Origin: Minisyncoccota bacterium
GTDB taxonomy: Bacteria; Patescibacteriota; Minisyncoccia; Phycocordibacterales; SBAW01
NCBI GenBank assembly: GCA_035510635.1
Contig: DATKGU010000001.1
Coordinates: 649-64,648 of the forward strand
Direction: 5' to 3'
DNA: 64,000 bases
Part shown: positions 1 through 64,000 of the stretch, piece by piece
Numbering within the stretch: position 1 is the first letter of the stretch
Layout of the letters: each line of letters begins with the position of its first letter
The notes under the pieces: model-generated
The model's input: the letters and a program-made list of their open reading frames with translations, nothing else
The model's database searches: none
Told to the model about the DNA's origin: nothing
Made by a program: the position numbers and the translations under genes

Positions 1-524
1 TGCGCGACTTGGCGGCGACACAAATTCTCGAGAAATTTCCTGAGGCGCCTGAACGTAAACCTGACCATAAGGTTGTCGGCCAGTGCGACGATTACCTCAA
101 ACGGTTATTCAGCTATTGCTATGAGCTTGCAAAAAAGTTGAAGCCGTTACATGGGGAGATTGAAGATCTGGGGGTTGAGTTTATGGAACCCCTCGACTTG
201 TTAATGGACATCGCAGCGGGGAAAGAAGACGCTTCGGACTTGTTTACTGAAAAGTTTGGAGGTCTAAGAATAATCAGTTTGCAAGTGATGGCGTTGCGGC
301 TCGGAAAGTTGAGGAAAGACCTCAAGCCAAAACAAGATTATCTTAATTTAATTGCGGCACACATTGTCCCCGAACTTCATCGGCGCATTCCCGATGCCGG
401 CAAATGTTCGCGCGTGGCGGTCACATCTGATTGGTCGGTTATTGCCGTTGAAGACGAGCAATTAAAAGATATATTGCAAAAGGGCCCCGCAAGCGTGTTC
501 GCTATTTTCACACGTAAACATTAG
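1..524 (+). CDS. hypothetical protein (5' end probably outside window; TTG at 9 is only a possible start)
   Basis: Frame is open to position 1. No recognisable motifs. Sits where rpsJ would normally precede rplC but is not S10. Confidence 0.45.
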   Translation, partial: RDLAATQILEKFPEAPERKPDHKVVGQCDDYLKRLFSYCYELAKKLKPLHGEIEDLGVEFMEPLDLLMDIAAGKEDASDLFTEKFGGLRIISLQVMALRLGKLRKDLKPKQDYLNLIAAHIVPELHRRIPDAGKCSRVAVTSDWSVIAVEDEQLKDILQKGPASVFAIFTRKH

Positions 525-534
525 AGTACATGTG

Positions 535-566
535 CCCGTTGCTTTTGGCGGCGGGCTTTTTCTTTT
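535..566 (+). terminator. intrinsic terminator-like hairpin (cccgttgc/gcggcggg, 8 bp) plus T-run
   Basis: Inverted repeat followed by ctttttctttt directly after the stop at 524. Confidence 0.55.
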
Positions 567-567
567 C

Positions 568-596
568 TTGCATAAAAAACAGGGTTGATGTATATT
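568..596 (+). promoter_or_regulatory. sigma70-like promoter TTGCAT-17-TATATT, followed by a leader hairpin plus T-run before rplC
   Basis: Consensus-like -35/-10 hexamers with 17-nt spacing. Downstream gcctg...caggc stem followed by tttttt (598-658), resembling an attenuator. Confidence 0.5.
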
Positions 597-668
597 GCCT
601 GAGACTCTCGAAATAGAGTTGATCCATGTCCCAGGCTTTTTTGGCCAATTGGGGGACCAATAGACAAC

Positions 669-1307
669 ATGAAATTTATCCTTGGAACAAAAGGGAAGAT
701 GACCACCGTATTTACGGAAGACGGCCGCGCTTGTGCAGCGACCGTCATTAATGCTACCCCAGCCGTGGTTACGCAAATCAAAACGAAAGAAAAGGAGGGC
801 TACAACGCGGTGCAGATTGGCGCTATCGACAAAAAAGAGAGCCACACCAACAAGGCACAGCTTGGGCATGCCAAGGGCAAAGCGTTTGCCAATTTTAAAG
901 AATATAAGGAGCGCGGCGGTGCATTGCCAGCAGGAGTTGAGGTTGGTGCAACCATCGACGTCACTGCTTTTGTCGAAGGAGAGAAGGTACAGGTTTCGGC
1001 AATCTCAAAAGGCCGCGGCTTCCAGGGCGTGGTTAAACGCCACGGCTTCCATGGCGGCCCGCGCTCACATGGTCAAAAGCACTCTGAGCGCTCTCCTGGC
1101 TCCATTGGTGGCTCAGGTGGTCGTGCAGGAGGTCGCGTGGCAAAGGGTATGCGCATGGCCGGCCGCATGGGTCAGGACCGCGTTACCGTTCGCAACTTGG
1201 CAGTGCTCCAGGTGCTCCCAGCAACCAACGAGATTGTTATCGCGGGCGCAGTGCCGGGTCGCCGTGGTACGGTTGTCGAGATTCGCGGCGCTGCAGCAAA
1301 GAAATAA
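669..1307 (+). CDS. rplC: 50S ribosomal protein L3
   Basis: Protein matches the L3 family throughout, including the Gly-rich GSIGGSGGRAGGRV region. Confidence 0.95.
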   Translation: MKFILGTKGKMTTVFTEDGRACAATVINATPAVVTQIKTKEKEGYNAVQIGAIDKKESHTNKAQLGHAKGKAFANFKEYKERGGALPAGVEVGATIDVTAFVEGEKVQVSAISKGRGFQGVVKRHGFHGGPRSHGQKHSERSPGSIGGSGGRAGGRVAKGMRMAGRMGQDRVTVRNLAVLQVLPATNEIVIAGAVPGRRGTVVEIRGAAAKK

Positions 1308-1310
1308 TTT

Positions 1311-2018
1311 ATGGCAACTAAAACTACTACAACTAAAAAAAGTAAGCTGGAGGCAACGCTTTTTAACGCGGCTGGCGAACAGGCAGGTACCTTTACTTTG
1401 CCGGAAAATCTCTTTGGCTTGCCGTGGAATGCCGACTTGGTGCATCAGGTGGTGCAGGGCATGCAAGCCAACGCACGCATGGGCAATGCACACACCAAAG
1501 ACCGCGGCGAGGTGCGCGGCGGCGGCCGCAAGCCGTGGCAGCAAAAGGGCACCGGCCGCGCGCGCCAAGGCTCGAGCCGCTCGCCTATCTGGAAGGGAGG
1601 CGGCGTCACACACGGCCCTCGCAATGACAAAGACTACAGCCAAAAAATAAACCGCCAGTCGCGCCAAAAGGCATTGCTCGTGGTGCTCTCGCGCAAGCTC
1701 AAAGACGGCGAAGTTATTTTGATAGACAAACTCAACTTTGCCGCGCCTAAGGCAAAAGAGGCAAAGCTTGTGATAGACGCCTTTGGCAAAATCGGCATGC
1801 GCGCGCTCAAAAAGAAAAATGCTGCTTTGATTGCGCTCCCTGCCATGCACGCGCCGACCTTTAAGAGTTTTGCCAACTTCGGAAACGTCGAGATGATAGA
1901 GGCGCGCAACTTAAACCCGCTCTCGCTCCTCTCGAGCAAGTACCTCGTGTTGGTAGACCCGGCCGCGGCTATTGAGACGCTCTCAAAAAAGCGCGTGGTT
2001 AAAACGGACGCAAAATAA
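1311..2018 (+). CDS. rplD: 50S ribosomal protein L4
   Basis: L4 family signature (GGGRKPWQQKGTGRARQGS), conserved operon position. Confidence 0.95.
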   Translation: MATKTTTTKKSKLEATLFNAAGEQAGTFTLPENLFGLPWNADLVHQVVQGMQANARMGNAHTKDRGEVRGGGRKPWQQKGTGRARQGSSRSPIWKGGGVTHGPRNDKDYSQKINRQSRQKALLVVLSRKLKDGEVILIDKLNFAAPKAKEAKLVIDAFGKIGMRALKKKNAALIALPAMHAPTFKSFANFGNVEMIEARNLNPLSLLSSKYLVLVDPAAAIETLSKKRVVKTDAK

Positions 2019-2021
2019 TAT

Positions 2022-2309
2022 ATGGAAAAGCACTCGGGAAAAATTTTACACTCGCCGCGCATTACCGAAAAAGGCGCATACCTCTCGGGGCATGGAGCCT
2101 ACGTGTTTAATGTTGCAAAGGGCGTCAGCAAAAAAGAGATAGCCAACGCCGTGCACACACTCTACAAAGTAACACCGCGCAAAATTGCAGTGCTCGCGGT
2201 GCCAAGTAAGCAGGTTAAAACACGCAACACCAACCGCACCGGTGCCACCGCCAAGGGTCGCAAGGCGTATGTGTATCTTAAAAAGGGAGAGACCATTGAT
2301 CTGGTATAA
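2022..2309 (+). CDS. rplW: 50S ribosomal protein L23
   Basis: L23-like 95 aa protein between rplD and rplB. Confidence 0.9.
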   Translation: MEKHSGKILHSPRITEKGAYLSGHGAYVFNVAKGVSKKEIANAVHTLYKVTPRKIAVLAVPSKQVKTRNTNRTGATAKGRKAYVYLKKGETIDLV

Positions 2310-2318
2310 AACAATTTT

Positions 2319-3167
2319 ATGAAAAGCTATAAACCATACACCAAGTCGCGCCGCCACATGACAACGGTCTCCTTCCGCAAAGTGTTAACCGCGAGCGAGC
2401 CGCACAAAGCACTCACCTCAGGGAGCAAGCGCGGGTTTGGCCGCAACAACGCGGGCCGCATCACCGTGCGCCATCAGGGCGGCGGACACAAGCGCTTGCT
2501 GCGCGATGTCGACTTTGGCTACAAAAAGCAGGTGCCTGCACGCATCGAAACGGTGGAGTATGACCCAAACCGCTCGGGCTTTATCGGTCTTTTGATTTAC
2601 AAAGATGGCGAGCGCCGCTACGCACTTTTGCCAAAGAGCGCCAAGGTTGGCGACACTATCGAAACTTCTGCCACTGCTGAGGTGAAACCGGGCAACCGCA
2701 TGCCATTGGTAAAAGTCCCAGTGGGTGCTTTTGTTTACAATGTTGAAATTAAACCGGGCAACGGCGGCAAGCTTGGCCGCTCGGCTGGCACACACATCGA
2801 GGTTATCGCACAGGACAACGGCTACACCGACCTCAAGATGCCTTCAAGCGAGGTGCGCAAAGTGCTCGACACCTGCTGGGCAACGCTCGGCGAGGTTTCC
2901 AACGATGAGCATCACCTTGTGGTGATTGGCAAAGCAGGCCGCTCGCGCTGGATGGGTATCCGCCCGACAGTGCGCGGTACCGCGATGAACCCTGTTGACC
3001 ACCCACACGGCGGCGGCGAGGGTAGGCAAGGCCGCGGTTTGCGCCGTGCAAAGAGCGCTTGGGGCAAACCCACAGGCAAAGGTCAAAAGACCCGCACACC
3101 TAAAAAGTATTCCAACCACCTCATTGTGTCTCGTCGCAAAGTGGGCAAGCGCGGAGCACAGCAGTAG
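2319..3167 (+). CDS. rplB: 50S ribosomal protein L2
   Basis: L2 motifs (VEYDPNRSGFIGL, HPHGGGEG). Confidence 0.95.
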   Translation: MKSYKPYTKSRRHMTTVSFRKVLTASEPHKALTSGSKRGFGRNNAGRITVRHQGGGHKRLLRDVDFGYKKQVPARIETVEYDPNRSGFIGLLIYKDGERRYALLPKSAKVGDTIETSATAEVKPGNRMPLVKVPVGAFVYNVEIKPGNGGKLGRSAGTHIEVIAQDNGYTDLKMPSSEVRKVLDTCWATLGEVSNDEHHLVVIGKAGRSRWMGIRPTVRGTAMNPVDHPHGGGEGRQGRGLRRAKSAWGKPTGKGQKTRTPKKYSNHLIVSRRKVGKRGAQQ

Positions 3168-3189
3168 GTTGGGAGAAAAGGGGAGAAGT

Positions 3190-3246
3190 TTGACTATCTA
3201 ATAAGTTTCCTGTAGTATCGAGCAAATCCCGCTTGGCGGGTTTTTG
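3190..3246 (+). promoter_or_regulatory. internal promoter TTGACT-17-TAGTAT plus cccgc/gcggg hairpin with T-run ahead of rpsS
   Basis: Hexamers at 3190-3195 and 3213-3218. Hairpin 3228-3240 followed by ttttt. Same promoter-then-hairpin-U architecture recurs at 568-660 and 17743-17800. Confidence 0.45.
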
Positions 3247-3268
3247 TTTAGAGAAGGGCACCAAAATA

Positions 3269-3628
3269 ATGGCACGATCACTTAAAAAAGGTCCGTACGT
3301 GGACGAGAAGCTCCTCAAGAAGATTGAGGGCAAGAAACCTCAGACAGCTGAGGCTATTAAAACGTGGGCACGTCGCTCGCAGATTGCGCCTGAGATGGTT
3401 GGCTTTACCTTTGGCGTCCACAACGGCAAGACGCACGTTGCCGTGTTGGTAAGCGAGGACATGGTGGGGCACCGCCTCGGCGAGTTTTCTCCAACAAAGA
3501 AGTTCCAGCGCCACGGCGGTAAGATGCAAAAGGAAATGGAGCAAAAGGCTAAAGAAGGCGAGATTGCATCCGCACAGGCTGCTAAAGCTGCCACCGATGC
3601 CAAGACCGCCGCTGCTGCAAAAAAATAA
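3269..3628 (+). CDS. rpsS: 30S ribosomal protein S19 with Lys/Ala-rich C-terminal extension
   Basis: [12 protein letters not shown]... S19 core. ORF track start 3233 is over-extended; the ATG at 3269 gives the canonical N-terminus. Confidence 0.93.
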
Positions 3629-3653
3629 ACTGCATACCCATTCGTAAACTCAT

Positions 3654-4004
3654 ATGACAGACGCAAGCGCAAAACTCAAAAACTATCGCCAGTCGCCCCG
3701 CAAGGTGCGCCTCGTTGCCGACTTGGTGCGCGGTAAAACCGCCGAGCACGCGCTTGCGCTCCTGGCTACGCTCCCTAAGCGTGCATCCGAGGCTATGAGC
3801 AAGCTCATCCTATCGGCTGTAGCCAATGCAAAGCTTCCGGCCAACGAGCTCATCATCTCTACCATCCAGGTCAACAGCGGTATCGTATTTAAGCGCGCAA
3901 TGCCTCGCGCCCGCGGCCGCTCAGCCCCCATCCGCAAAAAAACCAGCGTCGTAACCCTCGGCTTGTCGCGCCGCCCGGCTAAAGTGGCAGCAGCCGCTAA
4001 ATAA
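3654..4004 (+). CDS. rplV: 50S ribosomal protein L22
   Basis: L22 family sequence and operon position. Confidence 0.93.
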   Translation: MTDASAKLKNYRQSPRKVRLVADLVRGKTAEHALALLATLPKRASEAMSKLILSAVANAKLPANELIISTIQVNSGIVFKRAMPRARGRSAPIRKKTSVVTLGLSRRPAKVAAAAK

Positions 4005-4008
4005 TTTT

Positions 4009-4680
4009 ATGTCTAAAGTTGTACATCCATTTGCACACCGCCTTGGCATCCTCCGCGACTGGAGGCATCGTTGGTTTGCCACGGGCCCGCAGTATCAAGC
4101 CTATCTCAAGGCAGACATCCTACTCCGCGAATATTTGCAAAAGGAAATGCGCGGCATGTACATCGGCGGCATCGACATTGAGCGCGGCGCTGGGACACTG
4201 CGCGTTATCCTCAAGACCTCGCGCCCCGGCGTTATCATCGGCCGCTCTGGCGAGGGCTCGCTCAAGCTCAAAAACAAAATCGCTGCATTTCTCAAGAGCA
4301 AAAAACTCGAAGTGCCGGAGATAAAACTCGACATCGAGGAAATCCGCTCGCCTGAGAGCAATGCGGCAATCGTGGCCTACATGGTCGCCGAGAGTTTGGA
4401 AAAGCGCTTGGCGTTTCGCCGCGTGCTCAAGCAAACGATAGAGAAGGTGATGGCCAACCGCGATGTGCTCGGCGTGCGCATCCAGCTTGGTGGCATGCTT
4501 GGCGGCGGCTCTATGTCGCGCACCGAGCAGCTCAAAAAAGGCCGCATCCCGCTCCAAACCTTCCGCTCCGACATCGACTTTGCGCGCGAGAGGGCAAACT
4601 TGCCGCTTGGTGTCATTGGCATCAAGGTGTGGATATACAAAGGCGAGGTCTTTTCCACGCCAAGTGGAAAAGACAAATAA
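4009..4680 (+). CDS. rpsC: 30S ribosomal protein S3
   Basis: KH-domain S3 sequence (GIDIERGAGTLRVILKTSRPGVIIGRSG). Confidence 0.95.
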   Translation: MSKVVHPFAHRLGILRDWRHRWFATGPQYQAYLKADILLREYLQKEMRGMYIGGIDIERGAGTLRVILKTSRPGVIIGRSGEGSLKLKNKIAAFLKSKKLEVPEIKLDIEEIRSPESNAAIVAYMVAESLEKRLAFRRVLKQTIEKVMANRDVLGVRIQLGGMLGGGSMSRTEQLKKGRIPLQTFRSDIDFARERANLPLGVIGIKVWIYKGEVFSTPSGKDK

Positions 4681-4704
4681 AAAAGCGCTGACTATATAAC
4701 TACT

Positions 4705-5127
4705 ATGTTAACTCCTAAGAAAGTAAAATATCGCAAGTGGCACACCATGCGCCGCAATGCCAAAAAGGGCAAGGTGGAAACCCGCGGCATTACGGTGGCC
4801 TTTGGCTCGCACGGCCTTAAAGCTACCACGCATGCACGCATCCGCTCCAACCAGCTCGAGAGCGCCCGCAAGGTGGTGGTGCGCAGTTTGGGTAAAACCG
4901 GCAAGATGTGGACGCGCGTATTTCCTGACAAGCCGTTTACGCAAAAGCCGCCGGAGGTAAAGCTCGGTAAAGGTAAGGGCGACCCGGTAGGGTACGAGGT
5001 TGATGTCTGGCCCGGCCGCATCATCTTTGAGGTAGATGGCGTAACCGATGTGCTTGCAACCAAAGCGCTCGCCAGTGCCGCCAAAAAACTTCCGCTCCAA
5101 GCAAAAGTGGTCGCAAGGCATCAATAA
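4705..5127 (+). CDS. rplP: 50S ribosomal protein L16
   Basis: L16 family (KYRKWHTMRRNAKKGK...). Confidence 0.95.
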   Translation: MLTPKKVKYRKWHTMRRNAKKGKVETRGITVAFGSHGLKATTHARIRSNQLESARKVVVRSLGKTGKMWTRVFPDKPFTQKPPEVKLGKGKGDPVGYEVDVWPGRIIFEVDGVTDVLATKALASAAKKLPLQAKVVARHQ

Positions 5128-5133
5128 AAATAT

Positions 5134-5325
5134 ATGGCAAAGAAAAACGATTTACATAACCACACCGAGGAAGAGCTCAACACGCTTGTTGCCGACAAGC
5201 GCGAGGAGTTGCGCGTCTTGCGTTTTGCCGCTTCTGGGAGTAAAAACAAAAACGTAAAGCTTGGGAGCACGCTCCGCAAACAAATAGCCCGCGCACTTAC
5301 CGCCAAGCGTGCGCTCAAAAAATAA
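5134..5325 (+). CDS. rpmC: 50S ribosomal protein L29
   Basis: 63 aa L29-like protein, conserved position. Confidence 0.9.
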   Translation: MAKKNDLHNHTEEELNTLVADKREELRVLRFAASGSKNKNVKLGSTLRKQIARALTAKRALKK

Positions 5326-5326
5326 T

Positions 5327-5578
5327 ATGGAAACGAAAATCTTAAAAGAAACACATCGCAAGATACTCCGTGGCACGGTGGTGTCCGACAAAATGCAAGA
5401 CACTGCAGTGGTGGCTGTCTCGCGCTATGTGAAGCATCCTAAATACAAAAAGTATCTTAAGATCACCAAAAAGTATCACGTGCATAATCCGGGCAACAAA
5501 GCCAAAGAGGGCGATGTGGTAAGCATCCGCTCGTGCCGCCCCCTTTCCAAGACCAAATCGTTCGAGATTTTATTTTAA
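5327..5578 (+). CDS. rpsQ: 30S ribosomal protein S17
   Basis: S17 OB-fold sequence. ATG at 5327 (METKIL) preferred over the track start 5309. Confidence 0.92.
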   Translation: METKILKETHRKILRGTVVSDKMQDTAVVAVSRYVKHPKYKKYLKITKKYHVHNPGNKAKEGDVVSIRSCRPLSKTKSFEILF

Positions 5579-5584
5579 AACACC

Positions 5585-5965
5585 ATGATCCAAGACCGCT
5601 CACTCGTAGTCATTGCAGATAACTCCGGCGCCAAAATCGGACGCATTTTCAAAATACCCGGCTCCTCACGCAAGCGCTACGCCGAGATAGGCGAGGTGGT
5701 GGTGCTCTCGGTGCAAACCGCCGAGCCGCGCAAGGCTGTTAAGAAAAAAGACGTGCTCAAGGCTGTGGTTGTGCGCCAGCGCAAACCGTTTCGCCGCAAA
5801 GACGGCTCGTATATCCGCTTTGACGAAAACGCGGTGGTCATACTCGATACCGGCGGCAAAGACAAAAAAGAGCCGAAGGCAGGCCGCATCTTTGGCCCGA
5901 TACCGCGCGAGCTCCAGGAGCTTGGCTATCAAACCATCATTTCGCGCGCGCCGGAGGTCGTATAA
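5585..5965 (+). CDS. rplN: 50S ribosomal protein L14
   Basis: L14 family (MIQDRSLVVIADNSGAK...). Confidence 0.95.
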   Translation: MIQDRSLVVIADNSGAKIGRIFKIPGSSRKRYAEIGEVVVLSVQTAEPRKAVKKKDVLKAVVVRQRKPFRRKDGSYIRFDENAVVILDTGGKDKKEPKAGRIFGPIPRELQELGYQTIISRAPEVV

Positions 5966-5972
5966 AAATTGT

Positions 5973-6254
5973 ATGAACACACTGCATATCAAAAAAGGAG
6001 ACAACGTTACCGTTCTCTCCGGTAACGAAAAAGGGAAGAGCGGCAAAGTGCTCGAGACCTACCCCAAGCTCAACATGGTGCTCGTGGAGGGCGTCATGAT
6101 GCGCAAAAAGCACCAGAAGGCGCGCCGCGAGGGTCAAAAGGGTCAAATCATCGACAAACATTTTCCTATCCACGCAAGCAATGTCGCGCTGAGTGGAGCC
6201 AAAAAGAAGACCGCTAAACCGGCAGCCAAAGCGGTAAAAAAGTCAGCAAAATAA
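5973..6254 (+). CDS. rplX: 50S ribosomal protein L24
   Basis: KOW-domain L24 (MNTLHIKKGDNVTVLSGNEKGKSGKV). Track ORF 5769-6254 is an upstream over-extension overlapping rplN. Confidence 0.92.
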   Translation: MNTLHIKKGDNVTVLSGNEKGKSGKVLETYPKLNMVLVEGVMMRKKHQKARREGQKGQIIDKHFPIHASNVALSGAKKKTAKPAAKAVKKSAK

Positions 6255-6263
6255 ACCACTACT

Positions 6264-6818
6264 ATGCCTAAATTAATTCAAGAACAACAGCAAACCGCGT
6301 TTGACGCACTCAAAGGAGAGTTTGGGTGGACCAACCGCATGCAGGTGCCTAAGCTCCAAAAGGTGGTTATCTCCGTGGGCGTAGGCAAAATGGCCAAAGA
6401 CAAAAACAAAGTCGAGTTGGTGGCCGACCGCCTTGCAAAAATTACCGGTCAAAAGCCTGCCGACCGCGGCGCTAAAAAGTCTATCGCAACGTACAAAACA
6501 CGCATCGGCGACAAAATTGGCTACCAAATTACGCTCCGCGGCAAGCGCATGCAAGATTTTCTTAACCGCCTCATCCACATTGCGCTCCCGCGCACCAAAG
6601 ACTTTAAAGGCATCGGGGCGAAAGGCATCGATGCGATGGGCAACTACACGCTCGGCATCAAAGAGCACATCGTCTTCCCCGAGACAGCCGACGAAGACAT
6701 CAAAGACGTCTTTGGCATGGCCGCAACCGTGGTAACGACTGCCAAAAACCCTAAAGAAGCAAAAGCATACCTAACGCACCTCGGTTTTCCGTTTAAGAAG
6801 GACGTTTCGCAAAAATAA
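6264..6818 (+). CDS. rplE: 50S ribosomal protein L5
   Basis: L5 family, conserved position. Confidence 0.95.
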   Translation: MPKLIQEQQQTAFDALKGEFGWTNRMQVPKLQKVVISVGVGKMAKDKNKVELVADRLAKITGQKPADRGAKKSIATYKTRIGDKIGYQITLRGKRMQDFLNRLIHIALPRTKDFKGIGAKGIDAMGNYTLGIKEHIVFPETADEDIKDVFGMAATVVTTAKNPKEAKAYLTHLGFPFKKDVSQK

Positions 6819-6942
6819 CGTTTCGTCCCTTAGTTAAAGGAGATTCTAGATTTCGACTTGGATGGTTGCAGTTGACTCCTGGGGTACCATTTTGGGAGAC
6901 TATTTACATATTCTAGTTAAAAAGTAGGGTCATATAGATTTG

Positions 6943-6971
6943 CCGCCTAGCATTGAGTCAGGCGGCTTTTT
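6943..6971 (+). terminator. intrinsic terminator (gccgcct/aggcggc stem plus ttttt) after rplE
   Basis: 7-bp GC stem, 11-nt loop, T-run. Not expected inside a contiguous spc operon, so it marks an island boundary. Confidence 0.6.
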
Positions 6972-7162
6972 CCATTCCATAGACAATGAGGAGTGTTAAT
7001 TTTTGTTGTCCCCATCCACACCCCAACTCCACCTCGTATTAAAAAGTGGGGTATTATTACTACGGTAGCTCGCATCTTTGAGAGCTATCACGTTCTTACA
7101 ATTGAATATCAGCGAGTAGCCTAAACCATCGAGCGTTCGGTGGCATGGTGAAAGCGAAAAAT

Positions 7163-7262
7163 GTCCAGTTAGACATAAAAAACCCATCATGGGAATGTCT
7201 AACTGGCCGTACCGGGAAACTGGTACGGGAGGTTTCGGCCTCCACCCGTGGTGGGCTTTTTG
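7163..7262 (+). promoter_or_regulatory. structured leader with four consecutive hairpins, the last a terminator-like stem plus T-run 7 nt before the start codon
   Basis: 12-bp perfect stem ccagttagacat/atgtctaactgg (7165-7206), then ccgtacc/ggtacgg, gagg/cctc, ccacc/ggtgg followed by ctttttgctttc and ATG at 7268. Confidence 0.45.
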
Positions 7263-7267
7263 CTTTC

Positions 7268-10200
7268 ATGAATAAATATTTCTTTCGCAATATTTCAATA
7301 AAAATCGTAGCTTCGTGGGCAACCGTTATTTTCGTGTTCGCAACATTACTCTGCTCTCCATCGGCCGCCTTAGCCATTAGCTATACACCGGGCCAAACAC
7401 TCAACCCAGCGTGTACACCCACTGACCCAACCTGTGTAGTTACTTCAACCACCAATCAGGCGGCAATATTTGTCGCCACTTCTACAACGGCTACCTCCAC
7501 TTTTGCAGGCAATGTTTCAGTCTCTGGCAATGTAGCCATCGGCAGCCTATCCGGTATCCTCAAAGCAGTAACCGGTGTTGTAACAACGGCACTTGTTAAC
7601 CTCTCTGGCGATGTCACTGGAATTCTCGGTATCAGTAATGGTGGCACTGGCACTTCAACTTCGCCAACTTACGGAAAAATATTGGTGGGCAATGGCTCGG
7701 GTGGTTACAACCTCATGGCCACTTCATCGCTCGGAATTGTTACTTCATCTGCAGTATATGCGACAAACTACGGCGTTAAATGCGATGGCGTGACCGATGA
7801 CACGGCAGCAATGCAAGCCGCAGCGAATACGGGTCGGGTTGTTATGTATCCGGCCGGCGTGTGTAAGTTCTCGACATTGGTCATCTCATCCGGTGGCATC
7901 ATCGGCGAAGGTGAGATGGTCCTTCCAGGGAGTTCCCCAAATCTTATTCCTGGCGGTACGGTATTGTTGTCGACTGATACAGGAAGTGGAAATACTATTT
8001 CTTATGTAGCCGACTGGAGTACCGGTAACCCCGGCGTATTTCGTAATTTTTCGCTATTGCCAAGCTCGGGTACGGTCCAAAAGTCCGGCGGCGTAGGTAT
8101 TTATATTAGCGGCAATGTCAGCGGCGACGGATATGTAAACAATTATACAGCAGTCGATAATATATTAATCCGTTACTTTCCCACCTCGATATCACTTCAG
8201 GACTCAGCTGCCTGGACTATCTCAAATAGTAATTTTCTTTTCTATAGAGTCGCTGGCATTGCTGCGGGTAACTTAATTGCCCCCGACCAAGGCGACTCTA
8301 GCATTTATGCGACCACTCTTTTCAATGGCAATGGAGGTGAGTGGGCGACAGAAGGTTCCGGAATCCTCCAGACTTCGAGCGGTGGCCTAAAGATTTCGGA
8401 TACAAAATTTAATGGTGGAAAATATGGCTACCAATGGGCGCAAGCAGGGCAGACCTCCGACACGTTGATTTCAAACAGCAGTTTTGAGAATATCTCAACG
8501 GCAGCTGTCGATTTTCAGAATACAATCAATACATCGGGCTCACCTGTCCGTTTTACCAATATAAAAATCACTGGAAATCAGTTTGCCGGCGACAACCGCG
8601 ATATTTATCTGGAGCCTATTTCACAATATTTGGGCTCATCTTATTGGGACAACATTGTTATATCCGGAAATACTTTCTATCTTGCGACTCTCAGCTCCAT
8701 CGAGCTAGACACGGCTCGAGAGTTTACGATCGTCGGGAATACCATAAATGGTAATTACTCTACACCGGTAGGTATTTTGATTGCATCGTCTGATGATGCT
8801 ACAGGATTTGTAGGAGCAAACAATATTTCCGGTGTCGGCACGGCGGTTGTAAACAATAGTGCCACAGTAACCGTCAGTTCCAGCAACAGTGCCGTTGGGG
8901 CTTTTAATGTTTCTGGTACGGGTGCTGCGTATCAGCTCTTTGGAAATACTGCCTTGTTCGCGAGCACCACAAACTCTTCGCTTGCCGTTGGCGCGCCTGA
9001 AGCTGCTGGCTGGATGACCGCATCTTCGTCTCCCCAATGGCGCTCGATTGCTATCGGCGCTGGTGCACTTGCCACTACTCCAATCAACAGTGCAGCAACC
9101 AAAAACATCGCTGTAGGATACAACGCACTCAATGCCAACACTTCGGGTTTTTGGAATACCGCCGTAGGAGATAGTGCGCTTAACTCCAACACCTCCGGCA
9201 TACTCAATGTTGCGACCGGAATGAATGCACTTAATGCTAATACCACTGGTGGCTATAATGTCGCGACTGGCTTTCAAGCTCTCTACACGAACACCACCGG
9301 TAGTGACAATGCAGCGGTAGGGTATAACGTCCTTAATAATAACCTAACCGCTGCAAATACCGTTGCAATAGGTTTTAGTGCGGCAGTAGGTTCGGGCAGC
9401 TATTCAAACCAAGGTGGTGTTTATATTGGTTACCAGGCAGGCGATCAGGTCCAAACGGGCTCCGACTACAACACCATCATCGGTTATAATGCCGGCTACG
9501 CTCTGACTACTGGCGCGCGCAATATTCTTATTGGTCAGTCCACTATTCCGACTTCTTACAATCAGGTCAAAACTGGCTCAAAGAACATATCAATTGGTAA
9601 TGATGTGGCAGTTGCATCTTCAACCGCATCCAACCAACTCGACATTGGCAACTTCATTTATGGAACAGGCTTGAGCGGCACTGGGGCGAGCGTCTCACCC
9701 GCATACATCGGATTCGGTACCACCACCCCATATGCTTCTCTCGAAGTTTGGGGCTCCACCAACACGGGTTCAACCACAGTCTTCTCGGTCGTGAGCAGCG
9801 CCTCCACTACACTCTTCTCCGTTTCTGCAAACGGATACGCCACCCTTCAAAACTCCCTCTACCAAAGCTCAGACCAACGCCTCAAAACTGACATTACTAC
9901 TCTGGATGCATCATCTTCTCTTGCTGCATTGTTAGCACTTACTCCTGTTTCCTATACCCGCATCGACCAGCCTGAGCTTGGTACTAACTTAGGATTCATT
10001 GCCCAACAGGTGCAACAAATCTTCCCTGAACTTGTCTCTACCAGCTCACCAACAGCTCTTACCCCTGACGGTACACTTACACTCAATTACACAGGCCTTA
10101 TTGCTCCGATTGTGAAAGCGATACAAGCGATTGCAAGTGAGATTGTTTCTATTCAAAATACGATTGCGGGGTTTGCCAATAGTTTTACAACCAAACAACT

Positions 10201-10591
10201 TTGTCTTACCGACAGTTCAGGGACAACTTGTTATACTCGTTCTCAGCTTAATGCAGTAGTTGGAAATGCTGCAACGCCCTCCGTCCAAATCAGCACCCCA
10301 ACCACCCCCGTCATCTCAACCACCACCCCTCCCACCATATCTATCCAAGGCCAAAATCCAGCCACCATACACGTCGGCGACACTTACACCGACTTGGGAG
10401 CTCTTGTCACCGACAATCAAGGCCACCGCCTGGGTTACACCACCTACCTCAATGGCACACTGGTATCAACTCTCACGATTGATACAAGCACTACAACAAC
10501 TGACACCATAGACTATGTAGCAACCGACACGTGGGGCAACACAGCAACCTCCACACGCACCGTGATAATTGCCCCAGTCTCTTCCCAGTAA
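7268..10591 (+). CDS. secreted tailspike/tail-fibre-like surface protein (1107 aa): signal peptide, pectate-lyase-like beta-helix, N-x-A-V/I-G repeat region, peptidase S74 intramolecular chaperone domain, C-terminal Ig-like (DUF5011-like) domain
   Basis: N-terminal hydrophobic signal (MNKYFFRNISIKIVASWATVIFVFATLLCSPSAALA). YGVKCDGVTDDTAAMQAAANTG matches the pectate_lyase_3/tailspike hallmark. Long runs of NTAVGYNALNANTSG-type repeats. SDQRLK...GFIAQQVQQIFPELV matches the S74 chaperone-of-endosialidase signature. C-terminal ~230 aa are near-identical to the 27815-30433 paralog. ATG 7268 preferred over track start 7145. Confidence 0.8.
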   Translation: MNKYFFRNISIKIVASWATVIFVFATLLCSPSAALAISYTPGQTLNPACTPTDPTCVVTSTTNQAAIFVATSTTATSTFAGNVSVSGNVAIGSLSGILKAVTGVVTTALVNLSGDVTGILGISNGGTGTSTSPTYGKILVGNGSGGYNLMATSSLGIVTSSAVYATNYGVKCDGVTDDTAAMQAAANTGRVVMYPAGVCKFSTLVISSGGIIGEGEMVLPGSSPNLIPGGTVLLSTDTGSGNTISYVADWSTGNPGVFRNFSLLPSSGTVQKSGGVGIYISGNVSGDGYVNNYTAVDNILIRYFPTSISLQDSAAWTISNSNFLFYRVAGIAAGNLIAPDQGDSSIYATTLFNGNGGEWATEGSGILQTSSGGLKISDTKFNGGKYGYQWAQAGQTSDTLISNSSFENISTAAVDFQNTINTSGSPVRFTNIKITGNQFAGDNRDIYLEPISQYLGSSYWDNIVISGNTFYLATLSSIELDTAREFTIVGNTINGNYSTPVGILIASSDDATGFVGANNISGVGTAVVNNSATVTVSSSNSAVGAFNVSGTGAAYQLFGNTALFASTTNSSLAVGAPEAAGWMTASSSPQWRSIAIGAGALATTPINSAATKNIAVGYNALNANTSGFWNTAVGDSALNSNTSGILNVATGMNALNANTTGGYNVATGFQALYTNTTGSDNAAVGYNVLNNNLTAANTVAIGFSAAVGSGSYSNQGGVYIGYQAGDQVQTGSDYNTIIGYNAGYALTTGARNILIGQSTIPTSYNQVKTGSKNISIGNDVAVASSTASNQLDIGNFIYGTGLSGTGASVSPAYIGFGTTTPYASLEVWGSTNTGSTTVFSVVSSASTTLFSVSANGYATLQNSLYQSSDQRLKTDITTLDASSSLAALLALTPVSYTRIDQPELGTNLGFIAQQVQQIFPELVSTSSPTALTPDGTLTLNYTGLIAPIVKAIQAIASEIVSIQNTIAGFANSFTTKQLCLTDSSGTTCYTRSQLNAVVGNAATPSVQISTPTTPVISTTTPPTISIQGQNPATIHVGDTYTDLGALVTDNQGHRLGYTTYLNGTLVSTLTIDTSTTTTDTIDYVATDTWGNTATSTRTVIIAPVSSQ

Positions 10592-10614
10592 GTGACTTGA
10601 TATATCAAGTCACT
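10591..10614. repeat. perfect 24-nt palindrome agtgacttgatatatcaagtcact at the gene junction
   Basis: Overlaps the stop codon of the preceding gene. Possible hairpin or operator. Confidence 0.5.
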
Positions 10615-10623
10615 ACAAAATCA

Positions 10624-11418
10624 ATGAAAACTTTTGTATTAAGTAGCATCACCTTTCTTGTACTTCTCTCTAGTGCAAGCATTGCTTTGGCCTCCACCGG
10701 CACCATCGACCCCACCAACCACTACGCTTGGAGCGACAACGGAGGCTGGGTCAACTGGTATGCCACTGGAGGGAATGTACAAGTAACAGACACCGCACTC
10801 ACTGGCTACATCTGGTCTGCCGGCTTTGGCTGGATTAACCTTGCTCCTACCAATGGAGGAGTACTTAACACCGGAGGCTACCTCAGTGGCTATGCCTGGG
10901 GAGCCAGCACCGGTTGGATTAGCTTCCTTGGTGTCACCATCGACCAACAGGGCGTCTTCCATGGACACACCGTGGCACAAAACATCTTTGGCACCATGAC
11001 CTTTGACTGTGATAACTGCAAGGTCACCACTACGTGGAGACAGGGAAGCACAAACACAAACACAGGCGGTGGTGGCACAGTGAGTGGCCCTCTTGCGGTG
11101 GGGTATACCAACCCTTCGACAGGCTCATCACAAGCCACCACCTCAACTAAACCTCTGCCTCCAACCCTCATACCCACCTCCAAACCCTCTACCATTCCAC
11201 AACCCACCTCTAAACCACCCTCTTCATCTAAGAGCCCAACCTACACCACTCAAACACCTCTTGTCCCCGTATTTCCAACGAATAATGTAAAAACAAATAC
11301 CAAAGGCGGCAACGCAACCCCACCTTTCACTCCTGCATCTGTTGCTCCAAGCTGCACGTGGTTAACTTGCTGGTGGCAATCAATAATTGGATTCTTTGCA
11401 CGGTTGTTTGGGAGGTAA
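10624..11418 (+). CDS. secreted repeat protein with Pro/Thr-rich linker and C-terminal hydrophobic anchor (264 aa)
   Basis: Signal peptide MKTFVLSSITFLVLLSSASIALA. Three G-W-containing repeats (GWVNWY / GFGWINL / STGWISFLG), a PT-rich stretch, and C-terminal CTWLTCWWQSIIGFFARLFGR. ATG 10624 preferred over 10531. Confidence 0.6.
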   Translation: MKTFVLSSITFLVLLSSASIALASTGTIDPTNHYAWSDNGGWVNWYATGGNVQVTDTALTGYIWSAGFGWINLAPTNGGVLNTGGYLSGYAWGASTGWISFLGVTIDQQGVFHGHTVAQNIFGTMTFDCDNCKVTTTWRQGSTNTNTGGGGTVSGPLAVGYTNPSTGSSQATTSTKPLPPTLIPTSKPSTIPQPTSKPPSSSKSPTYTTQTPLVPVFPTNNVKTNTKGGNATPPFTPASVAPSCTWLTCWWQSIIGFFARLFGR

Positions 11419-11627
11419 ATATCAAAGGGTATCATCACTGAGGAGGAATTTACAGCAAAGAAAAACAATTACTCGGCATTTAAGTTTGGGTGGTCTACCC
11501 ATATACCATTAAAGACCGACCAGCTTGCCTTGTAGAAAGGTTCTCTAGGCGTCTAGGGACGTTTCTGATGATGGAGAACGGTGGGGTATGTGGTTTCCTT
11601 CAACCCGCAATCTAATTCTTCTTCTGT

Positions 11628-11680
11628 GAGGGGATTTTATATTTTTATGCCACAAAAATAGTGGTGTAGTAAATCCCCTC
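11628..11680. repeat. 10-bp inverted repeat gaggggattt / aaatcccctc (33-nt spacer) in the intergenic region
   Basis: Seen directly in sequence. Nearby tgcaggtttatatgcaggt direct repeat at 11717-11740. Confidence 0.4.
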
Positions 11681-11945
11681 CAAAAATGCTTTTGTTCGAG
11701 CCATTTTTATATGGTCATTTTTCATGTATCTGCAGGTTTATATGCAGGTACCTAGAAGTATTTGCAACATTTTTTTGGACAAGTCAAATTGCTGTGCTAC
11801 TGTCGAGGAGTCTTGAAGAAAAAAGTCGAAAACAAGGTTCCTGAGATTGAGCTTGAGTGTACACGAGCTTTCGATCTCCTGTTTAAACTTTTAATCGGCA
11901 CGGACGAAAACGAACAAAAGCCCTTATAAAGTAAAGATAATTGTT

Positions 11946-12131
11946 ATGGATAAAAACTATAAGCATCCGTGGCTCTGTCGCGGGTGTGGGGCGAAGTTGA
12001 AGTGGCCGCTGGTGGTCAAAAGCATTTTTGGAAACGGTTGGGTTTGTTTTGGGTGCCAAGTCAAGGAGTGCATAAACGGTGATTTTATTCGCGGGCACGA
12101 GAGAGGGAAAAACATCCCTCCCCGAACATGA
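11946..12131 (+). CDS. small Cys-rich zinc-ribbon-like protein (61 aa)
   Basis: CRGCGAKLKW...CFGCQVKEC gives two CxxC pairs. First gene of a 3-gene overlapping (translationally coupled) module. Confidence 0.5.
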   Translation: MDKNYKHPWLCRGCGAKLKWPLVVKSIFGNGWVCFGCQVKECINGDFIRGHERGKNIPPRT

Positions 12132-12394
12132 GCGCTGGGCGCGGTGTGCGTTCCAGCTGGCTTGAACACAAATTGGACGAGTTGATGCACGACATCAAAG
12201 CATACGCGGAGGCCCATTCGGAAGCGTGGTGGATTTATAGCACGGACATCGAGATGCAATACGCCGAAGGCGACTACGTACAGTTGTGGGACGAACTTGA
12301 GTGGATGCGGGGCAATGTCAAAAATCCAGCGTTTCGAAATATGTTGACCGAGGCGCTGGAGTTAATAAAAGCAATAAATATCGAGTATGAGTGA
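12128..12394 (+). CDS. hypothetical acidic protein (88 aa)
   Basis: 4-nt start/stop overlap with both neighbours. No recognisable motif. Confidence 0.45.
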   Translation: MSAGRGVRSSWLEHKLDELMHDIKAYAEAHSEAWWIYSTDIEMQYAEGDYVQLWDELEWMRGNVKNPAFRNMLTEALELIKAINIEYE

Positions 12395-13055
12395 TGACTG
12401 CGGAGTGCCGCCACTCTTTCCGGGTTTTAGGCCGGAGGACTTCACAAAGGCGTTCTTCAAATATCCGAGGGTGCTGGAGCAGTACTGGCACGTCATGACG
12501 AACAGCGAGGCCAAGGTGCTCACGTTCCTGCTCCGCATGCTTCCGGGTTTCCAAAAAACACAGGATGCTGTGAGCCTGAGCCAGTTCATGGGTGGCGTCG
12601 GCTCCCACAACAAGGGTACGGGTATCAGTCGCACACAGGTTCGGCGGGCAATCGAAGGTTTAGAGGAAAAAGGGTTCATAATCCGAACGCGCCAGCCAGG
12701 GCGGTCGACGGTGTACCGTCTTCGCTACACCGAAGGATTGGCGGTCGAAACTGTGCCAGTGAAAGAAGCTCCCTTGGAGATTCAACGCCTTATACGGCTC
12801 TTCATGCCGGTCGCCGAGCATCGCGTAGAGACCTACCTACAGGACAGGACGCAGATTAAGGCAATCGAGCGGCTGGTTGAGTACTACGGCGTTGAAAAAG
12901 TTGAGGCCTACATCAACACTCTGCCGACGATTCATGGAAAGCGCTTTATGCCGGTCATCACGTCGCCGGTAGAGCTTGAACAGAAACTGCCGAAGTTGGC
13001 TGACGCTATAAAGCGGCGACGAGGCGAAGAGGGGAACAGTCAAATGCTGTTCTGA
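12387..13055 (+). CDS. winged-helix DNA-binding protein, phage replication-organiser/regulator-like (222 aa)
   Basis: SEAKVLTFLLRM...GISRTQVRRAIEGLEEKGFIIRTR looks like a wHTH. Lies in the phage-like module upstream of the serine recombinase. Confidence 0.5.
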   Translation: MSDDCGVPPLFPGFRPEDFTKAFFKYPRVLEQYWHVMTNSEAKVLTFLLRMLPGFQKTQDAVSLSQFMGGVGSHNKGTGISRTQVRRAIEGLEEKGFIIRTRQPGRSTVYRLRYTEGLAVETVPVKEAPLEIQRLIRLFMPVAEHRVETYLQDRTQIKAIERLVEYYGVEKVEAYINTLPTIHGKRFMPVITSPVELEQKLPKLADAIKRRRGEEGNSQMLF

Positions 13056-13355
13056 CCATGCCCATGCAGGGCACAGCAGCCGGTGCACTGCTTGGGCACA
13101 CACCGGGTACAAAAGTATGCACGCCTACCGTGTCCATGCCACAAACAGAACAATAGTTAATAGAACAATAGAAATTAACAATACTGGTTGAGCTTTTTCT
13201 GGAAAGGAAAAGCTGGAAAAGGAAAGTCGGGCATCATCAGTTTCAGAATGTCCGCACACTGTCCGACTTTTTCTTCGCCAGCAAATGCGCCTGTTCCGCG
13301 TCCAGTAGTTCCAACAGTTTACAACTGCTAACAGCCAATTATTATCAGCCAAATA

Positions 13356-13506
13356 ATGAATGACATCGAAGCACTGCGAGACTACATCATTGCCGACGAG
13401 ATACATCGTATCCAATCGCTGTCACACGAGGAGTTAGTGCGTGAGCTCGTCGAACTCAGTTCTCGGGAGATTGAAAAAATGACTGACTCCCAACTCTTGA
13501 TTAAGT
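13356..13506 (+). CDS. possible small ORF (50 aa) immediately upstream of the recombinase gene
   Basis: ATG 13356 to TAG 13504 (MNDIEALRDYIIADEIHRIQSLSHEELVRELVELSSREIEKMTDSQLLIK). Below the ORF-track length cut-off. Candidate Xis/RDF-like or regulator, speculative. Confidence 0.25.
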
Positions 13507-13527
13507 AGAACCCCCACAAGACCATAA

Positions 13528-15273
13528 ATGAAATTAGATAACTCACAACCTAAAAAAGAACTTCGAGCGGCGATCTACCTTAGAGTGTCGACCTTAGCCC
13601 AGTCCGAGGAGGATGCTTACGGCCTCGATGTGCAGGAGGAAAGAGCTCGTAAGTTTTGCACCTCGCAGGGGTACCTCCTCGATGAAGCTCACCTCTATAC
13701 CGACAAAATTTCCGGAGGTACACGACCGGAGGAACGTGAGGGATTATCCAAACTACTGGCCGCTGCCGAGAGAGGGGAGTTTGACTGCATGCTGGTCTAC
13801 AAAATTGACCGCGTTGCCAGAAACCTAAAAATTTTCCTTGGCATTGTTGAGCAGCTGCTGGCACTTAAACTTATCTTCCGCTCTGTCACTGAGCCAATCG
13901 ACACCTCAACCCCGATCGGGGAGATGGTGATGCAAATTTTGGCAATGTTTGCTCAATTTGAGAGAGGCATGATTCGAGACCGCACTATGAGCGGTCGAAT
14001 ACAAGCTGCCAAACATGGTTCTTGGGTGGGAAGCGTGCCTCCGTATGGGTACATCCTTAATAAAACCACCCGCAGGTTGGAGATTAATCCAAAGGAGGGG
14101 AAAATCGTGAAGCAAATATTTAAGTGGCTGGTGGATGACAAGTTGGCCGTCCACGAAATTGAGCGACGACTAAATGCAATGCAGGTGCCGGCACCATGGT
14201 CGACTAAAATTAGTACCAAAGAAACACAAAACGTTTGGCGCAAGTTCAGTGTAATAAGAGTCTTGGTCAATGAAGTACACACTGGCACCTTTTACTACCG
14301 CAAGTTCCGCAAACCGTTTAATGGCTTGACCAGCATTACTGACCCCAGCCGACTACGGCCGAGAGAGGACTGGATAGAGCAACATTGCGACCCCATTATC
14401 ACGACCGAGATGTACGAAGCGGCAAAGCGTCAACTTACACACAACCGAGAGTTTGCCCGACGCAACCGCAAGCATGAGTACCTATTCTCCAAAATCATCT
14501 ATTGTAGTGGGTGCAAACACAAAATGTTCGGTGGATTCCAGCCCGCTAGGGAAGAGTGGGGATACCAAGGTGGTCGGTACTACCACGGTGTGTATCGTAA
14601 GGACGATGCGCTAGGCAAGACAGCGCGATGCCAGTGGTGCCCCAACTACTCCGAGGCACGGCTTGAGCCGGTATGGGACTGCCTTAAAGATATATTAAAG
14701 AACCCGAAGAACATGACACGGCCTTTGGAGAAATATATACATAAGGAAAAAGACCCCCTGCCGGTCAAGCAGCGGCTTCAGGATATTGATACAGCCTTGG
14801 ATACCATAAGCAGAAAACGTGACCGTGTGGACGCGCTCTATATAAATGAGCAACTGGATGAGCAAAAGTACAAGGCCTATCAGGTCGAGTTCAAGCAAGA
14901 CGAACAGCGGCTTAGGGATGAGCAAACGCACCTCCGACAGACCTTGTTAAGCAAGCGAGAGGTTGCTGACCGCCAGAAAGCGGTGCAGCGCGCATACGAA
15001 CAAGTCAAAGCTCGGCTTGATGCCGTTACCTACGACGAGAAAGCTAAAATCGTCTCATACTTCGTTGAGCGCATCACTCTGCACGCCAAAGAGAACTATG
15101 CGGAGGTGGTGTTCAGATTCTCCAAAGGCACAGACATAGGTACCGTAGCTACCTTGCAAGGAGACAAAGCCTTCCCGCTGGTGCACAAAATCAACACCAT
15201 CCCCGAGAGGGAGCGGAGAGCCACTCTCATGGCAACGAACCCCGAGATGTTCGTGTCGAAGGTGCTGGTGTAA
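13528..15273 (+). CDS. large serine recombinase (phage integrase/transposase-type, 581 aa)
   Basis: N-terminal resolvase catalytic domain (AAIYLRVSTLAQ..., VYKIDRVARN), recombinase domain, Cys-containing zinc-ribbon region (CSGCKHK...CQWC), coiled-coil C-terminus. Confidence 0.9.
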   Translation: MKLDNSQPKKELRAAIYLRVSTLAQSEEDAYGLDVQEERARKFCTSQGYLLDEAHLYTDKISGGTRPEEREGLSKLLAAAERGEFDCMLVYKIDRVARNLKIFLGIVEQLLALKLIFRSVTEPIDTSTPIGEMVMQILAMFAQFERGMIRDRTMSGRIQAAKHGSWVGSVPPYGYILNKTTRRLEINPKEGKIVKQIFKWLVDDKLAVHEIERRLNAMQVPAPWSTKISTKETQNVWRKFSVIRVLVNEVHTGTFYYRKFRKPFNGLTSITDPSRLRPREDWIEQHCDPIITTEMYEAAKRQLTHNREFARRNRKHEYLFSKIIYCSGCKHKMFGGFQPAREEWGYQGGRYYHGVYRKDDALGKTARCQWCPNYSEARLEPVWDCLKDILKNPKNMTRPLEKYIHKEKDPLPVKQRLQDIDTALDTISRKRDRVDALYINEQLDEQKYKAYQVEFKQDEQRLRDEQTHLRQTLLSKREVADRQKAVQRAYEQVKARLDAVTYDEKAKIVSYFVERITLHAKENYAEVVFRFSKGTDIGTVATLQGDKAFPLVHKINTIPERERRATLMATNPEMFVSKVLV

Positions 15274-15285
15274 AAAAGCTGAATT

Positions 15286-15606
15286 TTACTCCGAGTCTTT
15301 CCTCCGCTGAATAGCACGTAGCACCGTAGCGGCTACAAAATCTTTGCGTGCCTCTCCCAATACGGGCAACGCAGCCAGTACAGACGCATTGTTTGTTGGG
15401 AGTAAGTCCACTTTTCCTTCGTTGTAGTTAGTAAGTTGCGTCAGGAACTCATCGAGCCACGATGGTGTTACGGTGAGCACTTCGTCAAAGTCGATTTGGA
15501 TCGCCTCATCAGGATTAAGTTGCGGACGGATAGCATTAAATGCCTCTAGCCCTGCTGGACGAGAAACAAGTACGGAGCCAAATTTTTTAAGTTGAATGGT
15601 TTGCAT
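15286..15606 (-). CDS. STAS-like (DUF4325-type) anti-sigma-antagonist-fold protein (106 aa)
   Basis: Small alpha/beta protein, IDFDEVLTVTPSWLDEFL similar to the SpoIIAA/RsbV phosphorylation loop. Adjacent to and co-oriented with the GHKL ATPase gene. Confidence 0.6.
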   Translation of the reverse strand: MQTIQLKKFGSVLVSRPAGLEAFNAIRPQLNPDEAIQIDFDEVLTVTPSWLDEFLTQLTNYNEGKVDLLPTNNASVLAALPVLGEARKDFVAATVLRAIQRRKDSE

Positions 15607-15618
15607 ATCTAACGTGTC

Positions 15619-16344
15619 TTAAAATAGTATAACAGCATATGTGCCACGGATATTTCCGTCAGTCATCTTAATGTGCATCAATCCGGGGCCGGTAGGGATG
15701 TTAACGAGGCCGATGCCCGAACGGAACAAGAGTCCAATTTCCTTTGACTCTACAACATTGCGGACCACTTTGAGTCCGTTGCCACGCTTCTCCGGGTTTC
15801 TTCCCGAAACAATTTCCGTAAACGCTACCGTTAGAGCATCGACATCGGTAGTAAGATTTGGTCGCACTTGTTGGAGTGTTGCTTTTACGCCACGTCCGCG
15901 GTCTGCAAGAACTATCACCCGCTTTGCAATGTCATATGCATAAAATACACCTGGCACATCAGGCCAGTTACCAACGTTGTGTGCGAAAGAGTTATCGCCA
16001 ATTTCTGCTGCAACCAGTGTGAGGAGCGATGCTAAGTCTTCGGGCATATGCCCCGTTTTCTGCAATTCTATCCCCATCTTAGCCACTCGACTGGTGAAGC
16101 GATCTGGTCGTTCGCAATAATATTCACTTGGAAGTGCTGGCGGTATGGCGCTTGTTGCCCATGCTAATCCAAGCATCTGAAGGTCGAGAGCAAAACTATT
16201 AAGGTCTCGTAGAGCATAATAGCGGTGCTTTCCTCCACTCCGTTCAGCACGAAGCTTCCCGGATTTCTCCCAGTTGCGTAGGGTTTGAACGGATACATTA
16301 AGTATCTTTGCCGCCTCACCTATGCGTACTTTTCCAGTATTCAC
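15619..16344 (-). CDS. excisionase/MerR-type HTH fused to GHKL (anti-sigma-factor-kinase-like) ATPase (241 aa, GTG start)
   Basis: N-terminal IGEAAKILNVSVQTLRNWEKSGKLRAERSGGKHRY resembles HTH_17/excisionase. Bergerat-fold boxes EIGDNSFAH (ExxxNxxxH), ADRGRGV (DxGxG), RGNGLKVV (GxGL). Confidence 0.75.
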   Translation of the reverse strand: MNTGKVRIGEAAKILNVSVQTLRNWEKSGKLRAERSGGKHRYYALRDLNSFALDLQMLGLAWATSAIPPALPSEYYCERPDRFTSRVAKMGIELQKTGHMPEDLASLLTLVAAEIGDNSFAHNVGNWPDVPGVFYAYDIAKRVIVLADRGRGVKATLQQVRPNLTTDVDALTVAFTEIVSGRNPEKRGNGLKVVRNVVESKEIGLLFRSGIGLVNIPTGPGLMHIKMTDGNIRGTYAVILF

Positions 16345-16362
16345 CCTGTCAGATTAGGGTCA

Positions 16363-16396
16363 AAACCTATAAAAGTCAAGATTTGTTTATAGGTTT
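16363..16396. promoter_or_regulatory. palindromic operator AAACCTATAAA-N12-TTTATAGGTTT, 19 nt upstream of the HTH-GHKL gene
   Basis: Perfect 11-bp inverted repeat. Half-site TAGGTTT recurs in a second palindrome and again at 17821-17831. Confidence 0.6.
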
Positions 16397-16426
16397 ATGT
16401 GTAAAACTTACAAAAACAGCCCTTAT

Positions 16427-16451
16427 TGTAGGTTTAACAGGGAAACCTACA
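16427..16451. promoter_or_regulatory. second operator palindrome TGTAGGTTT-N7-AAACCTACA
   Basis: 9-bp inverted repeat sharing the TAGGTTT half-site. Confidence 0.55.
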
Positions 16452-16625
16452 ACCACTGAAATGGCCTTACTATGGGTTCTAAAATTGAGACTTTGGAGGT
16501 CATAATCTTAAAGAGCCGATTCTGTATGGATATTTGTTGGGTTTTGCTATCCTCCTTTCCTAAAAGGAGGAACACAAAAACTCCCAGGGTGTTTTAGCGG
16601 AACAACTGCCAAGAAGTAAAATAAC

Positions 16626-16659
16626 AAAAAAGCTCGGATTTCAATCCGAGCTTTTTTGT
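16626..16659. terminator. bidirectional intrinsic terminator aaaaaagctcggatt tcaa tccgagctttttt
   Basis: 9-bp stem flanked by A-run and T-run. Confidence 0.65.
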
Positions 16660-16695
16660 GATATCGTCTGTGGCGGAACTGTATAGGAGCACCAC

Positions 16696-16908
16696 ATGAG
16701 CGGATATCGAGGCGTCGAGCTTGATTTTGGCGCATATAATTGGCCTCAAAATCGGGTCGAGTTTGACTTGGTGGCGTCGCAAGGCAGCAGATCGGGTTGC
16801 GCCACGACAACACCCCGCACAACCTTTAAGCCCGCGGCGCATGTCACTCCAAGGTTTCGCAAGCGGGACAAGAAGTCCACCAGCGTCGGTAAGAAGAGAA
16901 AGAAATAA
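16696..16908 (+). CDS. possible small basic protein (70 aa)
   Basis: ATG preceded by AGGAG at -8, unlike core genes here that lack SD. C-terminal KR-rich tail. No family recognised. Confidence 0.3.
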   Translation: MSGYRGVELDFGAYNWPQNRVEFDLVASQGSRSGCATTTPRTTFKPAAHVTPRFRKRDKKSTSVGKKRKK

Positions 16909-17096
16909 GGAGAGAGGCCAAAGCGACCCAGGATTATTCCGGTGTCGCTTTTTTAAATGTTGGACCTGCGAGGTCGAACAATTCTCCATATTTTAGAGGG
17001 CTAAAATAACCTTATTAAACAAGGGTCTTGACGACTTGACAAATCTATTGCTTTAACATATAATAGGTAGGAAAGCTCATTCAAAGGAGAGAGCAG

Positions 17097-17600
17097 ATGT
17101 TTCTAAGCTGGAAGTTCAATGAGGAAAAAGAACCTCGTGGGTGGGTTGAAAGGTTCACCAACGGCACTGGTCCTGACACTAAAAAAGAAATACAGCGGAG
17201 ACGACACCTACTTGAAAACGAACGTCCACCGTATCGTGTATACACAGTTGAATGGATGGATACTGATGCAACCATCTGGACTATCGAAAAGTGGTATGTG
17301 AAGGAAGTTACCCTCGCATACATTCTGAAGAAAAATGGTGAGCCTATCACTGGTGGTGGCACCATCCACTTGCCCCGCTTTGTGTATAAATATCCAGATG
17401 GAAAAACGGGTGAGGTGATAATGGAGACATACGCACTTATCCCGTCTTGGTTAGAGATAGAGCCCTTTAAAGGTCAAACCATGATCTGGGGTTTGCGTAC
17501 TGATGGCACTCGCCGCGATGCTGGAAATATATGTGAAAATTTCCTTTGCCAAGAGGTGGCTAAGGACGACAACCTTCACCCTGTTGTGAGATTGGGCTAG
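17097..17600 (+). CDS. hypothetical protein (167 aa)
   Basis: Strong SD (aaggagag) 8 nt upstream. No recognisable motifs. Last gene of the island. Confidence 0.5.
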   Translation: MFLSWKFNEEKEPRGWVERFTNGTGPDTKKEIQRRRHLLENERPPYRVYTVEWMDTDATIWTIEKWYVKEVTLAYILKKNGEPITGGGTIHLPRFVYKYPDGKTGEVIMETYALIPSWLEIEPFKGQTMIWGLRTDGTRRDAGNICENFLCQEVAKDDNLHPVVRLG

Positions 17601-17742
17601 TAGAACACTTGACTGAACTGTAAAGTCTAAATGTAATACAGATCTTTTTCTCTCTTGTCATAACGCCGGAGATTCCGGTATCGGAAATAAAGCCCACCGC
17701 AAGGTAGGGCTTTCGTATTTATGGGGAAGAAGATTATATAGT

Positions 17743-17800
17743 TTGACTTATGGGAGCTAATCGCTTATATTGCTCGTAGCCCTCAAGGGCTCCTTTTTTC
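17743..17800 (+). promoter_or_regulatory. promoter TTGACT-17-TATATT followed by hairpin agccc/gggct plus T-run, upstream of rpsZ
   Basis: Hexamers 17743-17748 and 17766-17771, hairpin 17777-17791 with ccttttttc. An orphan copy of the TTTATAGGTTT half-site lies at 17821-17831. Confidence 0.45.
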
Positions 17801-17891
17801 TAGACGGTGCCGCTTAGTCCTCCTTTATAGGTTTGGGCGAGGCATACCTCCAGAATCATAACCCCGGGGTTACGGGGTGCATCACTCACAT

Positions 17892-18077
17892 ATGGCAAAA
17901 AAGTCTACAGTAGCACGCTCAAACCGCGCACCCAAGTTTAAATCTCGGGTGGTTAATCGTTGCTTCCGCTGTGGTCGCAAGCGCGCCTTTATGCGCGACT
18001 TTGGCATGTGCCGCGCCTGCTTCCGCGAAGCCGCAAATGAAGGATTGATCCCTGGTGTCAGAAAGTCATCTTGGTAA
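17892..18077 (+). CDS. rpsZ: 30S ribosomal protein S14 type Z (zinc-binding, 61 aa)
   Basis: CxxC...CxxC motif (CFRCGRK...CRAC), typical short S14. ATG 17892 preferred over track 17877. Confidence 0.93.
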
Positions 18078-18117
18078 TTCACTAAACCCTACACCCTAAG
18101 ATCTATACCCTAATTAT

Positions 18118-18504
18118 ATGATTACTGACCCTATTGCAGACATGCTGGTACGCATCCAAAACGCCTCGATGGCGGGGAAGGACCGCGTCTCTATGCCGCG
18201 CTCACAGATGAAGCTCGCCATCGCCGAGATACTCAAGCGCGAGGGCTACGTGAGCGAGGTAGACAAAAAATCAAAAAACAACGACCTCTCGCTCATGCTT
18301 TCCTACAAAAACGGCCGCCCGGCGTTTGGCGGATTTAAACGCGTCAGCAAACTCTCCCGCCGCATGTACATGGGCGTGCGCGACATCAAACCGGTTAAGC
18401 GCGGCCATGGTCTTCTGGTGCTCTCGACTCCCGCAGGCATCCTCACAGGCAAAGAGGCGCAGATTAAGCGCGTTGGCGGCGAGGCCCTGTTCGAAATTTG
18501 GTAA
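18118..18504 (+). CDS. rpsH: 30S ribosomal protein S8
   Basis: S8 family (MITDPIADMLVRIQNA...). Confidence 0.95.
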   Translation: MITDPIADMLVRIQNASMAGKDRVSMPRSQMKLAIAEILKREGYVSEVDKKSKNNDLSLMLSYKNGRPAFGGFKRVSKLSRRMYMGVRDIKPVKRGHGLLVLSTPAGILTGKEAQIKRVGGEALFEIW

Positions 18505-18510
18505 ACCATT

Positions 18511-19044
18511 ATGTCACGACTTGCTAAACGACCCATTGCACTGCCCGCTAAAACTGAACTCACGTTCAAGGCTAACGAGCTTTCTGTAAAAGGCCCTAAA
18601 GGTACGCTCACCAAAGCGGGGCACCGCCTCATTGGTATCGAGAACGTGCCGGAGGGTGTGCAGGTATCCACCAAGGCAGACACGCTTGAGGCTCGCGCAC
18701 TTGTGGGCACCTACGCCAGCCACGTGCGCAACATGCTCGAGGGTGTTACCAAAGGTTTTACTAAAAAACTTTTAGTCGAAGGCGTCGGCTACAAGTGGGA
18801 GGTGCAGGGCAAGACGCTCAACCTCGCACTCGGATTTTCTCACCCGGTAAAAATGGACATCCCCGAGGGGCTCACCGTTAAGGCCGAGAAGAACGCCCTC
18901 ATCATTGATGGATTTGATAAAGAGCTTGTCGGACAATTTGCTGCCAACGTGCGTGCACTCAAAAAGCCGGAGCCGTACAAGGGCAAAGGTATCCGCTACG
19001 AGGGCGAGGTCATCCGCCGCAAGCAGGGTAAGAAGGCTGCATAA
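18511..19044 (+). CDS. rplF: 50S ribosomal protein L6
   Basis: L6 family, conserved position. Confidence 0.95.
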   Translation: MSRLAKRPIALPAKTELTFKANELSVKGPKGTLTKAGHRLIGIENVPEGVQVSTKADTLEARALVGTYASHVRNMLEGVTKGFTKKLLVEGVGYKWEVQGKTLNLALGFSHPVKMDIPEGLTVKAEKNALIIDGFDKELVGQFAANVRALKKPEPYKGKGIRYEGEVIRRKQGKKAA

Positions 19045-19053
19045 AGAACCACC

Positions 19054-19419
19054 ATGAAAACTAAAAGCATCACAAATCAGATAAACCGCGAGCGCCGCCA
19101 TGCGCGCATCCGCGCCAAGATTATGGGCACTCCCGAGCGCCCGCGCCTCGCCGTGTTTAAATCAAACCGTTATTTGCACGCGCAGATAATTGACGACACG
19201 CTTGGCAAGACGCTTGTTGCTGGTAGCACCAAAGAGGTAGGCGCTGCAAAAAAAGGCGTCAAAAAAATGGATGCCGCCAAACTGCTTGGTCTCGACTTGG
19301 CAAAGCGCGCCAAGGCGGCGGGTATTGAGACTGTGGTGTTCGACAGGGGAGGCTTTCGTTACACTGGGCGCATTACCACATTGGCCGACGCCGCGCGCGA
19401 GGGCGGTCTCAAATTTTAA
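19054..19419 (+). CDS. rplR: 50S ribosomal protein L18
   Basis: L18 family ([18 protein letters not shown]). Confidence 0.93.
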
Positions 19420-19425
19420 TATCAT

Positions 19426-20046
19426 ATGGATGACATCGAACAAAAAGACGTTATAGCAGAGGCGGCACCGGAGATTGTTGCCGATGTGGCTCTTCCTGTT
19501 GTCGAGGAGGTAGCGCCGGCACCTGCCGACACGCGCCGCGCGCGCCCTGATAGGCGTGGCGGCAAGCCAGGTGAGCGCGGTGGTCGCCGCCCCTCAACCC
19601 GCCGCCCCGAGCGCAAAAGCGAGTTTGACCAGCGCATCATCACGATACGCCGCGTGTCTCGCGTGGTCGCCGGCGGTCGCCGCTTCTCTTTCTCCGTGGC
19701 AATCATCATCGGCAATAAAAAAGGCAGAGTGGGTGTCGGCCTCGGCAAAGCAGGGGACACCACGCTCGCTATCGACAAGGCGGTGCGCAATGCAAAGAAA
19801 AACATGATAACGGTGCCGCTCACCAAAAACTCCTCAATAACGCACGATGTGTCCGCAAAATATTGCGCATCGATTGTCACCATGACACCGGCACGCGGCC
19901 GCGGCTTGGTGGCGGGCTCCTCGGTACGCCCGGTGCTTGAGCTCTGCGGCATCAACGACATCGTTGCCAAGATACACTCGGGCAGCAAAAACGGTCTCAA
20001 CAATGCACGCGCCGCAATTGAGGCACTAAAGACGCTAAAGGCGTAA
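19426..20046 (+). CDS. rpsE: 30S ribosomal protein S5 with ~60 aa acidic/Arg-rich N-terminal extension
   Basis: S5 dsRBD plus C-terminal domain (RRFSFSVAIIIGNKKGRVGVGLGKA). Confidence 0.93.
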   Translation: MDDIEQKDVIAEAAPEIVADVALPVVEEVAPAPADTRRARPDRRGGKPGERGGRRPSTRRPERKSEFDQRIITIRRVSRVVAGGRRFSFSVAIIIGNKKGRVGVGLGKAGDTTLAIDKAVRNAKKNMITVPLTKNSSITHDVSAKYCASIVTMTPARGRGLVAGSSVRPVLELCGINDIVAKIHSGSKNGLNNARAAIEALKTLKA

Positions 20047-20080
20047 ATAGAAATTTTAATTTCTATATATAAAAAAAGAT

Positions 20081-20527
20081 ATGCAACTCCACGATTTAAA
20101 ACGCAAAACAGAAAACAAGTCGCCTAAGCGCGTTGGCCGCGGCGGCGGTCGCGGTAAAACCTCCGGTCGCGGTACCAAGGGTCAAAAGGCGCGCGCGGGT
20201 CACAGCATCATGCCGGCCATCCGCGAGCAGCTCAAAAAGCTCCCTAAGCTCCGGGGCAGGGGCGTGGGCGGTCTCATCACCATCCAAAACAAGCCGCTTG
20301 TCGTTAATCTCTCGAGCCTCGAAACGGCGTTTCTCGCAGGCGATGCAGTCAATCCTAAAACGCTCATCGAGCGCGGCCTTATCCGCACGCGCAAAAACAT
20401 GTCCAAAGCCCCGATTGTTAAAATCCTCGGCGGCGGTGAGCTCACAAAGAAGTTTGTCATCACTGGTTGCAGTGTGTCCGGCAGTGCTCGGGCAAAGATA
20501 GAGCAGGCGGGCGGTTCGGTCGCATAA
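20081..20527 (+). CDS. rplO: 50S ribosomal protein L15
   Basis: L15 family. No rpmD (L30) between rpsE and rplO. Confidence 0.93.
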   Translation: MQLHDLKRKTENKSPKRVGRGGGRGKTSGRGTKGQKARAGHSIMPAIREQLKKLPKLRGRGVGGLITIQNKPLVVNLSSLETAFLAGDAVNPKTLIERGLIRTRKNMSKAPIVKILGGGELTKKFVITGCSVSGSARAKIEQAGGSVA

Positions 20528-20533
20528 CACTTT

Positions 20534-21808
20534 ATGATGAACACCTTTTTCCAAAAATTTGCGTTACTCATCCGTGACGCTCAATTGCGCAACCGCCTCC
20601 TTTTTGTGCTGGGCGCGTTGGCGGTGTTTCGCGTGCTTGCGGCTATCCCGATCCCTGGCGTTAATGCCGCGCAGCTCCAACTCTTTTTTTCTAACAATCA
20701 ATTTTTTGGCCTGCTCAACCTCTTTTCAGGCGGCGGGCTCTCGAGTCTCTCGCTGGTGCTCCTTGGCGTCGGCCCGTACATCACGGCCTCCATCATCATG
20801 CAGCTTCTCACTATTATGGTGCCGAGCTTAAAGCAACTCTACCAAGAGGAGGGTGAGCTTGGCCGCCAAAAGTTTAGCCAATACTCGCGCCTTATTACGC
20901 TCCCCATTGCCGCACTCCAAGGCTTTAGCTTTATTTTGATACTCGAGCGCGAGGGCGTCATTGCCTCGCTCTCGCCTTTTCAGCTTGGGGTTAACATCCT
21001 CGTGGTGGTTGCAGGCTCGATGCTGCTCATGTGGATAGGCGAGCTCATCTCTGAGTTTGGCCTCGGCAACGGCGTGTCGCTCATCATCTTTGCGGGCATT
21101 GTGGCACGCATCCCGCGCACCGCGAGCCAAGCAATATTCTCGTTTAATACTTCGCAGTTGCCGATGTACTTGGCCTTTGCCGTTGCCGCGCTCGCCATCG
21201 TGATGGCTGTGGTGGTGGTCAACGAGGCCGAGCGCCCGGTGCCGGTAACCTACGCTAAGCGCATTCGCGGGATGAAGACCTACGGCGGCCAATCAACCTA
21301 CTTGCCGCTCCGTCTCAACCAAGCAGGCGTTATTCCGATTATCTTTGCGCTTTCGTTTTTGCTTATCCCGCAAATGTTTGCGACGTTCTTCCAAGCATCA
21401 ACCCACGCATGGCTCGCAAATACCTCCTCGTTTATACTCTCGTGGCTCCAAAACCTCGGGTTTTACGGCAGTGTCTACTTTGTGCTCGTCGTATTGTTTA
21501 CTTACTTTTACACCGCGGTTACCTTCGACCCTCACGCCATTGCCGAAAATTTGCAAAAGAACGGCGCGTTTATCCCCGGCGTACGCCCCGGCGGCTCCAC
21601 GCAGGAGTACTTGGGCAAGGTAATCACTCGCATCACGCTCGTAGGCGCACTCTTCCTCGGTATTATCGCCGTGTTGCCGATTGCTATGCAGTCTTTGAGC
21701 GGTATACAGAGCCTCACAATCGGCGGCACCGCACTTCTCATCGTCGTTTCGGTCATTCTCGACCTCGCGCGCCGTGTTGACGCGCAGATATCTATACGCG
21801 AGTATTAA
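20534..21808 (+). CDS. secY: preprotein translocase subunit SecY
   Basis: 10-TM SecY sequence, conserved position. Confidence 0.95.
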   Translation: MMNTFFQKFALLIRDAQLRNRLLFVLGALAVFRVLAAIPIPGVNAAQLQLFFSNNQFFGLLNLFSGGGLSSLSLVLLGVGPYITASIIMQLLTIMVPSLKQLYQEEGELGRQKFSQYSRLITLPIAALQGFSFILILEREGVIASLSPFQLGVNILVVVAGSMLLMWIGELISEFGLGNGVSLIIFAGIVARIPRTASQAIFSFNTSQLPMYLAFAVAALAIVMAVVVVNEAERPVPVTYAKRIRGMKTYGGQSTYLPLRLNQAGVIPIIFALSFLLIPQMFATFFQASTHAWLANTSSFILSWLQNLGFYGSVYFVLVVLFTYFYTAVTFDPHAIAENLQKNGAFIPGVRPGGSTQEYLGKVITRITLVGALFLGIIAVLPIAMQSLSGIQSLTIGGTALLIVVSVILDLARRVDAQISIREY

Positions 21809-21812
21809 GCGC

Positions 21813-22388
21813 ATGGACACGCGCACGTTTCTTATGATGGGGCGGCCCGGCTCGGGCAAAGGCACCCAGGCAAAATTGCTTGCCGACAAAATCGGCGGAG
21901 TGGTGTATTCGTCGGGCAATAGGCTTAGACCGATGAGTCAAACTGACACCCCGTTTGGTCACAAAGCCAAACAGGTTATGGAGAGCGGAGATCTTATGCC
22001 CGAGTGGGCTTCGGAGTTTTTATTTGAGGAAGCGCTTATAGGCTTGCGCGCCGAGGATGGAATTGTGTTTGAAGGTGCGTGTAGGCGCGAATTGGAGGCC
22101 GTAAAATTTCACGAAGTTTCAACATGGCTTGAGCGGCCTTACATTACAATTTATTTAGACGCAAGTGAGACGGTGCTTATGGATAGGCTTCTTAAACGCT
22201 ACACACTCCAAAATCGTCCCGATGATGCAAATTCCGAAGTCATCAAAAACAGATTCGATAAATTTACTAAAAACACGCTCCCAGCAGTAAATCATTTTAA
22301 AAAAGAGGGCACGCTGCTTGCCGTCAACGGCGACCAATCAGTCGAGGCGGTGCATGCCGACGTTCTTAAAGCCCTACATTTATCGTGA
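21813..22388 (+). CDS. adk: adenylate kinase (short form)
   Basis: P-loop GRPGSGKGTQ. ATG 21813 is immediately after the secY stop. Confidence 0.9.
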   Translation: MDTRTFLMMGRPGSGKGTQAKLLADKIGGVVYSSGNRLRPMSQTDTPFGHKAKQVMESGDLMPEWASEFLFEEALIGLRAEDGIVFEGACRRELEAVKFHEVSTWLERPYITIYLDASETVLMDRLLKRYTLQNRPDDANSEVIKNRFDKFTKNTLPAVNHFKKEGTLLAVNGDQSVEAVHADVLKALHLS

Positions 22389-23146
22389 TTTCAAAAACCG
22401 AGAATGAAATAAAAAATTTGCGCACCGGAGGCAAGCTCTTGGCTCGTGTGCTTCGCGAACTTAGCGCGATGGTAGAGCCCGGTATCACGACTGCGTCGCT
22501 GGATATTGCAGCGGAGAAAATAATACGAGAGGGTGGGGGAGTGCCGGCGTTTTTAAACTATCTACCTGAAGGCGGCGCGTATCCTTTCCCTGCAACCTTG
22601 TGCATTTCTCTCAATGATGAGGTGGTGCACGGCATCCCCTCAACTGAAAGGGTATTAAAAAATGGTGATATGATCTCGCTTGATTTAGGCCTCTCGTACA
22701 ACGGTTATTTTGTCGATTCGGCTCGGACACTGTGCGTCGGCGAGGGAGACGCTACTGCGCAAAAACTTATCGAAGCCACTAAAGAGGCAACGATGGCGGG
22801 CATTAAAGCCGCGCGCGTGGGCAATAGGGTGGGCGACATCGGTGCGGCCATCGAGGAGGTGGCAAAAAAATATCATTTTGAGGTGGTAGAAGACTTGGGT
22901 GGCCATGCAGTGGGCAAAGAAGTGCACGAAACGCCGTACATCCCCAACGAGGGCGTACCGGGCACGGGCCCCAAACTCCAGGAGGGTTTGGTGATAGCAA
23001 TCGAGCCGATGCTCGCCGAGGGTAAGGGTGCTATTACGCTCATGGAAGATGAGTGGACCTACCGTATGCGCGACAAAAAACGCTGCGCGCATGTTGAGCA
23101 CACCATCATCATTACCAAGAAAGGTCCCGAGATTTTAACCGCCTAA
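22385..23146 (+). CDS. map: type I methionine aminopeptidase (GTG start overlapping adk stop)
   Basis: MAP family throughout. Confidence 0.92.
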   Translation: MISKTENEIKNLRTGGKLLARVLRELSAMVEPGITTASLDIAAEKIIREGGGVPAFLNYLPEGGAYPFPATLCISLNDEVVHGIPSTERVLKNGDMISLDLGLSYNGYFVDSARTLCVGEGDATAQKLIEATKEATMAGIKAARVGNRVGDIGAAIEEVAKKYHFEVVEDLGGHAVGKEVHETPYIPNEGVPGTGPKLQEGLVIAIEPMLAEGKGAITLMEDEWTYRMRDKKRCAHVEHTIIITKKGPEILTA

Positions 23147-23168
23147 TATTGCAAAATAAGGCTGCTTA

Positions 23169-23768
23169 TTGTACAGTGCGGTCATGATACAACCGAAGGA
23201 GGAGATAACGTATGTAATGATAAAGCCCGACGGCGTACGCAAGGGCCTTATCGGCGAGATTATCAAGCGCATGGAGCAGCGCGACCTTAAGATAATTGCG
23301 CTTGAGATGTTTCAACCTACCTTTAAAGAAATGGACAACCATTATCCCAAGAGTGAGGCGTGGATCCATCGCCTTGGCGAGCGTACCAGCGCTACCTACG
23401 AAAAATACGGACACGATTTAAAGCGCGACTTTGGTACAACCAATTTGGACAAAGTGGGCGCCACCGTACGCAAGTGGCTCATCGACTATATGGTGTCGGC
23501 GCCGCTCGTTAAAATGGTAGTGCAAGGCGTGCACGCGGTAGATATGGTGCGCAAAATTGTCGGCCCTACGATGCCCTCACTTGCCGAGATGGGCACTATC
23601 CGCGGGGATTTTTCTATCGACTCGGCTATTAGCGCCAACATTGAGAAGCGCGCGGTCATGAACTTGGTGCACGCAAGCGAGACACAAGAGGAGGCCAAGC
23701 ACGAAATCAAACACTGGTTTGGTAAAAAAGGCGTATTTAAATACAAAAGGTTTGGTGTTGACGAATAA
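23169..23768 (+). CDS. ndk: nucleoside diphosphate kinase-like protein with insertions
   Basis: YVMIKPDGV, GTIRGDFSIDS, NLVHASE motifs of the NDK fold. Confidence 0.75.
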   Translation: MYSAVMIQPKEEITYVMIKPDGVRKGLIGEIIKRMEQRDLKIIALEMFQPTFKEMDNHYPKSEAWIHRLGERTSATYEKYGHDLKRDFGTTNLDKVGATVRKWLIDYMVSAPLVKMVVQGVHAVDMVRKIVGPTMPSLAEMGTIRGDFSIDSAISANIEKRAVMNLVHASETQEEAKHEIKHWFGKKGVFKYKRFGVDE

Positions 23769-23942
23769 AACAACGGAAGAGTATAATTGGGATAGGACTG
23801 CGGAGGCAAAGTCCTTAAATACACAATCGGGAGCTTGGAGTTGTATAGTCGTAAAGATTACACACAGAGCACCCACCTGGTACTAACCAGGACAAGCTTT
23901 CGGAGTCCCACAAAAAATCTCACCCTAGGGTGAGATTTTTTG
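23758..23942 (+). ncRNA. candidate small RNA: promoter TTGACG-18-TATAAT, ~150-nt structured transcript, intrinsic terminator
   Basis: Hexamers 23758-23763 and 23782-23787. Internal hairpins aggact...agtcct and cctgg...ccagg. Terminator atctcaccc tag ggtgagat plus tttttt at 23912-23942. Confidence 0.35.
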
Positions 23943-24006
23943 TTATAGTGTATAGAGAAAGTAAAATAACAACTTTTTAAACTTATTATTTTACTTTCTC
24001 TAAACC

Positions 24007-25374
24007 ATGCAATCAAAAGTATATTTCTACGGCGCGGCGGGTTCGGTTACGGGCTCTAATTTTTTACTTGATACAGGTGGTTCCAAAACGCTCATCGATT
24101 GCGGGCTCTTTCAAGGCAAAAATGCAGGGGAGGAAAACAATTGGGCCGAGTTTCCATTTGATGCTAAAGCAATACCTGTGCTTGTAAACACGCACGCACA
24201 CATCGACCACATCGGCCGCATCCCGCTTTTGGTAAAACGCGGGTTTAAGGGCCGCATCATCTCAACCGAGGCCACACGTGCGATGTCGTTGCCGCTCCTC
24301 CTCGATTGCATGAGCCTCATCAATCACGACGCCGAGCTGCACGGCAAAGAGCCGCTCTACGACGAGCATGACATCAACGCAGCCATGGCGCTGTGGGAAG
24401 GCATTGCGTATCATCAAAAAATAGATTTGGATGACGGTGTGCAGGTGGAGCTCCTAGACTCGGGGCATATTTTGGGCTCGGCAATGGCAAAGTTTACGCG
24501 CGGGAGTAGCAACATTGTGTTTACCGGTGATTTGGGCGGCGGCAACTCGCCGCTTTTGCCGCCGATAGATGATTTAACCGACGCACAGTATCTGGTGATG
24601 GAGAGCGTCTATGGCAATAAAGTGCGGCCGGAAGGAGAGTCTGCACACACGCGCGACATGCTCGAGAATGTTATCGAGGAGAGCATTGCTCGCGGCGGCA
24701 CGCTGCTTATCCCTGCTTTCTCAACCGAGCGCACGCAAGATTTGCTGTTTGAAATCCGCACGCTCATGGTGGAAAAACGCGTGCCATCCGTGCCGGTATA
24801 TATCGACTCGCCGTTGGCAAAACAGATGACCGAAGCATTTTTGAAATATCCGCAATACTTTAGCGAAGCGCTGCAACAGCGTATTAAAAACGGAGAGAAG
24901 ATTTTTGATTTCCCCGAGATGCACACTGTCGAAGATGATGAAGAGTCACGACATTTGGGGGAGGTAGCTGGACCCAACATTATCCTTGCAGGCTCGGGCA
25001 TGAGCAACGGCGGCCGCGTGATAAACCACGAGCGCCGTATATTGCCCGACAAAAAATCGACGCTCCTTATCGTAGGATATCAAGCGGCGGGGAGCCTCGG
25101 CCGGAGGCTTGTTGAGGGCGCTAAAGAGGTTGTGATACATAAAGAAAAAGTGCCGGTACATTGCCGCGTGGAGGCTATCTACGGCTACTCGGCGCACATG
25201 GACGGCGAGCAATTGGTGGAGTTTGTAAATAAAACAAGGAGCACATTAAAAGAAGTGTTTGTGGTGATGGGCGAGCCTGTTGCCTCGAATACGTTGGTGC
25301 AACGCATCCGTGATTATCTCAGTGTGAAAGCAATAGCGCCCGAAGCGGGGGAGAGCGCTGTTGTTGAGTTTTAG
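24007..25374 (+). CDS. MBL-fold metallo-hydrolase with beta-CASP/RNA-specificity domain (RNase J/CPSF-like)
   Basis: HAHIDHIG metallo-beta-lactamase motif, beta-CASP region, C-terminal RMMBL-like segment. Confidence 0.85.
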   Translation: MQSKVYFYGAAGSVTGSNFLLDTGGSKTLIDCGLFQGKNAGEENNWAEFPFDAKAIPVLVNTHAHIDHIGRIPLLVKRGFKGRIISTEATRAMSLPLLLDCMSLINHDAELHGKEPLYDEHDINAAMALWEGIAYHQKIDLDDGVQVELLDSGHILGSAMAKFTRGSSNIVFTGDLGGGNSPLLPPIDDLTDAQYLVMESVYGNKVRPEGESAHTRDMLENVIEESIARGGTLLIPAFSTERTQDLLFEIRTLMVEKRVPSVPVYIDSPLAKQMTEAFLKYPQYFSEALQQRIKNGEKIFDFPEMHTVEDDEESRHLGEVAGPNIILAGSGMSNGGRVINHERRILPDKKSTLLIVGYQAAGSLGRRLVEGAKEVVIHKEKVPVHCRVEAIYGYSAHMDGEQLVEFVNKTRSTLKEVFVVMGEPVASNTLVQRIRDYLSVKAIAPEAGESAVVEF

Positions 25375-25485
25375 GAATCCTAAGAAAAAGGATTAGGAGG
25401 GGCTCTTGAGCGCGACGGCGCGAAAGCTGAGCAAATTTTTAGCAAAAAATTTGAGTACCCTCAGAATCCTTTTTCTTAGGATTCC
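25374..25485. repeat. perfect 21-bp inverted repeat ggaatcctaagaaaaaggatt / aatcctttttcttaggattcc with 70-nt spacer
   Basis: Exact reverse complements. Each arm is itself a small hairpin (aatcc/ggatt). First arm abuts the MBL stop codon. Confidence 0.8.
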
Positions 25486-25507
25486 TTTTGGTGGTAGTAT
25501 TGAGCAA

Positions 25508-26140
25508 ATGGAAGAAACATCGAACAAGACCGCCACGGTTGACCCAAAAAATTTGCATCTCCACATCAAGCTCGGTGTCTCCGGTGCTGCCGAGACAGGC
25601 CATTGCGGTGTTGATGCATACGACAAAGGTCTTGAGCTTGGTCGTGAGATAGCCAAGCAAGGCGCGGTATGTGTCACGGGCGCCACCACCGGCTTCCCGC
25701 TATGGGCGGCGATGGGTGCAAAATCGGCCGGAGGGTTTGTCATTGGCTTCTCACCTGCAAGCTCCGAGAAGGAACATATCGAGCAATACAACTTGCCGGT
25801 GGAGTACCACGACCTCATCGTGTACACCGGCTTTGGCTATCCGGGCCGCGATCTTATTTTTACACGCTCGGTTGACGGCATGTTTTTTGGATGCGGGCGT
25901 ATAGGCACCATACATGAGTTTACGATTGCGTTTGAGGACAACAAGCCGCTTGGTGTGTATGAGGGCGGATGGCCCACCTCGGAGGAGATAAAAAATATTT
26001 TGGCAAACGGCCACCGCCCCAACGAGCACATCCGCTTTGGCGCCGACCCAAAGGCGTTGGTAGGGGAGATACTCGCATTGATAAAAGAGGACAAAATAAA
26101 CAGAGCCTCGTTTAGGTTCGAAAACCCCGACAACGCTTGA
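25508..26140 (+). CDS. LOG/TIGR00725-like Rossmann-fold nucleotide-binding protein
   Basis: Gly-rich Rossmann signatures (VSGAAETGHCGVD, VTGATTGFP). ATG 25508 preferred over 25406, which lies inside the inverted-repeat spacer. Confidence 0.5.
   Translation: MEETSNKTATVDPKNLHLHIKLGVSGAAETGHCGVDAYDKGLELGREIAKQGAVCVTGATTGFPLWAAMGAKSAGGFVIGFSPASSEKEHIEQYNLPVEYHDLIVYTGFGYPGRDLIFTRSVDGMFFGCGRIGTIHEFTIAFEDNKPLGVYEGGWPTSEEIKNILANGHRPNEHIRFGADPKALVGEILALIKEDKINRASFRFENPDNA
26103..26140 (+). repeat. left direct repeat (att-like), the 3' end of the LOG-like gene
   Basis: agagcctcgtttaggttcgaaaaccccgacaacgcttga, about 29/38 identical to 27447-27485. Both encode ...SFRFENPD-x-A stop. Confidence 0.7.
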
Positions 26141-26299
26141 AATAAGCCCTTGTCTTATCCACAGCAAGACTTGCTAATTCCAGTATTAGGTGTATAATTA
26201 GATTTAGCTATATAGTAATTATAGCCCTATGGAATTAGAGTTTTTTCAATTCTAGTCCAATAGAATTAGAAAAGTGTTAATTCCAGTACATAATTTTAC

Positions 26300-27445
26300 A
26301 TGACAAAAACAAGACCAAAAGGACCTTTTAATCTGCCCAAACTTCCTCCCAAGGTATCCTATGCTGACATTGTTGAGCATATTGCTAAGGCGCACACAGC
26401 ACTCGCCCGTCTTGATGAAATGTTGAAGCATATGGGGAATCTATCTCACCTAGAGAGCACCTTTTTTACTCGCGAAGCAGTGTTGAGTTCTAAAATAGAA
26501 GGGACTCAAGTAACACTTGAAGATGTCCTTAAAGAAGAAGCTGAAGGAAAAAAAGAAGTTAACGAAAATACCGAAAGGCAGCGGGATATTGTTGAAGTTC
26601 TAAACTACAGGAGGGCTCTTCGTCTCGGTCTAAAAATGATTGGGGAAGGGGAGTCCCTTGCTGAAAATAACGTAAAAGAGCTTCACAAAATTCTCTTGCA
26701 ATCTGAAAGAGGAAGGACAAGAGCACCCGGGCAATTTCGTAGAGAGCAAGTATATATAGCACCAAAAGGTACGCCTATGGACGAGGCGCGATATATACCC
26801 CCGAGCCCAAATGATATTTCGGAACTGTATAGCAATTTTGATCGGTATCTCAATACGGAAAATGCTGAGCGAGATCCCCTCGTTCAAATTGCAGTGGCAC
26901 ACTATCAATTTGAAGCTATTCACCCATTTAAAGATGGGAACGGGCGTGTCGGCAGATTATTGATACCCCTTTTTCTCTATAAAAGAAAGATTATTGCTCA
27001 TCCTTTTATTTATATAAGTAAGTACTTTGAGGAACACAGACGTGATTATTACGATTTATTGGCCGACGTAAGCTATGAGAGGGCGTGGACAGCCTGGATA
27101 CGGTTTTTCCTACATGGGCTTTGTGAACAAGCCAATGAAGCTACTGAGCTTGGGAGGGCAATTATCAAATTGCGGGATGAGTACCGGTCTCACTTGGCCG
27201 AGTTACACTCGACCTATGCTTTTAATCTCCTTGATGCAATTTTTGAGAGACCATATTTCACCCCGGTCCTTATAGGCAAATTGGCTCATATTAAGAATCC
27301 CCAAACGGTATTAACGTTGATTGGTAAATTTTTAGAGGCTAAAATTATTACTGACTTAACTCCAAAGAAAAAACGCAATAAAATATATGAATTTCATCAC
27401 CTCACAAAGTTATTGCAAGGAAGAGATAAAAAAGGCTCAGACTAA
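26300..27445 (+). CDS. Fic/DOC family protein (AMPylation or related transferase)
   Basis: Canonical Fic motif HPFKDGNGRVGR. AT-rich gene and upstream region with aattag/aattcc repeats. Confidence 0.9.
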   Translation: MTKTRPKGPFNLPKLPPKVSYADIVEHIAKAHTALARLDEMLKHMGNLSHLESTFFTREAVLSSKIEGTQVTLEDVLKEEAEGKKEVNENTERQRDIVEVLNYRRALRLGLKMIGEGESLAENNVKELHKILLQSERGRTRAPGQFRREQVYIAPKGTPMDEARYIPPSPNDISELYSNFDRYLNTENAERDPLVQIAVAHYQFEAIHPFKDGNGRVGRLLIPLFLYKRKIIAHPFIYISKYFEEHRRDYYDLLADVSYERAWTAWIRFFLHGLCEQANEATELGRAIIKLRDEYRSHLAELHSTYAFNLLDAIFERPYFTPVLIGKLAHIKNPQTVLTLIGKFLEAKIITDLTPKKKRNKIYEFHHLTKLLQGRDKKGSD

Positions 27446-27446
27446 T

Positions 27447-27485
27447 AGAGTCTCGTTCCGCTTCGAAAACCCCGACTCAGCATAA
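27447..27485 (+). repeat. right direct repeat: duplicated, synonymously diverged 3' end of the LOG-like gene
   Basis: agagtctcgttccgcttcgaaaaccccgactcagcataa encodes RVSFRFENPDSA-stop versus RASFRFENPDNA-stop at 26103-26140. Confidence 0.7.
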
Positions 27486-27543
27486 AAAGTTATCCCCACA
27501 CCCCGCGCTTCCACCTCATATATAATGGTACAATGAGTGCATC

Positions 27544-27630
27544 ATGAAATCGCTCCTTGCTGGCCTTACACTTACGGCTTTAGGCTTGGTGCATATGGTG
27601 GCCGGGGGGGGGTCAGCTTGTAGCGTCTGA
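27544..27630 (+). CDS. 28-codon signal-peptide-like ORF containing a G9 homopolymer, out of frame with the downstream surface-protein gene
   Basis: MKSLLAGLTLTALGLVHMVAGGGSACSV-stop. G-run at 27604-27612. Removing one G fuses it in frame to the ORF continuing into 27815-30433. Confidence 0.6.
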   Translation: MKSLLAGLTLTALGLVHMVAGGGSACSV

Positions 27631-27814
27631 TATATCCTCTCTCTTTACTCACGCGCCCTTCGTAGCCTCTGGCGGAGTAGGGCCAACCGTTGCCGTTACA
27701 TCTCCTCAACCTTGGCACGCAAAAGGCACCTCGCAAACTGCCAGTGTATTCAACGCCACGGTAGCTATTGCATCTACTACCCCCACTCAAACTGTTCCAC
27801 CAGTACAAAGCACT

Positions 27815-30433
27815 ATGATATATCATAGTGCGTCCAGTACTCCAACCACTCCTGCTGTTGGACCTACGAGGTCGAACACAACATCCAATTCCTCCTCCAG
27901 CAAACTCACTACCGCCTATGTCACTCATGGTGAGCTTACTGCCGCTATTCAACAAGCTATTGGTACACTCCCTGCAATCACAGGAGGTTCAGGACAATCA
28001 ACCTCTCCCTCAATTCAAGCACAGTTGGATGCCCTACAAAGGGAAGTAGCCCTTACCAACAGCATCAACAACCTTGCGCCCACTAACAATGTGGCACTTA
28101 CTATTTCTAACCCTACTATTACGGGAGGTACTATCTCCAACGCCGCACTCCAAGGAAATACCCTCTCTGCCGGAGCTGCTACCTTAGGAGCTACTACTAT
28201 TGCCGGTGGTCTTACCGCCACCGGTGGTGTCACTTTTGACAGTGCGACGACGACTAACTTCTTCACAACCACTGCAAACTCGACAAATCTTTTCACAGTC
28301 AATGCTACTACAACAAGTACCTATTCGTCACTTTACAATACTTCCAGCCTGGGTAAGGGTTACGAAATTGATGGCGGCACAGTCTTGCAAGCGAGTTCAA
28401 CGCTGTACAATTTGTCTATAGGTCACCATCTTATCGGCCTTGCTCCTTATACTTTAGTTAATAGTAATACTTTCGTTGGCGAAGGGGCGTTTGATGTCAA
28501 TAACGGAAGTACCGACAATACTGCCGTGGGCGCCAATGCACTCAATTCGCTTTCAGGTCCAAGTCCAACTAGCGGCGGAAGCAATTCGGCTTTTGGTCAG
28601 GCATCGCTCTACAAATTGACTAGTGGAGGTAATAATTCCGCTTTCGGTTCGCTTGGCATGTTTAATGCCACAAGTAGCAGCAATAACGTTGCTGTTGGTT
28701 ATGGTGCTCTTTACGGCAACGCGGGAACCGGCGGCACGTATGACGACAATACCGCTATTGGTGTGAATTCTCTTTGGTCGGAGACGACTGGTAGCTACAA
28801 CACCGCTTTGGGATACTCCAGTCTTTATGCAAACACTACAGGAGGTAGTAATGTTGCTGTCGGCGCACCGGCCCTTCAGGCAAACACGACGGGTAGCCAC
28901 AATATTGCGGTAGGGATTGCTCTCCCATCAAATATCAGTGGTTCACAAAATGTCGCTATTGGTGATAATGCATTAAATAATTCTACTGCATCTTCGTACA
29001 ACACCGCCGTCGGCGTTAGTTCTTTGTATTCTGACACAAGCGGTCAGTATAATGTGGGCCAAGGCGTCCAATCTCTAAACTCTAACACGACGGGCAGCAA
29101 CAGTGCAGCCATTGGGTATCAGGCGCTCTATAACAACACTAATAGTGACCAAAATACCGCCATAGGCGCTGGAGCTGGGTACGGCAACGGTTCTTATACG
29201 AGTGGATTGAATGTTCTCATTGGGGTTAATGCAAATCGAAATGCAGCGAACAGTGCGAATTACAACACGTTTGTGGGCTACGCAGCTGGATATAACAATC
29301 AAGCTCAAGGTAATACAGGACTCGGGTATCAGGCTGGCTACGATATCACCACAGGTTATTACAATCTTGTTCTCGGTTATTATCCGACCACTGGAGTCGG
29401 GCTTACAAGTGGAAACAACAATATACTTTTTGGCTATGATGTAAGACCTGTCTCGCGGGGTGGTAGCAATCAGCTCAATATAGGCAATCTCATCTTTGGA
29501 ACTGGATTGGGTTCAGGTACGACTCTCTCAACAGGTAGCCTAGGCATCGGCACCACCTCACCCGCTACACTCCTCGAACTTGGTGGTAGTACTGCTAATC
29601 TCACTATGGATGGTTACAAGAATTGCACAGGCTTTACCTCCAACGCCAACGGCCTCGTGGCTTGCACTGCGTCAGACCAACGGTTGAAACAGGGCATTAC
29701 GCCGCTTGATGCCTCAAGCACTCTATCGGCAATTAACGCACTCACCCCCGTGTCCTTCTTCTGGAGGCCAGAGACAGACAGAGGCACACAACAGCAGTAC
29801 GGTCTCATCGCTCAAGCAGTACAACAAATCTTCCCTAATCTTGTTTCTACGAGCTCACCAACAGACTTAACTCCTGATGGCACGCTTACCGTTAACTACG
29901 ACGGCCTCATTGCGCCGATAATTATTGCAATCCAAACACTCAGCAGGGAAGTTGCTTCCCTTACAGCAACCGTGGCGGGGTTTGCAGAAAGTTTTACGAC
30001 GAAAGTTATTAATTCTCAAAAAGATAATACCCAGCAGCTTTGTATCTCCGACGGTCCCAGTGACTCCAATCCTCTGTGTATTACTAAATCACAACTCGCT
30101 AATATTCTCTCTGGTCAATCATCCCCATCGGTCCAAGTGAGCCAATCAACCACCCCCGTCGTCTCCACCTCAACCCCTCCCACCATCAATATCCAAGGTC
30201 AAAACCCTGCCACCATCCACATCGGCGACACCTACACCGACTTGGGTGCCATAGTCACCGACAACCAAGGCCACAACTTGGGTTACACCACCTACCTTAA
30301 CGGTGTGTTAGTTTCTACACTCAGCATTGATACAAGCACCACAACAACCGACACAATAGACTACGTAGCCACTGACACCTGGGGGAATACGAGTACGTCA
30401 ACCCGAACGGTAGTCATAGAAACAGCAAACTAA
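27815..30433 (+). CDS. tail-fibre-like surface protein paralog (872 aa from ATG 27815): repeat region, peptidase S74 intramolecular chaperone domain, C-terminal Ig-like domain
   Basis: NTAVG/NVAVG-type repeats. SDQRLKQGITPLD...YGLIAQAVQQIFPNLV S74 signature. C-terminal IQGQNPATIHIGDTYTDLGAIVTDNQGH...VATDTWGNT near-identical to 7268-10591. Frame is open upstream to 27584 with no in-frame ATG. Confidence 0.8.
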   Translation: MIYHSASSTPTTPAVGPTRSNTTSNSSSSKLTTAYVTHGELTAAIQQAIGTLPAITGGSGQSTSPSIQAQLDALQREVALTNSINNLAPTNNVALTISNPTITGGTISNAALQGNTLSAGAATLGATTIAGGLTATGGVTFDSATTTNFFTTTANSTNLFTVNATTTSTYSSLYNTSSLGKGYEIDGGTVLQASSTLYNLSIGHHLIGLAPYTLVNSNTFVGEGAFDVNNGSTDNTAVGANALNSLSGPSPTSGGSNSAFGQASLYKLTSGGNNSAFGSLGMFNATSSSNNVAVGYGALYGNAGTGGTYDDNTAIGVNSLWSETTGSYNTALGYSSLYANTTGGSNVAVGAPALQANTTGSHNIAVGIALPSNISGSQNVAIGDNALNNSTASSYNTAVGVSSLYSDTSGQYNVGQGVQSLNSNTTGSNSAAIGYQALYNNTNSDQNTAIGAGAGYGNGSYTSGLNVLIGVNANRNAANSANYNTFVGYAAGYNNQAQGNTGLGYQAGYDITTGYYNLVLGYYPTTGVGLTSGNNNILFGYDVRPVSRGGSNQLNIGNLIFGTGLGSGTTLSTGSLGIGTTSPATLLELGGSTANLTMDGYKNCTGFTSNANGLVACTASDQRLKQGITPLDASSTLSAINALTPVSFFWRPETDRGTQQQYGLIAQAVQQIFPNLVSTSSPTDLTPDGTLTVNYDGLIAPIIIAIQTLSREVASLTATVAGFAESFTTKVINSQKDNTQQLCISDGPSDSNPLCITKSQLANILSGQSSPSVQVSQSTTPVVSTSTPPTINIQGQNPATIHIGDTYTDLGAIVTDNQGHNLGYTTYLNGVLVSTLSIDTSTTTTDTIDYVATDTWGNTSTSTRTVVIETAN

Positions 30434-30437
30434 AATA

Positions 30438-30505
30438 TCAAGGACGGTCCTTGAAAAATCCGTGGTGTTGCCACGGATTTTCAAAAACACGGTTTGTGGT
30501 ATACT
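30438..30505 (+). promoter_or_regulatory. two palindromes (tcaaggac-g-gtccttga; aaaaatccgtgg-N5-ccacggattttt) overlapping a TATACT -10 upstream of hicB
   Basis: Perfect inverted repeats directly after the stop of the surface-protein gene. -10 tatact at 30500-30505 with ATG at 30512, so likely leaderless and autoregulated. Confidence 0.5.
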
Positions 30506-30511
30506 ACCCGC

Positions 30512-30721
30512 ATGTATACAGCTGTGTACGAAAAGGTCCCGCAAGGGTATATTGCATGGCTCGAGGAAATCCCGGGAGTGTTAACGCAGGGCAAAACCAA
30601 GCGCCAAACAGAAGAAAACCTTAAAGACGCGTTTAAAGAGTTTATGCTCGCTCAACGCACGCTCACACACAAAGAAACACGCGGTAAAGACATCACTCGG
30701 GAGCGTTTTGTTTGCGCATAG
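30512..30721 (+). CDS. hicB: HicB-family antitoxin (UPF0150 fold)
   Basis: MYTAVYEKVPQGYIAWLEEIPGVLTQGKTKRQTEENLKDAFKEFML matches the HicB N-terminal domain pattern. Overlaps hicA. Confidence 0.7.
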   Translation: MYTAVYEKVPQGYIAWLEEIPGVLTQGKTKRQTEENLKDAFKEFMLAQRTLTHKETRGKDITRERFVCA

Positions 30722-30726
30722 CAACG

Positions 30727-30921
30727 ATGAAACGCCGTGACTTTGAAAGTCATTTGCAGTTGCACAAATGCGATTTAGTGCGCGAAGGCGCTAAACACTC
30801 GGTGTATAAAAACTTTCAAACAGGGAGCAGTTCAACGGTGCCCCGGCATGCGGAGATTTGGCCGGACATGGTCAAAAAAATCTGTAAACAGCTTGGCATT
30901 CCAGTGCCCAAGGGCAAGTAA
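30727..30921 (+). CDS. hicA: HicA-family mRNA interferase toxin
   Basis: GAKHSVY...TVPRH...ICKQLGI matches HicA/YcfA motifs. Confidence 0.7.
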   Translation: MKRRDFESHLQLHKCDLVREGAKHSVYKNFQTGSSSTVPRHAEIWPDMVKKICKQLGIPVPKGK

Positions 30922-30931
30922 GGCATCTCAA

Positions 30932-30962
30932 TAAAAAACTCCGGCATGTGCCGGAGTTTTTT
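30932..30962. terminator. bidirectional terminator aaaaaactccggcatgtgccggagttttttt
   Basis: Stem ctccggca/tgccggag flanked by A and T runs. Serves hicBA (+) and rplT (-). Confidence 0.7.
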
Positions 30963-30975
30963 TGTTTGAAATTTG

Positions 30976-31329
30976 TTAGGAAACTTTGGAGACTACTCTT
31001 GCAAAGGTCTCGGGGGACTTGGCTGCGAGCTCGGAGAGCATTTTGCGGTTTATAAGGACGCCTTGTTTCTTGAGTGCGCCTATAAACTTGCTGTAGGAGA
31101 GTATACCTTCGCCGACATTGTCGAGACCGGCGTTGATGCGGACGTTCCACAAACGGCGAAAGTCGTTTTTCTTGTCGCGGCGGTGCGCAAAGGCGCTTTT
31201 GCCGGCATGAAAGACCGCCTCTTTTGCCGCGCGCTCCTTTTTGCTGCGGGCAAAGCGATAGCCTTTGACCGTTTTAAGGACATTGCGGCGGCGCTTGAGC
31301 GAATTGACTCCTCCTTTTACTCTGGACAT
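30976..31329 (-). CDS. rplT: 50S ribosomal protein L20
   Basis: L20 family sequence. Confidence 0.93.
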   Translation of the reverse strand: MSRVKGGVNSLKRRRNVLKTVKGYRFARSKKERAAKEAVFHAGKSAFAHRRDKKNDFRRLWNVRINAGLDNVGEGILSYSKFIGALKKQGVLINRKMLSELAAKSPETFARVVSKVS

Positions 31330-31529
31330 AGATTAATTCTTTGACTTTGCAGCCGTTTAAAGCGCTGGGATACTTTGGGGGTAACCTTGTAGTTTTGCGT
31401 GCGGTTGGTGCCCATTTGCGTGCGGCGGCTCTCCTTAGCATTAAAATGGTCTTGACCTGGGCGGCGCGCGGTAAGCTTGCCGTTTTTGCTGATTTTGAGG
31501 CGCTTGGTAAATGATTTGTTGGTTTTCAT
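31317..31529 (-). CDS. rpmI: 50S ribosomal protein L35
   Basis: Basic 70 aa protein between infC and rplT, L35-like. Confidence 0.85.
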   Translation of the reverse strand: MKTNKSFTKRLKISKNGKLTARRPGQDHFNAKESRRTQMGTNRTQNYKVTPKVSQRFKRLQSQRINLCPE

Positions 31530-31566
31530 GGTGTTCTTTTTTATTGTCTTCCTCGCAGGCTCGGAA

Positions 31567-32088
31567 TTACGCTGCTTTCTTTCCTACTTTTTCTATCACC
31601 GTGCTCAAGCCCTTGGGGCTCTTGCTGATAGGCTCGCCCTGCTTAAACTCGGCCGGGATAAGCTTGAGAAACCGCTCGAGCCGCTCCTTTAAAAAGGCAA
31701 ATTCCATGTACTTGTAGCGCCCCCACAAAAAGAGGTCTACTTTAACACGGTGCCCCTCACCGAGCCACTCTGCGGCCCGCTTGGCCTTAAGGGCCATATC
31801 GTTGTCGCCGGTGCCTATTTTTACCTGGACGGACTTCGTTTCGGTGGTGTGCGATTTAGCCTTTATTTCACGGCGTTTCTTCTCCTGCTCGTAGGAGAAT
31901 TTACCATATTCCATGATTTTTGCAACCGGCGGGACGGCGTTGGGCGATATCTCGATAAGGTCGAGGCCGAGCTCTTCGGCGCGCGCCAAAGCATCAGAAA
32001 GGCTTATGACGCCTATATTTTCCCCTTCGGGGCCGATAACGCGCACCTCGGCGGCGCGTATCTGATGATTGATGCGAGTAGTATCCAA
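31567..32088 (-). CDS. infC: translation initiation factor IF-3
   Basis: IF3 N- and C-domain sequence (INHQIRAAEVRVIG...). Confidence 0.92.
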   Translation of the reverse strand: MDTTRINHQIRAAEVRVIGPEGENIGVISLSDALARAEELGLDLIEISPNAVPPVAKIMEYGKFSYEQEKKRREIKAKSHTTETKSVQVKIGTGDNDMALKAKRAAEWLGEGHRVKVDLFLWGRYKYMEFAFLKERLERFLKLIPAEFKQGEPISKSPKGLSTVIEKVGKKAA

Positions 32089-32141
32089 AGCGTTTGTGGG
32101 CTTTAGTATAACACCCTTATCTGTTTTTGGTAAGAGTGTAT

Positions 32142-33284
32142 CTAGTTGTGGTGCAAACCTCTAAGGAGCGCACTGCAGTCGGCTATAAGGTTTAAGATGG
32201 TGGGTTTGTTGGGCAGCGTCTTGTCTTTTGCGATAGTCGTGAGCACCGACACGATGTCGATGAGACAGCTATTGGTTGATTTGACCACAAAAAAGGTAAC
32301 GGTCGAAGTTGCGGTGTTGCCGTAGCTGTCGGTGGCAACAACCGATGCTTTGCTTACGGTGGGCGCCGAGCTAAGCGGAAGCGGCGCAGCCGGATTTATC
32401 ACTGTACCATTAAGCCAATAGACCACATGTGCAATAGGCGACTGGTCGGTAACGGTTGCGGTCAAAAACACCGTGTTGGTTTTAGCATACAAGCTATATT
32501 GGAGCGGAGAGGTGATAGTGACACTCGGCGGTGTTGTATCAACTACGGGCGCCGGCGTGATAGTGAGCGTGCCTGGTACAAAGGTAAATGCGTAGTTGTT
32601 TGCGGAGACCAACGTGCCTGCCGTGCAGGTGATAGGGTAGGTGCCCAGCGTGCTCGCGCTGGTGGCGGTGGTCGTACATTGCGCCGAGCCGGTTACGTCA
32701 TTGGAGCTTGCGGTGTCGGGTGCCACAAAACCGCTCAGCGTTGAGGTAAATGTTGGGAGAGATGCGCCTTGCACCATGCTTTGATTGTCAGCGGTCACGG
32801 TAAGAGAAAAACGCGGCCACTGCCAGGGAATCGTGGTGAGGTCGGGCGAGGTAGTGCCTTGGCCTGTTGTAAGGTAGGTATCAGTTACGAGTGCATCACT
32901 TAACGTTGACCCTGAGTATGCGGCAGCAAAATATGTATCGCCGGGATTTGGTGTGCCAAAAGAGTTGGGGTAAGAGATAAAAGAAAAGTACGGACTCCCT
33001 TGGACAAACCCAACATTAACCTCTGTTGCGTTGCCGATGGTGCCTTTGTAAATGCCAATCACTTTGTAGCTGCCGGTTTGAGGGATGGTGTACGTGCAGG
33101 TGCCGCCGTTTGTTGGCGCGTACGAGCCGCCTACTACAAAAGGCGCGGTGTACGGATCGCACGTGACACTAAACGGGAGAGGAGTTGTCGAAGGATTTGG
33201 AGCGCTTGCAACACTTGCCCATGCCACCGGACTTCCGATAAAGAGTAGTGCAACCAGAGCAACCACATATCCTGTGTATTTCAT
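32142..33284 (-). CDS. secreted protein with C-terminal Ig-like (DUF5011-like) domain
   Basis: Signal peptide MKYTGYVVALVALLFIGSPVAWA. C-terminal VATDSYGNTATSTVTF resembles the VATDTWGNTATSTRTV segment of the tail-fibre-like proteins. Confidence 0.6.
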   Translation of the reverse strand: MKYTGYVVALVALLFIGSPVAWASVASAPNPSTTPLPFSVTCDPYTAPFVVGGSYAPTNGGTCTYTIPQTGSYKVIGIYKGTIGNATEVNVGFVQGSPYFSFISYPNSFGTPNPGDTYFAAAYSGSTLSDALVTDTYLTTGQGTTSPDLTTIPWQWPRFSLTVTADNQSMVQGASLPTFTSTLSGFVAPDTASSNDVTGSAQCTTTATSASTLGTYPITCTAGTLVSANNYAFTFVPGTLTITPAPVVDTTPPSVTITSPLQYSLYAKTNTVFLTATVTDQSPIAHVVYWLNGTVINPAAPLPLSSAPTVSKASVVATDSYGNTATSTVTFFVVKSTNSCLIDIVSVLTTIAKDKTLPNKPTILNLIADCSALLRGLHHN

Positions 33285-33356
33285 ATGATTTTAAGGTACC
33301 ACAAGTGACAATACTATGCGGGCAACTTTTGCACAGGTTCATCCGTAAGATATAGT

Positions 33357-34262
33357 ATGCAGCGATATCTCAGATATCTGGCAGCCGGTTTGACGCTCTC
33401 TGCGAGCTTGCTGGTGTGTCAGCCGGCCTATGCGGCAACGATACCCGGCCAGCAGTTAAACGTGCCGCAAGGCACCGCTTCGCTCAATTGGGCTGGATAC
33501 GTCGCTCAAAACTCAGGCACCTATACGAGCGTAACCGGTACGTGGACTATTCCTGCAGTGCCCGCAAACCCTTCGGGCGCGGCCGACGCCACATGGGTTG
33601 GTATCGGCGGGGTCCAAACGCACGATTTGATACAAGCAGGCACGCAAGCGCTGATAAACAGCAACGGCACCGTTACCTACACTGCGTGGGTTGAAACACT
33701 CCCCGGATACTCTCAAACGGTTTCTCTAGCTGTCGCAAGCGGCGACTCTATCACGGCAACGCTCAGCCAAGTGTCGCAGGATGTTTGGAGTGTTGTTATA
33801 AAAGACAACACCAGCGGGCAGAGTTATAGTGCGACGCTCAATTATGATTCGTCGCTTTCATCGGCCGAGTGGGTGGAGGAGATGGTCAGCAATCAAAACG
33901 GCGCGTTTATATCGCTCGACTCGTTTGGTATGGTCGGATTTACCGGCGCGAGCGCCACGGTTAATGGCACGAGTGAAAATCTTGCGGAGCTTAATGCGCA
34001 GCCGCTCCCGATGGTTAACAGTGCGGGCTCCATATTGGCAAGTGTCTCTGCGCTCGGCAGCGATGGCGCAAGTTTTAGCGTTACGCGCACAAGTGCCTCG
34101 CCAAGCGCGAGCGTGCCGCGCGGCACTGTAGGCCGCTGGCATGTCATACAAACGGCCACCTCAACACCGGGCGCCGACCCCGGCTTTACCTTTGTGCGCC
34201 GCTTGCGTGCGCAGACAGACGGCCGTCATATTGGGTTTAGCTTTGTGCTGATGCGATTTTAA
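33357..34262 (+). CDS. secreted peptidase G1 (eqolisin/scytalidoglutamic peptidase) family protein
   Basis: Signal peptide. NWAGY, WVGIGG, LIQAGTQ (catalytic Gln region), AEWVEEM (catalytic Glu region) conserved blocks. Confidence 0.7.
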   Translation: MQRYLRYLAAGLTLSASLLVCQPAYAATIPGQQLNVPQGTASLNWAGYVAQNSGTYTSVTGTWTIPAVPANPSGAADATWVGIGGVQTHDLIQAGTQALINSNGTVTYTAWVETLPGYSQTVSLAVASGDSITATLSQVSQDVWSVVIKDNTSGQSYSATLNYDSSLSSAEWVEEMVSNQNGAFISLDSFGMVGFTGASATVNGTSENLAELNAQPLPMVNSAGSILASVSALGSDGASFSVTRTSASPSASVPRGTVGRWHVIQTATSTPGADPGFTFVRRLRAQTDGRHIGFSFVLMRF

Positions 34263-34489
34263 AACAAAGAGGGAAGGCCAAACGACAGCAGTGTGGTGAT
34301 AAACATAAAAAATAAAAAAGTGAGTGCGCCGGTTTGAAAGGCCTGTATAAGCGGCTTTCTCTTTTCGGCATAATGGCGCGACATTTCCATGTAGTTGATA
34401 AGAAAAGCCACCAATCCTGCGAGGGTAGAAAAGACCGATCCCCACACCAAGAGGAAGGAAAAGAGCATACCTCTAAGTATTGCACACAT
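34259..34489 (-). CDS. possible small two-TM membrane protein (76 aa)
   Basis: Two hydrophobic helices. Sits in an otherwise gene-free gap. Weak. Confidence 0.3.
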   Translation of the reverse strand: MCAILRGMLFSFLLVWGSVFSTLAGLVAFLINYMEMSRHYAEKRKPLIQAFQTGALTFLFFMFITTLLSFGLPSLF

Positions 34490-34561
34490 TACATGATGTT
34501 TTCATGTGCTCCTGATTAAGTTCGCGCTATACTAGTGTAGTAAAACGCATGTAATTATTAG

Positions 34562-34930
34562 TTGTTTATAAAAATAATGGCAAAAGATATGGACAAAGAG
34601 CACGGCGAGGGGTGCACGTGTGGGTGCCAAAATGGGATGTGCGGATGTCATGGAGGCATGTGCGGAGGCTTGTGGGGTCACTATCACTGGGGCCACATGA
34701 TTATCAAGCTTTTTATCGTATTGTTTATATTTTGGGCGGGCATGCAGTTTGGCGAGCTTAAAGCTGCTGTCGACAACTTTGAGGGCGGCGGCATGGGCTA
34801 CGGTCATAGTTCCTACTATCTCAATGGTGCGCAGGGCGACATGATGGGCGGTCGGACTACGTCTGCGATGCCTGCTCAGGGCGTCACCGTACAAATGATG
34901 CGCGTCGCCACCGACACTCCCCGCCAATAA
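34562..34930 (+). CDS. Cys/His/Met/Gly-rich small membrane protein, putative metal-binding
   Basis: CTCGCQNGMCGCHGGMCGG...HYHWGH followed by a TM helix and GGGMGYGH/MMGG repeats. Sits immediately upstream of the flavin module. Confidence 0.5.
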   Translation: MFIKIMAKDMDKEHGEGCTCGCQNGMCGCHGGMCGGLWGHYHWGHMIIKLFIVLFIFWAGMQFGELKAAVDNFEGGGMGYGHSSYYLNGAQGDMMGGRTTSAMPAQGVTVQMMRVATDTPRQ

Positions 34931-35033
34931 TTTCGTACTGACCTAAATCAAAAAAACACCCGATGCGGGTGTTTTTTTGTTGAATACCTGAAACGATACT
35001 AGGTCTATAGTCGTATATACTTATATCTACGGT

Positions 35034-35618
35034 ATGAAACGGTTTGCCCTTTCGGTGTTGGTGTTTGTGGCCTCTGGGGCCTATGTGGTGTACCAATACA
35101 TGGGAGGCAGCTTTGCGAGTGCCGCTATACCTGCGCCCACCGTGGTTGCTGTACAAACCACACAACCAGTTGCCACCACGCCTGCTACGACAGTCACAAC
35201 GCAGCCAAGTACCCCCACGCAAACAACAACTCCTACTTCAACACAAACGCCAACCCCAACTCAGGTACCAACACCCACTCCTACCCCTGTGGTAACACCA
35301 ACGCCGGCTCCCGTTGTTAAACCCAAGGGTCTATATACAGACGGCACCTATACCGGCAGCACCGCCGATGCCTACTACGGCACCGTGCAAGTGCAGGTCG
35401 TTATCCAAAATGGGAAAATAGTCACGGTAAACTTTTTGCAATATCCGAGCGACCGCCGGACCTCGCAATATATCAACGCACAAGCAATGCCGCAGCTTAA
35501 GAGCGAGGCAATCGCAGCGCAGAGCGCCAACGTAAGCGGCGTCTCGGGTGCATCGGACACGAGCGCGGCTTTTATCCAATCACTTGGCGATGCGCTTACG
35601 CAGGCTAAAAACGCATAA
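35034..35618 (+). CDS. membrane-anchored FMN-binding domain protein (PT-rich linker)
   Basis: YTDGTYTGSTADAYYGTVQVQVVIQNGKIVTV matches FMN_bind (NqrC/RnfG/PplA-like). Confidence 0.75.
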   Translation: MKRFALSVLVFVASGAYVVYQYMGGSFASAAIPAPTVVAVQTTQPVATTPATTVTTQPSTPTQTTTPTSTQTPTPTQVPTPTPTPVVTPTPAPVVKPKGLYTDGTYTGSTADAYYGTVQVQVVIQNGKIVTVNFLQYPSDRRTSQYINAQAMPQLKSEAIAAQSANVSGVSGASDTSAAFIQSLGDALTQAKNA

Positions 35619-35620
35619 CT

Positions 35621-36361
35621 ATGCGAGCTACGCGGATTATCATGGCTATGCCTGTGGTTGTGGAGATAGTCGGCGGCACCGAGGCCGACCTCAACACCGT
35701 GTTTGATTATTTTACAGCGGTCGACGAGCGTTTTAGCGTCTACAAACCGCACAGTGAGATTTCAAAAATTAATCGCGGCGAGCTGCATCTCAAAGATGCA
35801 AGCAAAGAGATGCAAGAAGTGTTTGTGCTTTCCGAAAAGACCCGCGAGGAAAGCGATGGGTATTTTTCTATCACCAAACCAGACGGCACCATTGACCCTT
35901 CGGGGCTGGTGAAAGGCTGGGCGATACAAAATGCCGCGCAATTAATTGAGCACATGGGGTATCACGATTACTACGTAGAAGTTGCCGGCGATATACAAAC
36001 CAAAGGCGTTGACGAAGTGGGCCAGCCGTGGAGCATTGGCATCCGCAATCCATTTAACCGCAACGAAATTGTTAAAGTGCTCTATCCAAAAGGGAAGGGC
36101 GTTGCAACCTCGGGTACCGCTATTAGAGGACAGCATATTTATAATCCGCATGACCTTGCGCAAACCTTTGACGACGTCGTGAGCCTTACGGTTGTGGGGC
36201 CAAATATTTACGAGGCCGATAGGTTTGCCACCGCGGCGTTTGCTATGGGGCGGGGAGGTGTCACGTTTATCGAGCAGCTCCCCGCGTTTGATGGGTATAG
36301 TATTGATAGCAAAGGCATTGCAACCATGACCAGCGGCTTTGAAGCACTCACCACCCTATGA
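35621..36361 (+). CDS. ApbE-family FAD:protein FMN transferase (short form)
   Basis: IDPSGLVKGWA, VATSGT ApbE blocks. Confidence 0.75.
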   Translation: MRATRIIMAMPVVVEIVGGTEADLNTVFDYFTAVDERFSVYKPHSEISKINRGELHLKDASKEMQEVFVLSEKTREESDGYFSITKPDGTIDPSGLVKGWAIQNAAQLIEHMGYHDYYVEVAGDIQTKGVDEVGQPWSIGIRNPFNRNEIVKVLYPKGKGVATSGTAIRGQHIYNPHDLAQTFDDVVSLTVVGPNIYEADRFATAAFAMGRGGVTFIEQLPAFDGYSIDSKGIATMTSGFEALTTL

Positions 36362-37869
36362 ACTTTATAGACAACTTTTTAAATCGCATCACCATGTACC
36401 GCTTGGTGCTGTATTACCTCGTGGGTTTGGTATTGGTTGCGTTTGTGTTTGGATTTTTTGGCATATTGCCCTATGACCCAACGGCTATCGCGTTTTCGAT
36501 GGTGCTTATCTTAGCCGTGTGTTGGGTCACCAACTGGGTGTTTGCGCGCGTGTTTGAAGCGGCCACCAACATTGAGTCGGTATATATTACCGCGCTCATC
36601 TTGGTGCTTATCATCAATCCGGTTATGGCCACCGATCACACCGGCGTCGGATTTCTTATTTTTGCCAGCGTGTGGGCGATGGCGTCAAAATATATTTTTG
36701 CTATCGGTAAAAAACATGTGTTTAATCCGGCTGCGTTTGCCGTGGCGTTGACCGCGCTGGTGTTAAACGAGCCGGCCACGTGGTGGGTAGGAGGCAACTT
36801 GGCGCTGCTGCCGTTTGTGGTAGTGGGCGGCCTGTTGGTGGTGCGCAAAATACAACGCTTTGACCTTGTGGCTAGCTTTGCAGTGGTGTCGCTTGCAACT
36901 ATTGTCGCGACCTCCGGCGGCAACTACACAACGCCCATTACGCAAACGCTCCTCCACTCGTCGTTTTTCTTTTTAGCGTTTGTGATGTTGACCGAGCCGC
37001 TCACCACGCCGCCCAACCGCTGGTTGCGCGTGTTGTACGGCGCGATTGTAGGATTTCTTTTTGCGCCCAACATACACATTGGCGGGTTTTATCTCACACC
37101 AGAGCTGGCGCTTCTCGTAGGCAACATCTTTGCCTACGCGGTGAGCCCCAAAGGGCGCTATATGCTCACCTTGGTTGGCATCGAGCAGATGTCCACCGAC
37201 GTATACGACTTTGTATTTAAAAGCGACCGCAGTTTTATGTTTAAACCGGGGCAATATTTGGAGTGGACGCTTGGGCATCGTTACCCCGACGACCGCGGCA
37301 ACCGGCGATACTTTACTATTGCCTCTGCGCCAAGCGAACAAAACATGCGCCTCGGTGTTAAGTTTTATACGCCGTCGAGCACCTTTAAGCGTGCGCTTGC
37401 CAACATGAAGGTGGGGGAGAAGATATCGGCCTCGCATCTCTCGGGCGGATTTGTGTTGCCAAAAGACGCTACAAAAAAGCTGGTGTTTATTGCAGGAGGC
37501 ATTGGCATCACGCCGTTTCGCAGCATGATCCAATACATGCTCGACAAAAAAGAGCGGCGCAGTGTCGTGTTGCTCTACTCCAACAAAACCGCCGCCGATG
37601 TTGCCTACAAACCTATCTTTGACCGTGCGCAAACAGAGCTTGGAATTAAAACGCTGTATGCCTTGAGCGCCGAAAAAACCCAAGTACCCGGCATGTTTAA
37701 CGGGAGTATTGATGCCGCATTAATTGCCGAGCAGATACCGGATTATAAAGAACGCATGTTTTATCTCTCCGGCCCGCACGGCATGGTAGACGCCTTTAAA
37801 CACACACTTGTCGGCATGGGAGTTTCGCGATTTAAAATTAAAAGTGACTTCTTTCCCGGCCTTGTATAA
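36358..37869 (+). CDS. RnfD/NqrB-like membrane domain fused to FNR-like FAD/NAD(P)-binding oxidoreductase domain
   Basis: HVFNPAAFAVAL and MLTEPLTTP (RnfD/NqrB hallmarks). C-terminal RYFTIAS (RxYS FAD motif) and GGIGITPF NAD(P)-binding motif. Confidence 0.75.
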   Translation: MNFIDNFLNRITMYRLVLYYLVGLVLVAFVFGFFGILPYDPTAIAFSMVLILAVCWVTNWVFARVFEAATNIESVYITALILVLIINPVMATDHTGVGFLIFASVWAMASKYIFAIGKKHVFNPAAFAVALTALVLNEPATWWVGGNLALLPFVVVGGLLVVRKIQRFDLVASFAVVSLATIVATSGGNYTTPITQTLLHSSFFFLAFVMLTEPLTTPPNRWLRVLYGAIVGFLFAPNIHIGGFYLTPELALLVGNIFAYAVSPKGRYMLTLVGIEQMSTDVYDFVFKSDRSFMFKPGQYLEWTLGHRYPDDRGNRRYFTIASAPSEQNMRLGVKFYTPSSTFKRALANMKVGEKISASHLSGGFVLPKDATKKLVFIAGGIGITPFRSMIQYMLDKKERRSVVLLYSNKTAADVAYKPIFDRAQTELGIKTLYALSAEKTQVPGMFNGSIDAALIAEQIPDYKERMFYLSGPHGMVDAFKHTLVGMGVSRFKIKSDFFPGLV

Positions 37870-37972
37870 CCTATGAGCGAGCACAAACTATTTATCGGTA
37901 ATCGCGCCAGCGCCAAAAGTGCGCCGCACGTATACTGATGATGACAGGGGAGATGATAATTAATCACACACT

Positions 37973-38551
37973 ATGAGCCTCTACGAAAAAATAGCCACAG
38001 TCATAATCGTTATATTAGTGTTGATAATGGTTGTCTTTTCATACCACGAGTACAAAGAGCCGGCGCATGAGAGCGCCTCGGGCCCTAACTCGGGCTTTGA
38101 CCAAAGCATTGGTGCCGATTTTATCATTGGCCCGTACAACAGGGTGGTGAGCTCGCAGGTGTCGGGCGGCCTTGAGGATAATTGCACCGAGCTCCAATCT
38201 GTTTTTGTCGGCACACTCCACGATATTAAAGAGCGTCTTGAGCATTTAAAAACCTACACCGGTGTGGAGGATCCGTTTGAGGTTAATGAGGCAACGCTGC
38301 AGCTGTTGTGCAACAAAAATGTAACCCTAACGCTCAGCGACGCGAGCGACAACACGCTCGTGTTGCAAAAAATTCCGTTTGTACGAATGGTCCCGCAAAA
38401 TGGCGAGCAAGATGATATAGGCACCGAGGTGCACATCAATGCCACGCTGGTGCCCAAAGGGGGAGTAGAGCCGAGCCAACCCACAACCTATGGTGATGAA
38501 TTAATCCCCGACCGCTTCCTCGACGTAGCAACCTCGAGCCAAGTGCAGTAA
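37973..38551 (+). CDS. hypothetical N-terminally anchored protein (192 aa)
   Basis: Single N-terminal TM helix, no motifs recognised. Confidence 0.5.
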   Translation: MSLYEKIATVIIVILVLIMVVFSYHEYKEPAHESASGPNSGFDQSIGADFIIGPYNRVVSSQVSGGLEDNCTELQSVFVGTLHDIKERLEHLKTYTGVEDPFEVNEATLQLLCNKNVTLTLSDASDNTLVLQKIPFVRMVPQNGEQDDIGTEVHINATLVPKGGVEPSQPTTYGDELIPDRFLDVATSSQVQ

Positions 38552-38622
38552 TTCTCTGCACCTCATCTCAAAAACAGGCGGGGGCTTGTAGTGTTAAGGG
38601 CTTACCACTAATCCTTTTTTAC

Positions 38623-38847
38623 ATGGCAACCATCATTAATAATCCTCCGAGCGAAACTACGATTGCGCCCGACAGCTCGTCGGGCTGGGCGGTCGCGGTC
38701 ATTATACTTTTAGTAGTCATTGCAGTAGGCGCGTTTGCATGGATACGCTATCACCGCGCAGGTGTAACACCGGCGCCAAGCACCACGGTGCAGGTCAATT
38801 TGCCCAGCGTTGGTTCCAACTCCGGCACCTCCCCCGCAACTCAATAA
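38623..38847 (+). CDS. hypothetical small membrane protein (74 aa)
   Basis: One TM helix. Confidence 0.4.
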   Translation: MATIINNPPSETTIAPDSSSGWAVAVIILLVVIAVGAFAWIRYHRAGVTPAPSTTVQVNLPSVGSNSGTSPATQ

Positions 38848-39283
38848 AGTATTTGCGTTCAACATTACATTACCGAACGCTATCGTAAAAATATAGCAAC
38901 CTAAAATATCAGTAACTGTCAATATTAAGGTGAAGGTATAATACAAAGGTCTGGCACAGAAGTTAGTCACTGGCAGATATACCTACTGGAATTGGCTGGT
39001 AGGGAAGTACGTTAATAATGGTCAATAGGCACTTCAAGAAGTCGTCCGTCAGTGCAAGCGTTTCTGCACTCAGCTGAGCGACTTTGCTTAAGGCAAGCAC
39101 GACCGCCGCAAGGCTTGTAGTGTGAGTCAAGGTAATGTGCATGTTGATTATATAAACTAAGTAAAGTTCACCATTCCTGGCTATCTTTGGGTAGTCTTAT
39201 GACCGTAATAGCCCCGCGCTCCGCCGATGCATTTGCATTAATAAGGACACCAGGAGTCCGAGGAGCCGTGTGGGTATGAACTT
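38848..39283 (+). ncRNA. candidate RT-associated structured noncoding RNA (436-nt AT-rich region with extended -10 ggtataat and multiple hairpins)
   Basis: No ORF of at least 60 aa. TATAAT at about 38935. Hairpins agtgca...tgcact and ttgcttaaggcaagca. Located directly upstream of the RT gene. Confidence 0.4.
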
Positions 39284-40651
39284 ATGACTGAAGAACAAAG
39301 CATCTTACAGCAAACGTGGCTTCAAAAAGAAAGGTTAAATTTGGAACCAAGAAAAGACTATTCGCCAAAGCGGCAATATTTACATTTTGATAAACGCATA
39401 ACCTCGATAGACTCGGAGGTTCTAAAGAAAGTTTGGAATCCTAAAGCGGTAGCATCACATTCTTTTTATCCCTTCCTACGCGCAGTTAAAAGTGCCTATC
39501 TTTATAAACGTATTCCAGGTACCCGTAAACGGGGGTTGTTTAAAAAGAATCGACCTATAGATTATTCAGCGCACATGGATGCGTTAATTTTGTCTTGGTA
39601 CGCTTCCATCTTGTCAGAACTATACGAGCAAAAAGTTCGTGAGTTTGATGTTTCAAAAAATGCAATTGCGTATCGAAAATTGGATGGCAAGAATAACATT
39701 GACTTCGCAAAGGAAGTTTTTGACTTTGTTGGATCACATCCAGATTTTGTAGCCATTGCATTTGACGTAGAAAAATTTTTTGAAAATATAGACCATAAAC
39801 TTCTTAAAACATTATGGAAAGAACTATTAAAAGTTGGCGAACTCCCAGAAGATCATTACGCCGTATTTAAGGAAATAAGTTCCTTTCGATACGTTGATAT
39901 AAAGCAGATGCATAAACTGTTCGACTTTACTTTCAAGGATCAAGGCCGATTAGATAGGATATGTTCAACAAGAGATTTTAGGAATAAGGTTTGCGATGGC
40001 GGTTTTTTGAAGAAAAACCCTCGTGTTAATCAAAAAACTGGTAACTCTGTAGGTATTCCTCAAGGTTCACCGATAAGCTGTGTGATTTCTAACCTATACA
40101 TGCTTCCTTTTGATGCAGTAGTTGCTAAAAGAATACAAGACTTGGGCGGTATGTACAGAAGATATTCGGACGACATAATCATTGTGGTCCCAAGAGAAAA
40201 AGCTGACGAATGTAATTCTTTTGTTCAGAAAGAAGTCGGGAATATTGGCTTAAATATTAATGATTCTAAAACAGAAAAAGTTAAATTTTTGAATGAGGGT
40301 GGGCACATAGTTGCTCGTGACTGGAGTGAAAACGCAATTGCAAAATTACAATATCTAGGAGTTGAGTTTGATGGTGAGAATACTCGATTGCGTCATGCAG
40401 GCCTCGGGCGTTTCCAAAGACGTCGAGTGAGAAGTGTCCGACGTTTATATAATTGGTCAAAGCATAATAAAAAACCAATACCTATAGAGCCTCTAATAAA
40501 GAAATATACCCGTAAAGGAGGAAACAATTACCTATCTTATGCAGATACATCCAAAACTAAGCTCAACTCTAAGTTGATTGGCAAACAGACTTTTGAACCC
40601 CGGGTGGTTAAACAACTGAAAAAACTTCTTCCAAACAAAAAACACCCATGA
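39284..40651 (+). CDS. stand-alone reverse transcriptase (non-intron; retron/Abi/DRT-like)
   Basis: RT blocks FAIAFDVEKFFENIDH (1/2), GIPQGSPISCVISNLYM (4), RYSDDIIIV (YxDD, 5), LNINDSKTEKV (6), LGVEFDG (7). 150-aa N-terminal and basic 100-aa C-terminal extensions. Low GC. Confidence 0.85.
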   Translation: MTEEQSILQQTWLQKERLNLEPRKDYSPKRQYLHFDKRITSIDSEVLKKVWNPKAVASHSFYPFLRAVKSAYLYKRIPGTRKRGLFKKNRPIDYSAHMDALILSWYASILSELYEQKVREFDVSKNAIAYRKLDGKNNIDFAKEVFDFVGSHPDFVAIAFDVEKFFENIDHKLLKTLWKELLKVGELPEDHYAVFKEISSFRYVDIKQMHKLFDFTFKDQGRLDRICSTRDFRNKVCDGGFLKKNPRVNQKTGNSVGIPQGSPISCVISNLYMLPFDAVVAKRIQDLGGMYRRYSDDIIIVVPREKADECNSFVQKEVGNIGLNINDSKTEKVKFLNEGGHIVARDWSENAIAKLQYLGVEFDGENTRLRHAGLGRFQRRRVRSVRRLYNWSKHNKKPIPIEPLIKKYTRKGGNNYLSYADTSKTKLNSKLIGKQTFEPRVVKQLKKLLPNKKHP

Positions 40652-40670
40652 CTGGTGCTTTTTGTTCTGT

Positions 40671-41035
40671 TGGTGGAGATGGCGCGAGTTGAACGCGCGT
40701 GCAATGAAGGTTTGCAGAGAGCTTCTACAAGGTGTAGGACATTTTAGTTTTCTTAGGCTCGGATGTTTAAAATGAGCAAAATCATTTTGAGCCGCAGATT
40801 GCAAGTTTCAACGTGTGGTCGAATCAACCCCACTCGCTATATCCTGTTTTATAACATCCTACATCCGCGATCAGGTCACGCGGAGAAGATGCGAGTTGCT
40901 TAGGCTAATGCGAAAGCGAACTCGTTCGCCGAGAAATACGGCGATGCAACTGACTTTGCAGTTATGGTTACCGGATTTTTAAGAAGTTCCGGACTTCTAC
41001 CTCGCACTCAATGCATGAGCCTCATTGTCTAGGCC
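40671..41035 (-). ncRNA. ssrA: tmRNA (ssrA)
   Basis: tRNA-like ends: 5' GGGGAUG pairs with 3' CAUCUCC giving a G3:U70 Ala identity pair, T-arm cgcgc-GUUCAAC-gcgcg, ACCA-3'. Internal tag ORF ...GCG AAC GAG UUC GCU UUC GCA UUA GCC UAA = ANEFAFALA-stop. Adjacent to smpB. Confidence 0.85.
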
Positions 41036-41049
41036 CGGCATCCCCATAG

Positions 41050-41511
41050 TTATTGATTTTTCAACGTGCGTTGTATGTCGCGTTTCGTGTCCCGCTCTTT
41101 TAAGACAGAGCGCTTGTCGTACTTCTTACGACCTTTGGCTATTGCCACGCGCATCTTTACCTTCGAGCCTTTATTATACACCGTCAAAGGCACTATTGTC
41201 AATCCTTTCTGGCCTTCGGCGTCGGCAAGTTTTTGCAACTCTTTTTTGGTGAGGAGCAGGCGGCGCGTGCGGCCGCTCTCGTACTCCTTTGGCGTGTTGG
41301 CCGGCTGGTAGGGAGGGATGTCCATACCCACAATATAGGCCTCGAGGCCACCGCGCCGCCCGCTCGGGCGCACTATTATATGTGCGCCCTCGAGCTTGCC
41401 GTGTTTGGCGCGGAGCGACTTTACCTCGTGGCCGAGCAACTCTAAGCCCGCCTCAAACTCCTCGAGGGTCTCGTAGTCAAAATGCGCCTTTTTATGCTCA
41501 AGCAAATTCAC
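41050..41511 (-). CDS. smpB: SsrA-binding protein SmpB
   Basis: SmpB family sequence immediately 5' of ssrA. Confidence 0.9.
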   Translation of the reverse strand: MNLLEHKKAHFDYETLEEFEAGLELLGHEVKSLRAKHGKLEGAHIIVRPSGRRGGLEAYIVGMDIPPYQPANTPKEYESGRTRRLLLTKKELQKLADAEGQKGLTIVPLTVYNKGSKVKMRVAIAKGRKKYDKRSVLKERDTKRDIQRTLKNQ

Positions 41512-41542
41512 GTACTGACTATATCACTTTTTTATGTTCCTT

Positions 41543-41570
41543 TTGTCAAAACGCATAAAAATGTTATTAT
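41543..41570 (+). promoter_or_regulatory. promoter TTGTCA-16-TATTAT giving a leaderless ftsH transcript
   Basis: -10 ends 9 nt before the ATG at 41580. Confidence 0.45.
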
Positions 41571-41579
41571 GCGGTATTC

Positions 41580-43538
<1,959 letters not shown>

Positions 43539-43598
43539 TCCCGACCAAAGCGTCGGGATTTTTAAGAAATAAAAATCCCCGGCCTTTCGGCTGGGGAC
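43539..43598. terminator. convergent terminators for ftsH (+) and pyrD (-)
   Basis: tcccgac...gtcggga plus ttttt on the + strand. ccccagcc gaaa ggccgggg plus U-run on the - strand. Confidence 0.6.
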
Positions 43599-43605
43599 GT
43601 TGTTG

Positions 43606-44646
43606 TTACGCCGCGCTTCGCGCGGCAGAGACAAGTGCCGGACCTTGGTATATAAGCCCGGTGTATATCTGCACTAAGTCGGCGCCCTCCTTGAACACCT
43701 CCTCAAACCGTTTTTTACTATTGAGGCCGCCGACAAAGATAATCGGCAGTTTGGTGACTTTGCGTGCAACTTTGAACTTTGCCAGGGTGAGGGGATACAA
43801 CGGATTGCCGCTCAAGCCTCCTGCCTCTTTTGCAACAGGCGAGTGTGGCTCCTTGAGCGGCCGGCTAAGCGTAGTGTTGCCGATAATAAACCCGCTTGCG
43901 CCAGCACCTTCGCAGGCGCCGATTGTTTCCCTAAGCTCGCTTTCGGTAAGGTCGGGCGCGAGTTTTATCAACATCGGTTTTTGCTGTTCGCCCGATTGGC
44001 TGGCAAAGCCGCGCTCGGCCTCAACAAGCTCTCGCACAAAACGTTCGATATACTTGCTGCCTTGGAGTTCGCGCAAACCCGGCGTGTTTGGCGAGCTAAT
44101 ATTAGCAGCGGCATACGCAGCATATCGGCGCAGGCATGTCCACACAAAGATGTAGTCCTGCACCGCGTTTTCGTTGAGCGTTTGTTTCATCTTGCCGAGT
44201 GATACGCCCACGGGGATGGTTAGTCTGCGCTGTTGCTGCTGGAGATTGCTAAGGACGTGATGGACACCTCGGCTGTTGAAGCCCATCCGGTTAATGATTG
44301 CCTGTTCTTGCGGTATGCGAAACAGGCGCGGGCGCTCGTTGCCTTGTTGTACCGCCGGCAACACCGTTCCAACTTCGACAAAACCAAAGCCGAGCGCTTG
44401 GAGCAGCAGCACTATCTCGGCCTCTTTATCGAAGCCGGCGGCAAGCCCCATCCTGTTGGGGAAGGTAATACCAGCCACAGTAGCAGGCCGTGGATTTTTG
44501 TTGGCCTCGAACCACCACGCAACAAGCTTCAATAGAAACGGCTGTGTCTGGATTATTTTTGCCGCTTGTATGGTAAGAGTGTGCGCTTTTTCGGCGTCGT
44601 CTTGCGACAATGCAAAGAGGATTGACCGGACGATACGATACGGCAT
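43606..44646 (-). CDS. pyrD: dihydroorotate dehydrogenase (quinone-type, class 2)
   Basis: GLAAGFDK, GFGFVEVGTV, NRMGFNS, NISSPNTPGLR, GGLSG motifs. Start taken at MPYRIV. Confidence 0.85.
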   Translation of the reverse strand: MPYRIVRSILFALSQDDAEKAHTLTIQAAKIIQTQPFLLKLVAWWFEANKNPRPATVAGITFPNRMGLAAGFDKEAEIVLLLQALGFGFVEVGTVLPAVQQGNERPRLFRIPQEQAIINRMGFNSRGVHHVLSNLQQQQRRLTIPVGVSLGKMKQTLNENAVQDYIFVWTCLRRYAAYAAANISSPNTPGLRELQGSKYIERFVRELVEAERGFASQSGEQQKPMLIKLAPDLTESELRETIGACEGAGASGFIIGNTTLSRPLKEPHSPVAKEAGGLSGNPLYPLTLAKFKVARKVTKLPIIFVGGLNSKKRFEEVFKEGADLVQIYTGLIYQGPALVSAARSAA

Positions 44647-44761
44647 GACGTGTGCCTTTCCTAGCTGTGATGTTAAAAGAAGTTCCACTCGTACATTACA
44701 TGACTTTGTTTAAAAAGAAAAACCCGCTCTTGGAAGAGCGGGGTAGTGGTTGGCACTCGCG

Positions 44762-45907
44762 TTAGCGAGTAAATCTGGTCCACGGATTAGGAAGCCCGAA
44801 GGCGTCGTAGTCGCGGGCGAGATTTTGCGCAACACTGGCGCGGTCGGTGTCGTTGAGCGGTTCCCGACGCGCGATTTTCCATAGCACGGTTTTGTCATAG
44901 TAGCGGATGAGCGAAGCAAGTATATCCATTTCCCGTAGAACGAGTGGAAACTCCGGAAGCGGCATCAATAGGTCTTTGGTGTTGTCGGTCCCAAGGCCTA
45001 CCGGTACTCCGGCGACTAGACACTCGCGCACGGGAGCAACAGGGGGGTGCAGTGGCGCGAGGTGATTACGCATCTGCCGCATTGAAGCGGCAGCATGAGG
45101 ACAACACTCCACCCGCATATTGAGTTCTTTGAGATGGCTTATGATTTCCACTCGCTCATTGTCTTCCTTCCCGTCAATGAGCATGTGCACGGCCGACACG
45201 ATGGGGCGTTCCTCAGGGGGTACGCGCATCGCAAGTGCGCGCACCACATTAATGAGCCGTTGTGTTCCACATTCGCCGGGCGTGTTGGTCTGGTCGACAT
45301 GTACATGGAGCGGCAGTTTGTGTTTAATGGCCAGTTCATATAATAGTGCGATATGGCCCTCAAAGCCGACCGGATGGTCGCCTCTGCCGTCGCGCTCGGG
45401 GAGCGCTACGATAAACTGCGCTTTCGGTGCAAGTTCCTGTAGATGCAACCAACGAGGTTCTTGCCACGTCTTGATGCCAAAGATGGCATAGACTGCGACA
45501 TTAATCGTGATTTTCCCGGCATATTTTTTACGCAACTTAAGTGCCGCGCGAAAAGCTCTTCCGTCGATATCGTCGGAGCAGTCTACGATGAGGAATACTT
45601 GGGACTCTCGAGCTGCCATCTTCAGCTGGATGACGAATTCCATTCGTTTGAATAGTTCTTCGTCTTCATAGGCCGAACTGCGATGCAATACACCTATGGC
45701 ATCTTGTTTGACCCATAGAGGTGCGTCGATATAGATACTGAGACCACCGCTACCTTCCTTGGAGTTGCCATTCGTATAAGTGCCGACACGGTCGCCATGG
45801 ATATGACCTTCTATAAATCCCTCCCCATGCATAACCTGTGACCAAAGCCTTGCGAATGCGAGCGCGTCGCGCTTGCTTCGATTATTCTGTAAAAGAGCGG
45901 TCTTCAT
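44762..45907 (-). CDS. amidohydrolase-superfamily metal-dependent hydrolase (cytosine-deaminase-like)
   Basis: HIHGD and HVHVDQ metal-ligand motifs, C-terminal GLGTDN. Confidence 0.6.
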   Translation of the reverse strand: MKTALLQNNRSKRDALAFARLWSQVMHGEGFIEGHIHGDRVGTYTNGNSKEGSGGLSIYIDAPLWVKQDAIGVLHRSSAYEDEELFKRMEFVIQLKMAARESQVFLIVDCSDDIDGRAFRAALKLRKKYAGKITINVAVYAIFGIKTWQEPRWLHLQELAPKAQFIVALPERDGRGDHPVGFEGHIALLYELAIKHKLPLHVHVDQTNTPGECGTQRLINVVRALAMRVPPEERPIVSAVHMLIDGKEDNERVEIISHLKELNMRVECCPHAAASMRQMRNHLAPLHPPVAPVRECLVAGVPVGLGTDNTKDLLMPLPEFPLVLREMDILASLIRYYDKTVLWKIARREPLNDTDRASVAQNLARDYDAFGLPNPWTRFTR

Positions 45908-45999
45908 CCCTAGGTCCTCCGTTGTGATAAGGGAATGGTGAAGGCAAACTTACGGAAGGGTAGCATAAACGCTTGTATTGCGATAGAGTTTGGCATATT

Positions 46000-46071
46000 G
46001 GGCGCGTAGCTCAGCGGTAGAGCAGCCGTCTTATACACGGCCGGTCCCTGGTTCGATCCCAGGCGCGCCCA
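46000..46071 (+). tRNA. tRNA-Ile, gene-encoded anticodon UAU (reads AUA)
   Basis: Cloverleaf: acceptor GGGCGCG/CGCGCCC, D-arm GCUCAGCGGUAGAGC, anticodon stem GCCGU/ACGGC with loop CUUAUAC, T-arm CCUGG-UUCGAUC-CCAGG, discriminator A. Overall resembles tRNA-Ile2 but has TAT rather than CAT. Confidence 0.8.
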
Positions 46072-46078
46072 CTAAAGT

Positions 46079-48367
46079 TTATTCAAAGTGAGTTTGATTG
46101 GCTCTTGCAAAGAGCTCGTGCTGGAGGAGAGGGTACGCTAGCAGATTTTCGTCTTTTTGGATTATGGCAAGCGCCTCTTTGCGTGCGGCCTCCACAAGCT
46201 TGAGATTTTTTAGCGCTTCCATGCCGATGTCGCTGATGCCCCATTGTTTGCGGCCGGTAAGTTCGCCTGCGCCGCGCTGGAGCAAATCTTGCTCGGCAAG
46301 CTCAAAGCCGTTTTTGGCTGTCACTAATGCTTTGAGCCGTGCAAGTGTGTGCTCGCCGCGGCTCTCGGGGCAGACAAAACAATACGCTTGATGGTTGCTC
46401 CGCACCACGCGCCCGCGCAATTGGTGGAGCTGTGCCAAGCCAAAACGCTCCGCGCCTTCGATAAAAATCATCGTGGCGTTTGGCACGTTGACGCCCACCT
46501 CCACCACCGAGGTGGCCACAAGTATGTCTATCTCGTGATTCGAAAATTTTGCCATCGTTGTATCTTTTTCCTTCGGAGTCATTTTGCTGTGGAGTATGGC
46601 AATCGTGTATTCGGGAAAGATGTCTTTTTTAAGGCGCTTGGCCTCGGCCGTTACCGACTTGGCCATGATGGCAAACGCTTTGTCCGGATCGGGCTCGTCG
46701 ATGCGCGGACAAATCACGTACGCTTGGCGGCCTTCACTCAGCTGCTCGTGCATTTGTGCATACGCTTTTGCGCGCTCGGATGGTTTTACGATTTCGGTGA
46801 TGATGGGTTTGCGGCCCGCGGGCATTTGGTCGAGCAGCGTGAGGTCGAGGTCGCCATACACCGTGAGCGCGAGCGTGCGCGGGATTGGCGTGGCGGTCAT
46901 CGAGAGTAGATGTGGAAGCGGAGTAAGCTCATGACGGACACGCTGTGAGCTGCCAAGGTGGCCGGCAGGAACTTGCTCCGCTTTATTTTTCTTGGCCAAC
47001 TTTTTGCGCTGATTGACGCCAAAGCGGTGCTGCTCGTCGATGATAACGAGCGCGAGGTGTTTAAACTGCACCGACTTTTGTATCAGCGCGTGTGTGCCTA
47101 TCACGACCGGTATCTCGCCGTTGGCCACCCACTTTAAAAGTTGTGCGCGCGATATGGCGGTTGCTTTATTGCGTGCAACTTTGGAGGGAAATTTGTAACA
47201 GCCGCTGCCGGTGATGAGCCCGATGTTGATGGGGAAGTGCTCAAAATATTTTATAAACGACTCAAAGTGCTGCTTGGCCAAAATTTCGGTCGGCGCCATG
47301 TAGGCCACTTGAAGCGTGCCAAACGTTTGACCCTCGGGCCGCGTGCGCACCGCGGCAAAAACGGCCGTGGCTGCCACGGCCGTTTTGCCGCTGCCGACGT
47401 CTCCTTCGAGGAGACGAGACATGGGATGGCCGCCCTGCATGTCGTGCAAAATAGCATCGATTGCGCGGCTTTGCGCCGCGGTTGGCGTAAAAGGGAAGTG
47501 GCTTACAAACTCGGCAACCTCTTGGGGCGGCGCATCAACCGCAAAACTTTTTTCACGCAGCTGCTTCCGCCGCTCTTGGCCGCGCTCGAGCTGTATCATA
47601 AACACTTCCTCAAACGCAAAGCGCTTGCGCGCGGCCACCGAGTCGGCGAGTTTTTGCGGCGTGTGCATCCACACGAGTGCGTGGGCTCGGCTCGGCAAAT
47701 GATAGCGTTTGATAATATCGGGAGGGATAGGGTCCTCAACATTTTCGAGTGCGCCGTCTTTGATAATTTTTGCAACAGCGTGCCGCATCCAAAGCGATGT
47801 CACACCTTTTGTTTCCGGATAGACTGCAAACAGGTCGTTGGGCTTCTCAGAAAAAGGCTCTGAAAAAGTCCTCGGGCCGCGCCCGGCGTCAGACGCCGAG
47901 GCGCTTCCAGACTTTTCCATTTCCTTTTTCTGATTCGCTTCAAACAAACTTTCTTCAGCAATAGAAACTTTTTGCAATTGCGGATTTGCTAAATACAATT
48001 TGCCTGCGCTGCCGCTCACTTTGCCAACCGCGCGCACGCGCGTGCCGTCGATATACATCTTGGCAATGTACGGCTGGTTAAACCACCGGCACTTGACGCG
48101 GCCGCTACTGTCCCGCACGTACCCCTCGCTCACGGGGATGCGGCTCTTCCAACTTTTTTTGGTCTCCATTTTTTCGAGCACACCAATGATGCTCGCCTCC
48201 ATGCCAAGTGTGAGCCCCGCCACGGCCGCCTCGCCGCCGGCTTGCTCGTATCGAAAAGGGAAGTGATACAAAAGGTCGCGCACGGTGGTAATCCCGAGCC
48301 GCGCCAAGGCGGCCTTGTGAGCATCTGCGAGCCGAAACGTGTTGGAGAGGGGATCGGTGAGTCGCAT
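46079..48367 (-). CDS. recG: ATP-dependent DNA helicase RecG
   Basis: Wedge domain, helicase motifs (GDVGSGKT, DEQHRFG), C-terminal TRG region. Contains a low-complexity insertion. Confidence 0.9.
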   Translation of the reverse strand: MRLTDPLSNTFRLADAHKAALARLGITTVRDLLYHFPFRYEQAGGEAAVAGLTLGMEASIIGVLEKMETKKSWKSRIPVSEGYVRDSSGRVKCRWFNQPYIAKMYIDGTRVRAVGKVSGSAGKLYLANPQLQKVSIAEESLFEANQKKEMEKSGSASASDAGRGPRTFSEPFSEKPNDLFAVYPETKGVTSLWMRHAVAKIIKDGALENVEDPIPPDIIKRYHLPSRAHALVWMHTPQKLADSVAARKRFAFEEVFMIQLERGQERRKQLREKSFAVDAPPQEVAEFVSHFPFTPTAAQSRAIDAILHDMQGGHPMSRLLEGDVGSGKTAVAATAVFAAVRTRPEGQTFGTLQVAYMAPTEILAKQHFESFIKYFEHFPINIGLITGSGCYKFPSKVARNKATAISRAQLLKWVANGEIPVVIGTHALIQKSVQFKHLALVIIDEQHRFGVNQRKKLAKKNKAEQVPAGHLGSSQRVRHELTPLPHLLSMTATPIPRTLALTVYGDLDLTLLDQMPAGRKPIITEIVKPSERAKAYAQMHEQLSEGRQAYVICPRIDEPDPDKAFAIMAKSVTAEAKRLKKDIFPEYTIAILHSKMTPKEKDTTMAKFSNHEIDILVATSVVEVGVNVPNATMIFIEGAERFGLAQLHQLRGRVVRSNHQAYCFVCPESRGEHTLARLKALVTAKNGFELAEQDLLQRGAGELTGRKQWGISDIGMEALKNLKLVEAARKEALAIIQKDENLLAYPLLQHELFARANQTHFE

Positions 48368-48415
48368 GTTCTCCTTGAATATACACCGCCTGCGTTAGAG
48401 CGTATACTCATATTC

Positions 48416-49570
48416 ATGACTCAAAAACAAAACGATACCAAAGCTCTTGCTCTCCACAAAAAGCTCCGCGGGAAAATCCGCATCACGCCCGCTCTGCCTA
48501 TCAAAGACCGGGCCACGCTCTCTCTTATATATACGCCGGGGGTCGCGGCTGTTTCAAAGTTTATAACTGGCCCGTCTTCTTATATTGAGCAAGCAAAGCT
48601 TGCTAGAACACACACTATCAAGGGTCGCATGATTGCCGTGATTAGCGACGGCTCATCAGTGCTCGGCCTCGGCAACATCGGCCCCTATGGTGCGCTCCCA
48701 GTGATGGAAGGGAAGGCCGCGCTTTTTAAAACGTTTGCGGATGTCGACGCCTTCCCGCTCGTGCTCGACACGCAACAAGTCGACGAGGTGGTGGAAACCA
48801 TCGTGCGCATCGCGCCTGCGTTTGGCGGGATTAATCTTGAGGATATTAAAGCGCCGGAGTGTTTTGCTATTGAGGCGCGCCTTAAAGAGCGGCTCGACAT
48901 CCCCGTGATGCATGACGACCAGCATGGCACGGCCATTGCGGCGCTTGCGGCGCTCATCAACGCAGCCAAGGTGGTCAAAAAAGATTTTAAAAAATTAAAA
49001 GTGGTTGTCAGTGGTGCAGGCGCGGCCGGCACGGCCATTGCAAAGCTCCTTTTTAAAGCGGGTGTTAAAGATATTATTGTGCTCGACAGCAAAGGTATTA
49101 TCGATGCGTCGCGAGGTGATGCGCACAAAAAAGAACTTGCCGCGTTTACCAACCCGCGCAGTATTGAGGGTGGGCTCACCGATGCGCTGCTTGGTGCCGA
49201 CGCACTCATTGGCGTGTCGGGGCCTAACCTCATGGGTGCCAAAGAGGTGTCGATGATGGCAAAAGGCGCAATTATTTTTGCGATGGCCAACCCCACGCCG
49301 GAGATAACACCCGAGGAGGCGCACAAAGGCGGGGCAGCAGTGGTGGGCACCGGCCGGAGCGACTATCCCAATCAAATCAACAACTCGCTCGTCTTCCCGG
49401 GCGTGTTTCGCGGGGCGCTCGACAACAAAGTGAGCAAAATCACCGATGAGATGAAGCTCAAAGCCGCGCACAACCTTGCCGCGCTGGTCAAAAAGCCCAC
49501 GGCGCAAAAAATAGTACCCGGCGCGTTTGAGAAAGGAGTGGTCGCCGCGGTTGCAAAAGCGATTTGCTAA
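48416..49570 (+). CDS. NAD(P)-dependent malic enzyme (short form)
   Basis: Malic-enzyme N-terminal and NAD-binding domains (LSLIYTPGV, VVSGAGAAGTAI). ATG 48416 preferred over track 48242. Confidence 0.85.
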   Translation: MTQKQNDTKALALHKKLRGKIRITPALPIKDRATLSLIYTPGVAAVSKFITGPSSYIEQAKLARTHTIKGRMIAVISDGSSVLGLGNIGPYGALPVMEGKAALFKTFADVDAFPLVLDTQQVDEVVETIVRIAPAFGGINLEDIKAPECFAIEARLKERLDIPVMHDDQHGTAIAALAALINAAKVVKKDFKKLKVVVSGAGAAGTAIAKLLFKAGVKDIIVLDSKGIIDASRGDAHKKELAAFTNPRSIEGGLTDALLGADALIGVSGPNLMGAKEVSMMAKGAIIFAMANPTPEITPEEAHKGGAAVVGTGRSDYPNQINNSLVFPGVFRGALDNKVSKITDEMKLKAAHNLAALVKKPTAQKIVPGAFEKGVVAAVAKAIC

Positions 49571-50676
49571 AACGAGTCGGTTTGCGGAGAGCCTAAGCCG
49601 GTGACGTAGTCGTAATGCATGCGCGCGTCGCAAAAGTATCCGCACGAACCGTTTGAGCCGCTCGTGATATCGCGGAAATATTTGGCATGCTCGCCGGTGG
49701 ATTTGTCGGCGTAGAGCTGCGCATTGGTAACGCCTGAACCAAGCGCCGCAATGGCAGCCCATTGCGGTGCTCCTGCCGAGGTACCGCCCACAGTGTGCCA
49801 CGCGCCTTTAACATAAATAGGGAAGCCGGTGGATGGGTCGGCATCGTAGGCAACGTCGGGTATGGCGCGCATGCCGCCCGCTTTGGGGATACTGTAATTT
49901 TTTTGAAAGGTTGGCTCTTTTTCGTATGCGCTGATACCGCCGCCACTGCCGCTCCACGCGCTCTCGCTTGCAACACTGCCGTTGTTTGTAAGTGCAAGCG
50001 TTGTGCCTCCAACACCAATAACGTTGGGCGAGCTGGCAGGCCACGACGCACCGGCGCCATTATCGCCGGATGACGCAAAAAACGGCGCGCCGCTCGTGCT
50101 CACAAAATGCGAGTCCATCGAAACCTCCTCGGGAAACTCGGCGCCGCCCCAGCTCATCGAAATTGCGGATGCATTTTTAACGCTTGCCGCGTAGTCAACC
50201 GCTTTAAGCAAGTTGGCGCCGCTTGGCGTGGTTGCCTCGACCACTAAAATTTTTGCTTGCGGCGCGACAGCATGCGCCCACTCGACATCGAGCGAGGTTT
50301 CCATCGCCCAGCCGCTATTGCTTGCAATTGAAGCACTCATCGCGTGTTTGGTAAAACAGCCGTTGGCGGTTGTACATGCGGGCAAGTTAAATGCTTTATC
50401 AAACGCGGCGAGGTCGGCCTCGAGCGTTGCATCGTTGTATGCGCCGACGATAACAATCGTGCCGTGGCCGCCGCTTGCGGGGAGGTTGTATGCTTTTTTA
50501 ATTTGGCCCGGCGTCATGCCAACGGGCGTTTTGCTGGTGCCCCCAAGCGTGTGTATCGGCGGCACGCCTTGGTAATTGCTAAAGTGATACGAAGCCTCTG
50601 CCTCGGTGTAAAAAAGAGCCTCTCCCAAAAACAAGCACGTGATAAAAAATAGACCAAAAGCTGTTACATACTTCAT
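49567..50676 (-). CDS. secreted peptidase S53 (sedolisin/kumamolisin-like) family protein
   Basis: Signal peptide, pro-domain-like AYNDATLEADLAAFDKAFNLP, SSGDNGAG, catalytic GGTSAGAPQWAAI. Confidence 0.7.
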   Translation of the reverse strand: MKYVTAFGLFFITCLFLGEALFYTEAEASYHFSNYQGVPPIHTLGGTSKTPVGMTPGQIKKAYNLPASGGHGTIVIVGAYNDATLEADLAAFDKAFNLPACTTANGCFTKHAMSASIASNSGWAMETSLDVEWAHAVAPQAKILVVEATTPSGANLLKAVDYAASVKNASAISMSWGGAEFPEEVSMDSHFVSTSGAPFFASSGDNGAGASWPASSPNVIGVGGTTLALTNNGSVASESAWSGSGGGISAYEKEPTFQKNYSIPKAGGMRAIPDVAYDADPSTGFPIYVKGAWHTVGGTSAGAPQWAAIAALGSGVTNAQLYADKSTGEHAKYFRDITSGSNGSCGYFCDARMHYDYVTGLGSPQTDSF

Positions 50677-50767
50677 GCGCGCGAGCATACCAAGCCTCCT
50701 CGCGATATGCAATATAAGAAAAATAGAGATTATATTTTTCGGGTTTTAGTTCGAATCTCGGCGGGGT

Positions 50768-51400
50768 CTACAAAACTCCGAGAAGATGCGCCGCGACGAG
50801 TGACAACCACATCCACCCCGCAATGATGGAGAGGCGCTGCATGAGACCGCCGACCGAATTTAGGTGGAGCTTAAACGCGAAGCCGAGGCCGGCGAGCGCG
50901 AAGAACACCACGATCGCTATGGCCGAAATCGCCGAGTACAGAGCCCAACCGGAATCACCGGTGCCGGCAAACAAGTTCGCGAATATGACGCTCGCGGCAA
51001 TCAGTGCGGCGAAGACCGGACCCGAAGCTTGGTCGTGCAGAATGCCGCTGCGCGTGCGCTCAGCGCGGCTTGGCCACGCGAGACCTGTAATATCAGTTAC
51101 AAAGGTTCCCGCTGCTATGAGCCCTAAGCCAAATACGGCCACCAACGTTGGTGGCCACCACGAGTTTCCATATGCTGCGAGTGCTACATGCAGGCCGGGT
51201 ACGTATGCGAGCGCTAGAAAGCCGGTGATAAAGAAATTGGCTCGTTGTATCCAGCCGCGTTCGCCGATGGCAAGTGCACTCACTGGCTGACGAAGAGATT
51301 GGTAGCCGGACCGCAGCATTCCTTCGACCAGGAAGACGATAATAAAGAAAGGTCCTATCAAAACACCGCACCAAATCGATAATGTTGTGGCAGTGAGCAT
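50768..51400 (-). CDS. DUF998-like polytopic membrane protein
   Basis: Six predicted TM helices, no catalytic motifs. Confidence 0.5.
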   Translation of the reverse strand: MLTATTLSIWCGVLIGPFFIIVFLVEGMLRSGYQSLRQPVSALAIGERGWIQRANFFITGFLALAYVPGLHVALAAYGNSWWPPTLVAVFGLGLIAAGTFVTDITGLAWPSRAERTRSGILHDQASGPVFAALIAASVIFANLFAGTGDSGWALYSAISAIAIVVFFALAGLGFAFKLHLNSVGGLMQRLSIIAGWMWLSLVAAHLLGVL

Positions 51401-51545
51401 GCCGTAAGTGTACCAGTTCCCGAAGTGATCTTTTTCAAGAAAAGTTCGGTGTCCCTTCGCCCTATCTAGATTTCCTAAAAACGTGCTGCGTAACTATGCC
51501 TAAGAATAAGGCTCTCGGGTCTGTCCGATACAAAAGTCTTCGGGC

Positions 51546-51694
51546 GGAGAGGGAGGGAATTTCTCCTTCGACTCAAGTATGCCTCGTCAGGCACACTTGG
51601 TCTAGGCACCCCCTCGCTAAATTTTCTGCTGAAAATTTATGCTCCGGCGTTCGAATCCCTCACGTGATGTACTCAAGTACATCACTCCTCTCCG
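51546..51694 (+). other. tRNA-Ser-derived ~149-nt element (inverted, insertion-bearing copy; pseudo-tRNA or att remnant)
   Basis: Same acceptor ends GGAGAGG...CCUCUCC-G-CA as the adjacent tRNA-Ser. Contains GUUCGAAUCCCUC T-loop segment. Interrupted by perfect hairpins (gtgatgtact-caa-agtacatcac; aaattttc-tgct-gaaaattt). Confidence 0.4.
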
Positions 51695-51733
51695 CATAAG
51701 AAAATAACGCCCTACAGGCGTATTTTCAAACTG

Positions 51734-51820
51734 CGGAGAGGGAGGGATTCGAACCCTCGGTCCAGTTCCCCGGACAACAACTTAGCAGGTTGCTCCATTC
51801 GACCGCTCTGGCACCTCTCC
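51734..51820 (-). tRNA. tRNA-Ser (anticodon GCU)
   Basis: Reverse complement reads GGAGAGGUGCCAGAGCGGUCGAAUGGAGCAACCUGCUAAGUUG... with long variable arm, T-arm GAGGG-UUCGAAUC-CCUC, acceptor CCUCUCC, discriminator G. Confidence 0.85.
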
Positions 51821-52031
51821 GTACCAGTTACCTTACACTAATTTTGGCCGTGGCGCACGCTGAAACAACCTGCTTTTTATTTCTGCCGAGGGACTTTAGC
51901 ACCTGCCTTGCGGGCTTCTGAAAGGCCTATCGCTATCGCTTGTTTGCGGCTCTTTACCTTTTTGCCGCGGGCCCATATGTTGTTGCCATATCTCTAAGTA
52001 TGCAGAGGATTAATAAAACTGTGGTGAAGCT

Positions 52032-52706
52032 TTAAAAAATTCCGGGGACCAGATGCCAGCGGACCTTAGTTTTGTACTCCTGGTAGCCCGATAGATTTTG
52101 AGAAAGAAACTTTTCTTCATCTAACAATCGCCACACAAAACCAAGCACGATAAGAACGCAAGGAATGAGGCCCCAATACGAGCCGAGGGCCAACGTCACC
52201 CCAGGGAAATATAGTATTGCGCATGAGTACATTGGATTCCGCACGATTGCATAAGGGCCGGTAGAGATTACCTTTTGTTCCTTGCTGATTTCTACCGTCG
52301 TGGAACCAAAAGAATTTTCTTTGAATACGCGGTATACCGCCCACATGCTCACTATAATAAGCATGTTACCTATGATGGAGAGCCAAGATGGCACGCTCGA
52401 CCAGCCGAAACGGTGGTCAAGCACTGGCATGATATAGGCGGCGACGCAGAGGAGCCCCAAGCACAACACAATGACTTTCTGGAGGGGTCGTTGCTCTGCG
52501 GTTGGGCCGCCCTTCACTCTGCTTTCGAGGAGTATGGGGTCGCTTACTATGTAGAGCGTAAGGAGTGCGCTGGTAACGAACCCTACCGCAAGATAGGTCC
52601 ACGCCTGCCAATAGTGTATGGTCCCCGCTGCTAGAAATAACGCGGCTCCTATGATCACAAAGCCGACCACAAGCATAACCCACATTTTTGTCTTAGGGTT
52701 TTTCAT
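52032..52706 (-). CDS. isoprenylcysteine carboxyl methyltransferase (ICMT)/phospholipid methyltransferase family membrane protein
   Basis: VRNPMY and C-terminal EEKFL...GYQEYKTKVRWHLVPGIF motifs of the ICMT family. Confidence 0.7.
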   Translation of the reverse strand: MKNPKTKMWVMLVVGFVIIGAALFLAAGTIHYWQAWTYLAVGFVTSALLTLYIVSDPILLESRVKGGPTAEQRPLQKVIVLCLGLLCVAAYIMPVLDHRFGWSSVPSWLSIIGNMLIIVSMWAVYRVFKENSFGSTTVEISKEQKVISTGPYAIVRNPMYSCAILYFPGVTLALGSYWGLIPCVLIVLGFVWRLLDEEKFLSQNLSGYQEYKTKVRWHLVPGIF

Positions 52707-52785
52707 GCCCTTACTATACCGCTGTTTTATATTGGCACGTTTCGGCTTTCTTCATCTATTACCGTAAATAATGTATATTTCATAG

Positions 52786-54405
52786 ATGTCCATATTTACG
52801 AATGTTGTCCGCTATGTACGCTCCCTGCCGCTCCAATACTCCGTGGGGGGAGGGGTGCTCATCGTGATTGTCCTCGTCGTTGGAGTCCATCTTATTACCG
52901 GCTCTGCCGCCACTCCGGTGACGCCGCCGCAAATTTCGCACGTCACACTCGCCTCGGTCGCGAGCCTCTCTTCGCAAGCGGGGCCCTTGCCGGTGGTGGG
53001 CACCGTTACCTCGCTCAACCAGGCGAGTATTTTGGCGGAGAGTTCGGGCGAAATAACACTCCTTAATCATCAACTGGGCGACCAAGTAAGCGCCGGCAGT
53101 ATTATTGCCGAGATGGAAAACAGCAGCCAGCAAGCCGCGGTGGTACAGGCGCAGGGCGCCTATGAGGGTGCACAAGCGGCACTTACCAAAGCGCAAGGTT
53201 CGACCGCAGCCAACTCAAGCATCACCTCAACGCAGGCGGCAGGAGCCGCGGCAAATGCGCAAACCTCTGTTACTGCGTCTCTCCACAGCGCGTTTGCGGC
53301 GGCAGATGATGCGGTACATACAAAAGCCGATGCATTATTTAACAACCCGCGCAGCACCTCGCCGACCTTAGTGTCTTTTACGATCCCCGACAGTCAGCTG
53401 GTTACCACGGTTGAGAACGAGCGTTCGACGCTCGACCCGCTCATTGCAAGTATGCAAACCCTCGGCAGTGCAACCAGCACGGCTGATATCGATGCAAGCG
53501 TCACGGCGGCGATCTCAAACGCGCAAACGATAGAGTCGTTTTTAAATGACCTTATTACGGCCATCAACGAAGCGGTGCCAAACCAGTATGAGACGTCGGC
53601 TCAAATCGCAAGCAGCCAAGCAACGCTCTCTGCCGCGCGGAGCGAGGTGGTGGGCGCAGTGTCGAGCCTCACCGCTTCCAAGAGCGCGTACGACAGCGCG
53701 GTGTCCGGCGCGCAAACGGCCACCAACTCTGCCACGGCGGGGACCGGCAGCGACATTGCCACGGCTGAGGCCAATGCAAAGTCGGCGCTTGGCGCACTGC
53801 AAGCGGCCGAGGCCAATCTCGAAAAAACAATTATCCGCTCGCCGATATCGGGCACGATTGTGAGTTTGCCGATTACGCAGGGAGGCTTTGTATCGTCGTT
53901 TGCGCAGGTGGCGCAGGTTTCCAACCCGGGCGCGCTCGAGATTGACACCTATGTCACTGCCGATGATGCCAAAACAATTGCGGTTGGCGGCAAGGCTGTT
54001 ATTAGCGGCACCGTGCAAGGCGTTATTGTTTCGATCGCGCCGGCCATCGACCCGACCACCGGCAAAATTTTGGTAAAAGTCGGCTTGGTGGGGAGCCAAA
54101 GCCAGCTCACCGATGGCGACACGGTGACGCTCACGCTCGCGCGCGCAGTGTCAGCGCCGAGCACCACGGCCGCATCCGCATCATCTGCTTCACTCGTAAT
54201 ACCGATTGTCGCGGCAAAGATAACTCCCACGGGGCCGGTGGTATTTACGGTGAGCTCCTCCACACTTGTGTCGATGCCGATAACGCTCGGTACGATATTG
54301 GGCGACCAGGTCACCGTGCTCAGCGGTTTAACGCCCCAGTCCGACATCGTGACCGATGCGCGCGGGCTTTCCAACGGACAACAAGTGGTCGTGGATACGC
54401 AATAA
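52786..54405 (+). CDS. efflux transporter periplasmic adaptor (HlyD/membrane-fusion family) with long coiled coil
   Basis: N-terminal TM, coiled-coil, beta-barrel and lipoyl-like segments (IIRSPISGTIVSL). Confidence 0.8.
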   Translation: MSIFTNVVRYVRSLPLQYSVGGGVLIVIVLVVGVHLITGSAATPVTPPQISHVTLASVASLSSQAGPLPVVGTVTSLNQASILAESSGEITLLNHQLGDQVSAGSIIAEMENSSQQAAVVQAQGAYEGAQAALTKAQGSTAANSSITSTQAAGAAANAQTSVTASLHSAFAAADDAVHTKADALFNNPRSTSPTLVSFTIPDSQLVTTVENERSTLDPLIASMQTLGSATSTADIDASVTAAISNAQTIESFLNDLITAINEAVPNQYETSAQIASSQATLSAARSEVVGAVSSLTASKSAYDSAVSGAQTATNSATAGTGSDIATAEANAKSALGALQAAEANLEKTIIRSPISGTIVSLPITQGGFVSSFAQVAQVSNPGALEIDTYVTADDAKTIAVGGKAVISGTVQGVIVSIAPAIDPTTGKILVKVGLVGSQSQLTDGDTVTLTLARAVSAPSTTAASASSASLVIPIVAAKITPTGPVVFTVSSSTLVSMPITLGTILGDQVTVLSGLTPQSDIVTDARGLSNGQQVVVDTQ

Positions 54406-54411
54406 CTCTGT

Positions 54412-57400
54412 ATGCTTTGGTTATGGAACTTTTTTCTCGATAAGAAACAGTTTAGCTACGTACTCATAGCGTTTTTGGTAGCGGCCGGTTTTTACGCGCT
54501 CGTACAAATCCCAAAAGAAAACTCGCCGTCTATCGACATCCCCTATGCAGCCGTAACCACTACGCTGCCCGGCGCCTCCTCCGCCGACATGGAGACGCTG
54601 GTCACCAACAAGCTCGAGGCGCAGATTTCCGGCATCAGCAATATCGACACGCTCACCTCCGACTCGGTCGACGGCGTTTCCTCGATTGTGGTGCAATTTA
54701 ACGCCAATGCGGACTCAAACCAATCGCTGCAAGACTTGCGCGACGCGGTCTCGCGCGCGGCGCCCGACCTGCCGTCCGACGCCTCGACGCCTTTGGTGAG
54801 CAAGGTGTCGTTTAACGATTCGCCGGTTATCGTGGTCTCGGTCTCGAGCGAATTGCCGCAAAGCGCTCTCTCACAGCTTGGCACCACGCTCTCCGACGAC
54901 CTCAAAAACGTGCAGGGTGTCTCGGAGGTCGACGTTGCCGGCGTGCCCGCGCGCGAGGTTGATGTTGTGGTTAATCAGCAGGCGCTCACACAATACAAGC
55001 TCAGCCTCGTTGGCGTTATCTCCGCAATTTCGGCGAGCAATGCCGCGCTTCCGGCCGGCGCTATCACGATTGATGGCACTAACTACGACGTCAATTTTAA
55101 AGGCGGCCTCACCGACCCCTCGCAAGTTGAAGGCATTGCAGTGGGTTCCAACAACGGCGTCCCGGTGTATCTGCGTGATATTGCGACAATCTCCGACGGC
55201 CTCGCACCCGCAACAACCTACTCGCGCCTCTCGCTTAATGGTAAACCAAGCAACCAGGCCATTACGCTTTTAGTACATCGGCAGTCGGGCGCGAGCATCA
55301 TTGGCGTTGCAAGTGCGGTAAAAGAGGAGGTCACCGCGCTCCAAAAAACGCAACTGTTACAAGGCGCGCAGGTATTTATATCTCCATCGACCGACCAGAG
55401 CATCCAAATTACCAAACAGCTTGGCGACCTCACGAAGACCGGTTTTGAAACCGTGGCGCTGGTTATCATTGTGCTTCTCATCACGATAGGGTGGCGCGAG
55501 TCGCTCGTGGCAGCCTTGGCCATCCCGCTCTCGTTTCTCATTTCATTTATTGGGCTCTACATCACCGGCAACACCCTCAACTTTATCTCGCTCTTTGCGC
55601 TCATTTTGGCGGTGGGCATTTTAGTCGACTCCGGCATCGTGGTCACCGAGGCCATACACGCGCGCATGCGGATTTATAACAATCCACTGCTCGCCGCGCG
55701 CGCCGCGCTCCATGACTATGCATGGCCCTTGATTGCGGGCACGATGGCAACGGTGGCCGTGTTTGCACCGCTCTTTTTTATCTCCGGCATCATCGGCAAA
55801 TTTATTGCGGGTATTCCGTACACGCTCATCTTTGTGCTCATGGCCTCTATCTTTGTGGCGCTCGGCATCGTGCCCTTAATTGCGGTGCTGTTTACCAAGC
55901 CGCACTCCAACCGTCTTGAGCAAAAACAAGAGGAGTATACCGAGCGGCTCACCTTGTGGTACAAGCAAATGTTGCGCCGCGTGCTCAACCACCGCCGCTA
56001 TCAAAATATATTTTTGTGGACACTTTCCATATTGTTTGTGCTCTCGCTCTCGCTGCCATTTGTCGGGCTCATACAGTCGGTGTTTTTCCCGCAGAGCGAC
56101 GAAGACTATGTATACATCAACATCGAGAAGCCCGAAAACACGAGCCTCGCAGAGACCGACCTCGCCACGCGCGAGGTCGAGGAAATCCTCTATACCGACC
56201 CGGACATTCAATCATTCCAAACAACGGTGGGGCAGAGTTCATCGCTCTCCGGCTCGGGCTCCTCAGGCAGCAATCAGGCAAACATTACGGTAAACCTCTT
56301 TCCCGGGCACAAAAAATCATCAACACAAGTGGGCAACGAGCTCGAGCAAAAACTTGCACCGATTACCGATGCAAACGTCCAGGTCTTGCAATCAAGCAAT
56401 GGTCCCAGCTCTGGCGCGCCTATCCAAATACAGTTTGAGGGCGCCAACCTCGACGAGCTCACCGCGGCAGCCGACAACGGCAAACAATTGCTCGCCACTA
56501 TCCCGCATGTCACCAACATCACTGCCAGCACGCAAAACAACGGCACTGAGTTTGACCTCTCAATTGATAGGGCAAAAGTTGCCGCCGCCGGGCTCTCGAC
56601 ACAAACCATAGCGCAAACGCTGCGCGCCGCGGTGCAAGGCACCAAGGCCACCTCAATCCCCGAGCTCAGCCAAGACATCGACGTGATGGTAAAACTTAAC
56701 CTCAATCCGGCGTACACCGATCCATCGCAGACGACTGTTACCACGCTCGACTCGATTGATAACATCGCGGTTCAAACTCCCTCGGGCGGCTCTGTCCTCC
56801 TCGGGAGCCTTCTCAACAGCAATCTTGGGGCAAGCAGCGCCGACATTGCGCACAAAGATAAAAACCGCATCGAAACCGTCTCGGCCTATCCGGACGACAA
56901 AACTACCACGAGCGCCGTGGTGGCGCAGTTCCAAAAGAGGATAGGGGAGCTCCACTTGCCGGCTGACGTGTCGGTGTCGTATGGCGGCGAAACGCAAGAT
57001 ATCAATCAATCGTTTACCGAAATGTTTGTGGCGCTCATCGCGGGGCTTGTGCTCATGTTTATGATTTTGGTGATTTCGTTTAACTCAATCCGCTACACGC
57101 TCTATCTCTTGCTTATCGTGCCGCTCTCGCTCATCGGCGTGCTCGACGGCCTCGCGCTCACCAACCAGCCGATATCACTCACCTCGCTCCTTGGCGTCAT
57201 CGCGCTCGGCGGCGTCATCATCAACCACGCCATCATCCTCATGGACTCGATGATTCATCATCTGCGCGCCGAGCCCACCAAACCCATCATCGACATCGTG
57301 GTCGACTCGGCCGCAACAAGGCTGCGCCCCATTGTGCTCACCACCGTGACCACGATTGTCGGCATGATCCCGCTCGCGGAGTCTAACGCCAGCTGGGGGC

Positions 57401-57513
57401 CGCTCGCGTTTGCGGTGATGTTTGGCCTCGCGTTTGCAATATGCCTCACGCTGGTCTTGGTACCCGTACTTTTCTTTAGAGCGCCGCACAAAAAAGCGGT
57501 CGAGGAGGCGTAA
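54412..57513 (+). CDS. RND-family efflux transporter permease (AcrB-like)
   Basis: 1033 aa, 12 TM with two large loops, RND signatures. Confidence 0.9.
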   Translation: MLWLWNFFLDKKQFSYVLIAFLVAAGFYALVQIPKENSPSIDIPYAAVTTTLPGASSADMETLVTNKLEAQISGISNIDTLTSDSVDGVSSIVVQFNANADSNQSLQDLRDAVSRAAPDLPSDASTPLVSKVSFNDSPVIVVSVSSELPQSALSQLGTTLSDDLKNVQGVSEVDVAGVPAREVDVVVNQQALTQYKLSLVGVISAISASNAALPAGAITIDGTNYDVNFKGGLTDPSQVEGIAVGSNNGVPVYLRDIATISDGLAPATTYSRLSLNGKPSNQAITLLVHRQSGASIIGVASAVKEEVTALQKTQLLQGAQVFISPSTDQSIQITKQLGDLTKTGFETVALVIIVLLITIGWRESLVAALAIPLSFLISFIGLYITGNTLNFISLFALILAVGILVDSGIVVTEAIHARMRIYNNPLLAARAALHDYAWPLIAGTMATVAVFAPLFFISGIIGKFIAGIPYTLIFVLMASIFVALGIVPLIAVLFTKPHSNRLEQKQEEYTERLTLWYKQMLRRVLNHRRYQNIFLWTLSILFVLSLSLPFVGLIQSVFFPQSDEDYVYINIEKPENTSLAETDLATREVEEILYTDPDIQSFQTTVGQSSSLSGSGSSGSNQANITVNLFPGHKKSSTQVGNELEQKLAPITDANVQVLQSSNGPSSGAPIQIQFEGANLDELTAAADNGKQLLATIPHVTNITASTQNNGTEFDLSIDRAKVAAAGLSTQTIAQTLRAAVQGTKATSIPELSQDIDVMVKLNLNPAYTDPSQTTVTTLDSIDNIAVQTPSGGSVLLGSLLNSNLGASSADIAHKDKNRIETVSAYPDDKTTTSAVVAQFQKRIGELHLPADVSVSYGGETQDINQSFTEMFVALIAGLVLMFMILVISFNSIRYTLYLLLIVPLSLIGVLDGLALTNQPISLTSLLGVIALGGVIINHAIILMDSMIHHLRAEPTKPIIDIVVDSAATRLRPIVLTTVTTIVGMIPLAESNASWGPLAFAVMFGLAFAICLTLVLVPVLFFRAPHKKAVEEA

Positions 57514-57586
57514 GACGCGCTCACTGCGTATATGGAGCGCGCGGATATTTGTGCGATACAATAAGCATGGGTTTATATCGCATGAG

Positions 57587-59116
57587 ATGAAAAAATATAT
57601 CTACATAGGTGCTGGTGCGGTAGTAATCCTTGCCATAGTCGGATACTATGCGTTTGCATCTCATGCACCGCGCTATGCCACGGCCGCGGTTGTGCGCGGC
57701 TCTATCACGCAAGAGGCTTCGGCAAGCGGCAATGTCGAGGCGCCCACCACGATTGACCTCCAGTTTCAAAACAGCGGCAGGCTCGTGTCGCTTGGCGTTG
57801 ATACCGGCGCCAAAGTCTCGGCCGGCGAGGTGTTGGCGCGGCAAGACACCTCTATATTGAGCGCGCAATTAGCGCAAGCGGAGGCCGCGGTTGCAACACA
57901 GCAGGCCAATCTTGCCTCGCTTCTCCAAGGTACGCGCCCCGAGCAACTTGCCGTGCAAGAGACGCAGGTGACAAACGACCAGTCTGCGCTCGCGCAGGCA
58001 AACCAAAGCGTGATAAATGCAATCCAAAACGCGTACACGCAGTCGGACGACGCGGTGCACAATAAGGTAGACCAATTTTTTACCAATCCGCAAACTTCAA
58101 CCCCGCAAGTTTCGTTTACATCGAGCAACTCGCAGTTAATCTCTAATGTCATCGCAGACCGGGAGTCGGCGGGAGGGATGTTTCCCGGTTGGCAAACTGA
58201 GGTGGGCTCGCTCGGCACCTCAACTGACCTCTCCGCCGCCATAAGCGAGGCGCAAACAAATCTCACCTCGGTAACGCAGCTGCTCTCCGACGCCAACGCC
58301 GCGCTTAATAATGCCATTGCCGGGCAGAGCGCGAACCAGGCCAGCATAACCGGTTGGATTGCCAATGTGGCGATTGCGCGCGCCAACCTCAATGCTGCAA
58401 TCTCGGCGCTCACGAGCGCGGTGAGCGCCGAACAAGCTGCCGCCTCGGCGCTCGCCAAAGACCAAAAAAGTCTCGCGCTTGAGCAAGCCGGCTCAACGAG
58501 CGCAACCATTGACTCCCAGCAAGCGCAGGTGGTGCAGGCAGAGGCAAGCGTGTCGGTTATTAAAGCGCAAATCGCTCAAACGGAGCTCGTGTCGCCCATC
58601 GACGGCGTTGTAACCGGTGTGACGGGCTCGGTAGGCGAGACAATTTCGCCGAGCGTCGTGGTCGTTTCCATTCTTCCGACCTCCGCATTGCAGGTTAATG
58701 TAAATCTTTCGGAAGATAACATTGCCGGAGTGGCGGTTGGCCAGCCGGTATCCGTGTCGCTCGACGCGTTCCCGAGCATTGTCTGGCAAGGCACGGTAGC
58801 TAAAATAGACCCAGCCGAAACCATCATCGGTGGCGCGGTGTATTACGAAACTACGGTTATGTTTGATCAGCCCGACGCCCGCATTAAAGCCGGTATGACC
58901 GCCAATGTGCTCATCCAAACGGGCGCTGCCTCGAGTACGCTCATGGTTCCTGCAAGCGCCATACAAACCAACGACACAAGCACGTTTGTCGAACAGTATG
59001 AAAACGGAAACATCACCAATCAAACGGTAACCACGGGCCTCAAAAGCCAAAGCGGCATGGTCGAAATAACGTCCGGCCTCTCGGAGGGAGAGCTTGTGGT
59101 GACGGGTGCGCAGTAA
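57587..59116 (+). CDS. second efflux periplasmic adaptor (HlyD family)
   Basis: Same architecture as 52786-54405. ATG 57587 (MKKYIYIG) preferred over track 57422. Confidence 0.8.
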   Translation: MKKYIYIGAGAVVILAIVGYYAFASHAPRYATAAVVRGSITQEASASGNVEAPTTIDLQFQNSGRLVSLGVDTGAKVSAGEVLARQDTSILSAQLAQAEAAVATQQANLASLLQGTRPEQLAVQETQVTNDQSALAQANQSVINAIQNAYTQSDDAVHNKVDQFFTNPQTSTPQVSFTSSNSQLISNVIADRESAGGMFPGWQTEVGSLGTSTDLSAAISEAQTNLTSVTQLLSDANAALNNAIAGQSANQASITGWIANVAIARANLNAAISALTSAVSAEQAAASALAKDQKSLALEQAGSTSATIDSQQAQVVQAEASVSVIKAQIAQTELVSPIDGVVTGVTGSVGETISPSVVVVSILPTSALQVNVNLSEDNIAGVAVGQPVSVSLDAFPSIVWQGTVAKIDPAETIIGGAVYYETTVMFDQPDARIKAGMTANVLIQTGAASSTLMVPASAIQTNDTSTFVEQYENGNITNQTVTTGLKSQSGMVEITSGLSEGELVVTGAQ

Positions 59117-59123
59117 GAAGGAC

Positions 59124-60344
59124 ATGCACGATCTCTCGACCGCTTTTTTTATCGCCTACAAGTCCGTCACGCGGGGCAACAAGTCGATGCTTGTCCTCAT
59201 GATGCTCATTTTGTGCCTCTCGTTTTTTAGCACGGTGTTTATACCGGGCGTGTTTTCGGGTCTCCTCGATACGATAGTTAATTTGGAAGTTGATACGTAC
59301 ACATCGCACGTTATGATAGGTCCAGAGCAAAGTCCGACGCCCAAACAGTTTATCCAAAACCAAACCGAGTTGCGCGCGGAGCTTGCCACTATCCCCGGCG
59401 TTGTGGGCACTGCGCGCACGTATCTCACCGCCGGCTCCATATCGTACGACCCGGGGCGCAATGGCGTATACAACCGCGTCTCGGCGCAGATCATAGGCGT
59501 CGATCCCTCGGAGTCGCAAAAGATACTTACCGTAAGCCATTTTTTGGTGGCAGGACAGTTTCTCTCTGATGATGATACCGACCAAATACTATTGCCCGCA
59601 GCGGTCGCGGGCGGTTATGGCCTGCCGGAGCCCAACGATCTCGGCGGCGCTAAAGTGGGCGACAAGGTGCAGGTGGTATACGGCAACGGCGTCTCGCGCA
59701 CGTACACGGTCAAGGGCATCACCAACATCTTGTTTGGTCCTGCGCTCACCAACGCATACATCACCGCAAAGGAGGCCGAGTCGGTGCTCTCGACCTACGA
59801 CAGCGCGTCGCAAATACTCGTGCGCACCACAAGCGACAGCAACGCCGATTATATAAAATCGCGCGCAGAGGAATTTGCGCCCAATCTCCATGTGCAAACC
59901 TATCTCGACCTCATCACGGCCATCAAACCTGTCCTCAATGCGTTTACCTACATTGCGCTCATCGTGAGCGTCATCAGCGTGTTGGTGGCGGCTATTACGA
60001 TCTTTGTCATGATATATATCAACGCCGTGGGGAAGCGCCGCCAAATAGGCATACTCAAAGCGATAGGCATCAAAGAGCGCGTTATTGTTTACTCCTATAT
60101 TTTCCAGTCGCTCTTTTATGTCTTGTGCGGCGTGCTGTTGGGGCTCGCGTTTGTCTTTGGTGTTGTGGAGCCGCTCCTCAGCATACATCCTATTGAGTTG
60201 CCGTTCGGGCCGCTCGCGCTTTCCTTTAGTGTCCCGCTTGTGATGGAAAGCATCGCGGGATTTCTTATCGCCGGATTTTTCTCGGGGCTTATCCCGGCGC
60301 GGATGGTTGCCCGCGAAAACATCTTAACCGCCATTTGGGGATAA
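59124..60344 (+). CDS. ABC transporter permease, FtsX/MacB-like
   Basis: N-terminal TM, large extracytoplasmic domain, three C-terminal TMs. Confidence 0.8.
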   Translation: MHDLSTAFFIAYKSVTRGNKSMLVLMMLILCLSFFSTVFIPGVFSGLLDTIVNLEVDTYTSHVMIGPEQSPTPKQFIQNQTELRAELATIPGVVGTARTYLTAGSISYDPGRNGVYNRVSAQIIGVDPSESQKILTVSHFLVAGQFLSDDDTDQILLPAAVAGGYGLPEPNDLGGAKVGDKVQVVYGNGVSRTYTVKGITNILFGPALTNAYITAKEAESVLSTYDSASQILVRTTSDSNADYIKSRAEEFAPNLHVQTYLDLITAIKPVLNAFTYIALIVSVISVLVAAITIFVMIYINAVGKRRQIGILKAIGIKERVIVYSYIFQSLFYVLCGVLLGLAFVFGVVEPLLSIHPIELPFGPLALSFSVPLVMESIAGFLIAGFFSGLIPARMVARENILTAIWG

Positions 60345-60369
60345 TACCTGTGGTGAATGAAATTGAACC

Positions 60370-61041
60370 ATGATTAAGGCCGACAATATAAAAAAAACGT
60401 ATCCGGGAAAAGTCCCAACGCACGCGCTCAAGGGTGTGTCGTTTGAGATAGCCGACGGCGAGTTTATTGCCATCATGGGGCGCAGCGGCTCCGGCAAATC
60501 GACGCTCTTGCATCAGCTCTCGCTTATCGACACGCCCACCGAGGGACGGGTGTTTCTTAACAATCATGACGTGACGCATCTTTCGGATGTTCAAAAAACA
60601 GCCTTCCGCCTCGAGCATTTAGGCTACGTGTTTCAAGAGTATGCGCTTATTGCGGAGTTTAGTGCGCTCGAAAATGTGTACCTGCCTGCAATGGCGCTCG
60701 GGACCGGTGAGGCCGCATATAAAAAACGCGCGGCGGAGCTCTTAACCTTGGTGGGCCTTGGCGAGCGGCTGGAGCATTATCCGCACGAGCTCTCCGGCGG
60801 CGAGCAGCAGCGCGTCGCCATCGCCCGTGCGCTTATCAACGAGCCCGAAATTGTTTTTGCCGACGAACCGACCGCCAACTTGGACACCGCGTCTGCCAAA
60901 ACCGTGCTGGAGCTGTTTAGCAAACTCAACAAAGACCTCAAACAAACCATCGTGATGGTGACGCACGAGGAGGATGATAAAAAATACGTCGACCGCGTTT
61001 TGTGGCTCGAGGACGGGTTGATCGAAAAAATAGAACCCTAG
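60370..61041 (+). CDS. ABC transporter ATP-binding protein (MacB/LolD-like)
   Basis: Walker A GRSGSGKST, signature LSGGEQQR, Walker B IVFADEPT. Confidence 0.92.
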   Translation: MIKADNIKKTYPGKVPTHALKGVSFEIADGEFIAIMGRSGSGKSTLLHQLSLIDTPTEGRVFLNNHDVTHLSDVQKTAFRLEHLGYVFQEYALIAEFSALENVYLPAMALGTGEAAYKKRAAELLTLVGLGERLEHYPHELSGGEQQRVAIARALINEPEIVFADEPTANLDTASAKTVLELFSKLNKDLKQTIVMVTHEEDDKKYVDRVLWLEDGLIEKIEP

Positions 61042-61047
61042 CCTGCG

Positions 61048-62049
61048 TTATAGCGCTACAATATTTTTAGGTTCGCCCTTTTCAAAGCCGGCGATATTTT
61101 CAATAGTGGTGTCGAGGATGCGGCGCACGGCTTCATTAGTGTCAAAGGCAATGTGCGGCGTGATAATTACGCGCGGGTGGTTTATGAGGTAATGATTTTC
61201 GAGCACCACTTTGAGCTCCTCCTCTTTAGGGTGTGGGCCAGAAAGCAGAGCAAGCTCATCGCTCATGTCGCCCTCCTCCTCGAGCACATCAAGCCCGGCG
61301 CCCGCGAGCGTGCCGCTCTTTAATGCGGCAATAATCGCCTCGGTCTCCACCACTGCGCCGCGCGCGGTGTTGATAAGATACGCGCCTTTTTTAATGAGCG
61401 AAATATTTTGCAAGTTTATAAGATGATGCGTGTGCTCGTTGTAGGGGACATGGAGCGTGATGATGTCGGACTCTGCCAAAAGCTCCTCAAGCGTTGCGTA
61501 GCTAAAGTTATTATTTTTTGCGAGCGCTTCATCGCGATGTGCGTCAAACACCACCACGCGCATACCAAAGCCGTTGGCGATTTTTATTGCATACATGCCG
61601 ATGTGTCCGCCTCCGACAATGCCGATGGTCTTGCCTTGCAAATCAAAACCCGTGAGTCGCTCTTGCGAGAAAGAGCCAGTCTCGGATACTTGCTCGTGCG
61701 CCTCGCACACGCGGCGCGAGAGGGCCAAGATGAGCGCAAAGGCAAACTCGGCCACGGTGTTAACGCCGTAAGAGGGGACACTCGCCACCGCAATGCCGCG
61801 CGCTTTGGCCTCGGCAAGGTCGATATGGTCAAAGCCGGTCGAGCGCGTGGCAATGAGTTTGAGTTTTGGATATTTATCAAACACCGCTGCATCCACGTGG
61901 CCGTTAACAAACGTGCAAAGCATCTCAGCCTCGGCGTCGCCCGCGCTGTCTTGCACCGCGCCAAGTGTAAAAACAATATCTAACCCCGGCAGTTTATCTT
62001 TTATATAAGCCTCCTCCCAAGCCTCCTGTCCAAAATATACGAGTTTCAT
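61048..62049 (-). CDS. D-isomer-specific 2-hydroxyacid dehydrogenase (D-lactate dehydrogenase-like)
   Basis: GIVGGGHIG NAD-binding motif, catalytic R/E/H arrangement. Confidence 0.8.
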   Translation of the reverse strand: MKLVYFGQEAWEEAYIKDKLPGLDIVFTLGAVQDSAGDAEAEMLCTFVNGHVDAAVFDKYPKLKLIATRSTGFDHIDLAEAKARGIAVASVPSYGVNTVAEFAFALILALSRRVCEAHEQVSETGSFSQERLTGFDLQGKTIGIVGGGHIGMYAIKIANGFGMRVVVFDAHRDEALAKNNNFSYATLEELLAESDIITLHVPYNEHTHHLINLQNISLIKKGAYLINTARGAVVETEAIIAALKSGTLAGAGLDVLEEEGDMSDELALLSGPHPKEEELKVVLENHYLINHPRVIITPHIAFDTNEAVRRILDTTIENIAGFEKGEPKNIVAL

Positions 62050-62067
62050 AGTTGTATATAGTACACC

Positions 62068-62727
62068 TTACGCATTAACATCCGACTTCACTTGGCGGAC
62101 TTCTTTTTTTAACATTTTGCCTTCTTTGTCTACTTGGTAGAGCACCACCGCGCCAAAGAGCATCTCCACATCGCGCGCCCTCTCGTGCGGTATTGACTCC
62201 ATGTATATGGTGAGCGCGCGCAGCGCATTGCCGTGCGATACCACGAGCACATTGTGTCCCTCCTTGAGCAGCGGCAAAATATGGCTTTTATAAAACGGTA
62301 TGACGCGCTCATAGACCATCTTTAATGTCTCGCCGTTGGGTACTGGGCAATCCCAATTGCGGCGGATATTATCAAACGCTTCTTCGCCTATCTTTTCTTT
62401 CATCTCCCACTTGTCTTTGCCGGTGTAGTCACCGTAGTCGCGCTCGTCGAGTGCGTGCGTATACAGGGCCGGCACACGATATTGCTCGAGCTCGTTTAAC
62501 ATGCACGAGAGCGTCTCGATGGAGCGCACCTGCATCGAGGCAAAGACGTTGTCGATGTGCACTCCTTTAATAAGCGCGCCCATCTCTTTTGATTTTTCAA
62601 ATCCGTACTCGGTGAGGTGCACGTCGCGCGTGCCGGTCCACATGCCTTTTTTGTTCCACTCCGACTCGTGGTGGCGCGCGATGATAAGTGTGCCCATCGG
62701 GCGGCGTGTAAAGAAGGGGATGTTCAT
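62068..62727 (-). CDS. gpmA: 2,3-bisphosphoglycerate-dependent phosphoglycerate mutase
   Basis: RHHESEWN histidine-phosphatase motif, VVSHGNALRAL. Confidence 0.85.
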   Translation of the reverse strand: MNIPFFTRRPMGTLIIARHHESEWNKKGMWTGTRDVHLTEYGFEKSKEMGALIKGVHIDNVFASMQVRSIETLSCMLNELEQYRVPALYTHALDERDYGDYTGKDKWEMKEKIGEEAFDNIRRNWDCPVPNGETLKMVYERVIPFYKSHILPLLKEGHNVLVVSHGNALRALTIYMESIPHERARDVEMLFGAVVLYQVDKEGKMLKKEVRQVKSDVNA

Positions 62728-63521
62728 AGTAAATGAAATGCACGCTCCGTGCGGTGCTTCTCCGCCTCAACCACAACGCGCTCCATCATAGCCACCGCCT
62801 CGACAGGGAAGTGTCCGGATGCCGACTCTTCCGAGAGCATCACTGCGTCGGCGCCGTCCATGATGGCCGCCTCAACGTCGGTCACTTCGGCGCGCGTGGG
62901 AGTGTTGTGCTCGGTCATCGAGAGCATCATTTGCGTTGCAACAATAACCGGCTTGCCTGCGGCATTGGCTTTAGCAACGATTGTTTTTTGTACAAAGGGG
63001 ATGTCCTCAAGCGGCACCTCAGCCCCTAGGTCGCCGCGCGCGACCATCACGCCGTCGGCCGCTCTAATAATTGCATCGAGATTATCCACGGCCACTTTGC
63101 GCTCTATTTTTGCAATTATCTTTTGAGTGCCGCCGTATTTTTTTATTACCTCACGCAAAGCCTCGACATCCTCGGGGCCGCCGACAAACGAGAGCGCAAA
63201 AAACTCCACATTTTCTTTGATGCACACTGCCACCTGGGCTTCTTCTTGCGGCGTTAAGAGCGGGGCAGAGGGATCGTACGTGTGGCCAACCCTCTCGGCA
63301 ATGCGGCGCGCGGGGAGGTCGGCCAAAATAGGTGCACTCCGGCCGCAAGCTGCTGCGCCGGAGCGCGCCGCGTGTATTTGGTTGAGCGCTTCGGCCTCAT
63401 CCGGTATCCACGCAAAGTTGAGCCGTGCAACGTCCATGCCGGCCGCACTCATCGCGCAGAGTATCTCGGTGGTTTTAGAAGAGGGGCCGATAGTGGCAAC
63501 TATTTGTGCGCGCGAGCTCAT
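62724..63521 (-). CDS. pyruvate kinase catalytic barrel domain only (265 aa, lacks the C-terminal domain)
   Basis: IVATIGP, MVARGDLG, ATQMMLSM, MLSEESASGHFP pyruvate-kinase blocks. About 200 aa shorter than a typical pyk. Confidence 0.7.
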   Translation of the reverse strand: MSSRAQIVATIGPSSKTTEILCAMSAAGMDVARLNFAWIPDEAEALNQIHAARSGAAACGRSAPILADLPARRIAERVGHTYDPSAPLLTPQEEAQVAVCIKENVEFFALSFVGGPEDVEALREVIKKYGGTQKIIAKIERKVAVDNLDAIIRAADGVMVARGDLGAEVPLEDIPFVQKTIVAKANAAGKPVIVATQMMLSMTEHNTPTRAEVTDVEAAIMDGADAVMLSEESASGHFPVEAVAMMERVVVEAEKHRTERAFHLL

Positions 63522-63529
63522 ATTTTTTA

Positions 63530-64000
63530 TTATATATTTTTTAATTCTCTCTCAATTTCCATCAATCTATTATATTTGCACACGCGCTCGCCGCGCATCA
63601 GCGAGCCGCTCTTTATAAGGGGGCAGCTGAGCCCCGCCGCGAGGTCGGCAATAAACGTGTCGGTTGTCTCACCCGAGCGATGCGAAGCAAACGGCTTCCA
63701 GCCCTGTTTTTTGGTGAGCGTCACGGCCTCAATAGCCTCGGTGACGGTGCCAATCTGATTGGGTTTAATGAGCACTGCGTTAACGGCATTTTTTTCGATA
63801 GCAGTTTGTATCCTTTTTATATTTGTCACGAGCAAATCATCACCGACGATTGTTGTTTTGCCGCCCATCGCTGCGGTGAGCGATGTAAAACCCTCCCAAT
63901 CATCCTCGGCGAGGCCGTCTTCAATAAGCATGAGAGGGAAGCGAGCTGCCAACTCTTGATACCACGCAATCATCTCACCGTTCGAAAGTGTTTTTTCCTC
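63530..64000 (-). CDS. eno: enolase (3' part; gene continues beyond the window)
   Basis: SHRSGETTDTFIADLAAG...KYNRLMEIEREL C-terminal enolase signature. Frame is open to the window edge. Confidence 0.9.
   Translation of the reverse strand, partial: EEKTLSNGEMIAWYQELAARFPLMLIEDGLAEDDWEGFTSLTAAMGGKTTIVGDDLLVTNIKRIQTAIEKNAVNAVLIKPNQIGTVTEAIEAVTLTKKQGWKPFASHRSGETTDTFIADLAAGLSCPLIKSGSLMRGERVCKYNRLMEIERELKNI

Follow-up and report, generated by a model that had tools for sequence, protein, structure and literature searches.

Mobile elements inserted by serine integrases are a well-known kind. SPbeta of Bacillus subtilis, a full prophage, interrupts the gene into which it integrates, and sprB, the small directionality-factor gene for its recombinase gene sprA, offers a parallel to the 50-aa ORF beside the integrase described below. 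In Streptococcus thermophilus, ICEs and non-autonomous CIMEs undergo site-specific accretion at one att site through tyrosine recombinases. Conjugative serine-integrase elements occupy rumA in streptococci and clostridia, and their exchange extends to the integrase gene itself (PMC4701971). Streptococcal ICEs with tyrosine integrases and conjugation modules target the 3′ ends of the ribosomal protein (r-protein) genes rplL, rpsI and rpmG (PMC4701971). We found no report in the literature that names rplE as a target or places a serine integrase at an r-protein gene, and no description of such mobile elements in CPR/Patescibacteria.

Here we analysed a 64,000-nucleotide stretch of DNA from a Minisyncoccota bacterium (the window). 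Positions 6797–16612 probably constitute an integrated mobile element of ~9.8 kb, inserted by its own large serine recombinase and belonging to a family specific to Paceibacteria (CPR). The family is new, since related elements with different cargo occupy the exact same spot elsewhere. The junctions were placed by comparing the window with ~150 related loci (L numbers), and the analysis documents the gene content, the integrase architecture, the junctions, the use of one site in several hosts, its empty state in a relative, and a near-identical strain with other cargo. The features are as follows.

6264–6818, forward: rplE (L5, 184 aa; Pfam context and translation)
6795–6796, forward: predicted attL crossover dinucleotide AA, in codon K178 of rplE (attL region ~6761–6836)
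6797–6912, forward: left end, with the P′ arm (GAAGGACGTTTCGCAAAAAT) and a block common to related elements (78–90% identity to L001 and L012)
6942–6971, forward: element-borne hairpin and T-run, right of attL (read from the sequence)
7118–7243, forward: LOOT RNA (Rfam RF03000; 76.7 bits against a gathering score of 46.4)
7268–10591, forward: secreted tail-fibre/tail-spike-like protein, 1107 aa (Pfam Peptidase_S74 chaperone domain and Ig-like domain)
10624–11418, forward: secreted Thr/Pro-rich protein, 264 aa (N-terminal signal-like segment)
11666–11745, forward: Block L, conserved and non-coding, upstream of the replication-like module (~80% identity to L100 8348–8426)
11946–13055, forward: three overlapping genes for a 61-aa CxxC, an 88-aa acidic and a 222-aa RepO-like winged-helix protein (open reading frames 11946–12131, 12128–12394 and 12387–13055; overlaps of 4 and 8 nt)
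13056–13355, forward: intergenic region with iteron-like repeats (GAACAATAG twice, CTGGAAAGGAAAAG twice) and an inverted repeat (sequence)
13356–13508, forward: conserved acidic helical ORF, 50 aa, directly upstream of the integrase (tblastn)
13528–15273, forward: large serine recombinase (integrase), 581 aa (Pfam domains)
15286–15606, reverse: cargo module, STAS-like DUF4325 protein (Pfam, just under cutoff)
15619–16344, reverse: cargo module, MerR-HTH protein with a GHKL-like C-terminal half (Pfam and motifs)
16517–16612, forward: Block R, the right end, with a conserved hairpin region and the P arm (GTTTTAGCGGAACAACTGCC) (sequence conservation)
16611–16612, forward: predicted attR crossover AA (junction comparison)
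16611–16659, forward: displaced native rplE tail (AAG AAG TAA, KK-stop) and native terminator (match to the empty site in L010)
17036–17064, forward: orphan-gene promoter, 12/12 consensus (promoter scan)
17097–17600, forward: orphan 167-aa gene with an AAGGAG Shine-Dalgarno sequence
17743–17771, forward: rpsZ promoter, TTGACT-17-TATATT (conserved in relatives)
17772–17891, forward: structured 5′ leader of rpsZ (conserved)
17892–18077, forward: rpsZ (S14, 61 aa, zinc-binding type; Pfam Ribosomal_S14, 4.6e-21)

The first-pass annotation, made from the window alone, reported an accessory island at 6819–17876 between rplE and rpsZ. The segment is real, with ~11.07 kb separating the two genes, and comparison of the rplE–rpsZ junction across relatives, which had been proposed as a check, places attL at 6795–6796 and attR at 16611–16612. 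The bounds of the mobile unit are thus 6797–16612, with the left end inside the rplE coding sequence rather than in intergenic DNA. Specifically, host-like sequence switches to element-like sequence within AAGAAG in the window, L001, L009, L014, L097 and L100. Among these six genomes L5 is 73–100% identical, yet the sequence after the switch, GGACGTTTCGCAAAAATA, is nearly the same in all; most relatives end in KK-stop, and codons 180–184 of L5 with the stop codon (6801–6818, DVSQK-stop) come from the element. At the right junction, each genome has its own short in-frame tail and stop codon (KK-, KKQ-, KKV- or KKS-stop) after the conserved P arm (...GGAACAACTGCC-AA-GAA), and in the window, L097, L100, L026 and L032 a terminator comes next. 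In the window, this native rplE terminator is a terminator-like site in the scan at 16624–16659. The hairpin at 6942–6971, formerly taken for the rplE terminator, belongs to the element; it sits 125 nt beyond the rplE stop codon and went unflagged by the terminator scan owing to its 11-nt loop.

The att sites were rebuilt computationally from the junctions in 6–8 genomes, with hybrid attL and attR flanking the element. The rebuilt attP reads GTTTTAGCGGAAC-AACTGCC-AA-GAAGGAC-GTTTCGCAAAAAT, in which the arms form two 12-nt inverted repeats, matching at 10/12 positions and each 7 nt from AA; the chance of an arm match of at least 10/12 at a fixed register is ~3e-05. We infer AA to be the exact crossover dinucleotide from these alignments. 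The attB rebuilt from the window, ...CCGTTT-AA-GAAGTAA plus terminator, spans the last rplE codons and has the layout of the empty site in L010, where the rplE end runs through ...CCGTTTAAGAAGTAA into an A/T-rich stretch and a terminator, although the post-stop sequences of the two are dissimilar. Block R is kept in L097, L100, L149, L014, L032, L012 and L026 and in the comM-type elements L111/L113. At ~100 nt it exceeds the usual length of an attP half-site and includes an additional hairpin, points that sit less easily with the element reading; RNAalifold found no consensus fold for it.

The 581-aa protein that the first-pass annotation called a serine recombinase indeed contains a Resolvase domain (Pfam, 2.1e-34, residues 14–166) and a Recombinase domain (PF07508, 1.1e-13, residues 188–305). 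Residues R19, S21, T22 and Q25, of which R19 and S21 are catalytic, are invariant across 35 integrase homologues, as are C326, C329, C368 and C371; the PF13408 zinc ribbon is undetected in the clade. The integrase-family profile aligns end to end with SPbeta SprA (residues 57–509), and known phage integrases share <28% identity with the window integrase. Judged by sequence, neither the integrase nor either att arm shows signs of damage.

The family core comprises the RepO-like protein, the 50-aa ORF and the integrase, joined by LOOT RNA in 12/17 loci (the window and 11 of the 16 other integrase-family loci scanned). The three-gene coupled module recognised earlier is borne out by its overlaps, and its third gene is the RepO-like one, matching the PHROG replication initiation O-like family (1.4e-08) and Pfam Phage_rep_O (2.6e-05, below the Pfam cutoff). 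RepO homologues are encoded on the upstream side of the integrase throughout the family. Block L, whose match to L100 includes 24 identical bases in a run, may be a promoter or operator, and the region 13056–13355, with a promoter-like site at 13318–13345, is a possible origin and promoter. The short repeats quoted in the first-pass annotation are present at 13080–13226, whereas most repeats of the segment are at chance level. The 50-aa ORF has tblastn matches of 46–71% identity at the same position in ~25 family loci and no Pfam or PHROG match; it is a candidate recombination directionality factor or regulator. The LOOT RNA match spans the full model (positions 1–121) and is followed by a hairpin and T-run at 7241–7262, a terminator-like site in the scan. 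The motif is reportedly described from metagenomes, without function or context; the orphan RNA now gains its first genomic context, tied to a specific mobile element family, in which it may play a role.

Everything outside the conserved core is swappable cargo. The 1107-aa protein has PHROG tail fibre/spike matches and the NCBI name 'tail fiber domain-containing protein', while the 264-aa Thr/Pro-rich protein has no family match in Pfam or PHROGs. N-terminal signal-like segments were found in both, in agreement with their earlier description as secreted surface proteins; translation probably begins at 7268 and 10624, the starts of the forms found in the public collection. Of the pair previously named HTH-GHKL/STAS, the MerR-HTH part holds, the GHKL assignment is weak (a HATPase_c_2 match at E=0.076 plus motifs read by eye), and the STAS-like DUF4325 match falls just below the Pfam cutoff. 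The cargo block 15286–16517 (genes and upstream region) shares 91% DNA identity with L150, against only ~70% for the r-protein genes, and we read the block as horizontally transferred. As first claimed, capsid, terminase and portal genes are missing: no ORF of 6797–16612 matches any of them in Pfam or PHROGs, the sole virion-like match being the tail-fibre-like cargo protein. Pfam detects no relaxase, coupling protein or type IV secretion genes in the element, and the family members examined have no virion genes other than the tail-fibre-like cargo gene.

The same site is occupied, empty or decayed in relatives. Downstream of rplE, L097–99, L149 and L100–102 carry integrases of 82%, 72% and 69% identity, respectively; in these three hosts, other Paceibacteria, RepO and the small ORF are conserved but the cargo differs (OLD nuclease, NYN, Bub, HigB), and the elements measure 8.4–10 kb. 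Strain L001 has 98% identical flanks and the same kind of P′ arm, but its similarity to the window stops exactly at 6912; from 6913 on, L001–L003 carry alternative cargo (methylase/SNF2/NOV_C/DUF2130 in L001). The site is empty in L010, where L5 is 97% identical and rplE ends in KK-stop, followed by a terminator. The alternative cargo between 98% identical flanks, the empty site and the same-site integrases (69–82% identical) support the serine-recombinase integrative element proposed earlier, and the search for empty-site variants, through L010 and L001, speaks against an ancient fixed arrangement. Integrases 54–59% identical, with the same core, adjoin a truncated comM instead of rplE, and none of 80 GTDB species-representative rplE loci has the integrase. 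L009 and L150 keep remnants only (a DVSQK tail or left-end scar, without integrase or full Block R), so elements of this kind decay in place. Integrase divergence (69–82%) roughly tracks r-protein divergence, and some vertical inheritance is therefore possible. Positions 10980–22827 are reproduced at at least 99.98% identity in the separate assemblies L004–L006 (three sequencing runs); the left 4 kb (6913–10979) is in one public assembly only and hence lacks independent confirmation.

The region 16660–17740 lies outside the element. Its 167-aa orphan has no homologue except itself among 5.8 billion proteins, and it is the gene for which the earlier claim of Shine-Dalgarno-bearing island genes stands; the other island genes lack the sequence, like the core genes. 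The separate rpsZ promoter noted at first is present, and it and the leader, in which 7/20 predicted pairs show compensatory changes, are kept in about a dozen related species; rpsZ starts at ATG 17892, with a GTG at 17877. Since rpsZ has its own conserved promoter and structured leader, no operon is broken. The picture of an insertion inside an intact, highly conserved operon also fails on spacing: among 55 related species with rplE and rpsZ on one contig, the gap is 97–4725 bp in 52 and 43–96 bp in the other three, thus mostly >100 bp, and many related species have a terminator-like hairpin after rplE.

In the proposed mechanism, a circular form carrying attP would recombine with attB over the last rplE codons at the AA of codon K178. 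The P′ arm would supply the L5 codons DVSQK and a stop codon, so that L5 stays intact, while the old KK-stop tail and terminator would be shifted 9.8 kb downstream. The element terminator at 6942–6971 would halt read-through from the upstream r-protein genes, and the downstream ones should be unaffected because rpsZ has its own promoter and leader. The element may still be active and may replicate as an episome; for this strain, neither an excised circle nor an attP junction nor a population-level empty site was detected.

A fixed, immobile remnant, left by an ancient insertion of the element or of a small prophage-like ancestor and by now a stable chromosomal component, is an unlikely account of these data. 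It would fit the failure to find an excision product when IMG/VR was scanned for the attP junction, the lack of capsid, terminase, portal or transfer genes, the fragments in L009 and L150, and an arrangement at least 99.98% identical across three sequencing runs. However, the integrase keeps every invariant family residue, both att arms differ from those of related elements at hardly any base, the cargo at this junction is different in a 98%-identical strain, and element sizes are similar (8.4–10 kb) in three hosts. The decayed prophage remnant entertained in the first-pass annotation is likewise not favoured, given the intact-looking integrase and att arms and the lack of virion genes, bar the tail-fibre-like cargo, in the family members examined. 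We give hardly any credence to a spacer that varies through ordinary gain and loss of genes and homologous recombination, carrying the integrase as a passenger, or to mis-assembly, even though rplE–rpsZ gaps of 43–4725 bp hold unrelated contents in ~55 species, none with an integrase, and the left 4 kb has no second assembly. In six genomes the breakpoints coincide to the nucleotide, attP shows dyad symmetry, the native rplE tail and terminator have been displaced, and the site is shared by related integrases. The unconfirmed left part also contains LOOT RNA, an RNA typical of the family. Junction comparison and attP symmetry have largely ruled out this reading.

A further alternative is an integron-like platform, in which the recombinase stacks Block R-ended cassettes beside rplE and the window is a one-unit version. 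Three Block R copies in L014 and four in L149 separate units of 1–2 genes; in L149 a copy after the integrase element is followed by P′-like sequence; in L012, 440 nt beyond the real end of rplE, a P arm runs directly into a window-type P′ arm; and one of two Block R sequence subtypes is linked to units without integrase. Yet only one Block R and one P′ arm occur in the window, the arrays are confined to L014 and L149, repeated whole-element insertion and decay would equally yield them, and independent movement of integrase-less units lacks support, which makes the platform very improbable. An integrated element thus remains our preferred reading. A broader proposal, which we put forward tentatively and consider rather less than even in likelihood, is that the rplE 3′ end in Paceibacteria is a serine-recombinase accretion site, where autonomous elements and small Block R-only cassettes are stacked, the newest nearest rplE and each donating a fresh L5 tail, with LOOT RNA and the Block R hairpin as working parts. 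If so, genomes thought to be poor in mobile DNA would hold integron-like arrays of defence and surface genes.

Our analysis gives CPR a concrete element family whose attP and attB are predicted, whose target is defined (the last rplE codons, or comM in a sister clade) and whose core is conserved. The cargo of relatives (OLD nuclease, NYN, Bub-like, HigB and surface proteins) suggests that genes for defence and for the cell surface travel between CPR lineages on these elements. The insertion illustrates how an essential r-protein gene can offer a safe landing site, with the element rebuilding the gene end. More speculatively, an integrase with a known att pair, if working, might allow DNA insertion into CPR bacteria.

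Among known systems, SPbeta SprA (YokA) is likewise a large serine recombinase of similar length that integrates into a protein-coding gene. In contrast to SPbeta, the window element is 9.8 kb long, lacks virion genes and keeps its target gene intact through a new tail, and no known family shows detectable similarity to its 50-aa ORF. Unlike the rumA elements, it has no conjugation genes, its integrase gene is internal, and its target is an essential r-protein gene. It resembles the ICEs at rplL, rpsI and rpmG in its site-specific insertion at the 3′ end of an r-protein gene with little harm to the host, and the Block R arrays of L012, L014 and L149 hint at a tandem stacking reminiscent of CIME accretion.

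The window genome belongs to the Patescibacteria and is of the Paceibacteria/Adlerbacteria type; its nearest GTDB records are Minisyncoccia, Paceibacterota and Adlerbacteria MAGs, and its NCBI source name is 'MAG TPA: Candidatus Paceibacterota bacterium'. The plus strand carries the S10/spc ribosomal cluster, with about 11 kb between rplE and rpsZ, and the GC content of this segment is a little below that of the flanking r-protein genes.

Features of the rplE-rpsZ segment (window positions)
6264-6818, + strand: rplE (ribosomal protein L5)
7118-7243: LOOT RNA
7268-10591: 1107-aa secreted protein, tail-fibre-like
10624-11418: 264-aa secreted protein
11946-13055: three small overlapping genes, the last encoding a RepO-like winged-helix protein
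13356-13508: 50-aa ORF
13528-15273: large serine recombinase (integrase), 581 aa
15286-16344, opposite (-) strand: STAS-like DUF4325 protein and MerR-HTH protein with a weak GHKL signature
17097-17600: orphan gene, 167 aa
17892-18077, + strand: rpsZ

Homologues of ~580 aa form a clear family with the integrase. Integrases 82% identical (L097-L099; L-numbers denote related loci from other genomes) and 69-72% identical (L100-L102) also lie between rplE and rpsZ, and L149, the contig of which shows the downstream side only, encodes one that is 72% identical. In all these relatives the RepO-like gene and the small ORF are directly upstream of the integrase, and the cargo differs, comprising a HATPase_c_3 protein with NYN/HEC-09, an OLD-family nuclease, or Bub/ThiF/ubiquitin-like genes with HigB. 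The L001-L003 strain shares 98% identity with the window through rplE and has other cargo from 6913 on (methylase, SNF2 helicase, NOV_C and DUF2130), while L010, with an L5 97% identical, has no element, and element remnants are present in L009, L012, L014, L026, L032 and L150. The first-pass annotation had proposed a serine-recombinase integrative element, and this reading is borne out by related integrases at the same site with other cargo, the empty site of L010 and the differing close strain; the opposite pattern, the same genes in close relatives with no empty sites, was not what we found. Integrase relatives 54-59% identical have the same core, but lie beside a truncated comM (L143-L146, 13895-14560; L148, 7228-7905; L111, ~4050; L113, ~4150), where they adjoin its C-terminal half. 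The P arm of these elements, one of the two element-side att half-site arms (P and P'), is joined to comM coding sequence encoding LDEFPEF, indicating that this sister clade targets comM.

Comparison of the rplE-rpsZ junction in related genomes, which had been suggested at first pass, gave the attL and attR positions. At the left junction, host-specific rplE sequence changes within AAGAAG to a near-invariant GGACGTTTCGCAAAAATA (window, L001, L009, L014, L097 and L100), which encodes DVSQK-stop; the remainder of L5 is only 73-100% identical among those genomes. At the right junction, a conserved block of ~100 nt (Block R, 16517-16612) ends with GTTTTAGCGGAACAACTGCC-AA-GAA, after which each genome has its own short tail and stop (KK-stop in the window, KKQ-stop in L100, KKV-stop in L097 and KKS-stop in one L014 copy), and a terminator also follows in the window, L097, L100, L026 and L032. 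The attP rebuilt by joining the two element-side halves has 12-nt arms, TTTTAGCGGAAC and GTTTCGCAAAAA, which are inverted repeats with a 10/12 match, each positioned 7 nt from a central AA; the chance of such a match at fixed register is about 3e-05. The attB rebuilt from the host-side halves reads ...CCGTTT-AA-GAAGTAA followed by a terminator, the same layout as in the empty site of L010. The predicted crossover is at 6795-6796 (codon K178) and 16611-16612, with the AA picked from the attP symmetry; the junction comparisons by themselves place it no more closely than the AAGAA common to both junctions. Element sizes are about 9,816 bp (window), 9,959 bp (L097) and 8,420 bp (L100).

Other candidate boundaries fared less well. 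Direct and inverted repeats gave only chance-level pairs in the repeat search, and the att sites were therefore taken from the cross-genome comparison. Position 6912/6913, where the 98%-identical strain L001 stops aligning, was rejected as the left boundary because the preceding 94 nt are already only 78% identical to L001; by alignment, 6912 reads as the end of the shared element end, not as attL. That Block R is a host small-RNA gene serving as attB was rejected, since it also ends the comM-type elements L111 and L113; as a structured RNA it yielded no consensus fold with RNAalifold and only sub-threshold terminator-like matches in Rfam. The right end of the L001-type element was not found in the L001 contig, which stops within cargo. 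Two independent short assemblies, L091 and L092, both begin at 16363-16364, a short way upstream of where the MerR gene starts, and these breaks (16363/16364) may be a branch point between strain variants sharing the element right end. Two earlier assignments have to be revised: the hairpin and T-run at 6942-6971, annotated as the intrinsic terminator of rplE, belong to the element, the native terminator being at 16624-16659, and 6819-17876 is not one island, as 16660-17740 is outside the element.

The 167-aa gene (17036-17600 with promoter) is preceded by a promoter that matches the consensus at 12/12 positions and by an AAGGAG Shine-Dalgarno, the only clear one in the segment among the genes checked in the region; the earlier description of Shine-Dalgarno-bearing hypothetical genes thus applies to this gene and not to the other genes checked. 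Its product has no homologue besides itself in 5.8 billion proteins. Elsewhere in the window, ARAGORN calls a tRNA-Ile with anticodon TAT (UAU) at 46000-46072; AUA is read in bacteria more often by a modified CAU anticodon. A tmRNA gene (40671-41045, minus strand) lies within a low-GC stretch, 39000-41045 (GC about 0.40, versus about 0.52 elsewhere).

About 90 related rplE loci were collected by exact-protein look-ups together with a GTDB scan using L5. The rplE-rpsZ gap is 43-4725 bp among the 55 species with both genes on one contig, exceeding 100 bp in 52 of them, and spacer contents are unrelated among species; no integrase was found at rplE in 80 GTDB species representatives. L5 ends KK-stop in most relatives, and in many a terminator-like hairpin, read from the sequences, follows at most about 60 nt past rplE. 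A conserved promoter, TTGACT-17-TATATT (17743-17771), is found upstream of rpsZ in relatives, and about a dozen related species share both this promoter and the structured 5' leader (17743-17891) ahead of rpsZ-rpsH. The leader is predicted to form a 5' hairpin with a U-run, a long-range helix and a second hairpin; the helix encloses GGUGCCGCUUAGUC...GGCGAGGCAUACC and varies by insertions at its tip. Of the 20 predicted pairs, 7 show compensatory changes. The leader has no Rfam match, and may be an r-protein autoregulatory leader. Given the variable gap, the hairpins after rplE and the promoter and leader of rpsZ, the two genes appear to be separate transcription units in this lineage. The spacer is thus a tolerated place for extra genes, and the claim that a conserved operon is interrupted does not hold. 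Other r-protein cluster junctions also hold inserts in this group, as L150 has three extra genes (one PaaX-like) between rpsJ and rplC (9530-11136). Between rpsE and rplO (19426-20527) the window has no rpmD (L30), an absence reported for CPR genomes.

In favour of mobility, the integrase retains every family-invariant residue, and neither att arm is damaged. The block 15286-16517, which holds the MerR-GHKL/STAS-like cargo pair, has 91% DNA identity with L150 (reverse-complemented, 2241-3473), a Rifle-aquifer genome, the rplE and rpsZ-rpsH of which are only about 70% identical to the window. In L150 the block lies in the same spacer without an integrase, adjoining a truncated right-end block. 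The higher identity of the block than of the r-protein genes argues directly, at the sequence level, for horizontal exchange of the block. On the other side, an IMG/VR scan for the excised form gave no attP junction and one distant integrase only. The left 4 kb of the element is present in only one public assembly, and 10980-22827 is reproduced by other assemblies at at least 99.98% identity. The repeats noted at 13080-13226 are present; they separate the RepO-like gene from the integrase operon, a place where an origin or operator would be plausible, but repeat statistics for the segment are at chance level. The MerR-GHKL gene is called as 241 aa in the window (15619-16344) versus 152 aa in L004 (4640-5098), an assembly otherwise 99.99% identical, and as 142 aa by NCBI in the source contig; the differences could stem from the choice of start site or, in some strains, from a disabling mutation. 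We claim no defence role for the MerR-GHKL/STAS pair, for which PADLOC gave a weak N-terminal HTH match only.

The window has one unit only; right-end block copies number three in L014 (7347-9133) and four in L149 (7422-9722), separating units of 1-2 genes downstream of rplE. L012 (5864-6412) has a fusion of a P arm with a window-type P' arm, 440 nt past its real rplE end, where the tail is a different one, SAGSQK-stop, and in L149 a P'-like sequence follows the block copy just past the integrase element. Block R has two sequence subtypes, one linked to units without an integrase. Such arrays would fit repeated insertion beside rplE, with the newest unit nearest the gene, and small non-autonomous units may be involved.

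The orphan Rfam family LOOT RNA (RF03000) occurs at 12 of 17 integrase-family loci (window, 7118-7243; L100, 7440-7557; L126, 5525-5644; L143, 6259-6377; L104, L118, L119, L127, L128, L131, L132 and L133) and at none of the four scanned rplE loci without an integrase. Its distance upstream of the integrase is 2.5-7 kb, and only in L128 are the two on different strands; flanking genes are not conserved, and in L143 it is just downstream of a DGR reverse transcriptase. The text of its discovery paper does not discuss LOOT RNA.

For a CPR element family, the work provides predicted att sites and a conserved core, together with a case of an essential gene's end rebuilt by an element, an association with LOOT RNA and possible accretion arrays. 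The first-pass annotation had noted no capsid, terminase or portal genes, and Pfam and PHROGs likewise detected no capsid, portal, terminase or conjugation genes in the segment; by gene content the element is therefore neither a prophage nor a conjugative element. The description that suits it best is that of an integrative element whose replication module is of plasmid or phage type. In the literature searched we found neither serine-recombinase elements in Parcubacteria/Patescibacteria nor rplE as a target. Tyrosine-integrase ICEs insert at the 3' end of the r-protein genes rplL, rpsI and rpmG, and serine-integrase ICEs in rumA exchange the 3' end of their target gene (PMC4701971). As a large serine recombinase element, it is of the type represented by SPbeta, phiC31 and Bxb1. 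The integrase family profile aligns with SPbeta SprA (SprA residues 57-509), and the window integrase is <28% identical to known phage integrases. It is well supported that the element belongs to an already known kind and that its family is new.

What the first reader, a model, noticed from the sequence alone, without database searches (positions are those of the whole stretch)
7268..10591. Two paralogous secreted proteins with a phage-tailspike build (pectate-lyase beta-helix, N-x-A-V-G repeats, S74 chaperone, Ig-like domain)
Both 7268-10591 and 27815-30433 end with a near-identical ~230-aa block containing the S-D-x-R-L-K plus GFIAQ motif of the autoproteolytic intramolecular chaperone of phage endosialidases and tail fibres (peptidase S74). 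Unusually, a DUF5011-like Ig domain follows it. The first copy also has the GxKxDGVTDDTAA depolymerase hallmark. One copy has a signal peptide and the other a switchable one. The Ig-like terminal motif also appears in the secreted protein 32142-33284. These are candidates for cell-surface or host-attachment fibres, or a tailocin-like receptor-binding protein, in an organism that may be an episymbiont.
Basis: partly seen in the sequence, partly recalled or inferred. Interest (0 to 1): 0.7.

Follow-up and report, generated by a model that had tools for sequence, protein, structure and literature searches.

The report
Phage-like surface fibres, CPR bacterium
Two genes of an ultra-small (CPR/Paceibacterota) bacterium encode secreted fibres assembled from phage tail-fibre parts, probably cell-surface attachment or sugar-cutting fibres; one has a conserved neighbouring partner gene, and the other appears switched off by a run of nine G's.

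Summary

The "near-identical" tail is overstated: 65% identity overall, 82% in the Ig domain. Protein 32142-33284 carries a different Ig family (Big_7).

The source is a Candidatus Paceibacterota MAG. I found no phage or tailocin structural genes, and the cassette is absent from the phage, viral-contig and plasmid collections searched.

The best reading is secreted, self-processing trimeric surface fibres analogous to Bdellovibrio MAT fibres.

New findings:
- A conserved secreted partner gene (10624-11418) lies next to every fibre that carries ProtA's N-terminal cap.
- The N- and C-terminal modules and the partner recur at about 60% identity in Bradyrhizobium and Xanthobacteraceae.
- Both genes lie in strain-variable islands.
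- A LOOT RNA precedes ProtA.
- G/C tracts recur in the signal-peptide region of ProtB-type genes.

I rate it a new variant of a known kind, interest about 0.6.

The parts
7005..7039 (+). Upstream element shared by the two paralogues (GTTrTCCCCA..CACACCCC-N5-7-CCACCTC-rTAT), followed by -10-like TATTAA/TATTAT. Candidate common promoter or operator.
   Evidence: The pattern CACACCCC-N(3-9)-CCACCTC occurs only at 7017-7035 and 27497-27517 in the window, with 0 expected in 100 shuffles. Alignment. Absent from the 70 related loci held then, L001-L070.
7118..7243 (+). LOOT RNA (Rfam RF03000), an orphan structured RNA, lying between the shared upstream element and the ProtA start codon.
   Evidence: cmscan gives 76.7 bits against a gathering score of 46.4, E 1e-12, full-length match 1-121. 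Not found in 13 other loci scanned with Rfam, nor by a motif pattern in the 70 loci held then, L001-L070.
7241..7265 (+). Terminator-like hairpin (TCCACC-CGT-GGTGGG) plus T-run, ending just before the ProtA ATG. Either the 3' end of LOOT or an attenuator.
   Evidence: Consensus scan. Read directly from the sequence.
7268..10591 (+). ProtA (1107 aa; NCBI HUD02407.1): full fibre gene.
   Evidence: ORF list. Exact sequence present in the protein collection with the same start.
7268..7375 (+). ProtA Sec signal peptide (residues 1-36, ...SAALA|ISY).
   Evidence: Hydrophobic core, Kyte-Doolittle 2.2 over 15 aa, followed by an A-x-A site.
7376..7762 (+). ProtA N-terminal module (residues 37-165): Cys-pair cap (YTPGQTLNPACTPTDPTC) plus a shaft unit ending ...GILGISNGGTGTS...GNGSGGYNL. 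Shared by many fibres whose middle domains differ.
   Evidence: Homologues with Kelch, GH18, GDSL, FGE-sulfatase, hyaluronidase or LVIVD middles. 64% identity to the Bradyrhizobium LTSP885 protein. Iterated profile hits in 9 loci. The AF2 monomer model is unreliable here, pLDDT below 55.
7763..8887 (+). ProtA right-handed parallel beta-helix (residues 166-540) starting with YGVKCDGVTDDTAA. Polysaccharide-binding or polysaccharide-modifying domain.
9053..9667 (+). ProtA 17-residue NxAVG-type repeats (shaft).
   Evidence: Spacing analysis. PHROG tail-spike, tail-fibre and virion-structural families hit this region. 27-30% identity to SPO1-like and Twort-like phage tail spikes.
9668..9868 (+). 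ProtA fibre tip preceding the cleavage site, with the 'capping-loop' motif IGFGTTTPYASL (residues 814-825).
   Evidence: The A2 profile aligns this stretch to the Bdellovibrio MAT fibres Bd2133 (8ond), 8oml, 8ojn, 8ol4 and 8on4. Motif position.
9869..10192 (+). ProtA S74 intramolecular chaperone / auto-processing domain. Predicted scissile and catalytic Ser868, with Lys873.
   Evidence: Pfam PF13884, 55.5 bits against a cut-off of 22. S and D invariant, R, L and K conserved in at least 90% of 89 homologues. Aligned to SDERLK, SDRRIK and ADLRAK of solved S74 proteins. Top Foldseek hit is the MyRF ICA domain 7dc3.
10193..10330 (+). ProtA conserved Cys-hairpin (LC...TC; C979, C988) and Thr/Pro linker.
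   Evidence: C979 is invariant and C988 is conserved in at least 90% of sequences. Modelled as a beta-hairpin plus helix.
10331..10573 (+). ProtA C-terminal Ig-like domain (PF16403).
   Evidence: Pfam. AF2 pLDDT above 90. Foldseek hits to Big_3, SusE-like, SraP and Rib domains.
10624..11418 (+). Partner gene (264 aa; NCBI locus tag VMR46_00085, 'hypothetical protein'). It has a signal peptide, a conserved ~130-aa Trp-rich domain (3x Y.W....GW.N, FDCxxC), a Pro/Thr/Ser linker and a hydrophobic C-terminal tail (PSCTWLTCWWQSIIGFFARLF). Candidate envelope anchor or dock for the fibre.
   Evidence: Adjacent to and co-oriented with the fibre gene in the window and in 9 related loci, including two Bradyrhizobium isolates. 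The family has at least 853 members, none with a Pfam domain on the conserved part. Some members end in PG_binding_1 instead of the hydrophobic tail. No hit in PDB, phages, viral contigs or plasmids.
27487..27521 (+). Second copy of the shared upstream element, followed directly by TATAAT and, about 20 nt later, by the ATG at 27544.
27544..27630 (+). Short ORF encoding the ProtB signal peptide (MKSLLAGLTLTALGLVHMVAGGG...). It is out of frame with ProtB as assembled.
   Evidence: Translation of all frames and of tract-length variants.
27604..27612 (+). G9 homopolymer. G8 or G11 fuses the signal peptide to ProtB. Candidate slipped-strand phase-variation switch, in the OFF state here.
   Evidence: A JGI metagenome contig matching 100% over 2658 bp also reads G9. 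Equivalent G/C 9-10 tracts lie at the same place in the ProtB-type genes of L016 (in frame) and L024 (out of frame).
27815..30433 (+). ProtB as annotated (872 aa; HUD02429.1). The frame is open from 27584. Layout: 17-aa repeats 28466-29494, tip 29495-29671, S74 domain 29672-29995 (Ser620), Cys-hairpin and linker 29996-30178, Ig domain 30179-30418.
6823..17890 (.). 11-kb strain-variable insertion between rplE (L5) and rpsN (S14). It holds LOOT, ProtA, the partner, a RepO-like HTH protein (12387-13055), a large serine recombinase (13528-15273), and MerR-HTH plus DUF4325 genes.
   Evidence: Relatives at 84-89% nucleotide identity have 1.6-4 kb of unrelated cargo at this site. Pfam.
26141..30975 (.). 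4.8-kb insertion between the SLOG/LDcluster4 gene and rplT (L20). It holds a SoFic-type Fic gene (26300-27445) and ProtB.
   Evidence: In L003, L004 and L005 the SLOG gene abuts rplT. SoFic hit at E 1e-106.

Best explanation
ProtA and ProtB are Sec-exported, self-trimerising, self-processing surface fibres of a Paceibacterota (CPR) cell. They are built from the same parts as phage tail fibres and tailspikes, and are organised like the MAT (mosaic adhesive trimer) fibres of Bdellovibrio.

Proposed mechanism:
1. The chains are exported by Sec (signal peptide shown).
2. The C-terminal S74 domain nucleates folding of the upstream repeat shaft and tip into a trimer. This is inferred from the family.
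3. Ser868 (ProtA) or Ser620 (ProtB), with the Lys five residues on, cuts the chain. That releases a 240-253-aa fragment (chaperone + Cys-hairpin + Ig domain) and exposes the fibre tip. The motif and fold are shown; the cleavage is inferred.
4. The mature ProtA fibre carries a right-handed beta-helix that binds or cuts a polysaccharide. The fold is shown; the activity is inferred.
5. ProtA is held at the producer's envelope through its conserved N-terminal cap, most likely by the adjacent partner protein. The partner's conserved domain sits on a Pro/Thr-rich stalk that ends in a hydrophobic tail or, in homologues, a peptidoglycan-binding domain. The gene linkage is shown; docking is inferred.
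6. ProtB belongs to a second N-terminal type without a partner. Its export is set by the length of a G tract inside the signal-peptide coding region and is OFF in this assembly. The frame logic is shown; switching is inferred.

Both genes are accessory cargo in variable islands, next to mobile-element and defence genes. The module set moves between CPR and soil Alphaproteobacteria.
For: DOMAINS
- S74 plus PF16403 in both proteins.
- S and D invariant, R, L and K conserved in at least 90% of 89 homologues.
- The C-block profile hits a phage tail fibre (8jov), MyRF ICA (7dc3), the S16 long tail fibre (6f45), the GA-1 neck appendage (3gud) and five Bdellovibrio MAT fibre structures.
- The C-terminal model's best PDB match is the MyRF ICA domain, followed by Ig domains.
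- PHROG tail-fibre and tail-spike families hit both proteins.

SECRETION
- Signal peptides.

MOSAIC BUILD
- The same N-terminal module is joined to Kelch, GH18, GDSL, FGE-sulfatase, hyaluronidase, LVIVD or PF12708 middle domains.
- The S74-to-Ig block is kept as one unit in 341 clusters at E<1e-30.

PARTNER
- It is adjacent and co-oriented in the window and 9 loci. All 7 loci whose fibre has the N-terminal cap have it. None of the complete fibres I examined without the cap (ProtB, L014, L016, L024) has one, and the profile search found the partner in no other locus.
- At least 9 further fibre/partner pairs appear to share a metagenome contig, judged by matching contig lengths.
- Some partner homologues end in PG_binding_1.

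NOT PHAGE-BORNE
-.

ACCESSORY STATUS
-.

PRECEDENT
- Bdellovibrio MAT fibres have a signal peptide, a conserved ~130-aa N-domain, variable tips and, in 13 of 21 members, an S74 domain with SDxxxK. Self-cleavage was shown at S782 and abolished by S782A. The fibres are surface-localised (PMC10769870).
Against: - Nothing here shows trimerisation, cleavage, surface location or any ligand. Only monomer models could be built.
- The N-terminal module and the region around the cleavage site are modelled with low confidence.
- Homology of the N-terminal module to the Bdellovibrio MAT N-domain could not be tested. ProtB lacks the module.
- The partner has no recognisable fold or family, so its anchor role rests on linkage and on its C-terminal variants.
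- The same cassette in diderm Bradyrhizobium and Xanthobacteraceae shows the system is not specific to an episymbiotic lifestyle. It also leaves open how a Sec-exported fibre would cross an outer membrane.
- Many middle domains in the family are enzymes, so the main role could be glycan processing rather than adhesion.
- ProtB is frameshifted in two assemblies and may simply be inactive.
Confidence: 0.6

Rival explanations
1. The proteins are surface-displayed or released polysaccharide-processing enzymes rather than adhesins. On this view the S74-assisted trimeric scaffold presents a catalytic middle domain (in ProtA, the beta-helix). The enzyme would digest capsule, exopolysaccharide or cell wall, either of a host to gain access or nutrients, or of the producer's own matrix.
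For: The closest structural matches to ProtA's beta-helix are mostly enzymes: AlgE4 epimerase, GH87, GH110, RbmB lyase and phage depolymerases. Middle domains elsewhere in the family are mostly catalytic folds: GDSL/SGNH esterase, GH18, hyaluronidase and FGE-sulfatase-type. Phage tailspikes combine binding and cleavage.
Confidence: 0.2
2. The genes are receptor-binding proteins of a prophage, tailocin or contractile injection system, or remnants of one. They would be assembled onto a particle rather than onto the cell.
For: All building blocks are phage-like. NCBI names both proteins 'tail fiber domain-containing protein'. ProtA lies in an island with a large serine recombinase and a phage RepO-like protein. 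The Bradyrhizobium LTSP885 homologue is followed by a serine recombinase.
Against: About 40 scanned ORFs in the window show no capsid, terminase, portal, tube, sheath or baseplate gene. ProtA, the partner and their homologues have Sec signal peptides, which virion proteins assembled in the cytoplasm lack. The N-terminal module, the post-S74 Ig extension and the partner have no match in 50,697 phage genomes. The S74+Ig block and the partner were not found in 2.9 million viral contigs. In relatives both sites hold unrelated non-phage cargo.
Confidence: 0.07
3. This rival concerns the 'switchable' part only. ProtB would be a decaying pseudogene, or the G9 tract an assembly error, and not a phase-variable gene.
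For: The gene is out of frame in this MAG and in a 100% identical JGI contig. No length heterogeneity was observed. Homopolymers are error-prone in some sequencing chemistries.
Against: The 2.6-kb ProtB frame downstream is fully open. A further 234 nt of open frame reaches back through the tract to a perfect signal peptide. It is the only such tract in 64 kb. The ProtB-type genes of two other lineages carry 9-10-nt G/C tracts at the same place, one in frame (L016) and one out of frame (L024, Saccharibacteria). A neighbouring secreted DGR-target gene in L014 also has one. Only 9 such tracts occur in 877 kb of loci.
Confidence: 0.3

Closest known systems
Bdellovibrio bacteriovorus MAT (mosaic adhesive trimer) fibres, S74 subgroup, e.g. 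Bd3182 (Caulton et al. 2024, PMC10769870)
   Same: Both are chromosomally encoded bacterial proteins of about 1000 aa with a signal peptide. Both have a conserved ~130-aa module right after the signal peptide that is shared among family members, and swappable downstream domains. Both have a beta-helical fibre with the xGxGTxxPxxxL capping-loop motif and a C-terminal S74 domain with SDxxxK. The profile of the window's C-block hits five solved MAT tips. The proposed role, recognition of another bacterium's surface, is also the same.
   Different: Here the S74 domain is not terminal: a conserved Cys-hairpin and a PF16403 Ig domain follow it. ProtA carries a large tailspike-type right-handed beta-helix and 17-residue repeats. 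A dedicated partner gene is linked to the fibres that have the N-terminal cap, whereas the surface element that binds the MAT N-domain is unidentified. The host is a monoderm-like CPR bacterium, and the same cassette also occurs in Alphaproteobacteria. Homology of the two N-terminal domains was not tested.
Phage tail fibres and tailspikes with a C-terminal intramolecular chaperone: K1F/NF endosialidase, T5 pb1 L-shaped fibre, phi29/GA-1 (pre)neck appendage gp12, SPO1-like tail spikes
   Different: The window proteins have a Sec signal peptide and no virion genes nearby. Their N-terminal module, their Ig extension and the partner are absent from the phage collections searched. In phages the S74 domain is the extreme C-terminus.
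Eukaryotic myelin regulatory factor (MyRF) ICA domain
   Same: It is the best structural match to the modelled S74 domain (7dc3). It is also an S74/ICA domain that is not C-terminal, so cleavage separates two functional halves.
   Different: MyRF is a membrane-tethered transcription factor, and what follows its ICA domain is a transmembrane helix. Here an Ig-like domain follows and both halves are extracellular.
Phase-variable surface proteins controlled by homopolymer tracts in the signal-peptide coding region (contingency loci of Neisseria, Campylobacter, Helicobacter; from general knowledge)
   Same: A G9 tract sits between the start codon and the mature protein, and its length sets the reading frame. 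Related genes are found in both ON and OFF frames.
   Different: No population heterogeneity was observed here. I found no report of this mechanism for CPR bacteria in the papers searched.

Membership tests
Peptidase S74 / intramolecular chaperone auto-processing (ICA, CIMCD) domain | Match to Pfam PF13884 above the curated cut-off | tested here: met
   ProtA 55.5 bits and ProtB 57.2 bits, against a cut-off of 22.
Peptidase S74 / intramolecular chaperone auto-processing (ICA, CIMCD) domain | Catalytic Ser and Lys in the S-D-x-x-x-K motif at the domain's start | tested here: met
   SDQRLK at S868/K873 (ProtA) and S620/K625 (ProtB). S and D are invariant, and R, L and K are conserved in at least 90% of 89 homologues. 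The motif aligns with SDERLK (8jov), SDRRIK (6f45) and ADLRAK (MyRF crystal sequence).
Peptidase S74 / intramolecular chaperone auto-processing (ICA, CIMCD) domain | Fold of a solved ICA domain | tested here: met
   Top Foldseek PDB hit is the MyRF ICA domain 7dc3: E 2.6e-4, TM 0.57 on the target, 127 columns. The model's confidence in this part is moderate, pLDDT 66-84, and below 50 at the cleavage site.
Peptidase S74 / intramolecular chaperone auto-processing (ICA, CIMCD) domain | Domain forms the extreme C-terminus and is the only thing released on cleavage (as in phage proteins and Bdellovibrio S74 MATs) | tested here: not met
   About 130 further residues follow (Cys-hairpin, linker, PF16403 Ig). 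They are conserved as one unit with S74 across hundreds of clusters.
Peptidase S74 / intramolecular chaperone auto-processing (ICA, CIMCD) domain | Trimer-dependent autoproteolysis | not testable with these tools
   Needs expression of wild type against S868A, or at least a multimer model. Only monomer prediction was available.
Bdellovibrio-type MAT fibre (S74 subgroup) | Signal peptide | tested here: met
   Met for ProtA. Met for ProtB only after a -1 or +2 change in the G9 tract.
Bdellovibrio-type MAT fibre (S74 subgroup) | Conserved ~130-aa N-terminal domain after the signal peptide, homologous to that of the 21 Bdellovibrio MATs | tested here: inconclusive
   An analogous conserved module exists in ProtA, shared with many proteins of different middles. 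No Bdellovibrio N-domain sequence or structure was available to compare. The model of this part is unreliable. ProtB lacks the module.
Bdellovibrio-type MAT fibre (S74 subgroup) | Beta-helical fibre tip with capping-loop motif, related in sequence to solved MAT tips | tested here: met
   The A2 profile hits 8ond (Bd2133, E 1.8e-8), 8oml, 8ojn, 8ol4 and 8on4 through the GNVGIGTTTPxxxLEV stretch. The motif lies at ProtA 814-825 and ProtB 576-587.
Bdellovibrio-type MAT fibre (S74 subgroup) | Located on the cell surface and used to recognise another bacterium | not testable with these tools
   Requires microscopy or proteomics on a culture.
Virion-borne phage tailspike / depolymerase | Right-handed parallel beta-helix | tested here: met
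Virion-borne phage tailspike / depolymerase | Encoded among virion structural genes of a phage or prophage, and assembled in the cytoplasm (no signal peptide) | tested here: not met
   No structural phage genes in the window. Signal peptide present. No full-length relative in the phage collection, and none found in viral contigs.
Tailocin / extracellular contractile injection system fibre | Neighbouring sheath, tube and baseplate genes | tested here: not met
   None in the 64-kb window. The eight family-locus proteins I scanned with Pfam, all fibres or the DGR target, showed only fibre-type domains; neighbouring genes in those loci were not scanned.
Trimeric autotransporter adhesin (one homologue carries that name in JGI) | C-terminal YadA-type beta-barrel anchor and Hep_Hag/YadA head repeats | tested here: not met
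   No such Pfam hits at E<=0.1. The C-terminus is S74 + Ig. The repeats have a 17-residue period and no PDB relative by sequence.
Slipped-strand phase-variable (contingency) gene | Homopolymer in the 5' coding region whose length sets the frame, recurring in related genes in both ON and OFF states | tested here: met
   G9 at 27604-27612. L016 G9 in frame. L024 C10 out of frame. L014 G10 in frame in a neighbouring secreted gene.
Slipped-strand phase-variable (contingency) gene | Tract-length heterogeneity within or between populations | tested here: inconclusive
   The only other contig found is 100% identical over 2658 bp and also reads G9. It may well be the same sample. Reads were not available.

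The most novel reading that the evidence does not exclude
The fibre gene plus its linked partner gene form a previously undescribed, horizontally mobile two-gene 'fibre and dock' cassette. It would be the host-recognition apparatus of Paceibacteria-type CPR episymbionts. Specificity would be changed by swapping the middle domain. Expression would be toggled by homopolymer tracts and, in at least one locus, the cassette lies next to a diversity-generating retroelement. Its repeated exchange with Bradyrhizobium/Xanthobacteraceae would mark these soil Alphaproteobacteria as the physical partners (hosts) of these CPR lineages. The extra Cys-hairpin and Ig domain after S74 would be a wall-tethering assembly aid that is discarded on cleavage.
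Probability: 0.2. Interest if true: 0.85.

Novelty: new variant of a known kind. Interest (0 to 1): 0.6.

Why it matters
How CPR/Patescibacteria recognise and attach to their hosts is largely unknown beyond type IV pili in Saccharibacteria. For most soil and groundwater lineages the hosts themselves are unknown.

A large family of phage-derived, self-processing fibres with exchangeable binding or enzymatic middle domains, a dedicated linked partner, and signs of phase variation is a concrete and testable candidate for that recognition system. There are hundreds of 50%-identity clusters of the S74+Ig block and at least 853 partner proteins.

The sharing of all three conserved modules at about 60% identity with cultured Bradyrhizobium has two uses. 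It offers a tractable organism in which the cassette could be studied genetically. It also gives a possible clue to who exchanges genes, and perhaps physical contact, with these CPR.

It also extends the Bdellovibrio MAT concept to other phyla and suggests a candidate for the MAT fibres' still-unknown anchoring element.

Tried and rejected
- Sequence search of ProtA and of the ProtB repeat region against PDB found only spurious hits: a reaction-centre M chain and a designed Kelch protein.
- NCBIfam gave nothing for ProtA, ProtB, the partner or ProtC.
- An exact-sequence contig look-up of ProtA failed, so I used a cluster look-up instead.
- I looked for att-like direct repeats at the edges of the 11-kb island and found none convincing.
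- I tested whether a serine recombinase is a constant neighbour of the fibre. tblastn with the window's recombinase found it only in L008, and Pfam found another in L006. It is an occasional neighbour, not a rule.
- I tested whether long DNA repeats between the two paralogues could drive recombination or inversion. There is only 81% identity over 266 bp, so I rejected this.
- I tested whether the window's reverse transcriptase is a DGR acting on the fibres. It is a DRT2 defence RT, and even a sensitive search found no TR/VR repeat. Rejected for this window.
- I tested whether LOOT RNA is a general leader of fibre genes. It is absent from 13 loci by Rfam and from the 70 loci held at that point (L001-L070) by pattern. 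Rejected.
- I tested whether the shared upstream element is family-wide. It is specific to this genome.
- I searched the Bdellovibrio paper's supplement for N-domain sequences or lists of homologues and found nothing usable.
- The AlphaFold-database fold library was unavailable.
- Literature searches found no paper linking S74 or endosialidase chaperones, or DUF5011, with CPR/Patescibacteria.

Full report
WHAT IS THERE

The window comes from a 67.7-kb contig of a MAG that NCBI names Candidatus Paceibacterota bacterium (CPR/Patescibacteria). ProtA is HUD02407.1 and ProtB is HUD02429.1. NCBI calls both 'tail fiber domain-containing protein'.

ProtA (7268-10591, 1107 aa) and ProtB (27815-30433, 872 aa) are real ORFs. 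They are clear paralogues: 49% identity over about 570 residues, E 5e-129. Pfam finds Peptidase_S74 and then PF16403 (Bact_surface_Ig-like, formerly DUF5011) in both. PHROGs assigns the repeat and S74 regions to tail-spike, tail-fibre and virion-structural families.

Three details are overstated:
- The shared tail is 65% identical, or 82% in the Ig domain. It is not near-identical.
- The beta-helix belongs to ProtA only.
- The protein at 32142-33284 carries MBG_2 plus Big_7, not PF16403.

ANATOMY OF ProtA

| Residues | Feature | Evidence |
|---|---|---|
| 1-36 | Sec signal peptide | |
| 37-165 | Conserved N-terminal module: a Cys-pair cap, then a shaft unit ending in ...NGGTG... | |
| ~596-800 | 17-residue NxAVG repeats | |
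| 801-867 | Tip with the capping-loop motif IGFGTTTPYASL | |
| 868-975 | S74 domain | |
| 976-1021 | Conserved Cys-hairpin and linker | |
| 1022-1102 | Ig domain | pLDDT above 90 |

Pfam itself does not call PF12708 on ProtA, but its homologues carry that domain.

In an alignment of 89 homologues, the Ser and Asp of the motif are invariant, and Arg, Leu and Lys are conserved in at least 90% of sequences. A profile of this block finds a phage tail fibre (8jov), MyRF ICA (7dc3), the S16 long tail fibre (6f45) and the GA-1 neck appendage (3gud). Through the capping-loop stretch it also finds five Bdellovibrio MAT fibre structures. The modelled S74 domain's best PDB match is MyRF ICA.

ProtB AND THE G TRACT

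ProtB as annotated has no signal peptide. Its frame is nevertheless open for 234 nt upstream, back through a G9 run (27604-27612). An ATG at 27544 in the +1 frame encodes a good signal peptide that ends in that run. G8 or G11 would give a 962-aa secreted protein. It is the only G/C run of 8 or more in the window.

A JGI metagenome contig that is 100% identical over 2658 bp also reads G9, so no length variation was observed.

However, ProtB's N-terminal region is weakly similar to that of the fibres in L016 (an uncultured CPR-like bin) and L024 (Saccharibacteria). Each of those carries a 9-10-nt G or C run at the same position, in frame in L016 and out of frame in L024. A neighbouring secreted gene in L014 has a G10 run in its signal peptide. 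Only nine such runs exist in 877 kb of fetched loci. I read this as probable slipped-strand phase variation, inferred rather than shown.

CONTEXT

ProtA sits in an 11-kb insertion (6823-17890) that splits the ribosomal-protein operon between L5 and S14. Relatives with 84-89% nucleotide identity have 1.6-4 kb of unrelated cargo there. The insertion also holds a phage RepO-like HTH protein, a large serine recombinase, and MerR-HTH and DUF4325 genes.

ProtB, together with a SoFic-type Fic gene, occupies a 4.8-kb insertion between a SLOG gene and rplT. In the relatives those two genes abut. Both fibres are therefore accessory genes in variable islands.

About 40 ORFs of the window were scanned with Pfam and none is a phage structural gene.

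A CONSERVED PARTNER

The 264-aa secreted protein immediately downstream of ProtA (10624-11418) has homologues next to the fibre gene, on the same strand, in nine of the 65 related genomic loci. All seven loci whose fibre has ProtA's N-terminal cap have the partner. Two further loci have it beside a fibre truncated by the contig end. None of the complete fibres I examined without the cap (ProtB, L014, L016, L024) has one, and the profile search found the partner in no other locus.

At least nine more fibre/partner pairs appear to share a metagenome contig, judged by matching contig lengths.

The partner consists of:
- a signal peptide;
- a conserved Trp-rich domain of about 130 aa with an FDCxxC motif;
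- a Pro/Thr/Ser-rich spacer, sometimes with an extra domain;
- a short hydrophobic C-terminal tail, PSCxWLxCWWxxIxxFFxxLF.

In some homologues the tail is replaced by a PG_binding_1 domain. The family has at least 853 members, all 'hypothetical', with no Pfam, PHROG, NCBIfam or PDB relative. The simplest reading is an envelope-anchored dock for the fibre's N-terminal cap. This is inference from linkage and architecture.

DISTRIBUTION

The S74-to-Ig block is a fixed unit in 341 representative clusters at E<1e-30, in proteins of about 200 to 2600 aa.

A scan of one genome per species found it in two groups:
- CPR lineages: Kaiserbacteria, Adlerbacteria, Paceibacterota, Minisyncoccia, Saccharibacteria.
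- Alphaproteobacteria of the Hyphomicrobiales, unexpectedly. These include two cultured isolates (Bradyrhizobium sp. LTSP885 and B. manausense BR3351) and Mb-sized MAG contigs.

The LTSP885 protein shares ProtA's N-terminal module (64% identity) and C-terminal block (62% identity), but has a GDSL/SGNH esterase in the middle. The partner gene lies just upstream at about 60% identity. These Bradyrhizobium loci have about 56% G+C, which is lower than I recall for the genus, and sit near tRNA genes. In LTSP885 a serine recombinase lies next to the fibre gene.

In a neighbour-joining tree of the C-block, CPR and alphaproteobacterial sequences interleave in several clades. ProtA and ProtB are each other's closest relatives, and next closest to the Bradyrhizobium group. 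The tree has no support values, and the scan is biased towards close relatives of the query.

Known phage genomes contain only distant matches to the beta-helix and to the repeat+S74 part. They contain nothing for the N-terminal module, the Ig extension or the partner. Viral contigs and plasmids gave nothing.

INTERPRETATION

The features add up to a secreted, S74-assisted trimeric fibre that is a cellular structure and not part of a virion.

The closest characterised system is the MAT fibre family of Bdellovibrio. Its members have a signal peptide, a conserved ~130-aa N-domain, swappable distal domains and, in 13 of 21 members, a C-terminal S74 domain with SDxxxK whose self-cleavage was demonstrated. 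The fibres are on the predator's surface and contribute to prey recognition (PMC10769870).

The window's proteins work like this family and are related to it in the tip and S74 region. They differ in four respects:
- the post-S74 Cys-hairpin and Ig extension;
- the tailspike-type beta-helix and 17-residue repeats;
- the linked partner gene;
- the host phyla.

Membership in the MAT family in the strict sense is left open, because the N-terminal domains could not be compared.

Whether the main job is adhesion or polysaccharide processing is unresolved. The family's middle domains include enzyme folds and binding folds. The cassette's presence in free-living diderm Alphaproteobacteria argues against a function exclusive to episymbiosis.

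OTHER OBSERVATIONS

- A full-length LOOT RNA (Rfam RF03000, an orphan family) lies at 7118-7243. A terminator-like hairpin follows it, a few nt before the ProtA start codon.
- Upstream of LOOT is a ~35-nt element that occurs only once more in the window, directly upstream of ProtB's true start, with 0 expected by chance. The two paralogues may therefore share a promoter or operator, with LOOT plus the hairpin inserted in ProtA's leader.
- The window's reverse transcriptase (39284-40651) is a DRT2 defence gene, not a DGR.
- In the related locus L014, a genuine DGR lies immediately upstream of an S74+Ig fibre gene. 15 of its 16 TR/VR mismatches are at template adenines. It diversifies a neighbouring secreted protein that has a G10 run in its signal peptide.

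VERDICT

The tailocin alternative is not supported.

The domain-level annotation already exists at NCBI, and the general concept is known from Bdellovibrio. I found no published description of the CPR/Alphaproteobacteria variant, with its partner gene, Ig extension, cross-phylum mobility and candidate phase variation.

I rate it a new variant of a known kind, interest about 0.6.

Noticed in passing
window 10624-11418 (+); homologues at L006 2949-4028, L007 4001-5062, L008 9587-10411, L012 9112-10014, L028 4989-6059, L033 4730-5635, L010 1609-2487, L060 1823-2899, L036 5525-7309: An uncharacterised secreted protein family of at least 853 members with no Pfam domain. It is always adjacent to and co-oriented with fibres that carry ProtA's N-terminal cap. 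Its C-terminus is either a Cys/Trp-rich hydrophobic tail or a PG_binding_1 domain.
   Followed up: yes
L006 (Bradyrhizobium sp. LTSP885) 2949-8897; L007 (B. manausense BR3351) 4001-8954; about 30 further alphaproteobacterial loci: The N-terminal module, the S74+Ig block and the partner of this CPR fibre recur at about 60% identity in cultured Bradyrhizobium and in Xanthobacteraceae/Hyphomicrobiales MAGs. A GDSL esterase replaces the beta-helix there. CPR and alphaproteobacterial sequences interleave in a neighbour-joining tree, which points to repeated inter-phylum transfer.
   Followed up: partly
window 7118-7243 (+), hairpin 7241-7265: A full-length LOOT RNA (Rfam RF03000, 76.7 bits), an orphan RNA family that, as far as I recall, is known only from metagenomes. 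Here it lies in a Paceibacterota MAG, directly upstream of ProtA, and is followed by a terminator-like hairpin. It is not associated with fibre genes in the other loci checked.
   Followed up: partly
window 7005-7039 and 27487-27521 (+): A ~35-nt element (…CCCCA..CACACCCC…CCACCTC.TAT) occurs exactly twice in 64 kb, upstream of each paralogue. It may be a common promoter or operator, or a relic of the duplication.
   Followed up: partly
window 6823-17890: The L5-S14 junction of the ribosomal-protein operon is a hotspot for variable cargo in this lineage. This genome has 11 kb there, including a large serine recombinase (13528-15273), a RepO-like protein (12387-13055), and MerR-HTH (15619-16344) plus DUF4325 (15286-15606). 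Relatives have 1.6-4 kb of other genes (DUF7768; or His_Phos/APH/methyltransferase/HicAB).
   Followed up: partly
window 39284-40651 (+), next to tmRNA 40671-41045 (-): A reverse transcriptase that matches the DRT2 defence family (PADLOC E 4e-130). No TR/VR repeat was found, so it is not a DGR. Its expected upstream non-coding RNA (region ~38550-39280) was not examined.
   Followed up: partly
window 26300-27445 (+): A Fic/DOC protein matching the SoFic defence family (E 1e-106). It shares the 4.8-kb insertion with ProtB.
   Followed up: no
L014 2377-9068: A genuine diversity-generating retroelement. The VR (5131-5315) lies at the 3' end of a 980-aa secreted Fib_succ_major protein whose signal peptide contains a G10 run. 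The TR is at 5856-6040, and 15 of 16 mismatches fall at TR adenines. The RT follows and runs in the same open frame into an S74+Ig fibre gene.
   Followed up: partly
L016 936-944 and 979-987; L024 5075-5084; L008 3885-3892; L048 12126-12137: G/C homopolymers of 8-12 nt sit inside or just upstream of the signal-peptide coding regions of fibre-family or other secreted genes in several CPR and alphaproteobacterial loci. This suggests widespread contingency switching of surface proteins.
   Followed up: partly
   Followed up: no
window 23950-24005: A 56-nt near-palindrome (86% self-complementary) just upstream of the beta-CASP/RNase J-like gene at 24007-25374.
   Followed up: no
window 52786-61041: An efflux cluster: HlyD-like, AcrB-type RND transporter (1033 aa), a second HlyD-like gene, and an FtsX permease with an ABC ATPase. 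From general knowledge RND pumps are typical of diderm bacteria, so an AcrB-family gene in a CPR genome is noteworthy.
   Followed up: no

Follow-up and report, generated by a model that had tools for sequence, protein, structure and literature searches.

A kinase–STAS gene pair of CPR/Patescibacteria with a predicted operator array at its own promoter

The locus analyzed here raises the question of what a two-gene unit, formed by a kinase that carries an HTH domain and by a small STAS-fold protein, is doing next to a large serine recombinase. The genomes of CPR/Patescibacteria are tiny, and we know of few defence or regulatory systems that are specific to these bacteria; this makes a tightly conserved and horizontally exchanged kinase-substrate cassette a concrete candidate for testing. 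The first-pass annotation of the 64-kb stretch of DNA that was analyzed, referred to here as the window, proposed two alternative roles for the pair, a switch for excision by the recombinase or a conflict/defence module. In this work we conclude, with a probability of about 50%, that the pair is a self-contained, horizontally mobile and autoregulated kinase-substrate cassette of the CapK/VapK-CapS/VapS kind, acting as a conflict or addiction-type module. The features of the locus are listed in Table 1.

Table 1. Features of the kinase–STAS locus and of the surrounding element (window coordinates)
Feature	Position	Strand	Details
RepO-like winged-helix protein	12387..13055	+	part of the conserved element module
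Short ORF	13356-13508		between the RepO-like gene and the recombinase in the conserved module
Large serine recombinase	13528..15273	+	581 aa; integrative element with the pair in its cargo slot
STAS-fold (DUF4325-like) partner gene	15286..15606	-	106 aa
HTH-GHKL kinase gene	15619..16344	-	241 aa, GTG start
Kinase linker	residues ~55-100		family-specific; invariant W62, C77, D81, F83
Bergerat-fold kinase domain (GHKL)	residues ~100-241, nt 15622-16047		N, G1 and G2 boxes present
Promoter-like site	16351..16379	-	read from the sequence
Operator array, five half-sites (predicted)	16363..16452	.	repeats in the sequence, same layout in relatives
Individual half-sites	16363-16373, 16386-16396, 16404-16413 (imperfect), 16426-16435, 16443-16452		
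Conserved non-coding element	16510..16662	+	long hairpin and its own terminator; similarity to sister elements resumes here
Lone exact 11-mer half-site TTTATAGGTTT	17824..17834	+	58 nt upstream of the rpsZ ATG

The kinase and its STAS partner

Both open reading frames reported by the first-pass annotation exist, and the stop codon of the kinase gene is separated from the start of the STAS gene by 12 nt. The 241-aa protein joins an HTH of the MerR/excisionase type to a GHKL kinase of the RsbW/SpoIIAB fold. In profile searches its residues 7-51 (nt 16192-16326) matched MerR (E 1.1e-13), MerR_1 (4e-10) and HTH_17 (1.8e-9), and residues 1-52 match the fold of excisionases (HTH_17, TIGR01764). Of the profiles named earlier HTH_17 was thus recovered, whereas the Pfam matches of the kinase to HATPase_c_2 and of its partner to DUF4325 were below the curated thresholds; the structural reading of the pair as an excisionase/MerR-type HTH, an anti-sigma-type GHKL kinase and a STAS partner, preceded by operators, is supported. 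The kinase domain also matched phrog_3364 (E 9e-8). Searched by sequence against PDB chains, the kinase gave no match outside the HTH and the STAS protein none at all. In PADLOC-DB 2.0 the kinase matched generic HTH models alone (mad1, an MTase N-terminus), the STAS protein had zero matches there, in NCBIfam and in PHROGs, and NCBIfam and PADLOC yielded no family for the kinase domain or the STAS protein; apart from the generic HTH matches, no defence-system protein model of PADLOC-DB 2.0 matched either protein. A link to MADS through the mad1/mad2 matches was discarded, given that mad1 stands for a generic regulator and mad2 for a methyltransferase.

The 106-aa partner consists of a STAS domain and one C-terminal helix (residues 90-105), and no HTH match was found in it by profile search. 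It carries an invariant T47-P48-S49-W50 motif at the N-terminus of helix 48-61, and T47-P48-S49 is the predicted phospho-acceptor position; S49 aligns with S54 of CapS, and the alignment also reaches the region of S48 in VapS. In the kinase, the invariant W62 that follows the HTH occupies a position similar to that of W68 in CapK, a resemblance of position only.

The best fold matches of the kinase model, whose pLDDT of 66 corresponds to moderate confidence with a poor ATP lid region, were RsbW, SpoIIAB, UsfX and SiaB. For the STAS partner the structural matches were RsbV and SpoIIAA, with nothing significant in the Foldseek comparison of the model with the PDB, so that the STAS fold was not significantly recovered; the CapS and VapS-VapC structures were absent among the Foldseek PDB matches (entries released up to 8 April 2026). 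These matches favor a physiological partner switch, in which the kinase would be an anti-sigma factor or other anti-factor, the STAS protein its antagonist, and the target an unlinked sigma factor or regulon responding to energy or stress, as in the RsbW/RsbV and SpoIIAB/SpoIIAA systems, the HTH serving only for feedback.

The operator array and the promoter of the pair

The region upstream of the kinase gene carries five half-sites, TTATAGGTTT, in alternating orientation and separated by spacers N12, N7, N12 and N7, which overlap the promoter. The two palindromes sharing TAGGTTT that had been described before are both exact, one formed by 16363-16373/16386-16396 (N12) and the other by 16426-16435/16443-16452 (N7). 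The imperfect half-site had been overlooked in the earlier annotation. There are 11 copies of TAGGTTT in 64 kb, 4 of them inside 90 bp; the N12 palindrome occurs a single time in the window (0 expected by chance), and half-sites reach a density of 12 per kb over the 220 nt that precede the pair, versus 0.29 per kb elsewhere. For the 11-mer TTTATAGGTTT 0.024 copies are expected per window; the additional half-site reported near rpsZ is an exact copy of it, placed a few nucleotides away from the coordinates given before (17821-17831). The layout of the array recurs in relatives, where the class of operator covaries with HTH residues 14, 20, 24, 26, 34 and 40, and half-site variants also covary inside a single locus.

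The promoter is formed by a -35 hexamer TTGACT (16374-16379), a 17-nt spacer that holds the half-site 16363-16373, and a weak -10 hexamer TAATCT (16351-16356), a pair of hexamers that the consensus promoter scan did not call. The position of TTGACT immediately before the last half-site is kept across loci. The GTG start codon (16342-16344) lies 6 nt past the -10 hexamer, a distance at which the mRNA would probably have no leader or a very short one. From this arrangement we infer that the pair probably switches off its own promoter.

The wider family includes, in metagenomic loci, kinases of ~190 aa that lack the HTH. An upstream 8-mer repeated at least three times was present in 0/25 of these HTH-less relatives versus 14/47 (Fisher p = 0.0011). 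The HTH-less relatives represent a natural control for the link between operator and HTH. Their existence implies that the core function does not depend on DNA binding, as a partner switch with a feedback HTH would have it; against such a switch, an operator is found only at the promoter of the pair itself in the 64-kb window.

Distribution, mobility and neighbors of the pair

Kinase and STAS genes occur always together in 80 species-level genome loci, with the STAS gene directly 3' wherever the contig extends far enough, and the STAS gene is also directly downstream in the majority of 80 loci from metagenomes that represent the wider family, those with HTH-less kinases included. The pair is an invariant two-gene cassette that is almost restricted to CPR/Patescibacteria. 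Only 185 stretches were confirmed among 185,579 species genomes, a rarity that argues against a physiological partner switch; no relatives appeared in a scan of 2.9 million viral contigs, which counts against the cassette that we favor, and our literature search found no paper on this kinase-STAS family in CPR. Identity among the best 120 matches is 70-96%. Conservation this high could equally reflect a constrained cellular function, and in both proteins it fits the contact with conserved cell machinery that a partner switch would entail.

A similar pair, in the locus L010, is found at the identical chromosomal position, but no recombinase element accompanies it there, which counts against the favored reading. 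Between this locus and the window the identity at third codon positions is 0.82-0.84 for the pair and 0.49-0.59 for the flanking genes rplE, rpsZ and rpsH, and the similarity breaks off precisely at the stop codon of the STAS gene and at 16517. Recent horizontal transfer of the pair is indicated by these synonymous-site identities, which also speaks against a physiological partner switch.

The recombinase of the window belongs to a family of elements whose insertion sites lie in the ribosomal-protein operon or beside comM, with a conserved module in the order RepO-like gene, short ORF, recombinase. Nine sister elements encode recombinases 53-82% identical to that of the window, and the pair is absent from all nine. 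As judged from this comparison the pair is cargo of the element, placed in a slot that we define as reaching from the 3' end of the recombinase gene to the conserved element that begins at 16510. In the sister elements the slot holds NYN, an OLD-family nuclease, a Schlafen-like SLFN_AlbA_2/HATPase_c_4 protein, a Bub operon together with HigB/Peptidase_M78, HigB/M78, DUF4411/M78, or SocA_Panacea, and 2/9 have no annotated cargo (unannotated genes or nothing). By tblastx, positions 15274-16510 of the window have no counterpart in L170 or L172. The conserved non-coding element that closes the slot may be a small RNA or the end of the element; no convincing att-like direct repeats or inverted repeats were found around the recombinase and the pair of the window. 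Given that the slot otherwise holds toxin or anti-virus genes, the pair looks like an undescribed relative of the bacterial immune-control kinases found recently, an argument of guilt by association drawn from nine sister elements. The earlier suggestion of a conflict/defence module gains in this way indirect support, from toxin-antitoxin or defence genes in the slot of most of the nine sisters and from the remote homology with VapK/VapS and CapK/CapS.

The recombinase had been described as divergent from the pair; its gene is instead convergent with the STAS gene, tail-to-tail, across a gap of 12 nt. The proximity of the recombinase to the 3' end of the STAS gene is what would be expected if the pair acted on the adjoining enzyme as a recombination directionality factor, or excision switch, under phospho-regulation. 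Other loci could be read in the same sense: in L030-L032 a recombinase gene on the same strand starts 2-20 nt past the end of the STAS gene, with inverted repeats (52 to 114 nt long) flanking the unit of three genes, and in L065 the neighbor is a small resolvase. However, a recombinase adjoins the pair in only 5/80 loci (the window, L030, L031, L032 and L065), and none lies inside 10 kb at the other 75, hence the data do not support excision switching as a general role; the census of gene neighborhoods suggested before bore out the pair and not its linkage to recombinases. Moreover, L030, L031 and L032 are one lineage whose recombinase is of a different family from that of the window (E about 1e-11), the pair of L010 has no recombinase, the HTH-less relatives retain the kinase-STAS pairing, and the sister elements carry other cargo, from which it follows that the recombinase works without the pair. 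We regard this explanation as very improbable; the pair does not serve the recombinase as a dedicated excision factor.

Clustering of the neighbors of 80 genome loci and 80 metagenome loci revealed no conserved third gene. At the genome loci no neighbor family was present in more than 9/80 loci, or in more than 3 of the 142 immediate neighbors, whose 25 commonest Pfam families do not include PIN. The pair is accompanied by no gene for a toxin, an effector or a phosphatase. A Fic protein, the commonest neighbor, was rejected as a part of the system given that it is found in just 9/80 loci and at variable distance. DNA-repair genes (AlkD-like, YgjP-like, RecQ, LexA/DinB) were observed near some loci, an anecdotal observation from which we claim no link. 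An ECF sigma factor lies inside 10 kb at 5/80 loci, in variable positions, as a partner switch might require; in contrast, no conserved sigma factor and no phosphatase cluster, PP2C included, was found among the neighbors of the genome loci. Taking these data together with the structural matches, we consider it unlikely that the pair is a physiological partner switch.

A further explanation is that the pair controls adjacent cargo in the manner of CapK/CapS, turning on a neighboring operon upon a signal such as DNA damage. CapK and CapS control adjacent immune operons and are also found beside many different operons (PMC13373217). Consistent with this, the downstream gene is co-directional in 51/75 loci with a called downstream gene, within ~40 nt in 19 of them, and some immediate neighbors are restriction-modification, AbiEii or methyltransferase genes. 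Nonetheless, about two-thirds co-directional would be expected from gene order anyway, most genes directly 3' of the pair code for ordinary enzymes or have no annotation, and in the window and L010 the downstream gene is convergent, which makes co-transcription impossible there. In addition, no second operator was found 3' of the STAS gene, where the matches at ~+1.06 to +1.14 kb are isolated, unpaired near-matches. Control of adjacent cargo is, accordingly, improbable.

A proposed mechanism and its place among known systems

For the autoregulated cassette that we favor, the following mechanism is proposed. The kinase, through its MerR-type HTH and probably as oligomerising dimers, would very probably bind the array over the -35 hexamer and the spacer and repress the two-gene operon. 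The GHKL domain is likely to phosphorylate the STAS partner where its second helix begins, on S49 (or T47), as suggested by the fold, the invariant catalytic motifs and the alignment with CapS S54 and the VapS S48 region. It is possible, though this step is speculative, that a stress or infection signal alters the kinase activity and that the phosphorylation state of the STAS protein then shifts its binding between the kinase and a target outside the cassette, and/or that the kinase leaves the DNA. Chances are even that the pair works as an accessory module of the conflict, addiction or defence type and not in housekeeping regulation, to judge from mobility, patchy distribution and the cargo-slot context. 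A broader version is advanced only tentatively: the pair would be a complete minimal two-gene conflict system, specific to CPR and used in anti-phage defence or element addiction, in which the DNA-tethered kinase senses a DNA-associated or infection signal and the phospho-switchable STAS protein acts in trans on a conserved host target; it would represent the core, devoid of an effector, on which CapKS and VapKSC were built, and would give the HTH of CapK-like kinases a DNA-binding role. The comparative data already supply a predicted operator, a likely phospho-site and the catalytic residues, and the slot of the serine-recombinase elements, with its swappable defence and toxin-antitoxin cargo, is a place to seek further conflict genes of CPR.

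With excisionases and recombination directionality factors (HTH_17, TIGR01764) the pair shares the HTH fold and, in the window, an adjacent recombinase gene. In contrast to them, its HTH is fused to a kinase, its predicted sites are over its own promoter and not at element ends, and the family is conserved without recombinases, so that a consistent recombinase linkage is missing. Type II toxin-antitoxin systems are likewise two-gene operons, in which an HTH component represses a palindrome-overlapped promoter, as apparently happens here; the patchy distribution, the horizontal transfer and a cargo slot shared with HigB, DUF4411 and Panacea are also similar. Unlike these systems, neither protein of the pair resembles a known toxin, and the HTH-less relatives have no DNA-binding component at all.

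RsbW-RsbV and SpoIIAB-SpoIIAA provide the best structural matches for both proteins, and by analogy the logic would be the same, a GHKL Ser kinase with N, G1 and G2 boxes phosphorylating a STAS antagonist. The pair differs in that its kinase is fused to an HTH, in that the module is a mobile accessory cassette, and in that neither a cognate sigma factor nor a PP2C phosphatase is present in cis. The profile of the kinase family matched SpoIIAB and RsbW with a probability of ~1% (E 0.05-0.07, reference sequences entered by hand), and much better VapK, its best match (77%, E 2.1e-5, 142 columns over the whole GHKL domain), and CapK (65%, E 5.9e-5, over the GHKL part only); the STAS profile matched VapS with E 1.6e-4. 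The VapK/VapS and CapK/CapS sequences, taken from PMC13373217, are single sequences and not family profiles, and the homology is remote. By profile comparison the pair is thus placed nearer to VapK/VapS and CapK/CapS than to the classical anti-sigma kinases, which weighs against a physiological partner switch.

VapKSC is composed of the kinase VapK, the STAS antitoxin VapS and the PIN toxin VapC (Chambers et al., EMBO J 2026, PMC13373217). In both systems the gene of a small STAS protein (~110 aa, ending in a short helix) comes immediately after a GHKL kinase gene, helix 2 of the STAS partner starts with a conserved Ser/Thr (a predicted phosphorylation site in the pair), and the N-box E-I-x-x-N-S-F-x-H is nearly literally common to VapK and the kinase family. 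The pair, in contrast, has no VapC/PIN toxin or any third gene, is confined almost to CPR, and has promoter-overlapping operators that point to autoregulation. VapK contains a STAS domain that forms half of a predicted ssDNA groove, and VapKSC would be activated by ssDNA lodged there, between the STAS and GHKL domains of the kinase (PMC13373217); the kinase of the pair lacks the STAS half of such a groove and has instead the MerR-type HTH and a linker of 45 aa.

The CapK-CapS system resembles the pair in the N-terminal HTH of its kinase, in the STAS substrate directly after it, in its variable neighbors and in its autoregulated expression, which for the pair is predicted. The palindromes bound by CapS have equivalent half-sites at 'narrow' and 'wide' spacings (PMC13373217), comparable to the N7 and N12 of the pair. 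CapK, however, has a STAS domain between HTH and GHKL and 368 aa versus 241 aa; the pair's kinase has no room for such a domain given that only ~45 residues separate its HTH from the GHKL domain. No conserved immune operon lies immediately downstream of the pair. CapS matches HTH_24 (Pfam); at E <= 0.01 neither the GHKL domain of CapK nor the STAS domain of CapS has a Pfam match. In CapKS it is the substrate (STAS-wHTH) that binds DNA as the repressor, and the HTH of CapK itself has no assigned role (PMC13373217). The substrate of the pair, in contrast, has no DNA-binding domain, and the HTH of the kinase is the sole candidate reader of the operator. The remark of the first-pass annotation, which did not recognize the pair as a described system, holds with a qualification: the kinase-STAS systems published in 2026 are related to it, though they include neither its architecture nor its family (PMC13373217). 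The pair would extend the CapK/VapK class with a member in which the kinase, and not its substrate, reads the DNA, an architecture that could explain the HTH of CapK.

Gene layout, conserved residues and predicted operators

The window belongs to a CPR (Patescibacteria) chromosome in which the ribosomal-protein operon is broken by an 11-kb region, placed between rplE (6264-6818) and rpsZ (ATG at 17892). This region includes the genes of an HTH-GHKL kinase and its STAS-fold partner, separated by 12 nt, and a large serine recombinase whose sequence is shared, at 100% identity, with an annotated protein of a Candidatus Paceibacterota MAG (Table). The first-pass annotation had placed the recombinase divergently from the pair; the genes are in fact convergent, and apart from this orientation its observation holds up.

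Table. Coordinates of the main features (window positions unless a related locus is named)
Feature	Position	Strand	Remarks
LOOT RNA (RF03000)	7118-7243	+	76.7 bits vs gathering score 46.4
Large serine recombinase, 581 aa	13528-15273	+	ORF; 3' end 12 nt from STAS stop codon
STAS-fold partner, 106 aa	15286-15606	-	ORF
HTH-GHKL kinase, 241 aa	15619-16344	-	ORF; GTG start
Half-site array, alternating	16363-16373, N12, 16386-16396, N7, 16404-16413, N12, 16426-16435, N7, 16443-16452		
Conserved non-coding element	16510-16662	+	common to L170 8962-9079, L172 9466-9585
Lone half-site	17824-17834	+	exact 11-mer
Inverted repeats	L032 1-52, 2627-2678; L030 2160-2273, 4757-4870, 8223-8320; L031 contig ends		

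Residues 7-51 of the kinase form a MerR/excisionase-type HTH (MerR 1.1e-13, HTH_17 1.8e-9, TIGR01764 1.6e-6), and the fold matches of this domain include TnrA, MerR proteins, mycobacteriophage Xis, BldC and RdfS. The match of the C-terminal half to Pfam HATPase_c_2 falls short of the threshold (E 0.076); nevertheless, among 55 aligned relatives with 25-50% identity to this half, the N box (E114, N118, H122), the G1 box (D148-x-G150-x-G152) and the G2 box (R187-G188-x-G190-L191) are invariant. In the STAS partner, the invariant stretch T47-P48-S49-W50-L51-D52-E53 lies at the N-terminus of helix 48-61, where SpoIIAA-type proteins carry their phosphorylated serine.

The two palindromes that had been claimed upstream of the kinase are both exact, and they are part of an array that includes a fifth, imperfect half-site (16404-16413). 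The -35 hexamer TTGACT (16374-16379) immediately precedes the proximal half-site, which occupies the promoter spacer; the -10 of the window is weak, and because the GTG start is so near the promoter the mRNA is probably leaderless. This architecture is repeated 5' of kinase relatives across many lineages, where the half-site variants TATAAGTTT, TGTAAGTTT, AGTAGGTTT, CCTAGGTTT and TATAGATTT covary in all copies within a locus. A distant kinase subfamily (about 48-50% identity) has three direct repeats, TGCATAGATTT or GGGTAGATTT, at intervals of about 21 nt, and the final copy overlaps the -35. The operators can be tied to the HTH because of this covariation, because the operator classes track HTH residues (QTLRNWEK vs DTLRRWDK vs NTLRRWDE, plus Q40 to H), and because half-sites are concentrated in the 220 nt upstream (12 per kb vs 0.29 per kb elsewhere in the loci), an 8-mer repeated at least three times upstream being found in 14 of 47 HTH-bearing relatives vs 0 of 25 HTH-less ones (p = 0.0011). 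Within the 64-kb window, paired sites occur only at this promoter. Comparison thus shows a kinase predicted to autoregulate its own two-gene operon through these putative operators.

The third half-site reported in the first-pass annotation was recovered as the 11-mer TTTATAGGTTT, 58 nt 5' of rpsZ, with a chance expectation of 0.024 per window. Upstream of it lie TTGACT-17-TATATT (17743-17771), which resembles a promoter, and a hairpin that resembles a terminator (17778-17791).

Distribution and mobility of the pair

A search of 5.8 billion proteins recovered 1301 kinase relatives at E <= 1e-3, the best 120 of them with 69-96% identity, and the STAS protein gave the same pattern. With the kinase C-terminal domain alone as query, only 279 representative clusters were recovered from a set of 1.84 billion proteins. 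They show two architectures: proteins with the HTH measure about 240-255 aa, those without it about 190-200 aa. In the loci of 80 species-representative genomes (most of the records give a CPR lineage), the STAS gene is 3' of the kinase wherever the contig is long enough, and no other conserved gene cluster occurs in more than 9 (Fic 9, TrmB-like 6, ABC ATPase 6, ECF sigma 5, rplE 4). No Pfam family recurs more than three times among 142 immediate neighbours, in which restriction-modification, AbiEii, methyltransferase and helicase matches are scattered. Among 80 loci from metagenomes, which represent the wider family and include HTH-less kinases, the same strict two-gene unit was observed, with no conserved third gene; no viral relatives were found in 2.9 million viral contigs. 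Comparison shows kinase and STAS gene as a two-gene unit, in a family that is tightly conserved, mobile, CPR-specific to judge from these records, and directly testable. The window also encodes a Fic/DOC protein (Fic_N + Fic; 26300-27445, +) 10 kb from the pair; Fic is the commonest yet infrequent neighbour elsewhere.

In an Adlerbacteria genome (L010) the pair occupies the same chromosomal place, the rplE/rpsZ gap, without the recombinase. The 1.23-kb cassette (15286-16517) shares 91% DNA identity with this locus vs 68-72% for the flanking ribosomal genes, and third-codon-position identity is 0.82-0.84 for the pair vs 0.49-0.59 for rplE, rpsZ and rpsH; the similarity is limited by the STAS stop codon and, at the other end, by a point some 170 nt 5' of the kinase start. 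The cassette therefore goes back to a common ancestor far younger than that of the surrounding chromosome, which points to a discrete unit horizontally transferred or replaced.

Related CPR genomes repeatedly show insertions or variation at the rplE|rpsZ junction (also L036 and L170-L172), the gap measuring 11 kb in the window (6818-17892) and 2.8 kb in L010 (9636-12462). In the window gap, the LOOT RNA overlaps the start of a 1148-aa ORF (7145-10591) whose product has tail-fibre and tail-spike PHROG matches, a Peptidase_S74 intramolecular chaperone domain and an Ig-like domain, and is followed by a 295-aa Thr/Pro-rich protein (both within 7145-11418, +); this is either of phage origin or an adhesin of the cell surface. 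The sequence TTGACA-17-TATAAT (17036-17064, +), a promoter that fits the consensus perfectly, lies 5' of a 167-aa ORF (17097-17600) with no match in Pfam, NCBIfam, PADLOC or PHROGs, and no counterpart of the segment 17036-17600 was found in L010, L170 or L172.

Recombinase elements and the cargo slot

It had been suggested from the sequence that the pair could be a phospho-regulated excision switch, RDF-like and linked to the neighbouring recombinase. A serine recombinase adjoins the pair in the window, L030, L031, L032 and L065 only, the last having a small resolvase, so that this reading is not supported in general. L030-L032 are one Nomurabacteria-like lineage with a different recombinase family, in which 2-20 nt separate the STAS stop from the start of the recombinase gene, both on one strand, and inverted repeats with lengths of 52 to 114 nt flank the unit; the RDF idea may apply there. 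In this lineage the genes of the unit, for the kinase, the STAS protein and a serine recombinase of 515-528 aa, all point in one direction, the repeats are perfect or near-perfect with one arm inside the recombinase 3' end, and contigs break at the repeat; the unit is possibly invertible or an IR-bounded element.

Homologues of the window recombinase (53-82% identity) define an element family composed of a RepO-like protein, a short ORF and the recombinase. Sister elements are found at the same rplE|rpsZ gap (L170, L171, L172) and beside comM fragments (L173-176, L178-180). In tblastx comparisons with L170 and L172, similarity spans the recombinase up to 15273, is absent from 15274-16510, resumes at the non-coding element (16510-16627) and returns upstream of rpsZ. 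The place of the pair is taken by an NYN-domain protein (L170/L171), an OLD-family nuclease (L172), a 100-aa protein with a Schlafen/AlbA_2-HATPase_c_4 protein (L173-176), a Bub operon with HigB-like/Peptidase_M78 (L177), DUF2188 with HigB-like/M78 (L179), DUF4411/M78 (L180), a SocA_Panacea pair (L182) or small genes without annotation (L181), and is empty in L178. The pair thus fills a swappable cargo slot that elsewhere holds mostly toxin-antitoxin or defence-type genes, and it is clear that the recombinase works without it. By association only, this argues against an RDF role and for a conflict-type accessory function. The conflict module, offered originally as the alternative, is the better-supported reading on comparative grounds.

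In the non-coding element, a long hairpin that includes CCTCCTTT/AAAGGAGG is followed by a conserved single-stranded stretch and then by a terminator, which varies in sequence from genome to genome. A weak Thr_leader match, driven by the terminator, was all that Rfam returned; the non-coding element may represent a small RNA or the end of the recombinase element. comM (Mg_chelatase) or its fragments adjoin the pair in L007/L008 (5549-7126) and sister elements in L173 and L178-L180, and may act as a second hotspot for integration. In L173-L176, the signature of a diversity-generating retroelement (bAvd + RVT_1; 686-2093) is found 5' of the sister element.

All functional inference for the pair is comparative. 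In the mechanism that we consider most likely, the HTH-kinase probably reads the operators at its own promoter and would phosphorylate STAS S49 or T47; speculatively, a signal would alter kinase activity, and the STAS phospho-state would shift this protein between the kinase and an unlinked target, or free the kinase from DNA. The role would be conflict or addiction rather than housekeeping, this too being speculative; a rival explanation is that the pair works as a physiological partner switch whose target is an unlinked sigma factor.

Comparison with known kinase-STAS systems

CapK is an HTH-STAS-GHKL kinase activated by ssDNA that phosphorylates S54 of CapS, a STAS-wHTH repressor which binds two kinds of palindrome, "wide" and "narrow", and regulates neighbouring immune operons, e.g. 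Bub and CBASS; the HTH of CapK has no known role. VapKSC, described together with CapK/CapS in 2026 (PMC13373217), has three components: a kinase of STAS-GHKL architecture, a STAS antitoxin that ends in a short C-terminal tail, and the VapC toxin. When sequences from the source data of that work were set against our family profiles, the kinase profile matched VapK over 142 columns covering the whole GHKL domain (probability 77%, E 2.1e-5) and CapK (65%, 5.9e-5) vs about 1% (E 0.05-0.07) for the controls SpoIIAB and RsbW; the STAS profile matched VapS (50%, 1.6e-4). S49 aligns on CapS S54, and T47/S49 lie beside VapS S48. The phage protein family phrog_3364 also matches the kinase domain.

By these profiles, the pair is a predicted member of the broad CapK/VapK kinase-substrate class, without the defining architecture of either named system, and would represent a previously undescribed form of this recently reported class (PMC13373217). 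A CapKS-like controller of adjacent cargo is a further rival; CapKS adjoins the immune operon that it controls, whereas the pair has no conserved downstream operon. Unlike VapKSC, it has no toxin. CapK and VapK carry a STAS domain that the window kinase lacks, and CapS has a wHTH that is absent from the window STAS substrate; the DNA-reading domain, which in CapKS is on the substrate, is in contrast predicted to be on the kinase.
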